From NCBI RefSeq assembly GCF_000025505.1, contig NC_013849.1:60001-92000 (forward strand): a DNA stretch of 32,000 nucleotides, written 5' to 3'. Source of the DNA: Ferroglobus placidus DSM 10642 (GTDB taxonomy: Archaea; Halobacteriota; Archaeoglobi; Archaeoglobales; Archaeoglobaceae). The position numbers were made by a program, and so were the translations under genes. The notes beneath the pieces were generated by a model. It was not told the origin of the DNA, searched no databases, and saw only the letters and a list, made by a program, of their open reading frames with translations. Shown piece by piece: positions 1 to 32,000 of the stretch; position 1 is the first letter of the stretch; each line of letters begins with the position of its first letter.

Positions 1-1
1 T

Positions 2-556
2 CTCAGATACTTCGGCTTGTTCGGACTTTCCTACACTCTGCCACCATTTTTGAGGGGAAGCTTGGAATTTGCTGGAATTGTGTTGGATTACCAGAGACTG
101 ATAGTTATCGTATCTACTCTTGCCCTCGTCGCCTTCCTCTACCTCTTCACCCACTACACGAAGACCGGTTTGGCTTTTAGGGCTATAGCTCAGGATGAGC
201 AAGTGGCTATGATGCTGGGAATAGACTCGGACAGAGTTGCAGCTTTAAGCTTAGCTTTCGGTTCGGCTTTAGCAGCTTTAGCAGCAGCAATCTGGATTCC
301 CGTAAGCCAGCTGGCATCTGAATCAGCGTTGGAAATACTCCTTTACGCTTTAGTTGTCAGCATTCTCGGCGGACTTGGAAGCGTGGCTGGAGTGATAGTA
401 GCCAGTTTGATCATAGGCTACGCTCAAGTCTTTACGGCTTCGTTTATAGCTCCCCATTACCAGATGATAGTTGCTCTTGTTGCAATAATAATCCTGCTTC
501 TTACCAAGCCTTCTGGCATATTCGGAAAGCAGAAAGAGCTGGAGGAGAGAGTATGA
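2..556 (+). CDS. livH: HAAT-family (branched-chain-amino-acid-type) ABC transporter permease, LivH-like; 5' end lies outside the window
   Basis: The ORF is open to the window edge. The C-terminal half is very hydrophobic and ends ...KPSGIFGK, as in LivH/BraD permeases. Its stop TGA (554-556) overlaps the ATG (553-555) of the next permease gene. Confidence 0.85.
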   Translation, partial: LRYFGLFGLSYTLPPFLRGSLEFAGIVLDYQRLIVIVSTLALVAFLYLFTHYTKTGLAFRAIAQDEQVAMMLGIDSDRVAALSLAFGSALAALAAAIWIPVSQLASESALEILLYALVVSILGGLGSVAGVIVASLIIGYAQVFTASFIAPHYQMIVALVAIIILLLTKPSGIFGKQKELEERV

Positions 557-1560
557 ACGAGCTGAGAAGGGAAAGAATAGATCGACCTATTAAAGCAAGG
601 ACAGATGACATATACGCTTTGATGAGCTATAGGGAGTTGAGCTACCTTTTACTTCCGAGAATTTTACCAGTAGCGATTCTTCTCCTACTCCCGCTGATAG
701 TTCCCAACCTATACTACCTGAGAGTTCTCAACATAGCTTTATCTTTCGCGATCCTCGCGGCAAGCTGGGATTTCTTGGCAAATTACGTCGGATTGGTCTC
801 TCTTGGTCACGCTCTCTTTTTCGGAATAGGCGCTTATACAGCCGGAGCTCTCTCAGCCTACTTCGACTTGCCTATCTTTGTCACGATACCCTTAGCAACT
901 TTGGCTGGAGGTGCGATTTCAACAGCGCTAATCTACCCAACTTTGAAGGTTCGAGGAATATACTTCTCCCTTATAACCCTCGCGTTCCCCTTGCTTTTAG
1001 CCAGGTTAATAGAAGCTACGGACATCCTCGGCGGGACTCTCGGAATAACCGACGTTGAAGGCTTTCCAAATCCGTGGATAGAAAGTTACCTACTAATCTT
1101 CTCGCTAATCGTCGTAGTTTTCGGATTGAGAAGGTTGCTTGGAGAAGACCTCGGAATAGTCCTGAGGGCTATAAAGGACAACGACTTAACTGTGGAAGCT
1201 TCCGGAATCAACGTGAATAAGTACAGAGCTGTTGCGGTTTTCATCTCCTCAGCCATAGCATCTTTCGTTGGCGCTTACACAGCCCACTCCTACATGTTCG
1301 TCGGTTTGCCCTACCTCAATCTTGAGTACTCGATTTTCCCTATAGCAGCTACAGTCGTCGGAGGAATGAGCTCCATAGCCGGAGCTGCTATAGGAGCTTT
1401 CGTTCTCGTTCCGCTGAGCGAAATGCTGAGAGAATTCGGAACGTTGAGAATAGCGATATACTCCCTTCTGCTAATGCTCTTCATAGCTCTTCGTCCCGAG
1501 GGAATCTACATGTTCCTCTGGAGGAAATATCACCAGATCGAGAGGTGGGTGAAAGCTTGA
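553..1560 (+). CDS. livM: HAAT-family ABC transporter permease, LivM-like
   Basis: A 335-aa polytopic membrane protein (..VSLGHALFFGIGAYTAG.., ..GGMSSIAGAAIGA..) lying between the LivH-like and LivG-like genes, with an ATGA overlap to the upstream gene. Confidence 0.85.
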   Translation: MNELRRERIDRPIKARTDDIYALMSYRELSYLLLPRILPVAILLLLPLIVPNLYYLRVLNIALSFAILAASWDFLANYVGLVSLGHALFFGIGAYTAGALSAYFDLPIFVTIPLATLAGGAISTALIYPTLKVRGIYFSLITLAFPLLLARLIEATDILGGTLGITDVEGFPNPWIESYLLIFSLIVVVFGLRRLLGEDLGIVLRAIKDNDLTVEASGINVNKYRAVAVFISSAIASFVGAYTAHSYMFVGLPYLNLEYSIFPIAATVVGGMSSIAGAAIGAFVLVPLSEMLREFGTLRIAIYSLLLMLFIALRPEGIYMFLWRKYHQIERWVKA

Positions 1561-2297
1561 TAAGAGTTGAAAATCTGACGAAGAGGTTCGGAGGAGTCGT
1601 TGCGGCAAACAACATAAGCTTTGAGGTGAAAAAGGGAGAGGTTCTCGGAATTATAGGACCTAACGGGAGCGGAAAAACTACTGTGGTGAATCTCATAACC
1701 GGATTCATAAAGCCAGACTCTGGGAAAGTGTTTTTTGCCGGAAAAGATATAACTTCAAAACCTCCCCACGAAATAGCTAACCTCGGCGTTGTTAGGACTT
1801 TTCAAAACGTCAGACCTTTCTACAACTTGCCAGCTTACAAGAATCTCATAATTCCTCTTTACTCCCCAAGGGCTAAAAGCTTCGAAGAGTTCAAACATGG
1901 GGATAGAGACCACATAGCTTTGGATCTTCTTGAAGAGGTCGGATTCGAAAGAGATTCTCCGATTCCGTACAAACCAGCCTCAGCTCTACCTCACGGATAC
2001 ATAAAAAGGCTTGAGCTTGCGAGGGCTTTGGCTTTAAAGCCAGAAGTTTTGATTTGCGACGAACTTTTCAGCGGTTTGAGTCAGGCTGAAATAGCGAGCT
2101 TGCTGCCGATACTTGAAAAGCTAAACGAGAACGGTTTGACGCTTATAATGGTAGAGCACAGACTCAAAGAGCTTTTCGAGTTAGCTGACAAAGTTGTGGT
2201 TTTGGAGTACGGGGAAAAGATAGCCGAAGGAAAGCCGGAGGAAATCGTTGAGGACGAGAAGGTTAAGGAGGCTTTTCTCGGTGCGGAGGTGATTTAA
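1545..2297 (+). CDS. livG: ABC transporter ATP-binding protein, LivG-like
   Basis: Has the N-terminal LTKRFGG motif, Walker A GPNGSGKTT and Walker B VLICDELFSGL. The ORF-track start is GTG at 1545. An in-frame TTG at 1557 overlaps the livM stop, follows GAGGTGGGTGA, and is an equally plausible start. Confidence 0.9.
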   Translation: MGESLIRVENLTKRFGGVVAANNISFEVKKGEVLGIIGPNGSGKTTVVNLITGFIKPDSGKVFFAGKDITSKPPHEIANLGVVRTFQNVRPFYNLPAYKNLIIPLYSPRAKSFEEFKHGDRDHIALDLLEEVGFERDSPIPYKPASALPHGYIKRLELARALALKPEVLICDELFSGLSQAEIASLLPILEKLNENGLTLIMVEHRLKELFELADKVVVLEYGEKIAEGKPEEIVEDEKVKEAFLGAEVI

Positions 2298-3043
2298 TGC
2301 TTAAAACGAATGAGCTCACGGTGTTCTACGAAAACGCAATAGCCGTTAACAACGTTGACATTGAGGTTGAGGAGGGAGAGATCGTCGGGTTATTCGGACC
2401 TAACGGAGCCGGAAAATCGACGCTGATGTACACGATTTCCGGGATAATACTTGATAAGAAAAAGAAGGAGGAGATGAGGGGTGGAGAGAGAATAACGATT
2501 CTCGGAAGGATAGAGTACGAAAAAAAAGATATAACTTTTCTCAAGCCGAATAAGAGAGCGGAAATGGGCATAATTCTCTGTCCGGAGAGAAGAAGGGTTT
2601 TTCCGGAAAGCAGCGTTGTTGAGAACTTGAAAATCGGAGGTTACCTTAGAAGCTGGAGGGAGGTGAAAGAAGATATAGAAAAGATGTTCGAGATATTTCC
2701 GGAGCTTGAAAAGCATAAAAACAAGCCTGCAGGCTTTTTAAGCGGAGGAGAACAGCAGATGCTTGCGATAGCGAGAGCTTTAATGGCGAAACCCAAGCTG
2801 TTACTTTTGGACGAACCCCTGCTCGGACTGGCTCCTCTCGTTCAAAAAAGGATAGTCGAAGTCGTAAAAAGAATAAGGGATGAGCTTGGAGTTACCGTCC
2901 TCGTGGCTGAGCAGTACGCGAGACCCGTCTTTCCGATAATCGACAGAGGTTACATCATCGAGCGGGGAACTATCTCCTTCTCCGGCACTTCCGAGGAGTT
3001 GATGAGTAACCCGAACGTTAAAGCAGCATATTTGGGGGTGTGA
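2297..3043 (+). CDS. livF: ABC transporter ATP-binding protein, LivF-like
   Basis: Has Walker A GPNGAGKST, ABC signature LSGGEQQMLAIARAL and Walker B LLLLDEPLLGLAP. A TAATG overlap links it to livG (stop 2295-2297, start 2297-2299). Confidence 0.9.
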   Translation: MLKTNELTVFYENAIAVNNVDIEVEEGEIVGLFGPNGAGKSTLMYTISGIILDKKKKEEMRGGERITILGRIEYEKKDITFLKPNKRAEMGIILCPERRRVFPESSVVENLKIGGYLRSWREVKEDIEKMFEIFPELEKHKNKPAGFLSGGEQQMLAIARALMAKPKLLLLDEPLLGLAPLVQKRIVEVVKRIRDELGVTVLVAEQYARPVFPIIDRGYIIERGTISFSGTSEELMSNPNVKAAYLGV

Positions 3044-3047
3044 GAGC

Positions 3048-4691
3048 ATGCTGAAAGATAATCTTCACGATAAAGTGCTGGAGATGACCGAGAAAGAAAA
3101 GACTGTTTTAACGAAAATTTACGAGATGAGCGAAAAGTATCCGGATCAAACGGCGCTAATTTTCTTGGGAGAAAAGTACAACTACAAAAAGCTAATCAAA
3201 CTAATAGAAAGCTTTTCTTCTGGAATTTCCGAGCTCGGAGTTAAAAAAGGAGATAGAGTAATGCTTTATCTTCCCAACTCCCCTCAGTTTCTCATCTCCT
3301 ACTTCGGATTGATGAGGATAGGAGCTATTCCGGTGCCCGTCTCTCCCATCTACACGAGTAACGAAATAAGGTACATGCTCGAAAACAGCGGAGCTAAAGT
3401 CGTTATCTGCAGCGATACGAACATAGGGTACGTTAGAGCCGTTGAAGAAGTTGGAGTTGAGAAAATCGTCGTTACGAACGTAGCTGATATGCTGCCAAAG
3501 TGGAAGAAAATTGTTGGAGAGCTTTTCGACAAAATTCCGAAGGGCAGCTACGAAAAATCCGAGAAAGTATTTGAGTTCAAAAAACTGCTTAAAAAAGGAG
3601 AAAGCGTTGAAGAAGCAGAAATTGATCCGAAGAAGGATATAGCGCACATTCTGTACACCGGCGGAACAACCGGAAGACCAAAAGGTGTCGTTCACACACA
3701 CGCTTTTCTGCTAAGCGGAATAATCGGGTTGAGGGAGACTTACAAAGAAATAAAAGAGCTTGAAAACAAGTTCGTCGTCGTCGTTCCCCTCTTCCACATG
3801 TTCGCATTGGACATGATAATGTCCACGACTCTCCACAAAGCCAACACCGCAATTTTGATGCCCAAGCCAAACATCGATGCAATCCTGGCGAGCATCGAGT
3901 ACTACGAAGCTACTCTTTTTGCCGGAGTTCCGACTCTCTACAGGATGATTCTCGAACACGATAGAGTCGACTATTACGACCTCTCCTCTCTCAAATTCTG
4001 CTGGAGCGCCGGAGACGTTCTTCCGGCTGAGGTTTACAAAATGTGGAAGGAGAAATTCGGAATTCCCCTCCACCAAGTTTACGGATCAACGGAAACCGTC
4101 GTCATTGCTGTAACGAGACTTTCTGAGGAGCCGAAGCTTGGTAGCGTTGGAAAGATAGTTCCGGGGAGAATCGCTAAGATTATCGATCCGGAAACGCTTG
4201 AGGAGGTTGAAGGGGAGGGGGAGTTGATCGTAACATCCGAATACCTCACCATGGGTTATTGGAGAAACCCGGAAGAGACGGAGAAGGGATTCATAGAGAG
4301 CGGAGGTTATCTGTGGTGCAGAACCGGAGATTTCGTGAAAATTTACGAAGATAAGCTATATTTCGTCGATAGAAGGAAGGACATCATCAAGTACAAAGGG
4401 TACAGAATTGCGGCAAGTGAAGTTGAAGCTGTTTTGCAATCCCATCCGGCTGTTATTGCTGCAAGCGTTATTGGTGTACCAGACGAGAGAGTTGGAGAAA
4501 GAATTAAGGCTTTCGTGGTGTTGAAGGAGGACGCGAGAATTACAGCTCATGATTTGAAGAGATGGTGCAGGGAAAGATTGGCACCTTACAAAGTTCCGGA
4601 CTACATCGAGTTCAGGGACTTTCTTCCGAAGTCAAAAGTTGGAAAGATTTTGAGGAGAGAATTAAGAGATCAGGAACTCAGGAGGGGATGA
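3048..4691 (+). CDS. AMP-forming acyl-CoA synthetase (FadD-like medium/long-chain acid-CoA ligase)
   Basis: Has the AMP-binding motif YTGGTTGRPKGVVHTH, then YGSTET, TGD and the C-terminal KVGKILRREL. It starts 4 nt after the livF stop, so it is probably co-transcribed with the transporter. Confidence 0.85.
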   Translation: MLKDNLHDKVLEMTEKEKTVLTKIYEMSEKYPDQTALIFLGEKYNYKKLIKLIESFSSGISELGVKKGDRVMLYLPNSPQFLISYFGLMRIGAIPVPVSPIYTSNEIRYMLENSGAKVVICSDTNIGYVRAVEEVGVEKIVVTNVADMLPKWKKIVGELFDKIPKGSYEKSEKVFEFKKLLKKGESVEEAEIDPKKDIAHILYTGGTTGRPKGVVHTHAFLLSGIIGLRETYKEIKELENKFVVVVPLFHMFALDMIMSTTLHKANTAILMPKPNIDAILASIEYYEATLFAGVPTLYRMILEHDRVDYYDLSSLKFCWSAGDVLPAEVYKMWKEKFGIPLHQVYGSTETVVIAVTRLSEEPKLGSVGKIVPGRIAKIIDPETLEEVEGEGELIVTSEYLTMGYWRNPEETEKGFIESGGYLWCRTGDFVKIYEDKLYFVDRRKDIIKYKGYRIAASEVEAVLQSHPAVIAASVIGVPDERVGERIKAFVVLKEDARITAHDLKRWCRERLAPYKVPDYIEFRDFLPKSKVGKILRRELRDQELRRG

Positions 4692-5171
4692 CTCAAAAAT
4701 TTCGGGGGAGAAGCGGAACTTGTAAATGTCGTAGACGAACATTAGGTTGAGCTCGTCCACAAATTCCCCGTGCCTGTCTAAGAACTCGTGAATCCACATG
4801 GTAACCTCTTTAAAGCTTCTGAAAGCTGCTAACACCTTCCATCTTCTCACCCCTCCAGTTACGGCGAACATAACAACGTGAGCTGAACCTATTAAATATT
4901 CATACGCTTTCTTCCATTTTTTGAAGTGGTGGTTGTTGAAGCTCATCTCGATAAAAGCGAAAATTAAGTTGTTCTCGTTTGGAATTATTACTTCCCTTAT
5001 CGCACCGCTCTTTTTTAGTTCTTGCAAAATTCTCGCAACTCTCGTCAGACTTATTTGTATTCCGTACTCTTTCAGCAAAATTTCTCTGAGCTCCTTGACG
5101 GTGACGTTCGGATTTTTCACCTTTTCTTTGATTATGATCGTCTTAACTTTATCCAGCTTCATACCTTTCAC
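4662..5171 (-). CDS. Lrp/AsnC-like transcriptional regulator (N-terminal HTH plus C-terminal alpha/beta ligand-type domain)
   Basis: The N-terminal HTH-like segment is NVTVKELREILLKEYGIQISLTRVARILQELKKSGAI. It is followed by a roughly 80-aa region patterned like the Lrp effector domain. GGTGAAAGG precedes the ATG, and an AT-rich TATA-like stretch lies in 5172-5222. The family call rests on pattern only. Confidence 0.6.
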   Translation of the reverse strand: MKGMKLDKVKTIIIKEKVKNPNVTVKELREILLKEYGIQISLTRVARILQELKKSGAIREVIIPNENNLIFAFIEMSFNNHHFKKWKKAYEYLIGSAHVVMFAVTGGVRRWKVLAAFRSFKEVTMWIHEFLDRHGEFVDELNLMFVYDIYKFRFSPEIFESSPPEFLIS

Positions 5172-5222
5172 CTTGCTTCTTAGTCACAAAGTGTTTAAAG
5201 GTGATAAAAAATTAATATTTAA

Positions 5223-6293
5223 TCATTTCGGAATCTTGAAAGGAGTTAAAGCTCGTTCCATGAGCAAATCGAAACCGCTCTTTTTGCCAATGACTGGCTC
5301 CTTCTTCTTTTGACTCCACACCGTCTCTGGACGAGCTTGAAGAATGAAAACGTTCTTTGGGAAGTCGAAGTCTTTATCTATTGCCCACTCTATGTCCATT
5401 GGATGAGAGTAATGTTCCTCAATCTTCTTCCCTATCTCCGCCAAGTAAACAATTTCCTCATCGCTCAAGGACGGCTTTTCCCTCAAATCCTCAGGAACTT
5501 CTTCGTGAACAACTTTCCCATCCTTGTAAACGCACCACACGAGTTTTGGAGAGATCGTTCTGTCCAATATTTCCTTCGTAACTTTATCTACGACGAACCT
5601 GTCTGGAGTTACCTCTCCACTTACAATAGCCTCTCCAAGCCCCCAAGCAGATTCGATAACGATCTGACTCTCATCTCCGTTTGTCGGATTGAGAGTGAAC
5701 ATAACTCCGCTGCTCCTCGAATTTACCATCTTCTGAACTACGACGGCGATGGAAACCTCATAATGATCAAAACCTTTCGTCGCTCTGTAGGCTATCGCTC
5801 TCGGAGTGTAGAGACTGCTCCAGCACTTTAAAACGTGCTTCACTACTTCATCCTCTCCTTTAATCCAGAGATAAGTTTCCTGCTGTCCGGCGAAACTTGC
5901 GTCGGGCACATCCTCTGCTGTTGCTGAGCTTCTTACAGCCACAGCCACTTCTTCGCCGACGATTTCGCACAGCTTTCTGTAAGCTTCTCTAATCTCTTCT
6001 TCGATTTTTTCCGGAATCGGAGTCGATTCCACAATCTCCCTCGCCAAAGCACTGACTTTTTCAAGCTCTTCCGTATTCTTTACGTCAACCTCGGATATTA
6101 TCCTCGCTATCTGCGCTTTCTTCCCCCTCTCTTTCGCCCCTTCTAAGAATTCCTCAAAAGCGTTTATTGTGATAACAAAGCCAGGTGGAATCGGAAAGCC
6201 AGCCTTTACCATCTCTCCTAAATTTGCCCCTTTTCCTCCTGCTATGCCAACATCTTCTTTGCTTATTTCGTCAAACCACTTAACATACTTCAT
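5223..6293 (-). CDS. PEP-synthase N-terminal (ATP-grasp, PPDK_N-type) domain protein; phenylphosphate synthase beta (PpsB)-like
   Basis: The N-terminus WFDEISKEDVGIAGGKGANLGEMVKAGFPIPPGFVIT is the nucleotide-binding motif of PEP synthase / pyruvate phosphate dikinase. The protein is 356 aa (about 40 kDa) and ends before any His-swivel or TIM-barrel domain. Confidence 0.75.
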   Translation of the reverse strand: MKYVKWFDEISKEDVGIAGGKGANLGEMVKAGFPIPPGFVITINAFEEFLEGAKERGKKAQIARIISEVDVKNTEELEKVSALAREIVESTPIPEKIEEEIREAYRKLCEIVGEEVAVAVRSSATAEDVPDASFAGQQETYLWIKGEDEVVKHVLKCWSSLYTPRAIAYRATKGFDHYEVSIAVVVQKMVNSRSSGVMFTLNPTNGDESQIVIESAWGLGEAIVSGEVTPDRFVVDKVTKEILDRTISPKLVWCVYKDGKVVHEEVPEDLREKPSLSDEEIVYLAEIGKKIEEHYSHPMDIEWAIDKDFDFPKNVFILQARPETVWSQKKKEPVIGKKSGFDLLMERALTPFKIPK

Positions 6294-6379
6294 AGAGTAC
6301 CACCTTCAACAATAGTCAATTATATATCGTTATATTTAAAACCTTGTCAAGTCTTAGCATTGATTAAAAATAATGGTGT

Positions 6380-6386
6380 AAAAAAA
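6380..6386 (-). terminator. Oligo-T (T7) tract 6 nt downstream of the PpsA-like stop; possible archaeal terminator
   Basis: The A7 run at 6380-6386 on the plus strand reads as T7 on the coding strand. A TATA-like ATATATAATTG and GAAGGTGGT follow before the next gene. Together they suggest separate transcription of the two pps-like genes. Confidence 0.35.
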
Positions 6387-6392
6387 GTGGAG

Positions 6393-8264
6393 CTATTCTT
6401 CGGCTCTCTTCACAATCGTTACTACTCCCTTATCTCCGTCCACCCTGATTATATCTCCGGTTTTTATCACCTGCGTAGCTATTCCCGTTCCGGTAACTGC
6501 TGGAATTCCGTATTCCCTACAAACTATCGCAGCGTGACTCGTCAATCCTCCTATGTCGGTCACAGCAGCTTTTATTTTCGTGAAAACGGGAGCCCAGCTC
6601 GGATTAGTATTTGGACAGACGAGAATCTCTCCCTCCTGCACCTGATCTATCTCATCCAAGAACCTTATAACTCTGGCTTTCCCTTCAACAACTCCAGATG
6701 AAGATGCAAATCCTTTTATTTCCGTGACTTCCTCCGGTCGGTAGGTAACACCTTTAATCCACTCGCTGACTTTCTCCGAAGTTATTCCCCAGAGCATCAC
6801 GGTAAATGGTTCCGTTACCTCTTCAGGAACGGTTCCCAAAGCTGGCGGAGGAGTCCAGTTCCTCGCTGCTTCGAGAATCTTCTTTCTCTTTTGAGCTTTT
6901 CTCTTCCAGTATTCAGCTCTCGGCGGCACGTTTTCTCCCAGAGCCCAAGCGGTGACGAGATCTTCAATGATCATTGGAATTTCGAAGCGATTGAAGAGGA
7001 AGATGTCGTCCACTTCGTTTAGCATTCCGTACCTGACGAAAAGTTTTCCGAACTCTCTCATTTTCTCAAAAACTATCGTGTGGAACCAGTGCTCGACCCA
7101 GAAGAGGTGGTTTTCGGCGTAATCGTAAATGTCTCTGACAATCTTGTACGCTTCGTCGAACGCTTTTCTATCTTCGTCGGTTTTGATTAGCTTTCTGTAC
7201 TCCTCAACGAGCTTTTCTCTCGCTTTGTGGATCTCGTCGATGTCTCTCTCTATCGTCTCACCTTTTTCAAGCATCTCTATGTAGCTTTTTAAGTAGCTGA
7301 AGGGGACTTCAAGGGTGTTTATCCAGCTTCCCTCGTAGTGGAACCATCCGCTACCGCAGGAGACGTAGAACCACGGATCTTTCGCCTCGTCAAATGCTCT
7401 AAGCCACTCTCTCCCTTCAGGAAAAATCTTTAATTCCTCAATCTTCTCCTCCGGGCTTTTGTCCGATTTCAGTATTTCCACAACCCTACCTCCAAGGGAA
7501 ATGGCGAGCCTCGCAAGTTTTGCAAGCTCTTCTTGCGGTCGAAACATCACCACGTCAGCTCCGGCTACCATCTTACCTATCGTGGACTCGCTTATTCCGG
7601 GGAAAAGCTTTCTGACAACGTCAGCAAAAGTCAGATAAGCCAAGTAGCTCAGATTTAGGTACTGGAAGTGGTACTGCCAAGCTTTGAATATCGCATCTAT
7701 CAGCTTGTCGTAGGCTTCCATCAAGTCGTAGGAGGAATAGTACCCTCTTGGCTCCGGAATTACCCTTTCCTCTGGCTCAAAGGTTGGCAAATCAGGAACT
7801 TCTATGTTCTTAACGTACTCTCCGAGCTCTCTGAACTTCTTTTCCCACTTTTCATACAACTTCTCGCTCTTGTAATTCTGAAAAACCCAGAAAGCTCTTT
7901 TTTGAAACAGCTCGGCTTTCTTCTTAATCGTTTCCTCGCTTGGAGGCTCTACTGCGCAGATGTAGAAGTAGCAACCGAGAATTCTCTGGGCAACTCCCTG
8001 CGCTGGAGGAATGCAGAAGACCCTCGTGTTGTACTGAGATAAAGCGATCTGCCAAGCTTCGTGGAAGATCAAGTCGAAGGGATACATTGGATCTGGCGCG
8101 TGTATTTTGTCGAGGTACCAGAACTGCCTTTCTTCCCACTCTTTTCTCTCTTCGCTGAATATGTAGTGGGGTGGATACATCTCTTCCCATCCTTCAAGCT
8201 CCTTTGGAACTTCCACTTCCAGCGGTTTAGGAAATCCGTTTCCCAAAACTACCACCTCACCCAA
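6393..8264 (-). CDS. PEP-utilising-enzyme mobile (phosphohistidine) domain protein; phenylphosphate synthase alpha (PpsA)-like
   Basis: A 623-aa protein (about 70 kDa). Its C-terminus TDIGGLTSHAAIVCREYGIPAVTGTG is the phosphohistidine swivel motif, and the protein ends about 40 aa later with no PEP/pyruvate-binding barrel. The long N-terminal domain has no motif I recognise. Confidence 0.75.
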   Translation of the reverse strand: MGEVVVLGNGFPKPLEVEVPKELEGWEEMYPPHYIFSEERKEWEERQFWYLDKIHAPDPMYPFDLIFHEAWQIALSQYNTRVFCIPPAQGVAQRILGCYFYICAVEPPSEETIKKKAELFQKRAFWVFQNYKSEKLYEKWEKKFRELGEYVKNIEVPDLPTFEPEERVIPEPRGYYSSYDLMEAYDKLIDAIFKAWQYHFQYLNLSYLAYLTFADVVRKLFPGISESTIGKMVAGADVVMFRPQEELAKLARLAISLGGRVVEILKSDKSPEEKIEELKIFPEGREWLRAFDEAKDPWFYVSCGSGWFHYEGSWINTLEVPFSYLKSYIEMLEKGETIERDIDEIHKAREKLVEEYRKLIKTDEDRKAFDEAYKIVRDIYDYAENHLFWVEHWFHTIVFEKMREFGKLFVRYGMLNEVDDIFLFNRFEIPMIIEDLVTAWALGENVPPRAEYWKRKAQKRKKILEAARNWTPPPALGTVPEEVTEPFTVMLWGITSEKVSEWIKGVTYRPEEVTEIKGFASSSGVVEGKARVIRFLDEIDQVQEGEILVCPNTNPSWAPVFTKIKAAVTDIGGLTSHAAIVCREYGIPAVTGTGIATQVIKTGDIIRVDGDKGVVTIVKRAEE

Positions 8265-8301
8265 AAGTTTTCAAACAATAAATAATTAGAAATATTTAGC
8301 T

Positions 8302-8312
8302 CTTTGTCAACA
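8302..8312 (+). promoter_or_regulatory. Copy 1 of the exact 11-mer CTTTGTCAACA; candidate operator in the PpsA-like/Nudix divergent region
   Basis: An exact repeat of 8424-8434, followed by the 8-bp palindrome ACAATTGT (8311-8318). Confidence 0.3.
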
Positions 8313-8423
8313 ATTGTCATTGAAAAGTTTAAAAGCTAAGTGCTAATTCGAATTGATCGAATTTTTCTTTGGCAGCGGGTTAATTCACAAGCAGAGTCTT
8401 GGTGTGCTCGGAAACGTAAATAA

Positions 8424-8434
8424 CTTTGTCAACA
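8424..8434 (+). promoter_or_regulatory. Copy 2 of the exact 11-mer CTTTGTCAACA, directly downstream of a TATA-like GTAAATAA, 48 nt upstream of the Nudix ATG
   Basis: An exact repeat of 8302-8312. The position, just 3' of a TATA-like box, is typical of archaeal repressor sites. Confidence 0.3.
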
Positions 8435-8481
8435 CCTGACGTTGAAAAATCTTCTTATTGCTTCGCTCTTTTAAATTCTCC

Positions 8482-8901
8482 ATGAAGTTTGAGGTGATCG
8501 TCAGAGGCATTGTTAAGGATGGAGACAAAGTTCTCATCGGATTGAAGAGAAGGGACGATCCTCACCCGCTACAAGGTGAGTGGCACTTCCCCGGGGGAAG
8601 GTTGGAGTACGAAGAGAATCCTTGGGAGGCTGTTGAAAGGGAGATCGAGGAAGAGACCGGGTATAAAGTAAAGGCGGAGAGGATTATCGACGTCATTCCT
8701 AAAAAGCTCATCTGGCCGAACGAAATTGGAGAGCAGCAAACGCTACACGTAGTCTTTTCTTGCAAACTACTCGGAGGGAAAGCAAAAGCGGGAGACGATG
8801 TTGAAGAGGTCAAGTGGATTTCTGTGGAGGAGATAGACCGCTACTTGAAAAAAGAGTTTCTGCTGGAATCGAGTTTAGTTAGGGAGTTCATCGAATCTTG
8901 A
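8482..8901 (+). CDS. Nudix hydrolase (MutT family)
   Basis: Carries a complete Nudix box, GGRLEYEENPWEAVEREIEEETG. The ORF-track start is TTG at 8458. The first ATG at 8482 (MKFEVIV...) gives a typical Nudix N-terminus and is preferred. Confidence 0.85.
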   Translation: MKFEVIVRGIVKDGDKVLIGLKRRDDPHPLQGEWHFPGGRLEYEENPWEAVEREIEEETGYKVKAERIIDVIPKKLIWPNEIGEQQTLHVVFSCKLLGGKAKAGDDVEEVKWISVEEIDRYLKKEFLLESSLVREFIES

Positions 8902-9651
8902 TAGGATTAGATCTCTTATCGCCCTCGATATGTCTCTGTTCTTCAAAACTACGGCTTCGTCGTACCACCTTCTCTCTTTTAAGCTACCTTCCGAAGGCAT
9001 TATTATCGCCTCTTCGCAGTCTCTAACGTACATCCTCGCGGAGGATTTGAATTCCGAGCAGATGGCTACTTTGCTCAAAGTCTCTACTATATCCTTCGGA
9101 AGCTCGCTGAGGGGGGCGAGCAGATATATTTTCACACCCCTTTCACTTGCTTCGAATATCTCGGGCTTGTACTCGTAAACTATCCTAATAGATTCGTTGC
9201 TTGTGGCAGCGATGGCGAGCTCTTCGTCGCTTCTGTTTATAAACTCCTTAATCGTGCTTATCAACACCCTCCTCCCCGTCACTTCGTAGGAAATCGTGTT
9301 CGATACGTTTCCCCTTACACCTATTGACCTTACAATGTTAAGAAATTCCTCTCTCAATTTGAACAAATTATACAGTCTCTTCTCAACATCTCTTATGAGC
9401 ATCGAAGTAGCCACTTCCGGAGACACAGCGTAGTACCTTCTCGGCTTCTGCGCGGAAACGTAGATTAACCCTTTTTCACTCAAATTTTCCAGGATGTCGT
9501 AGATTCTCTGTCTGGTCAATCCAACTTCCTTGGCTAACTCGCTGACTGAAGCCCCGGACTTCTTCAGTAGGAGCAGGTATATTTCAGCCTCCGTCTTACT
9601 CAAACCCAGATCTTCCAGAATGTTTGTCAACCGTGACTTATATTCCTGCAT
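8875..9651 (-). CDS. TrmB-family transcriptional regulator
   Basis: The N-terminal winged HTH is LGLSKTEAEIYLLLLKKSGASVSELAKEVGLTRQRIYDILENLSEKGLI, followed by a roughly 170-aa C-terminal domain. It is transcribed divergently from the UbiD operon. Confidence 0.8.
   Translation of the reverse strand: MQEYKSRLTNILEDLGLSKTEAEIYLLLLKKSGASVSELAKEVGLTRQRIYDILENLSEKGLIYVSAQKPRRYYAVSPEVATSMLIRDVEKRLYNLFKLREEFLNIVRSIGVRGNVSNTISYEVTGRRVLISTIKEFINRSDEELAIAATSNESIRIVYEYKPEIFEASERGVKIYLLAPLSELPKDIVETLSKVAICSEFKSSARMYVRDCEEAIIMPSEGSLKERRWYDEAVVLKNRDISRAIRDLILSRFDELPN
9623..9631 (+). promoter_or_regulatory. Copy 3 (9-mer core TTTGTCAAC) inside the first 30 nt of the TrmB-like gene
   Basis: The context gTTTGTCAACc shares the 9-nt core with the two 11-mers. 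Confidence 0.2.
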
Positions 9652-9809
9652 TACAATGTATTGAAATTCAAAGCATTACTTAAACCTTTCCACCAGCCTC
9701 CATTTAAATTAAATGTTGGTTATGGAAACTTCCAAGCTAAATCTGTAAAATTGAAAATTTGACACAATTTTATCTACATTAAACATTACGGTAGTTTTTA
9801 GGTGGTAGG

Positions 9810-11339
9810 ATGGGGGAGTTTATAGAAAAAAAGGACTACTTCGGAGTGAGGTTTCCGATACCGAGAGATCTGAGAGCTTTCATTGAAATACTTGAGAAGG
9901 AGGGAGAGTTGAAGAGAATAAAAGCGGAGGTCGATTGGAATCTCGAATTGTCGCACATAGCAAAGCTGAATGAAGAAAGAAGCGGTCCGGCTTTACTCTT
10001 CGAGAACATAAAGGACTACAAGCCGGGAGAGAAGAGGGGAAGCAAAGTATTCACTTCAGCTTTCACAACTCCGAAAAGGGTTGCGATAGCTTTGGGAATG
10101 GACAGAAGCGCTGGGGTTGTTGACATAGCGAGAGAATGGATGACGAGAGTTACGAAGGGAGGAAAGATTCCTCCGAAGAAAGTTAGCGATGGACCAGTTA
10201 TGGAGAACGTAGTTGAGGGGGACAAAATTAATTTGCTCGATTTTCCAGTGCCGCAGGTTTATCCTCAGGACGGTGGCAGATACTTCGGCACGGCAGTTTA
10301 CTTATTAACTAAAGATCCAGAGAAGGGGAAGGAGTGGGTAAATCTCGGCACATACAGAATGATGGTCCTCGACGAGAAGAGCTTGGGTGTTCAGATTCTC
10401 AAGGGAAAGGATGCCGACGTGATGATGCAAAAGTACAGGGAAATGGGAGAAAAGGAGATGCCAGCAGCAGCAGTTATCGGAGGAACCCCTCTCGGCTTCC
10501 TAACTGGAAGCACCCTCGTCGAATACGGGACGAGCGAGTACGAGATAATCGGTGCTTTGCAAGGTGAGCCAGTAGAAGTTATCGAGAGCGATTTGACCGG
10601 TTTGCCTATAGATGCGAGGGCAGAAATTGTCGCGGAGGGATTCATTCCGGTTGACGAAAAAGAGTGGAGACCCGAGGGACCTTTCGGAGAGTACACTGGC
10701 TACTACTCAGGAAAAGCTAAAGAGGAATTTCCAAAGCCTTGGATTAGAGTGGAGAGGATAATGCATAGAAACGATCCGATATTCTGGGTGACAACTGTCG
10801 GAAGACCGGTTACTGACACGCACATGATTCAGTCTATAAACAGAACAGCCGAGCTATGGACTCAGCTCGAACAGATGGGAGTTCCGGGAATACAGTCCGT
10901 CTACATACCTCCAGAAAGCGGTGGAAGATTCTGGGCGATAATTTCTATAAAGCAGATGTATCCGGGACACGGAAGGCATGCAGGATTGGCAGCTTTCGCC
11001 ACAGTCGTCGGAAACTACGGAATGAAGGGAGTCATTGTTGTAGATGACGACATAAGAGCTGATGATTTGCCGAGAGTCTGGTGGGCTTTGTCGGTGAGGT
11101 ACAACCCGGTCGAAGACACCGAGATTATAAAGAAGGGTAGGTCAACGCCTTTAGATCCCTCACTGCCGATATACAAGGACTGGTACGACAGAAGGTTGCT
11201 GGTTTCGAGAATCCTCATAGATGCAACGACTCCCTACGAATGGGAGAGGAAGCCGCAGGTTATAGAGCTCGACAAAGAAACTGTGGAAAAGCTGAAGCAG
11301 AGGTGGGACGAGTTCGGCTTCGACTGGAAGCCGGAGTAA
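9810..11339 (+). CDS. ubiD: UbiD-family prFMN-dependent (de)carboxylase
   Basis: A 509-aa protein. Its N-terminus DLRAFIEILEKEGELKRIKAEVDWNLELSHIAKL and its overall length and pattern match UbiD. The Shine-Dalgarno AGGTGGTAGG lies directly upstream. The substrate cannot be assigned from the sequence alone. Confidence 0.9.
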   Translation: MGEFIEKKDYFGVRFPIPRDLRAFIEILEKEGELKRIKAEVDWNLELSHIAKLNEERSGPALLFENIKDYKPGEKRGSKVFTSAFTTPKRVAIALGMDRSAGVVDIAREWMTRVTKGGKIPPKKVSDGPVMENVVEGDKINLLDFPVPQVYPQDGGRYFGTAVYLLTKDPEKGKEWVNLGTYRMMVLDEKSLGVQILKGKDADVMMQKYREMGEKEMPAAAVIGGTPLGFLTGSTLVEYGTSEYEIIGALQGEPVEVIESDLTGLPIDARAEIVAEGFIPVDEKEWRPEGPFGEYTGYYSGKAKEEFPKPWIRVERIMHRNDPIFWVTTVGRPVTDTHMIQSINRTAELWTQLEQMGVPGIQSVYIPPESGGRFWAIISIKQMYPGHGRHAGLAAFATVVGNYGMKGVIVVDDDIRADDLPRVWWALSVRYNPVEDTEIIKKGRSTPLDPSLPIYKDWYDRRLLVSRILIDATTPYEWERKPQVIELDKETVEKLKQRWDEFGFDWKPE

Positions 11340-11362
11340 ATTTCTAATTTTTTATTTTCGAG

Positions 11363-12070
11363 GTGGTAAATTTGGTTAAGTGGATCGGCTTCGATTACGG
11401 ACAATGCTTGATGGACTCTTCGAACAGAAAAGTCGAGTACTGGATGGCAGCAGTTTTCATAGACGAAGAAAAGGAAAGACCGGGGATAATAAACGAGAAG
11501 GTGAAGCTTTACAACGAGCTGATAGAGAAGTACGGAGATTTTAGAAGGTTGCACGAAAAGGGGAGGCACGAGGTTGAGGAGAAAGTTCTCGAGAACAATC
11601 CGTGTTTGATAAAGAGGTATTACGAAGTGGAACAAAAGCTTCTAAAACCAGCGGATGGAGCTGAAGACGCTCTGAGGTATCTGAAAAAGAAGGGCTACGT
11701 TCTCGACGTAGTTTCTGATATGAGCACGGTGAACGTGATAATCAATTTCCTAAACAACTACAACCTCCGCCACTTCTTCTCCAACATCTACTCCCCTATT
11801 GGTGTTGTTAGAGAGAGCGGAGAAATCGACGAGAGCTTTAAAGGAGTTTCAAAGGAAGACGGAAGCCTTTACGAGAAGTTGAAGGAAGACCTCGAGAGGA
11901 GAGGAATTGACGTTTCCGAGGCTGTAATGGTTGGAGATCATCCGGTGAAGGATGTTGAAATGGCAAAGAAGTACGGATTCATAACCGTCCACTACGACGT
12001 GAAAGGAAAACCTTCGGACAAAGCGGATTACGTAATAAGCCACTTCTCGGAGCTTAAAAAGATATTTTAA
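11363..12070 (+). CDS. HAD-superfamily-like protein with non-canonical motif I
   Basis: Motif I reads FDYGQC, keeping the nucleophile Asp but with Gly at D+2. Motif II-like is VVSDMS and motif IV is VMVGDHPVKDV. The ORF-track start is GTG at 11363. TTG at 11372, 4 nt after GAGGTGGT, is a likely true start. Confidence 0.6.
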   Translation: MVNLVKWIGFDYGQCLMDSSNRKVEYWMAAVFIDEEKERPGIINEKVKLYNELIEKYGDFRRLHEKGRHEVEEKVLENNPCLIKRYYEVEQKLLKPADGAEDALRYLKKKGYVLDVVSDMSTVNVIINFLNNYNLRHFFSNIYSPIGVVRESGEIDESFKGVSKEDGSLYEKLKEDLERRGIDVSEAVMVGDHPVKDVEMAKKYGFITVHYDVKGKPSDKADYVISHFSELKKIF

Positions 12071-12079
12071 GGGGTCGAT

Positions 12080-13654
12080 ATGCCCATTTCCGGAGAAAAG
12101 TTCGAATTTAACGTTCCGGAAAGAATGAATTTAGCGGAGATCGTTGTTGACAGGCAAGCTGAAAGGTTTCCAGAAAAAACGGCAATTGTTTGCGTTGGAA
12201 GCGAAAAAATGGGAATAAAAGAGGAGAAGGTAACATTTAAAGAGTTGAAAGATTTGACGAATAAAGCTGCGAACGCTTTTATTAATGAAGGAATGAGCTT
12301 TGACGACAGAGTTCTAATAGTTTTGCCCGACTCCATAGACTTCTACATCGCCTTTTACGGAGCTATAAAGCTCGGAGCCGTGCCAGTGCCTGTAAACACG
12401 TATCTTTTCGAGGAGGATTACGCTTACTTCTTGGAAGATTCCCGGGCTAAATTTGCGGTAATTTACAGCGGTTTCGAAAAAGCTTTGAAAGCAGCTGAAA
12501 ATTCGAAGTATCTCAAAGAAGTTTTTACTGAAAAAGATTTGAGGGAACTTACGAATAAAGCATCTTCGGAATTCGAACCTTTAAAGCTCAGCAAGGATTC
12601 GATGGCTTTCTGGCTTTACAGTTCCGGAACGACCGGAAAGCCGAAGGGAGTTGTTCATCTCCACCACGATCCGATCTTCGTTTGCGAAAGCTATCACAGA
12701 AGAGTTCTCGGACTGAGCAGCGAAGACGTGTGCTACTCCGTTAGCAAGCTCTTCTTCGCCTACGGACTCGGAAGCTGCGGATACGGTAGTTTATACTTCG
12801 GGGCAACAGTGGTGGTTGATCCGGAAAGACCCGATCCGGAGAGAGCTGCAGAAATACTCGAAAAATACGGAGTTACAGCTTTGTTTACCGTCCCATCTTT
12901 CTACGCGAGGCTCGTAGAAATTGATAGGGATGTGAAGCATAAGTTAAGAATCGCTGTGAGCGGAGGAGAGCCTTTGCCGGAAGCTGTATGGTACAAGTTC
13001 AAAGAGAAGTTCGGAGTTGAGATAGTTGAGCATATAGGATCAACCGAGGCTTTGTACGCTTTCATCGGTCACTATCCGGGGAAAGTCAAGCCCGGATACA
13101 CCGGAGTCGTAATGCCCGGGTGGGAGGTTAAGCTTGTCGACGAGAACGGAAACGAAATAGTCGAGGACGGGATTCCCGGCAAACTTTTGATTAAGGGTGA
13201 CTCGGTGGCTGCTTTTTACTGGGAAAAGCACGAAAAGACGAAAAAAGCCTTTCTCGGAGAGTGGTACGACACTGGCGACACCTTCGTTAAAGAGGGCGAA
13301 TACTTCAAGTACCACGGAAGGGCAGACGACTTGATAAAAACGAGAGGGCTTTGGGTTTCTCCGGTTAAAGTTGAGAACGCTTTATTAAAGCATCCGGCGA
13401 TAGAAGAATGCGCAGTTGTGCAGGGATTTAACGAGAAAAAACTCGAGGTCGTTGCGGCTTACGTTGTTCTAAGGAAAGGATACGACGAAAGCGTTGTGGA
13501 TGATGTAAAAAGATTTTTGAGGGAGCAGGGGCTGAAAGGCTTCGAAATCCCTGAGAAATGGGTTTTTGTCAGAGAACTTCCGAGAACCGCTACTGGAAAA
13601 ATTCAAAAATACAAGTTGAGGATGAAAGAGTTTGAGGAGGCGTTTGGGAAATGA
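12080..13654 (+). CDS. Aryl-CoA ligase of the benzoate / 4-hydroxybenzoate-CoA ligase type (AMP-forming)
   Basis: Has YSSGTTGKPKGVVHLHHD and the C-terminal ELPRTATGKIQKYKLR. The ..TATGKIQ.[FY]KLR tail is what I associate with benzoate-type ligases. It starts 9 nt after the HAD-like gene. Confidence 0.8.
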   Translation: MPISGEKFEFNVPERMNLAEIVVDRQAERFPEKTAIVCVGSEKMGIKEEKVTFKELKDLTNKAANAFINEGMSFDDRVLIVLPDSIDFYIAFYGAIKLGAVPVPVNTYLFEEDYAYFLEDSRAKFAVIYSGFEKALKAAENSKYLKEVFTEKDLRELTNKASSEFEPLKLSKDSMAFWLYSSGTTGKPKGVVHLHHDPIFVCESYHRRVLGLSSEDVCYSVSKLFFAYGLGSCGYGSLYFGATVVVDPERPDPERAAEILEKYGVTALFTVPSFYARLVEIDRDVKHKLRIAVSGGEPLPEAVWYKFKEKFGVEIVEHIGSTEALYAFIGHYPGKVKPGYTGVVMPGWEVKLVDENGNEIVEDGIPGKLLIKGDSVAAFYWEKHEKTKKAFLGEWYDTGDTFVKEGEYFKYHGRADDLIKTRGLWVSPVKVENALLKHPAIEECAVVQGFNEKKLEVVAAYVVLRKGYDESVVDDVKRFLREQGLKGFEIPEKWVFVRELPRTATGKIQKYKLRMKEFEEAFGK

Positions 13655-14238
13655 GGATCGTCGTAGCTCTAACGGGAGCTTCCGGACAGATTTACGGAAT
13701 AAGGCTTCTCGAATACTTAAGTAAAACGGATATCGAGACGCATCTTGTTATCTCTCCGGCTGCCAAAGAAAATATAGAGATAGAGACGGAATACAGCGTA
13801 GAATACGTTGAGAGCTTGGCGGATTTCTGCTACGACTACATGGACTTCACGGCTCCAATAGCAAGCGGAAGTTTCAAGCACGACGGGATGATCGTGATCC
13901 CCTGCTCGATCAAAACAGCTTCGGCGATAGCAAACAGCCTCAACTACAACCTGATAATCAGAGCAGCAGACGTGACTTTGAAGGAGAGGAGAAAGCTCGT
14001 TCTCGTCGTTAGAGAGACTCCGCTTCATTCCGGTCACTTGAGGATGCTCGCCAAGCTTTCGGATCTCGGAGCGATAGTATACCCGCCAGTTCCAGCGTTT
14101 TACTCCAAACCGAAGAGCTTGGACGACATCGTAAATCACACGGTGGGAAGAGCCCTCGATCTTCTCGGAGTTGAGAACAACCTCTACAAACCTTGGATGG
14201 GCAGGGAGAGTATATCGGAGAAGGAGTTCAATTTGTAA
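13651..14238 (+). CDS. ubiX: UbiX-type flavin prenyltransferase (prFMN synthase)
   Basis: The N-terminus is MRIVVALTGASGQIYGIRLLEYL, followed by ..MIVIPCSIKTASAIANS.. and ..LVVRETPLHSGHLRML.. An ATGA overlap links it to the ligase gene (13651-13654). Confidence 0.9.
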   Translation: MRIVVALTGASGQIYGIRLLEYLSKTDIETHLVISPAAKENIEIETEYSVEYVESLADFCYDYMDFTAPIASGSFKHDGMIVIPCSIKTASAIANSLNYNLIIRAADVTLKERRKLVLVVRETPLHSGHLRMLAKLSDLGAIVYPPVPAFYSKPKSLDDIVNHTVGRALDLLGVENNLYKPWMGRESISEKEFNL

Positions 14239-14795
14239 TCGGCATCAAGCTCTGAAAATTTATTTTCCCCCTCCAAAACAGCTATTTTAATTCCGGCTCT
14301 TTTGCAAGCCTCCACATCTGATCTGCTATCACCTACGAAGAGAACATCTTTTTTGCTGACCTTAAGCGATTCGATCGCTTTTAATATTCCCATCGGAGAC
14401 GGTTTTAAAAGCTGAACGTCCTTTCTTCCTATAACAACCTCGAAGCTGCCGGCTATTTGAAATTTTTCAAGAGCTTTTTTCAAAACGTCCTTGCTTACGT
14501 TAGAAACCACCGCCTTTTTAACCCTCAGCTTTTCGAGAACTTCCTTGACTCCCTCTCTAAGCTTCCACCTCTTAAAAGCCTCTAAATCGTACTTGTCGTA
14601 GATATTGTCGATCAAAGAAATTAAGGATGGATGATATGAAGCTACGAAGTTGTATATCTCGGCGTAGTTGCTACTCTCGATCTCAATTCCCCTCTCTTCG
14701 AGAACGCTTTTCGCTTCTTTCACTGCCTTACTCAAATCCCAAGCGAAGTTGACAAGTGTCCCCTCAAAGTCGAAGATTAGTGCTTTGAACGTCAT
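14184..14795 (-). CDS. HAD-IA family phosphatase (phosphoglycolate-phosphatase-like)
   Basis: Motif I is LIFDFEGTL, motif II VVSNVS, and motif III the Lys in LLKPSPMG. Motif IV is LFVGDSRSDVEA. The ATG at 14795-14793 overlaps the stop (14794-14792) of the upstream molybdoenzyme gene, so the longer ORF-track start at 14831 is unlikely. Confidence 0.8.
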   Translation of the reverse strand: MTFKALIFDFEGTLVNFAWDLSKAVKEAKSVLEERGIEIESSNYAEIYNFVASYHPSLISLIDNIYDKYDLEAFKRWKLREGVKEVLEKLRVKKAVVSNVSKDVLKKALEKFQIAGSFEVVIGRKDVQLLKPSPMGILKAIESLKVSKKDVLFVGDSRSDVEACKRAGIKIAVLEGENKFSELDADYKLNSFSDILSLPIQGL

Positions 14796-16837
14796 TCTTT
14801 CCTCGCAAGGAGTGCTTTCAGCTCCGGGCATCCGGAAATCGGATCTCCGGGCTTGTTTGAGGTAAGAACGTTAACGTTCCCTTCGCTCCATCCGTGGGGG
14901 ATGTTTATTACTCCCGGGGCTATGTCTTCGGTAACTTTAGCTCTGACGACTATGCTTCCCCTCTCGGTTTTGACGATAACCTTGTCTCCGTCCTTCACTC
15001 CGAACTTCTCTGCAGTTTTCGGATTTATCTCAACGTAAGCCTCCGGAAGAATTCTTCTCATCTTCTCCACGTTTCTCATTTGGGAATGGGTGTAGTAAAC
15101 GTCCCTCGCCCCGGTAGTTAGAATTAAAGGATATTCCTTGGCTTTTTCGCTGTACGGACTTTCGCTCGGCTCTTTCGGGGTTGGAATCGGATCGTAGCCG
15201 AGTTTTTTCAAAGTTTCCGAGTATATCTCGACTTTCCCGCTCGGAGTTTTGAATCCTCTCTTCTTGTACTCTTCGTACTTTACTTCTCCAGTCCAAACTC
15301 CTGAAGGATATTTTTCGTTCAGATCTTCGAAGGAGTAGCCGGTAGGCTCCAAAACGTAATCGAGAACTTCTTCAACGCTCGTCCACGGGAAGTAGTTATC
15401 GAATCCCATTTTCTTCGCAAGCTCAAGCCAGAATTCCACGTCACTCTTAGCCTCTCCCAAAGGCTCTATCACCTTCTTCCTCAGCATCATGTAGGGAATT
15501 CCGAATATCACGCTGTAGTAGTCGACGAGCTCGTATCTTTCAAGGAAAGAGGCGGCGGGTAAGAAAACATCTGCGTGTTTTGCTGTTTCCGTCATGAACA
15601 TATCCATAACCGCCAGAAATTCCACCTTCTTCAGCATCTCCACGACTTTATTCGAGTTGGGCCAGGTTAAAGCCGGATTTGATCCGGCGACAAAGATGCT
15701 TTTAATTGGGTACGGCTTTCCTTCGAGGACAGCGTCGTATAAATACATCCCCTGCCCCTCGCCAAGATGAGTTTCCCAGACTTGGTAGAATAGGGGGTGC
15801 TCCTTAATTCCGAGAGGCACGTCTTCCAGCATTTCCACGAGCCTGAGGTTTCTCGTGTGGACTCTTGCAGCTCTGACAAATCCTCCCTTTACATCGATGT
15901 TCCCCGTTAAAGCGTGGAGAATAGCCACGCTCCTCGCGTTCTGCACGCCAGTAGGAACCTGATCCAGAGCGTTCACCCCTTGGACTATGCATGCCGGCTT
16001 TGTTGTTGCGAAAGTTCTTGCAATCTCAGTAATCGTCTCTGCTTCAACCCACGTTCTTTCGGCTATTTCCTCCAGAGAATATTTGGCTACGTGATTTTTC
16101 AATTCTTCAAAGCCGACGCAGTAATTGGAGACAAATTCCTTATCGTAAAGCTCCTCTTCGATTATGACTTTCATCAACCCCAAAGCTAAGTAGGTGTCGC
16201 TGCCCGGTCTAATTGAGGCGTGTATGTCAGCCATCTTCGCAACCTTGGTTCTTCTCGGATCGATTACTATAAGCTTCGCTCCTCTTTCTCTGGCTTTGTC
16301 TATCCTCCAAGCCAAAGGTGGCTTGGAAGCGTGGGGATTGTGAGCCCAGACGATTATGCAGTTAGCATTGTCTACATCAGCTACGTTGAACTTTCCGATC
16401 GTGAGAATGTAGCCTATTATCTGATGCCTGTAACACATGCTCTCGGGAGAGAAGCAGTTTGGAGTACCATAGACATCCATAAACCTCCTTATGAAGCCTA
16501 CAGTAGATGAACCTCCGAGAAGTATCGGCATTCCGATTATCGTAGCAAAGTACCTCGGGTCCTCTTCTCTTATCTCCTTCAAATTCTCAGCCACGAGCTC
16601 TATAGCATAATCCCAGTCAACCTTTTTCCACTTCTCTCCTTCCTTGACCATCGGACGCGTCACTCTTTCTTTCGAGTAGATGTAATCTGGAGCGACGCTT
16701 CCTTTCGGGCAGAGCCTTCCAAAATTGAGAGGGTGCTCCTTCATTCCCTTAACACTCGTTATTCTTCCCTTTTCAACTTTCACATCCATTCCGCAACTCC
16801 AAGCGCAAAGCTCGCAAGCTGTCTTGATTATCATCAC
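14792..16837 (-). CDS. Molybdopterin (bis-MGD) oxidoreductase catalytic subunit, DMSO-reductase superfamily, cytoplasmic type
   Basis: The N-terminal 4Fe-4S motif is C-x2-C-x3-C-x27-C (CELCAWSCG...LCPKG), starting at residue 8. There is no twin-arginine signal. The 681-aa protein has the pattern of a molybdopterin oxidoreductase plus a C-terminal MopB_CT-like barrel (VKDGDKVIVKTERGSIVVRAKVTEDIAPGVINIPHGW). Confidence 0.85.
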   Translation of the reverse strand: MMIIKTACELCAWSCGMDVKVEKGRITSVKGMKEHPLNFGRLCPKGSVAPDYIYSKERVTRPMVKEGEKWKKVDWDYAIELVAENLKEIREEDPRYFATIIGMPILLGGSSTVGFIRRFMDVYGTPNCFSPESMCYRHQIIGYILTIGKFNVADVDNANCIIVWAHNPHASKPPLAWRIDKARERGAKLIVIDPRRTKVAKMADIHASIRPGSDTYLALGLMKVIIEEELYDKEFVSNYCVGFEELKNHVAKYSLEEIAERTWVEAETITEIARTFATTKPACIVQGVNALDQVPTGVQNARSVAILHALTGNIDVKGGFVRAARVHTRNLRLVEMLEDVPLGIKEHPLFYQVWETHLGEGQGMYLYDAVLEGKPYPIKSIFVAGSNPALTWPNSNKVVEMLKKVEFLAVMDMFMTETAKHADVFLPAASFLERYELVDYYSVIFGIPYMMLRKKVIEPLGEAKSDVEFWLELAKKMGFDNYFPWTSVEEVLDYVLEPTGYSFEDLNEKYPSGVWTGEVKYEEYKKRGFKTPSGKVEIYSETLKKLGYDPIPTPKEPSESPYSEKAKEYPLILTTGARDVYYTHSQMRNVEKMRRILPEAYVEINPKTAEKFGVKDGDKVIVKTERGSIVVRAKVTEDIAPGVINIPHGWSEGNVNVLTSNKPGDPISGCPELKALLARKE

Positions 16838-16906
16838 ATGAAGTTAAGGATTAATAATTTATAAAGGTTTGTAAAGTAAATTTTTGGAAAATCGGAAGGT
16901 GTCGAC

Positions 16907-18580
16907 ATGATCGGAAGCAGACTTGCCGAAGTTTACAGAAGTTTGATAAACGTTGCGATGGGAAGGGAAAAAGCGGATCTCTTAATCGAAAACTGCAACA
17001 TCGTGGATGTTATAAGCGGGGATATTTTCGAGGGAAGTATTGCAATTAAAGGAGACAGAATAGCTCTCGTCGGTGAGAAAGTTGACGCCTACGAATTTTT
17101 CGACGCAAAAGGGCTTTACGCCGTTCCGGGATTTATTGATGCTCACGCACACCCGGATTTTTACCTAACCCTCCCGGAGTATTCGAGTTTGGCAGTTAAA
17201 CACGGAACAACAACGCTATTTTCCGAATGCGACGCAGCTTTAAATGCTCTTGGAACAGAAGGATTCGAGCTCTTCGTCAAGTGGGCGAGGGAATGTCCAG
17301 CTAGAATATATATAAACATCCCCTACATATTCCCTCAGGATCCGGCTGTCGAGGATGCTAACTTCGAGATAAGCTACGAGGAACTTGCTGAGATAGCCGG
17401 AGATCTTTTGGTTGGACTCGGCGAAGTTCTGTCTTGGAGCGGAGTTATTTCATTGGATGAGCAAATTCTGAAAAAGATCGACTTCGCGTTGGAAAAAGAC
17501 CTCGTAGTTCTCGGACACACTGCCGGTGCTAAAAGGAACAAGCTGCAAGCGTATTCCATTATCGCAGGTTCCTGTCACGAAGCAATAACTCAAGAGGAAG
17601 CTCTGGAGAAGCTTAGGAGCGGCTTGCACTTAATGGTTAGGGAGGGGTCGATAAGGAGCGATCTGGGCATAATTAAAGGGATAAAAAACGTCGACAAATC
17701 CTGGATTTCAATTGTTTCCGACGGAGTCGATCCGAGGAAACTTGTGGGGGGTTACATGGATTCAATAGCGAGAAAGGCTGTTGAACTTGGGTTAGATCCG
17801 ATAGATGTGCTGAGGATGATCACGGTGAATCCGGCGAAATACTACGGAATGGAGAGAGATCTTGGCATAATCGCTCCTCCGAGATACGCTGACATAGTTT
17901 TGCTGAAAAGCCTTGAAAAGTTTGAGGTTGAGAGAGTTTTCGTTGGGGGAAAGATTCCGAAGGAGGCGAAGACGAAAGATGAACCTTACAGCGTCATGAA
18001 CGTTGAGAAGATTGAAAGAGAGGACTTAAAGATTGACGCCGATGGAAACGTTAAAATCAGGATGATGCGCCTTGTCACCGAGAGCGTAACAAAGGAGGTT
18101 ATCAGAGAGGTGGAGGTGAAAAACGGAGAGACGGATTTCTGTAAAGCTGTTTTGGTGGACAGGTTTAAAGGAAACAGAATAGTTATCGGGTTGATCGAAA
18201 ACCTCGAAATGGAAGGCACAGTTTCTTCAACCTTCAACTTCGACGAGTACAATATTCTGACCATAGGCAGAGACTACGACGAGATAGCTAAGACGACGAA
18301 CAAACTCATAAAAATGGGTGGGGGGATAATTTACTCCGGAAAAACAAACGTAGAGCTAAGGTTACCCTACGGAGGAGTTATGAGCAACGATGTTGGGGAT
18401 GTAATCCAGAAACTCGAAAAGCTGAATGAAGTTTTAAAAGACGATGGCTTCGAATTCGAAAATCCATTGAACGTGCTGTACTTCCTAACTTTCGTAACGC
18501 TGCCTGAATTGAAGATCAGCAATAAAGGATTGGTGAAGGTCAAGGAGAGGAAGATCGTGCCGCTTATAGTGGAAAGTTGA
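16907..18580 (+). CDS. Adenine-deaminase-like amidohydrolase
   Basis: Has the amidohydrolase metal motif PGFIDAHAHPD, then HGTTT, LGHTAG, SCHEA and VSDGVD in the order seen in adenine deaminases. The roughly 200-aa C-terminal domain is also typical of Ade. The substrate is not certain. Confidence 0.7.
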   Translation: MIGSRLAEVYRSLINVAMGREKADLLIENCNIVDVISGDIFEGSIAIKGDRIALVGEKVDAYEFFDAKGLYAVPGFIDAHAHPDFYLTLPEYSSLAVKHGTTTLFSECDAALNALGTEGFELFVKWARECPARIYINIPYIFPQDPAVEDANFEISYEELAEIAGDLLVGLGEVLSWSGVISLDEQILKKIDFALEKDLVVLGHTAGAKRNKLQAYSIIAGSCHEAITQEEALEKLRSGLHLMVREGSIRSDLGIIKGIKNVDKSWISIVSDGVDPRKLVGGYMDSIARKAVELGLDPIDVLRMITVNPAKYYGMERDLGIIAPPRYADIVLLKSLEKFEVERVFVGGKIPKEAKTKDEPYSVMNVEKIEREDLKIDADGNVKIRMMRLVTESVTKEVIREVEVKNGETDFCKAVLVDRFKGNRIVIGLIENLEMEGTVSSTFNFDEYNILTIGRDYDEIAKTTNKLIKMGGGIIYSGKTNVELRLPYGGVMSNDVGDVIQKLEKLNEVLKDDGFEFENPLNVLYFLTFVTLPELKISNKGLVKVKERKIVPLIVES

Positions 18581-18675
18581 CTCCGTAAATTTTATCTTAG
18601 CTTGAGATTTCAAATAATTATTAATTAATTTTATTAAAGCAAACAATTTAAATAGATTCCCGGCAAGAAGTCGTC

Positions 18676-20472
18676 ATGGGTTTTGAGGAGAAGGCTGAGA
18701 GGGATTTGGAAGAGGGAGGAATAGGTGATGTCTTAACTCAAAAGCACGAAATCAAGCATAGGTACACGAAAAGGCAGAAAATATCTTTATTCTTCGGAAT
18801 TCTGTTATTCTTGGCTGTAATCCTCATGCCAACTCCCGCTACATTTGCAGAGTCGGCTCTGAAAAACTCCGAACTTCCGAAGGACTTAGTTTCGGAGATG
18901 GGAAAGCTCGGCTACGCCGAGGTTGAAGGGGGCAAGATAAAAAAAGTAAAGGATGTTGAGGCGGCTCTTTCTTACCTCAAGGAGAGAAGTCCGGAGAGTT
19001 ACGAAAAAGTCGTAAAGAAAGCTAACGACATGAAAAGCGTCACGGCTTTAACGATCCTGATGGCTGTATGGTGGATTGGAGAAGCGATTCCGCTGCCAGC
19101 TACAGCTTTACTCCCCTTAGTCGCTCTACCAGTTCTTGGAGTTAGCAAGATTAACGAAGTTGCCCCGAATTACGCCTCAAATGTGATTTTCCTCTTTATG
19201 GGAGGTTTCATGATCGCAGCAGCTATGATGAAGTGGAACCTTCACAGAAGACTTGCGTTGATAATAGTTAATGCGATGGGCACGAGTCCAAAAAGGATTA
19301 TTCTCGGTTTTATGGTAGCAACGGCTTTCCTCAGCATGTGGATTTCCAATACCGCTACGACGATGATGATGATGCCGATCGGTCTGTCGATAATTTTGCA
19401 CATCGCAAAGGTTGGAGAGGAGTTGAAGAGAAAGGGAGAAATAAAAGGAGTTGACTTTAGAGCTGGCAGATTTAGATTTGGCACAGCTCTAATGCTCGGA
19501 ATAGCCTACGCAGCATCGATAGGAGGGGTTGCAACGATAATAGGAACTCCGCCTAACGCTGTTTTTGTCGGGACACTTCCAAAGCTCTTCCCGAATGCTC
19601 CGGAAGTAACCTTCGTGGACTGGCTTTTTATAGGACTTCCAGTGTCAGCGATAATGCTTCTCCTGACTTGGATCGTCCTTGTGTACGTTCTGAACAAGCC
19701 GGAAATTGACGAAATTCCCGGAGGAAAGGAGTTAATAAGAAAGGAGCTGGAAAAGCTCGGTGCTTGGAGTAGGGGAGAAAAGATCGTTCTTTCTGTCTTC
19801 ATTCTTACCGCTCTCGCATGGATTAACAGCAAACCGAAAAACATAGCGGGAGTAATTATTCCAGGAATTTCGAGCTATCTGCCCTTCGTGAACGATTACG
19901 TCATAGCGATGGCGGCTGCCATAGCTCTTTTCCTTATTCCGGTGGACTTAAAAAGAGGAGAATTCGCTCTCGACTGGGATCACGCCAAGGACATCCCGTG
20001 GGGCATCTTACTTCTCTTCGGAGGTGGAATAGCGTTGAGTAAAGCTTTCACGTCCTCCGGACTTGCAAGCTGGTTGGCTGAGCAGCTTTTATTTTTAAAA
20101 GGTGCACCAACGATTCTCGTAATTCTTGCGGTGGTAACGCTTGTGATATTTCTCACCGAGATGACGTCCAATACAGCAATAGCAACTCTGATGATGCCCA
20201 TAATGGCTGGATTTGCCTTGGCTATGGGGGAAGATCCGAGAGCATTCATGATTCCGGCAACGATAGCAGCGAGCTTCGCCTTCATGCTTCCGGTAGCGAC
20301 GCCGCCAAATGCAATAGTCTTCGGGACTGGCTACGTGACAGTTCCTCAAATGGTGAGAAACGGTTTTCTGCTGAACGTTATCGGCATAGCTCTCGTGACG
20401 ACTCTTTGCTACCTTTTACTTCCAGTAGTCTTCGACGTAACTTGGGGTGTTAAGCCCGAATGGGTTCCCTGA
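18676..20472 (+). CDS. DASS-family (SLC13/NadC-like) Na+-coupled di/tricarboxylate or sulfate symporter
   Basis: A polytopic membrane protein with two hairpin-tip Ser-Asn-Thr motifs (WISNTATTMMMMPIG and MTSNTAIATLMMPIM), which are characteristic of DASS transporters. Confidence 0.85.
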   Translation: MGFEEKAERDLEEGGIGDVLTQKHEIKHRYTKRQKISLFFGILLFLAVILMPTPATFAESALKNSELPKDLVSEMGKLGYAEVEGGKIKKVKDVEAALSYLKERSPESYEKVVKKANDMKSVTALTILMAVWWIGEAIPLPATALLPLVALPVLGVSKINEVAPNYASNVIFLFMGGFMIAAAMMKWNLHRRLALIIVNAMGTSPKRIILGFMVATAFLSMWISNTATTMMMMPIGLSIILHIAKVGEELKRKGEIKGVDFRAGRFRFGTALMLGIAYAASIGGVATIIGTPPNAVFVGTLPKLFPNAPEVTFVDWLFIGLPVSAIMLLLTWIVLVYVLNKPEIDEIPGGKELIRKELEKLGAWSRGEKIVLSVFILTALAWINSKPKNIAGVIIPGISSYLPFVNDYVIAMAAAIALFLIPVDLKRGEFALDWDHAKDIPWGILLLFGGGIALSKAFTSSGLASWLAEQLLFLKGAPTILVILAVVTLVIFLTEMTSNTAIATLMMPIMAGFALAMGEDPRAFMIPATIAASFAFMLPVATPPNAIVFGTGYVTVPQMVRNGFLLNVIGIALVTTLCYLLLPVVFDVTWGVKPEWVP

Positions 20473-20478
20473 TTTTTT
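20473..20478 (+). terminator. T6 tract immediately after the DASS stop codon; possible archaeal terminator
   Basis: The sequence TGATTTTTTAC has its stop at 20470-20472 and the T-run at 20473-20478. The tract overlaps the 3' end of the convergent ERCC4 gene. Confidence 0.3.
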
Positions 20479-21118
20479 ACCTTATTTTTCTTCCTCTGAA
20501 AGCGTCGTAAATTCTTCTCGCGTATTTCTCCCCTATTCCTTCGACTCTCATGAGTTCGTAGAGTGAGGCGTTGGCAATTCTCTGCAAGTTTCCGAACTTT
20601 TCAAGAAGTCTTTTTGCTCTTTCCTCCCCTATTCCGGGAATTGCCGTTAGCATCGCTATTTGATAATCTTCCTTAGCTTTCACTCTCGGAAAAACTCTCA
20701 GCTCTCCTTTTCTTATCTTCGAATCTATGTACTTTAAAGCGAGGATAGAATCGAACTCGTTCTCAAAAGTTATCGGAACTACTTGCCCCTTTTCTTTCTT
20801 CACGGCCAAAGATATAAGAGCTCCTATGACTGCTTCTCTCCTTATCTCCCTCCTCACAAGAACTTCTTCAATCGAGCCGATTATAAATATAAAGCTCAAG
20901 TTGTACCTTGAGGAGAGCAAGTAGTGCTGTCTGAAAATTCTGCCGTCGATCGTTGAATTCACGAAGTCTTCTGCAGATTTTCTTTCGACGGCAACTTCGT
21001 AACTTTCGTGAACAACGAGGAAATCTCCAACCTCAAGTCTCCTGATTTCGTACTCAACTCCCGCTTCTTCAAGCATTCTGAAAACTTTTTCTGGCTCTCT
21101 GTCATCGACGAATATCAT
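20477..21118 (-). CDS. Short XPF/Mus81-family ERCC4 nuclease with C-terminal (HhH)2
   Basis: The catalytic signature is intact: VGDFLV ... VERKSAEDFVNS (GDxn-ERKx3D). Two helix-hairpin-helix motifs are present (IPGIGEERAKRLL, VEGIGEKYARRIY). The ATG at 21118 is preceded by GGAGG (21125-21129) at 6-nt spacing. The ORF-track TTG start at 21133 is less likely. Confidence 0.8.
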   Translation of the reverse strand: MIFVDDREPEKVFRMLEEAGVEYEIRRLEVGDFLVVHESYEVAVERKSAEDFVNSTIDGRIFRQHYLLSSRYNLSFIFIIGSIEEVLVRREIRREAVIGALISLAVKKEKGQVVPITFENEFDSILALKYIDSKIRKGELRVFPRVKAKEDYQIAMLTAIPGIGEERAKRLLEKFGNLQRIANASLYELMRVEGIGEKYARRIYDAFRGRKIR

Positions 21119-22712
21119 AAAAAGCCTCCGCAATCTTCTCGTATACTTCTTTTTCTCTACCTTTCGAAGTTCTTCTGAGCTTTTCGACTATCAGTTCCGG
21201 AGTGCTTCTACCTATTTTTCCGAAGATCGGTTGCCTGTTCACGATCAATCTGAAATTCTCATCCAAACCAACAGCTTCAATTCCGTCTACCCTCACAAAA
21301 TCCAGCTTCGAAAGCTCCTCGCCGAGATGAGATACGACGATTGCGTAATCTCCAGCGGAGTGGATAAGTTCGAGGATCTTTTTCAGAATTTTAACCGCCG
21401 CACCCGGTTCTGTTATCGCTTCGAACTCGTCTACGAGAATTAACTTTCTGCCTTTACTCGAAATTGCTCTGGCAAAAGACTTTATCGTGTTTTCAAACGC
21501 CCCACTTCCGTAGCTCATTTTCTTCCTCTTGAAAAAGAAGAGCTCATCGAAAACCCGTACTTCTGCTCTTTCTGCATTCACCGGCAAACCCATGTGAGCT
21601 AATATCACAATTTGGCAAACGAGTTCAAGCAACGACGTTTTTCCTCCGCTGTTAGCTCCAGTTAATATTGCAATTCTGTTTCTCTCATCTAAGTAGTAGT
21701 CTATCGGCTGGGGATTATCTATGAACAGATTTTTTCCTTTGAATATTCTTAGTCCCTCACCTATTTCAGGGAAAGCGAAATCCTGAAGAACTTTGTAGAG
21801 TGCCAGCGACCTGTACTTCTTTATTTTTTCATTCAAACCCTTTAGGTCGTACTTTTCAACGATCCTCCTGCATGCGAAATAAAAGTCGATCGCATGCCTC
21901 TCTTCAAGCTTTTTCTTCAATTCTCTCAACTTCTCCTCGTTCACTTCGATAGGGTAGCTGATTGTGAACACGTTTTCGTAGATTCCAAATTTTTCGTAGA
22001 TTTTTTCCTCAGCGGCTTTTACCTCCTCCTCTATCACGTCCCTTATTTTTTCGAAAGCCCTCTCAGCGAGAGACAGAACTTCTTTTCCACTTAGAATTAT
22101 CTTAACGTTCTCAAGCCTTTCCTCTATCCTTTCGTTGAGCTGAACGAGAATTTCGTGAACAGCAGTTTCCATCTCTTCAACTTCCTTAACTCTTTCGTAC
22201 AACTCTTTAACTCTCTCAACTTCTTCGAGAATTTTGGCTACCTCCTCCTTTCCGTCTACCTTCTTTTCCATTTCCGAAAGCAGCTTTAAAGAGTGTAGAT
22301 TCTGAAGGAGAGGCACGACGAAAATTTCAGGTGCGAGGTGCTCTATTTTCGGCTCGGCTTCGATGTCGTAGTTTAGGAGCAGAGTAAAAGGAGCTGGGGA
22401 GAATCGAACCTCGCAAACCCCTATTTTTAAAGCCTTTTCGTACTCGTCCTCGTCTTTAGCGATGTAGCATCGATCTTCGAAAAATCTCTTTTTGAATTCG
22501 AAGTAACTGAGTTTCGTTAGATCCTCGAAGCTAACTTTCTGAGCTTTTTCTATTAGTTCTTTCACGACTTTTTGCCTTTTCAGAATTTCCTCTCTATCGG
22601 AGACCAAATCGAACTTTTTCAACTCTTCTTCTGCTTCTCTCACCTTTGCCTCAGTTTTTAGGTAGTTTACAACTTTTCCGTAGATTTCTCTCGCGTCACC
22701 CCTTAATTTCAC
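21102..22712 (-). CDS. MutS-domain-V (MutS2-like) ABC ATPase with long coiled-coil N-terminal region
   Basis: The C-terminal third has Walker A LTGANSGGKTSLLE, Walker B LILVDEFEAITEP and VVSHLGEEL, as in the MutS ATPase domain. The N-terminal roughly 330 aa are Glu/Lys-rich. I could not recognise a mismatch-binding domain I or an Smr domain. The start codon is GTG. Confidence 0.8.
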   Translation of the reverse strand: MKLRGDAREIYGKVVNYLKTEAKVREAEEELKKFDLVSDREEILKRQKVVKELIEKAQKVSFEDLTKLSYFEFKKRFFEDRCYIAKDEDEYEKALKIGVCEVRFSPAPFTLLLNYDIEAEPKIEHLAPEIFVVPLLQNLHSLKLLSEMEKKVDGKEEVAKILEEVERVKELYERVKEVEEMETAVHEILVQLNERIEERLENVKIILSGKEVLSLAERAFEKIRDVIEEEVKAAEEKIYEKFGIYENVFTISYPIEVNEEKLRELKKKLEERHAIDFYFACRRIVEKYDLKGLNEKIKKYRSLALYKVLQDFAFPEIGEGLRIFKGKNLFIDNPQPIDYYLDERNRIAILTGANSGGKTSLLELVCQIVILAHMGLPVNAERAEVRVFDELFFFKRKKMSYGSGAFENTIKSFARAISSKGRKLILVDEFEAITEPGAAVKILKKILELIHSAGDYAIVVSHLGEELSKLDFVRVDGIEAVGLDENFRLIVNRQPIFGKIGRSTPELIVEKLRRTSKGREKEVYEKIAEAFYDIRR

Positions 22713-22743
22713 GGAAAAAATTAGCTAAAATTGGGATAAAAAC

Positions 22744-24687
22744 TTAATCGAAGGCAGCTTCATAGACGAGTTCGATTACGTCCTTAACTTCAATTCTGTC
22801 GTCGAGTTTCTGCGTTTTAACGCCGTCCTCAAGCATTATTGCACAGAACGGGCAAGCTACAGCCAGTATCTCTGCCCCAGTTTCTGCCGCCTCCCTCGCT
22901 CTTATGTTGTTCGGTCGATCCTCTCCGGGATATTCTCTCACGAGGTTCCCACCCCCGCCACCGCAGCAGAAGGATCTTTCTCTGTTCCTCGGCATTTCCA
23001 CGAGCTCAATTCCCGGAATGCTTTTCAGGATCTCTCTTGGAAGATCGTAAATTCCGTTCCACCTTCCAAGGTAGCAGGGATCGTGGAAGGTCACCTTCTT
23101 GTTTATCTCCTTCTTGAACTTTAGCCTCCCGTCTTTTATAGCTTCGAGGATGACTTCGAGCACGAATTTAGTGTTAATCTCGTACTCGTTTTTGAAGGTG
23201 TTGTAGCAGTGGGGGGAAACGGATATTAGCTTTTCAACTCCGTACTTCTCGAAGGTGGACGTGTTTTCTTCCTTCAGCAGCTGGAACAACCCTTCTTCTC
23301 CGAGCCTTCTCGCTTCGTTTCCGCAGCATCCCTCTTCTCTTCCAAGAACAGCATAGCTTACCCCTATTTCGTTGAGAATCGCTATAAGCTTTTTAGCAAC
23401 CTCCTTAGCTTTTGCATCGTAAACTTGACATCCCACCCACAGAAGCCATTCGAATTCCGTTTCGCTGGCTTTGGGAACTTCGATGTCCTTCATCCACGCG
23501 TCTCTCTTCCACTTTGCCTCACCCCACATGTTCCTCTGCTTCTGAATGTTGTTCAGAATGTCTCTTACATCTGGAGGAGTCTCTCCGCTTTCGACTATTC
23601 CTCTTCTCATCTCACCTATTATCTCCATCTGTTCGATGTAAACCGGACACATTTCCATGCAAGCTTTGCAAGTAGTACAAGCCCAAACGGCATCCATGTC
23701 AATTACGCTGTCGAGCAAAAGCGTTTCTTCCTTCTTTCTGCCGATGAAGTCGAAGGTGTCGTTGAGTGTTTTTCTCAAGTTCTGCATTAGGTACATGGGC
23801 GAAAGAGTCGTTCCCGAGTTAAAAGCTGGACAGTTGTCCTGGCACCTTCCGCATCTCATGCAAGCAATACTTGAAAGCAAATCTCTCCATTGGAGATCCG
23901 TCGCCTCTACAGCTCCCATGTACTCCTCGTCGAGGATCTCCCTCCCACCTCTCCTTTCACTTCTCGTTAGAATGTTAAGCGGAGCTGCGACAACGTGGAA
24001 GAGCTTCGTGTACGGAATTGCCGCTATGAAAAGCATTGCAAGCAAAGAATGAGTCATCCACGTCGCTTGATAAGCGGAGGAACTGTAAGGAACTGCGCTA
24101 GCTAAGATTCCTCCGATGAAAGCCGTGAACGCTGGCTGTCCGGAAGATATTCTCAAAGCCTCTACGACGAATCCGAGAAGCGTTATAATTATAAGCAACG
24201 CAAGAACCGCTCCGTCATCCTTGGCGAATTTCCAAGGCTTTTGAAATCTGCTCGGCTTGAAAACGTATCTATTCACCGTCGCTATCGCAAGACCGAGGAT
24301 TAAGAACAACCCGGCTAAATCCATCGTGAACTCGAAAATTAGGTAAAAAGTTCCTCTGAAAAAGTCTGAAGTGACCCTTTCCGCTATCGTAAGCGTAATC
24401 GTTCCGATCGTTAAAATTATGAAGCCCCACAGGACGAGAAGGTGCATCAGCCCCATCTGTCCCTCTCTCAAAGCGAGCCTAACAAAAAAGAGCCCGTCCT
24501 TTATTACCCACCAAAGTCTTTTCGGAAAGTTGTCGAGCCTTTTCTCGTCGTTCCTTCCCGAAGAGATTATTTTAAACCACCTGTAGCATCCGAGCAGAAA
24601 TATTACGAGAGCTACGAGAAAAGCCAAGTAGTGCGCTGAAACTATTAGCTTGCTAACACCCCAGAGCAACTCCCTCGTCGGCTCCAA
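22744..24687 (-). CDS. Fused membrane cytochrome-b-like (HdrE/DsrM/NarI-type) plus HdrD/DsrK-type Fe-S CCG-domain oxidoreductase
   Basis: The N-terminal roughly 270 aa carry about 5-6 TM helices. Two ferredoxin-type motifs follow (CMRCGRCQDNCP, CTTCKACMEMCP), then two CCG-domain motifs (EGCCGNE, SFCCGGGGGN). The six-frame ORF runs on to a TTG at 24786, which lies inside the IS. The first native start candidates are TTG 24687 (after GGGGTGGT) or TTG 24669. There is no ATG before residue ~111. Confidence 0.8.
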   Translation of the reverse strand: MEPTRELLWGVSKLIVSAHYLAFLVALVIFLLGCYRWFKIISSGRNDEKRLDNFPKRLWWVIKDGLFFVRLALREGQMGLMHLLVLWGFIILTIGTITLTIAERVTSDFFRGTFYLIFEFTMDLAGLFLILGLAIATVNRYVFKPSRFQKPWKFAKDDGAVLALLIIITLLGFVVEALRISSGQPAFTAFIGGILASAVPYSSSAYQATWMTHSLLAMLFIAAIPYTKLFHVVAAPLNILTRSERRGGREILDEEYMGAVEATDLQWRDLLSSIACMRCGRCQDNCPAFNSGTTLSPMYLMQNLRKTLNDTFDFIGRKKEETLLLDSVIDMDAVWACTTCKACMEMCPVYIEQMEIIGEMRRGIVESGETPPDVRDILNNIQKQRNMWGEAKWKRDAWMKDIEVPKASETEFEWLLWVGCQVYDAKAKEVAKKLIAILNEIGVSYAVLGREEGCCGNEARRLGEEGLFQLLKEENTSTFEKYGVEKLISVSPHCYNTFKNEYEINTKFVLEVILEAIKDGRLKFKKEINKKVTFHDPCYLGRWNGIYDLPREILKSIPGIELVEMPRNRERSFCCGGGGGNLVREYPGEDRPNNIRAREAAETGAEILAVACPFCAIMLEDGVKTQKLDDRIEVKDVIELVYEAAFD

Positions 24688-24737
24688 GCTACCACCCCAA
24701 AAAGTCTCGGAAGAAGGTAATTTAATTTTTATTGAAT

Positions 24738-24750
24738 TCCGCCGAGAGAG
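24738..24750. repeat. Left copy of the 13-bp direct repeat flanking the IS (putative target-site duplication)
   Basis: TCCGCCGAGAGAG is identical to 25962-25974. Confidence 0.8.
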
Positions 24751-24769
24751 GTTTTGGGACAAAATTCCT

Positions 24770-24943
24770 TTAATCCCTGACAACAATCACATACGCTCTC
24801 CACCCAATATACCTCTTGGGCACATCAACCTTTGCTGAATTACCGAAAGGCGTGACTCTCTTCTCGAAAACAACCTCAACCTCCTCTTTCAGAACAAAAT
24901 CTCCCTTCTTCACTTCAACCCTCCTCATGTTAAGTATATCCAT
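24770..24943 (-). CDS. Small IS-encoded protein, AbrB/SpoVT-like swapped-hairpin type (DUF2080-like putative transposon-encoded protein)
   Basis: The 57-aa product is MDILNMRRVEVKKGDFVLKEEVEVVFEKRVTPFGNSAKVDVPKRYIGWRAYVIVVRD. The ..PFGNSAKVDVPKRYIG..V.V segment is the AbrB/MazE-like motif seen in small archaeal transposon-associated proteins. The stop lies 4 nt inside IR-L. An alternative start is the ATG at 24928. Confidence 0.6.
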   Translation of the reverse strand: MDILNMRRVEVKKGDFVLKEEVEVVFEKRVTPFGNSAKVDVPKRYIGWRAYVIVVRD

Positions 24944-24945
24944 AG

Positions 24946-24961
24946 AAATACTTAAATACTT
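24946..24961. promoter_or_regulatory. Tandem 8-mer AAATACTT x2 in the 36-bp gap between the two divergent IS genes; candidate bidirectional TATA/operator region
   Basis: AAATACTTAAATACTT is read directly from the sequence, between the start codons at 24943 (minus) and 24980 (plus). Confidence 0.3.
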
Positions 24962-24979
24962 TTTGGTTGGAATCAGAAC

Positions 24980-25948
24980 ATGAACCTTGGATTCAGAGTG
25001 ACAGGGAAGTTTGTAAGGGAACTTCTGGATGTTTTGGATGAAATTGCAGAGGAGATAAGACAGGAGGAGAAGGAAAAGTATCCGTACACAGAATGGGAGA
25101 GGAAGAGAGAAGTTGTTAAGGAAAGGCTGAGAAAACTCCCTGAATACGTTAGAGAGGCTATTTCTGTGATAACCGTGCAAAAGAGGGTGGGAAGACCAAA
25201 GAAAGTTGATCTGGAGAAGAGAGTTATGCTCTTTCTGTTTGCAAGGCTGATGGACAAATCAAACAGAGATATTGAGGAGCTTTTAGAGCTGTTTGAACCT
25301 TTATTCGGGATAAAGGTTAGCTACAAAACGATAGAAAGATTATACTCGGATGAAGAAGTTAGAATGGCTTTACACAACCTCTTCATCCTTCTGCTTAGAG
25401 AGGAAGGAGTTTCAGGAGATTTTTCAGGAGATGGGACAGGATACAGCCTAACCATCACTAAGCACTATAGAAGCAATCCTAAAAGGAAAGGTAAAGACTT
25501 CAGATACGTTTTCAGGATAATTGACATCGATACGGGAATGTACGTTGGCTTTGGCTATTCTGACAGATCTGAGAAAGATGCCTTTGAGAAGGCTTTAGGA
25601 ATGCTCAAAAGCATGGGGGTGAAGGTAAACTCGATTTCTCTGGATAAGTATTACAGCAGTAGGAAGACTCTGAGGCTGTTTGATGCTGAGACAGCTGTCT
25701 ACGTCATTCCAAAGCGAAATCTTGCCAGAATAGGATTTGACTGGTTGAGGGTTATCGAGAGGATTGTTGAAGCTCCTTATAGGTTTCTGAAGAGGTACTT
25801 CAAGAGGAACTTAAGTGAGGCAGGATTTTCTGCTGATAAGAGGAGATTTGGATGGTTGATAAGGCAGAGGAGGGAGGACAGGAGAGAGATGGCTTTGTTT
25901 GCTGTCGGGCTTTGGCACAACATATTTGCTGTGAGGGTGATGAGGTAA
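24980..25948 (+). CDS. IS transposase (322 aa)
   Basis: Lies between the terminal IRs, with its stop codon inside IR-R. An N-terminal basic HTH-like region (VGRPKKVDLEKRVMLFLFARLM) is followed by candidate acidic catalytic residues (FSGDGTGYSL, FRIIDIDTGMYVGF, NLSEAGF). The family assignment is not verified. Confidence 0.8.
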   Translation: MNLGFRVTGKFVRELLDVLDEIAEEIRQEEKEKYPYTEWERKREVVKERLRKLPEYVREAISVITVQKRVGRPKKVDLEKRVMLFLFARLMDKSNRDIEELLELFEPLFGIKVSYKTIERLYSDEEVRMALHNLFILLLREEGVSGDFSGDGTGYSLTITKHYRSNPKRKGKDFRYVFRIIDIDTGMYVGFGYSDRSEKDAFEKALGMLKSMGVKVNSISLDKYYSSRKTLRLFDAETAVYVIPKRNLARIGFDWLRVIERIVEAPYRFLKRYFKRNLSEAGFSADKRRFGWLIRQRREDRREMALFAVGLWHNIFAVRVMR

Positions 25949-25961
25949 TTTTGTCCCAAAG

Positions 25962-25974
25962 TCCGCCGAGAGAG
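25962..25974. repeat. Right copy of the 13-bp direct repeat flanking the IS (putative target-site duplication)
   Basis: TCCGCCGAGAGAG is identical to 24738-24750. Confidence 0.8.
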
Positions 25975-26084
25975 TTTGTTATATATTCTTGAGAAATATG
26001 AAACGATTTTTCGTTAAAAAACCGAATTTCTTCGCGCTTTAACAGCTAAAAAATTTTAAGTTTTTTCAGTGCAAAAAACAAGCT

Positions 26085-26468
26085 GTGCTTGCGGAAGAAG
26101 TTGAAAGGCTGAGAAGGAGGGCAAGGAGTTTTCTTGAAGCTGCAGAAGAAAGATTGAGAGCTGGAAGTTACGATATTTCATGCTTTCTCGCAGAACAAGC
26201 AGTTCAATTGTATCTAAAGTCGGTAATTCTTGAATTCAGTGGAGAAGTTCCAAGAACGCATTCTATTAGAAAACTTTTATCAATTATGTCGAATTTACTT
26301 AATGTGGAGTTTGACTTCGATAGAAAAGAATTAGTATTTTTGGAAGATGCATATATAAAAGCGAGGTATTTGTCATCGGAATATAGTGAAGAAGATGCAA
26401 AAAACGCCATCGCAACTGCAAGGAGGCTGATGTCTGTTGTGGATAGAGCTCGAAAAGAAAAGAGCTGA
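26085..26468 (+). CDS. HEPN-domain protein (toxin-type partner of a HEPN/MNT module)
   Basis: RSFLEAAEERLRAGSYDISCFLAEQAVQLYLKSVIL followed by GEVPRTHSIRKLL is the four-helix HEPN pattern. The start codon is GTG. The gene overlaps the next gene by 32 nt. Confidence 0.75.
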   Translation: MLAEEVERLRRRARSFLEAAEERLRAGSYDISCFLAEQAVQLYLKSVILEFSGEVPRTHSIRKLLSIMSNLLNVEFDFDRKELVFLEDAYIKARYLSSEYSEEDAKNAIATARRLMSVVDRARKEKS

Positions 26469-26793
26469 AATTGTGAGAAATTACAAAAAATTTCTCAAGT
26501 GTATTGCGAAAGTATCTAAAGAGCTGGGATGCGAAAAGGTCTTTCTGACTGGGAGCTTTGCCGAAGGGAAAGCTGTTCTTGCGAGCGATATAGACGTTCT
26601 GATAGTTTTTAAAAAGAAGCTAAACGCTATGGAAAGAGCTGAAATTATAGCGGAAATAGAGGAGAGGTGCAACCTTCCTCTTTACCATCCATTTGAGCTG
26701 CACGTAGTAAGCGAAAGAGAGTTCGAGTTTTGGAAAAGGGTCTTCAAAGCTAAGCTCGTTGAGATCGAAACGAATTTATCCACAGAAGGATAA
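26437..26793 (+). CDS. Minimal nucleotidyltransferase (MNT; antitoxin-type partner of HEPN)
   Basis: Has the pol-beta-type NTase motif LTGSFAEGKAVLASDIDVLIVF (GS...DxD). The TTG start at 26437 lies 10 nt downstream of AGGAGG (26421-26426). Confidence 0.8.
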   Translation: MWIELEKKRAEIVRNYKKFLKCIAKVSKELGCEKVFLTGSFAEGKAVLASDIDVLIVFKKKLNAMERAEIIAEIEERCNLPLYHPFELHVVSEREFEFWKRVFKAKLVEIETNLSTEG

Positions 26794-26803
26794 ATTTTAA
26801 ACC

Positions 26804-28141
26804 ATGGCGAGAGAGCTTTTCGGAACTAACGGCGTGAGAGGAATTGCGAACGAAGAGCTTACTGCCGAAATGGCGCTCAACCTTGGAAGAACTATAGCCA
26901 CGATGAAACCGGGGAGAATTGCTATCGCATGCGATACGAGAATTTCTTCTGAAATGCTGAAATCCGCTGTTATTGCTGGAATTCTTTCTGCTGGAAGCGA
27001 CGCCGTTGACCTCGGCGTAGCTCCTACTCCAGCTCTGCAGTATTACGTGAAGGAAAACAACGTTGATGCCGGAGTAATTGTGACAGCTTCCCACAATCCG
27101 AGGGAGTACAACGGAATAAAGTACATTCAGGAAGACGGAACTGAATTCACTTGGGAGATGGATGAGGAGGCGGAGAAAATATACAAGAGCAAGAGCTTTA
27201 GAAAAGCGAGATGGAATGAGGTTGGAAGGATTCTGAGAGATGATTGCATAGATCTTTACGTTTCCGGAATTTTAGAGAAAGTTGACGCTGAGGAGATCGA
27301 GAGGAGGAAGTTCAGAGTCGTTTTAGATTGTGGAAACGGTGCAGCAAGCTTTACGTCTCCAGAAATTCTTAAGAGATTAAACTGTGAGGTGCTGACTTTA
27401 AATTGCAATCCGGATGGGAGATTTACGGCAAGGAATCCGGAGCCGGTTGACGAGCACTTGGACATGCTTAAAGAAGCGGTGAAAGCGTTTAAAGCTGATT
27501 TTGGAGTTGCTCATGATGGGGATGCGGATAGAGCAACTTTCGTCGATGAAAAGGGAAATTTCGTTAGCGAGGACGTCACTCTCGCTATAATGGCTAAGTA
27601 CTACGTGGAGCAGCACGGGGGAGGAGTTGTTGTTACTCCCGTAAGCAGTTCGAGGTGCGTTGAGGACGTCGTCAGAGAGGCTGGAGGAGAGGTCGTTTAC
27701 ACAGCCGTTGGCTCGCCGGTAGTGGCTAAGGTGATGAAGGAGAAGAACGCTGTTTTCGGTGGAGAGGGCAATGGAGGGTTGATATTTCCGGAGCATTTGC
27801 TTGCGAGAGACGGGGGAATGAGCTTGGCTAAATTCATGGAACTCATGGCTTTAACTGGCAAAAAGCTTTCTGAACTTGCTGAGGAGATTCCGAAGTACCA
27901 CATGATAAAGCTGAAGGTTGAGTGCAGAGATAGAAAAAGGTTGCTCGAAGGGCTCAGAAGAGAATTTCCGGAGGCGAACTTTACCGACGGAGCGAGAATA
28001 GACTACGAAGACGGCTGGCTTCTGATAAGACCCTCCGGAACTGAGCCGATAGCGAGGATATTTGCAGAAGCTAAAACCGAGAGTAAAGCGAAGGAGCTGG
28101 CTGAATTTGGCGTTAGTGTTGTGAAGAAGATTCTTGGCTGA
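26804..28141 (+). CDS. glmM: alpha-D-phosphohexomutase (phosphoglucosamine mutase / phosphomannomutase)
   Basis: All four family motifs are present: active-site Ser loop VTASHNPREYNG, metal loop AHDGDADR, sugar loop GGEGNGG and phosphate loop IRPSGTEPIARI. Confidence 0.85.
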   Translation: MARELFGTNGVRGIANEELTAEMALNLGRTIATMKPGRIAIACDTRISSEMLKSAVIAGILSAGSDAVDLGVAPTPALQYYVKENNVDAGVIVTASHNPREYNGIKYIQEDGTEFTWEMDEEAEKIYKSKSFRKARWNEVGRILRDDCIDLYVSGILEKVDAEEIERRKFRVVLDCGNGAASFTSPEILKRLNCEVLTLNCNPDGRFTARNPEPVDEHLDMLKEAVKAFKADFGVAHDGDADRATFVDEKGNFVSEDVTLAIMAKYYVEQHGGGVVVTPVSSSRCVEDVVREAGGEVVYTAVGSPVVAKVMKEKNAVFGGEGNGGLIFPEHLLARDGGMSLAKFMELMALTGKKLSELAEEIPKYHMIKLKVECRDRKRLLEGLRREFPEANFTDGARIDYEDGWLLIRPSGTEPIARIFAEAKTESKAKELAEFGVSVVKKILG

Positions 28142-28688
28142 AGAATTCGTCTACGCTTCCAAATTTTTTAACAATTCTGAGGTAAAAATCGTCTAAAATT
28201 CTGCTCGAAGCCCCCCAAACAAGCTCTCCTGCACACTCGAAATTCGGACCCCAGTCAGCTATTCTTCTGCTCTTCAAAACTCTTCTAAGATCGTCCACGA
28301 GGATTTTTTCCACCTCGTAGTTGTCTGGGGTGAAGTTCTTGCTTGAGACGATACCGACAACCGGGTGGATTTTTATTCTGTGCTCAACAACCTCCTTCGG
28401 AGACAAGTAGCCGAGAACGTTTATGTTTTCTCTCTTTACTCCAATCTCCTCCTCAGCCTCCCTCAAAGCAGTCTCGACTATACTTTCCGTTTTTTCTCTA
28501 ATTCCTCCCGGAAAGGCAATGTGTCCGGCGCTTCTACTCAAGTTCTTTGCCCTTTTTATCATAACCAGCTCAAGATCGAACGTTATCGGGACTAAAACTG
28601 CCGCAACCCTCTCGTTTTTAACGTATTTAAGCTCCGGATCGAGTATTTCTTTCAACTTTCTCACCATCTCAGAATTGATCATAATCAA
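28113..28688 (-). CDS. Nudix hydrolase, CoA-pyrophosphatase-like
   Basis: Has the Nudix box GGIREKTESIVETALREAEEEIG. It is preceded by MIKRAKNLSRSAGHIAFPGG, which matches the spacing and most positions of the NUDIX_CoA signature (..R-[SA]-x3-[RK]-x3-G-x3-FPGG). The basic residue is shifted by one position. Confidence 0.7.
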   Translation of the reverse strand: MIMINSEMVRKLKEILDPELKYVKNERVAAVLVPITFDLELVMIKRAKNLSRSAGHIAFPGGIREKTESIVETALREAEEEIGVKRENINVLGYLSPKEVVEHRIKIHPVVGIVSSKNFTPDNYEVEKILVDDLRRVLKSRRIADWGPNFECAGELVWGASSRILDDFYLRIVKKFGSVDEFFSQESSSQH

Positions 28689-29720
28689 TCACTTTAAATT
28701 TTTCGGAATTAGGAAGGGGGTTGGTGTGAAGCAAGCTGCACCGATGGCGAAAGTGATCACTCCGAGCATTTTCCAGTTGAAAGGCAAGGGTGAGTCGTCT
28801 ATCGGCTTCGGATGCTTCTGCATTCCAAAGAATAGCGTTATAATTCCCCAAAAGAACCATATCGAGCCAAAGAACGTTCCGAGAACTATCAGTATGAAGG
28901 GAACGATTTTGGAAACTGCGTCGGCTTTTTCTCCTATTAAAGCTCGCATTATGTGCCCACCGTCAAGCTGTCCTACTGGGATTAAATTCAGCGAAGTCAC
29001 GAACATTCCAACCCATCCAGCGAAAGCTACCGGATGTATCGCATTTCCCGAATAATTCACAGCGCTCATAACCGCGTAAAAAAGAGGAGGAACTCCGATG
29101 AAAATCTCGGCTTCTTCCGGAGGTATGCTGACTTCAAAGAACTTCAGCCCTATGTAAGCCACTATTACCGAAGCTACGATTCCGGCAAGAGGGCCGGCTG
29201 CGCCGATAGCAAGCAAAGCTTTTCTGCTCGGTATGGCTCCTCTGTGCTTTATTATCGCTCCGAGCGTGCCTATAATCGTGGGGAAGGGTATGAAGTAGGG
29301 TAGAGAAGTTCTAACTCCAAAGCGCCTTGAGGTGAAGTAATGCCCCATCTCGTGGCTTCCGAGGACGAAGAGGATGGCTATCGAGAACATAACCCCTTGA
29401 ATTAAATCGAACTCTCCCAAATAAAAGGAGCCGACGAAGGTCGTGGAGAGAAAAGTTAAGGCAAGCAGAATAATGTTTATCAGGTAGTTCTCTTTGTGAG
29501 GTTTTAGCTCAACGACGATTTCTCCATGGAGCATTTTTACACTAACGTCGTATTTCTCACTCAACTTAGCAAGAACGATCTGCGTTCTCTCGTCGTAAAT
29601 CCCATACTTTGGGATTACAAAGAACCTCTTTACTTCCCCCTCTTCATGTTCGAAGTAAACGTTAAAGGCTTCTTCGAGTACTTCTCTCTCATTCAATTTC
29701 AATCCACCCCTCGGTAGCAT
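28689..29720 (-). CDS. M50-family site-2 protease (membrane zinc metalloprotease)
   Basis: Has HEMGHY (HExxH) within a TM segment and NLIPVGQLDGGHI (NxxPxxxLDG), plus multiple TM helices. The ATG at 29720 overlaps the upstream gene by 32 nt. An in-frame TTG at 29696, after GGGGTGGA, would remove that overlap. Confidence 0.85.
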   Translation of the reverse strand: MLPRGGLKLNEREVLEEAFNVYFEHEEGEVKRFFVIPKYGIYDERTQIVLAKLSEKYDVSVKMLHGEIVVELKPHKENYLINIILLALTFLSTTFVGSFYLGEFDLIQGVMFSIAILFVLGSHEMGHYFTSRRFGVRTSLPYFIPFPTIIGTLGAIIKHRGAIPSRKALLAIGAAGPLAGIVASVIVAYIGLKFFEVSIPPEEAEIFIGVPPLFYAVMSAVNYSGNAIHPVAFAGWVGMFVTSLNLIPVGQLDGGHIMRALIGEKADAVSKIVPFILIVLGTFFGSIWFFWGIITLFFGMQKHPKPIDDSPLPFNWKMLGVITFAIGAACFTPTPFLIPKNLK

Positions 29721-30087
29721 TTACAGTAACGATATCCCCGCTCTTCAATATTTCGAAAACGTTTACCTCGGGCATGTCCACAAGGGGGATCTCAGCTATT
29801 ATCGCTCCTACGGCGATGATAACTTCGGTCTTTTCGTTTATAATCGCCAGAGGAGCGACACCGTTCTTTTTTAATTGGAGAAGAACGTACGTTCCCACGG
29901 TACTTCCTTTTCCCGAAGGAAAAACGAGAACTTTGTTCGCTACGCTCTCTCCGTAAATATCGCTGTTTTTATCCACTACTACTCCGCTTTTCGCATCAAC
30001 ATCTCCGAGAAAGGAGATCTTGCTCTTTGAAACTAAAGCCTCTCCCCTTGCAAAGCCTTTCGAAACGCCTCTTGCTTTAATCCTCAA
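29689..30087 (-). CDS. Aconitase-X swivel-domain protein (DUF126); phosphomevalonate dehydratase small subunit-like
   Basis: A 132-aa protein with GEALVSKSKISFLGDVDAKSGVV and VLVFPSGKGSTVGTYVLLQLKKNGVAPLAII, typical of DUF126/COG1786. It overlaps the DUF521 gene by 11 nt. Confidence 0.8.
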   Translation of the reverse strand: MRIKARGVSKGFARGEALVSKSKISFLGDVDAKSGVVVDKNSDIYGESVANKVLVFPSGKGSTVGTYVLLQLKKNGVAPLAIINEKTEVIIAVGAIIAEIPLVDMPEVNVFEILKSGDIVTVNATEGWIEIE

Positions 30088-31210
30088 GGGTAGCCCACCT
30101 CACGCAATCCTCAAGCGAGGCAAAAGTTGCATTAACTTTTCTCAGCTTCGGCAAATACTCTAAAGCTTTTCCGCTGTTCACCATGACGCAGCTGAATTTT
30201 TCACTTGCCGGGGAAACGACCATGCACGTGTCGGAAAAGACTTTTCCACCGAGCTCTTCTATCTTTCTCACGAGATCCGAGCACTGCTCTTTGATTTCCC
30301 TTGAAGTAAATATCCAGAGATTTCTCTTAGCTTTCCCGTACTTTTTAAGCAGTTCGTAAATTTTTTCAAGTTCTTGTTTCGAAACGTGCGGACAGCCTAT
30401 CGCTATTAAATCCGGAGAGCACTTCTCAAATTCAGCTTCATCTATCTCTATCTTTTCTTTCGGAGTTTCGAAGTCTCTCCATTCCGGAGTCAGCTTTGCT
30501 GCGTGAAACATAGAGCAAGAAGAAGTCGACGCTAAAGCCGCTCCGAATAGCTTCAATTCCTCTTCAGATGGCTTTCTACTGAATTCCACGAGGGGGATTT
30601 CTCCTTCCTTCAAAACTCTTCCAAGTTCTAATCCGGCTAAAGCGAAGTTTTCACCCTTAATTTTAACTAAAACCGTAGGAGCCCTGTTTTCTTTTACATG
30701 CAGACCGTAATACGGAGTTTTTCCGATAACGGCTGCTGCCAAAGCAGTAATTCCGCTCTCCCTGTTTGTTCTCGCTCCTATTATCGAATTTGCGTAAACA
30801 ACAGCTGAACTCTCAGCCCAAGCGAGGTGGTCGTCCTTTTTTACTTCTACCAAGTAGTATGGGGTGCACGTAAGTGTGAGCTTTACACCCATTCTCTCGA
30901 AGGCTTTGATTATCCTCAACTGCTTTTCCCGGTAGCTTTCCTCTATTCCCATTTCCCTCCATCTCTCCAAATCAAATCCCGCCGGATTGAGAAAAGCGTC
31001 GACGGAAACTTTCACATCCAAGCTCTCGAGCCATTCCAACCCAGCTTCTCCAATGTTGCTGTAGGAAACTCCGGAAATCTGAGCGCTCTTTATTTCTATC
31101 AGTTTTTCAGCCCCGAATATTTCTCCAACAGCCACAAGTATTTCCATGCACTTTCTAATACCTTCGTTTGGGCTTTCGAGAAGCTTTTCCTCTTCCTTTG
31201 TTAGAAACAT
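30077..31210 (-). CDS. Aconitase-X catalytic-domain protein (DUF521); phosphomevalonate dehydratase large subunit-like
   Basis: A 377-aa protein whose N-terminus is MFLTKEEEKLLESPNEGIRKCMEILVAVGEIFGAEKLIEIKSAQISG. Conserved Cys positions (TLTCTPY, IAIGCPHVS, FSDTCMV) fit DUF521/COG1679, which always pairs with DUF126. Confidence 0.8.
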   Translation of the reverse strand: MFLTKEEEKLLESPNEGIRKCMEILVAVGEIFGAEKLIEIKSAQISGVSYSNIGEAGLEWLESLDVKVSVDAFLNPAGFDLERWREMGIEESYREKQLRIIKAFERMGVKLTLTCTPYYLVEVKKDDHLAWAESSAVVYANSIIGARTNRESGITALAAAVIGKTPYYGLHVKENRAPTVLVKIKGENFALAGLELGRVLKEGEIPLVEFSRKPSEEELKLFGAALASTSSCSMFHAAKLTPEWRDFETPKEKIEIDEAEFEKCSPDLIAIGCPHVSKQELEKIYELLKKYGKAKRNLWIFTSREIKEQCSDLVRKIEELGGKVFSDTCMVVSPASEKFSCVMVNSGKALEYLPKLRKVNATFASLEDCVRWATLED

Positions 31211-31270
31211 TTACTCCCACTTTTCGGAGGAACTATTTAAGGTCTTCCGTCAAAAGAGATTTATTCTCAC

Positions 31271-32000
31271 ATGTGGATGATTCAATTCATGGAAAATCGG
31301 GTAAAAATTACGCTCAGCAGAGATTTGTCTCTTTTCGACATAACCATGATCGGTATTGCTGGGATGATCGGTGCTGGTATTTTCGCTTTAACTGGCATCG
31401 CCGCAGGAATTGCTGGTCCGGCAATTTTGATAGCTTTTCTCTTTAACGGGATTATCGCCACATTCACGGGTTTGGCTTACGCTGAACTCGGCTCAGCGAT
31501 CCCTCAGGCTGGAGGAGGTTACGTTTGGATAAAAGAAGCTCTCGGAAATTACGCCGGTTTTATGGCTGGCTGGGTAGATTGGGCAGCACATACAATTGCT
31601 TGCTCCCTTTATGCTGTGATTTTCGGAGCTTTCCTCTCCGAATTTTTGGTAAGATTTGTGGGATTGAACTTTCCTCAGAATGTTTTAGCTAAGGTCTCTT
31701 CACTTCTCATAGTTTCTTTTCTTGCTTACGTGAACTTTGTAGGAGTGAAAGAAAGTGGTAAACTTGGAGGAATTGTCACGCTATTAAAAATAATCATCCT
31801 GCTTGTTTTCGCCTTTTTCGGATTAAGCAGAACTTTCAGCTATCCTGACTGGGAGAGCGCATTTCAGCCTTTCATGCCCCACGGCTTTGTTGGAGTTCTC
31901 GCTGCCATGGGTTTGACTTTCATCGCTTTTGAAGGTTTCGAAATAATAGTTCAGAGTGGAGAGGAGGTAAAGAATCCGGAGAAAAACATCCCGAAAGCTA
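31271..32000 (+). CDS. APC-superfamily amino acid/polyamine permease; 3' end lies outside the window
   Basis: The frame is open from 31271 to the window end and is not in the ORF track because it has no stop. The product is ...LSLFDITMIGIAGMIGAGIFALTGIAAGIAGPAILIAFLFNGIIATFTGLAYAELGSAIPQAGGGYVW, the classic APC TM1-TM2 region. In-frame ATGs lie at 31271, 31277 and 31289. Confidence 0.8.
   Translation, partial: MWMIQFMENRVKITLSRDLSLFDITMIGIAGMIGAGIFALTGIAAGIAGPAILIAFLFNGIIATFTGLAYAELGSAIPQAGGGYVWIKEALGNYAGFMAGWVDWAAHTIACSLYAVIFGAFLSEFLVRFVGLNFPQNVLAKVSSLLIVSFLAYVNFVGVKESGKLGGIVTLLKIIILLVFAFFGLSRTFSYPDWESAFQPFMPHGFVGVLAAMGLTFIAFEGFEIIVQSGEEVKNPEKNIPKA

Follow-up and report, generated by a model that had tools for sequence, protein, structure and literature searches.

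We found that this locus is very probably the phenol-activation cluster of Ferroglobus placidus, by which phenol is converted anaerobically to 4-hydroxybenzoyl-CoA. The window, that is, the whole stretch of 32,000 nucleotides that was analysed, comes from Ferroglobus placidus DSM 10642, and five of its proteins match GenBank ADC64272-ADC64281 exactly. A streamlined archaeal module of the phenol type, which phosphorylates, carboxylates and thioesterifies its substrate, had been proposed from the nucleotides alone, and this proposal is supported by the identity of the organism, the protein family TIGR02724, the literature on PpsAB_FP and the genome paper. Growth on phenol and the role of these genes in phenol metabolism were taken from the literature: the genome paper describes F. 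placidus as an archaeon growing on phenol, which oxidises both phenol and 4-hydroxybenzoate, and states that its phenol pathway genes 'have been recently characterized'; later literature lists the pair, named PpsAB_FP, among the reported phenylphosphate synthases. Our literature search found no report of an enzyme assay on any protein of this cluster. To our knowledge, it is the sole archaeal and hyperthermophilic route described for anaerobic phenol activation. The cluster was published before and hence is not new, since its phenol genes had appeared and its make-up, with PpcB as the only carboxylase subunit ('PpcB-only'), had already been described in strict anaerobes. The phenol genes are those reportedly published by Holmes et al. 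2012 in the ISME J. The interest of the cluster lies in thermostable carboxylation biocatalysts, and its significance was recognised at the original publication.

Gene content, family membership, operon layout, the identity of the organism and the conservation of the layout were established by the present analysis. The ORFs, spacers and motifs lie where the sequence-only reading had put them, apart from small corrections of start codons. The features are as follows:

4662-5171, minus strand: small protein, 169-aa ORF (166 aa from the ATG at 5162), with an N-terminal helix-turn-helix
5223-6293, minus strand: ppsB, ATP-grasp (PPDK_N) subunit, 356 aa (PF01326; exact match to ADC64274)
6393-8264, minus strand: ppsA, phenylphosphate synthase His-domain subunit, 623 aa (NF006153, PF00391, PpsA_FP literature)
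8302-8326 and 8424-8448, plus strand: 25-nt direct repeat CTTTGTCAACAnnTGnCnTTGAAAA, two copies (2 matches vs 0.00 expected)
8458-8901, plus strand: MutT-like Nudix hydrolase (domain searches)
8875-9651, minus strand: TrmB-family transcription regulator (domain searches)
9810-11339, plus strand: ppcB, UbiD-family (prFMN-type) phenylphosphate carboxylase beta subunit, 509 aa (TIGR02724; ADC64278)
11372-12070, plus strand: HAD subfamily-I hydrolase with helical cap, 232 aa, motif I D-x-G (exact match to P0297)
12080-13654, plus strand: benzoate-CoA ligase family protein, 524 aa (TIGR02262; ADC64280)
13651-14238, plus strand: ubiX, flavin prenyltransferase, 195 aa (TIGR00421, NF004685)
14184-14831, minus strand: second HAD hydrolase, 215 aa, motif I D-x-E (domain and motif searches)

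The split kinase has the features of a phenylphosphate synthase: a His-domain subunit of ~70 kDa lacking both ATP-grasp and barrel, a separate adjacent ATP-grasp subunit of ~40 kDa, and a phosphorylatable swivel His. The only Pfam domain of PpsA is the PEP-utilizers mobile domain (PF00391, residues 543-613), and its N-terminal region is of the PRK08296 type (NF006153, 1078 bits vs a cut-off of 578). PpsB, encoded 99 nt downstream of ppsA, consists of PPDK_N only (PF01326, 409 bits) and covers positions 1-341 of the 784-position PEP-synthase model. No match to the PEP/pyruvate barrel was obtained in either protein by domain search. Thus the earlier description of this pair, with a swivel motif ending the first protein, an ATP-grasp part alone in the second, no barrel in either and a 99-nt spacer, holds throughout. 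The swivel His is placed at residue 577 of the 623-aa ORF by GGLTSHAAIVCREYGIPAV (local sequence GGLTSHAAIV), the conserved His of PpsA_FP is stated in the literature to align with Thauera His569, and GGKGANLGEM begins at residue 19 of PpsB. For the 623-aa and 169-aa proteins, the form given by the longest ORF was absent from the protein collection, and PpsA homologues have 614-619 aa; translation of ppsA probably begins a few codons after the TTG. Among proteins of solved structure, rifampicin phosphotransferase (RPH) and PEP synthase matched PpsA best, but over residues 514-617 only; for the first ~500 residues no solved relative was detectable by sequence. These two enzymes share the ATP-grasp and swivel phospho-His chemistry, but they are single polypeptides, and PEP synthase has the PEP/pyruvate barrel.

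On the opposite strand, PpcB passes the curated equivalog model of the phenylphosphate carboxylase beta subunit (TIGR02724, 559 bits vs 469) and fails that of the alpha subunit (TIGR02723, 202 bits vs 565). It matches three UbiD domains, is the product of the sole UbiD gene in the window, and is already annotated as 'phenylphosphate carboxylase, beta subunit' (ADC64278). The ligase passes TIGR02262 (441 bits vs 375), has the AMP-binding and C-terminal domains, and carries the motifs SSGTTGKPKG from residue 181 and PRTATGKIQKYKLR from residue 501. UbiX (TIGR00421, 262 bits vs 109; NF004685, 255 vs 188) is predicted from its family to make prFMN for the UbiD enzyme. The longest ORFs of ppcB, HAD, ligase and ubiX are separated by 23, 9 and -4 nt, ubiX overlapping the ligase gene by 4 nt. 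These gaps had been reported correctly for the ORFs as called, except that the gap between ppcB and the HAD gene is really 32 nt: the longest HAD ORF (11363-12070, plus strand) encodes 235 aa, while the database start is the TTG at 11372, giving 232 aa, and this TTG is preceded by a Shine-Dalgarno-like site, GAGGTGGT.

Neither a second UbiD paralogue (PpcA, TIGR02723) nor a match of the type of the 10-kDa gamma subunit (PpcC) or of the delta subunit (PpcD) was found among the main ORFs and 73 minor ORFs of 60-260 aa in the window; the only NCBIfam match among the minor ORFs was DUF2080, and the intergenic gaps of the cluster leave no space for a 10-kDa gamma gene. A single UbiD paralogue and the lack of a small gamma-like ORF, both asserted earlier, were thus borne out by ORF and model searches. 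Likewise, as had been observed, no large ORF of the window contains a 4-hydroxybenzoyl-CoA or benzoyl-CoA reductase domain. This raises no difficulty, because the benzoyl-CoA reductase (Ferp_1184-1187) and the assayed benzoate-CoA ligase of F. placidus (Ferp_1044, a separate gene) lie elsewhere in the genome; the operon ligase is presumably the 4-hydroxybenzoate-CoA ligase.

The 232-aa HAD protein had been called larger than the Thauera delta subunit and degenerate in its catalytic motif. It is indeed larger than the 18-kDa delta, though by the database form and not at 235 aa; its motif I departs from the usual one, but the whole small family keeps D-x-G, which therefore does not indicate decay. 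Among the families listed at E <= 1e-5, the NCBIfam PpcD model appeared for neither HAD protein. In its fold, the 232-aa protein most resembles P. horikoshii PH1655 and L-2-haloacid dehalogenases. Members of its family always adjoin a PpcB-type UbiD, and because this pairing occurs in four archaeal lineages, the protein plausibly takes the place of the Thauera delta subunit without being its ortholog, a role that may be absent from the literature. We regard it as a candidate for the partner that dephosphorylates phenylphosphate for PpcB, and not as an ortholog of Thauera PpcD. The second HAD gene, which lies beyond the coordinates of the sequence-only reading, is convergent with ubiX (55-nt overlap) and syntenic in Archaeoglobaceae, with orthologs of 47-58% identity at the same position in loci L003-L005; its product may be an accessory phosphatase. 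In Ca. Caldarchaeum, a 214-aa protein with HAD_2/Hydrolase domains is encoded after ppsB and matches the second HAD weakly (34% over 61 residues).

The Nudix hydrolase and TrmB regulator that had been noted within the locus were both confirmed by domain searches. The TrmB gene is divergent from the ppcB operon and conserved in loci L001-L006, and the TrmB/UbiD arrangement recurs in L083. The nudix gene is divergent from ppsA, with orthologs in the same place in the Ferroglobus MAG L001 (91%) and in L005 (71%), and it is absent from the Geoglobus loci compared. One possibility is that it supplies a cofactor precursor. Nudix genes recur beside the HAD genes of this family, yet they are mutually non-orthologous; this recurrence may be absent from the literature. 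Both copies of CTTTGTCAACAnnTGnCnTTGAAAA lie within the 193-bp divergent ppsA/nudix intergenic region, and a single copy is also present in L001; the repeat is a candidate operator.

The 169-aa ORF lies on the same strand as ppsB, 51 nt downstream; its 166-aa form from ATG 5162 has the length of its only homologue, an equally placed ortholog (56%) from Archaeoglobus sp. JdFR-37. It had been described as Lrp-like, which could not be confirmed. The ORF gave no significant Pfam or NCBIfam match, helix-turn-helix matches were weak, and neither HTH_AsnC nor AsnC_trans_reg (RAM) matched at E <= 1 in Pfam. The hhalign probability against E. coli Lrp (an approximate query sequence) was 2.6%. In the AlphaFold model (mean pLDDT 54), three N-terminal helices were confident, and the C-terminal half had a beta-alpha-beta-beta-alpha-beta order at low confidence. 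A ligand-sensing regulator is possible. The small protein is no PpsC of the CBS-domain type, and no ORF with a CBS domain was found anywhere in the window. PpsC was reportedly described with two CBS domains by Schmeling et al. 2004.

Compared with Thauera aromatica and Aromatoleum aromaticum, the F. placidus cluster shares the split PEP-synthase-like kinase with its ~70-kDa His-domain and ~40-kDa ATP-grasp subunits, the UbiD-type beta subunit, a HAD beside the carboxylase, a dedicated aryl-CoA ligase and the order of reactions. However, its window has no CBS-domain PpsC, PpcA paralogue or 10-kDa PpcC; a 232-aa capped subfamily-I HAD with D-x-G stands against the 18-kDa delta of Thauera, and the regulator is of the archaeal TrmB type instead of the sigma-54 regulator PheR. 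The unusual stoichiometry noted earlier is real, and strict anaerobes are known to have this PpcB-only layout, in which one ppcB is clustered with ppsA, ppsB, ubiX and a gene for an aryl-CoA ligase, and ppcC is lacking. This pattern, from which PpcA, PpcD and PpsC are missing as well, has been described, with phenol-induced clusters, for Geobacter metallireducens and Desulfatiglans anilini, and phenol induction of the ppsA-ppsB-ppcB cluster was shown in cultured D. anilini. In G. metallireducens GS-15, D. anilini and Syntrophorhabdus alike, PpsA, PpsB, a single PpcB and UbiX occur with a CoA ligase nearby and without PpcC. The core of PpsA, PpsB, PpcB and UbiX was found in 6 Archaeoglobaceae and ~70 loci of Desulfobacterota, Dehalococcoidia and other bacteria, at 65-98% PpsA identity; PpsA is 65-77% identical to those of many Desulfobacterota MAGs. 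The bacterial PpcB-only clusters contain LysR, a receiver-domain protein right after ppcB, UPF0261, PAC_bac and a different type of AMP-ligase. In contrast, the archaeal cluster has TrmB, two HADs, Nudix and a benzoate-type ligase.

It is unlikely, although the module is real, that it phosphorylates and then carboxylates another hydroxy- or amino-aromatic compound (catechol, hydroquinone, a cresol or acetophenone derivative, or aniline). The homologous pairs AcvAB (Sphingobium SYK-6) and CreHI (Corynebacterium glutamicum), likewise composed of PPDK_N and His-domain proteins and 40-44% identical to PpsA_FP, act on acetovanillone and a 4-cresol derivative, but they are paired with a biotin-type carboxylase or an oxidation step instead of UbiD. 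Related synthases and carboxylases are reported to be used for aniline in D. anilini. Family membership alone does not fix the substrate, because the homologous module of Ca. Caldarchaeum carries LigAB extradiol dioxygenase and FAA hydrolase genes and no CoA ligase. Nevertheless, F. placidus grows on phenol and the literature assigns PpsAB_FP to phenol, the UbiD belongs to the phenylphosphate carboxylase beta equivalog, and the operon itself includes a benzoate-type CoA ligase. Moreover, in Desulfatiglandales and other Desulfobacterota, among which the D. anilini cluster is phenol-induced, PpsA proteins of the clade with at least 65% identity are encoded in synteny with PpcB.

It is very unlikely that UbiD and UbiX form a reversible 4-hydroxybenzoate decarboxylase or a direct, ATP-independent phenol carboxylase like VdcBCD/ShdBCD, with PpsAB functionally separate. 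In favour of this reading, those systems, too, act on 4-hydroxybenzoate and phenol with a UbiD and a UbiX; UbiD obtains 308 bits with the VdcC model and UbiX 248 bits with the VdcB model; no alpha, gamma or delta subunit was found in our window; and, according to one secondary source, phenol is carboxylated directly by the F. placidus UbiD-like protein. However, the VdcC score is far under the cut-off of 650 and the VdcB score well under that of 290, UbiD passes the phenylphosphate beta model, and no VdcD-like small-subunit ORF was found in the window. Direct carboxylation of phenol is also thermodynamically unfavourable. Finally, ppsAB stays linked to ppcB in ~50 loci from two domains, and this speaks for a single pathway. 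An anhydromevalonate-phosphate decarboxylase of the archaeal mevalonate pathway, which Archaeoglobales are expected to use and whose AcnX-type dehydratase subunits (large and small) are encoded 15 kb away in the window (29689-31210, minus strand), can practically be dismissed, since UbiD falls in the PpcB equivalog and shares an operon with a benzoate-type ligase, UbiD orthologs of 52-64% identity lie beside ppsAB in bacteria, which do not use this pathway, and between UbiD and AcnX lie eleven protein-coding genes that are unrelated, together with a transposase remnant.

For the phenol cluster, we infer every catalytic step in F. placidus, together with the role of the HAD, the substrate of the ligase and the targets of the regulators. 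PpsB would pyrophosphorylate the swivel-domain His of PpsA, which would lose the terminal phosphate and then transfer the remaining phosphate to phenol, yielding phenylphosphate, AMP and Pi. PpcB, with prenylated FMN from the co-transcribed UbiX, would para-carboxylate the phenolate released from phenylphosphate to 4-hydroxybenzoate, and the dephosphorylation, the task of delta in Thauera, would most likely be carried out by the HAD encoded directly downstream of ppcB. The benzoate-type ligase would form 4-hydroxybenzoyl-CoA, with dehydroxylation and dearomatisation by enzymes encoded elsewhere. The TrmB-family regulator, perhaps also the small HTH protein, would control the two divergent promoter regions.

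How PpcB-only carboxylation proceeds without alpha and gamma subunits is a question acknowledged in the literature. We tentatively suggest, as a possibility still open to considerable doubt, that the archaeal phenylphosphate carboxylase consists of a PpcB-type UbiD and the D-x-G HAD, that the receiver protein is the bacterial counterpart, and that Nudix feeds UbiX. The usual general-acid Asp is missing from D-x-G, and the HAD may take the phosphoryl group and hand an unprotonated phenolate to the prFMN site. In ~30 Desulfobacterota loci, the receiver-domain protein directly after ppcB could solve the same problem in a third, independent way through phospho-Asp, and UbiX might obtain dimethylallyl monophosphate from the Nudix neighbours. 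We know of no PpcB-only enzyme that has been reconstituted so far. Of the four carboxylase subunits known from Thauera, the strict anaerobes and F. placidus have just one, and the conserved PpcB-HAD pairing offers a concrete two-protein combination. If true, the receiver and HAD partners would address how PpcB-only strict anaerobes carboxylate phenylphosphate.

An ORF map of the window reproduced the coordinates and gaps proposed by the sequence-only reading, and the genes of the cluster are arranged as follows.

4662-5171, minus strand: 169-aa ORF, 51-nt spacer from ppsB
5223-6293, minus strand: ppsB, 356 aa, 99-nt spacer from ppsA
6393-8264, minus strand: ppsA, 623 aa (ORF map)
8458-8901: Nudix gene, between the two operons
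8875-9651, minus strand: TrmB regulator gene, between the two operons
9810-11339, plus strand: ppcB (UbiD), 509 aa (ORF map, Pfam and NCBIfam)
11363-12070, plus strand: HAD235, a HAD gene, 235 aa as the longest ORF, 23-nt gap after ppcB
12080-13654, plus strand: benzoate-CoA ligase family protein, 524 aa, 9-nt gap after HAD235
13651-14238, plus strand: ubiX, 195 aa, gap to the ligase gene -4 nt

All domain calls of that reading were upheld by Pfam and NCBIfam, its quoted motifs were found (the phosphohistidine is residue 577 of the long ppsA ORF), and the Nudix and TrmB genes that it had described as embedded in the locus do lie between the operons. The sole domain of the 623-aa PpsA was the PEP-utilizers mobile domain (residues 543-613), the 356-aa PpsB consisted of PPDK_N alone, and the PEP/pyruvate barrel was missing from both, as had been read. 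The N-terminal region of PpsA was of the PRK08296 type (NF006153, 1078 bits vs. a cut-off of 578). PDB matches covered only residues 504-617, no solved-structure relative detectable by sequence was found for residues 1-500, and these N-terminal ~500 residues are presumed to be the phenol-binding part. The ligase belonged to the TIGR02262 benzoate-CoA ligase family (441 bits vs. a cut-off of 375). The database start of HAD235 is the TTG at 11372, preceded by a GAGGTGGT site, which gives 232 aa and was identical in P0297, a protein from the HAD235 homologue search. The deposited 623-aa and 169-aa proteins also differ from their long ORF forms.

Compared with the phenylphosphate synthase (PpsABC) and phenylphosphate carboxylase (PpcABCD, alpha to delta) of Thauera, four components were missing from the window: PpsC, PpcA, PpcC, and a PpcD-type HAD, none of which was detected among the 73 minor ORFs scanned. 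The lone UbiD scored 202 bits vs. 565 on the alpha model and passed the beta model (559 vs. 469). The composition, which had been called non-canonical, is indeed so relative to Thauera, but the same layout has already been described for strict anaerobes. In D. anilini, pps-alpha, pps-beta, ppc-beta, ligase, and reductase genes are clustered and ppc-gamma is missing from the genome, which its authors took as pointing to "a different catalytic mechanism"; according to another study, the core held in common consists of PpsAB, PpcB, and a UbiX-like protein.

The system is in fact already known and annotated. Five window proteins were identical to F. placidus DSM 10642 entries (ADC64272, ADC64274, ADC64278, ADC64280, and ADC64281), and ADC64278 already bears the name "phenylphosphate carboxylase, beta subunit". 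Holmes et al. in 2012 reportedly showed that one cluster holds the genes by which phenol is carboxylated via phenylphosphate, and are said to have found their transcripts more abundant on phenol. The phenol-type phosphorylate-carboxylate-thioesterify scheme is supported by our analysis. According to the genome paper, which cites studies of 2011 and 2012, F. placidus oxidizes phenol, 4-hydroxybenzoate, benzoate, and benzene with Fe(III), and a later paper on PpsAB-like proteins noted the PPDK_N domain and a His equivalent to Thauera His569 in the F. placidus pair. Benzoyl-CoA reductase genes do not occur in the window, as first observed, and the concern this raised was answered by a genome look-up: the reductase (Ferp_1184-1187) and a benzoate-CoA ligase (Ferp_1044) are encoded elsewhere.

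HAD235 is larger than the Thauera delta subunit (18 kDa), and the NCBIfam PpcD model did not detect it at E <= 1e-5. It belongs to a tiny family, represented by 25 clusters in a set of 5.8 billion proteins; the nucleophile Asp is kept in all members, motifs II-IV are intact, and Gly replaces the general-acid Asp of HAD phosphatases in all members but one. The confident AlphaFold model (pLDDT 93.6) showed a subfamily-I HAD with a cap, whose closest matches were P. horikoshii PH1655/PH0459 and L-2-haloacid dehalogenases. A PpcB-type UbiD passing TIGR02724 always adjoins the members with at least 58% identity, which occur in the following lineages.

Archaeoglobaceae
Ca. Caldarchaeum: UbiD and HAD genes overlapping by 4 nt, followed by Nudix, PpsA, PpsB, and another HAD
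An archaeon from the Juan de Fuca subsurface (L083): TrmB, UbiD-Nudix-HAD ... UbiX

More distant relatives span 35-41% identity, and UbiD linkage was not seen in the two sampled for neighbourhood (P0316 and P0321; 35-38%), so the linkage holds only for the clade of at least 58% identity. We infer that HAD235 is a functional analogue of delta, and the missing general acid would suit the release of phenolate rather than phenol.

In two Ca. Caldarchaeum sp. loci (L081/L082, 5462-16454), UbiD-HAD, Nudix, and PpsA-PpsB-HAD lie beside FAA hydrolase, LigB/LigA extradiol dioxygenase, and PEP-mutase/ICL genes, and the module has no CoA ligase. This gene content suggests an aerobic use or a different substrate there, for example catechol to protocatechuate. 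That the Ferroglobus module itself acts on a phenolic substrate other than phenol is possible in principle, considering these LigAB genes and the membership of AcvAB and CreHI in the PpsAB family known from the literature, but it is unlikely here.

Nudix genes recur beside HAD235-family genes. They were rejected as a conserved orthologous component since they belong to unrelated subfamilies, MutT-like in the window, NudE-like in L081, YfcD/IDI-like in L083, and CoA-pyrophosphatase-like in L087 (another HAD235-family locus), and the Geoglobus clusters had none. A role in cofactor supply is conceivable by analogy, if weakly so, given that dimethylallyl monophosphate for prFMN is produced by NudJ in E. 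coli and that the Nudix protein in L083 is IDI/YfcD-like.

A genome scan with one genome per species gave the best 80 loci with PpsA homologues (L001-L080), all from MAGs and with PpsA 65-98% identical to that of the window; the characterized PpsA of Thauera and Geobacter lie outside this set. These loci were then searched with the window proteins. The window layout was kept in six Archaeoglobaceae MAGs among them (Ferroglobus, Geoglobus, and Archaeoglobus sp. JdFR-37), while the bacterial loci, mostly of Desulfobacterota, kept PpsA-PpsB-PpcB...UbiX with LysR, a receiver-domain protein, a different AMP ligase, UPF0261, and a PAC_bac protein as accessories, the UPF0261 and PAC_bac genes being likewise conserved. 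The two domains therefore share only four genes (PpsA, PpsB, PpcB, and UbiX). The view that UbiD/UbiX form a direct carboxylase of the VdcBCD type is disfavoured by the model scores and by the conserved association with ppsAB, and the match of the UbiD to the phenylphosphate carboxylase beta equivalog, along with the presence of orthologs in bacteria, excludes a decarboxylase of the mevalonate pathway. The receiver-domain protein (~175 aa) was encoded directly 3' of ppcB in about 30 Desulfobacterota loci among L007-L080 (e.g., L034, 9729-10256; L059, 14844-15374). Phospho-Asp is formed by receiver domains and HADs alike, and by this analogy the protein might be the bacterial counterpart of the delta/HAD partner. 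A low-molecular-weight phosphotyrosine phosphatase was rejected as the bacterial delta analogue, being found in L034 and L035 only.

Immediately upstream of the cluster (17-4691, plus strand) are a LivHMGF-type ABC transporter, possibly for aromatic-acid uptake, and a FadD-like AMP ligase (ADC64272); the cluster is likewise flanked by Liv-type ATPase genes and a ligase in MAGs of Geoglobus and Archaeoglobus. On the other side, after a second HAD gene (HAD215, 14184-14831, minus strand), a cytoplasmic-looking molybdopterin oxidoreductase of the DMSO-reductase/Fdh-alpha type (14792-16837, minus strand) fell under all equivalog cut-offs. It is 79% conserved at the matching position in Archaeoglobus sp. 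JdFR-37, and L018, L047, L055, and L059 carry homologues (33-37%) no more than 10 kb from ppsA; the 4-hydroxybenzoyl-CoA reductase, being of the xanthine-oxidase type, is a different enzyme. Farther along the window, a weak IS5-family transposase match at 24770-25948 (322 aa, 46 bits, below cut-off), with a DUF2080 transposase-associated peptide beside it where an overlapping minus-strand ORF ends, is probably a degraded insertion element, and a HEPN/nucleotidyltransferase pair follows at 26085-26793. The AcnX large and small subunit pair at 29689-31210 (minus strand; Ferp_0107-0108) was named 'predicted aconitase' in the genome paper. Locus tags for the cluster, counted back from this pair (~Ferp_0085-0094), are not used here, since unannotated small genes make the count unreliable. 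In the archaeal mevalonate pathway, the phosphomevalonate dehydratase is a member of the AcnX family.

The 169-aa protein had been called Lrp-like, which was unsupported by profiles: the profile search gave no significant match, and an hhalign comparison with E. coli Lrp was non-significant, though in register. Its low-confidence structure model, too poor for a fold search, had a clear N-terminal helix-turn-helix and a C-terminal half in beta-alpha-beta-beta-alpha-beta order, so that an Lrp-like nature is possible but unproven. It is not PpsC because it contains no CBS domains. One close homologue was present in the protein database, and a 56% ortholog lies at the matching position in Archaeoglobus sp. 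JdFR-37. A 25-nt direct repeat, CTTTGTCAACAnnTGnCnTTGAAAA, lies at 8302-8326 and 8424-8448 (plus strand), between the divergent ppsA and nudix genes: two copies vs. none expected by chance. Outside the window it was found only once, in the closest Ferroglobus MAG. The repeat is a possible operator, on which the TrmB-like or the 169-aa HTH protein might act.

Between the window and the Desulfobacterota among L001-L080, identities were 65-77% for PpsA, 47-57% for PpsB, 49-64% for PpcB, and 52-60% for UbiX. The highest PpsA identity to a bacterial MAG among the best 80 loci, 77%, points to inter-domain gene transfer, and the far greater conservation of PpsA than of PpsB, PpcB, and UbiX is consistent with such transfer together with strong constraint on PpsA. 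Only two points are modestly new: the conserved pairing of PpcB with a D-x-G HAD in archaea, and the difference between the accessory sets of archaea and bacteria.
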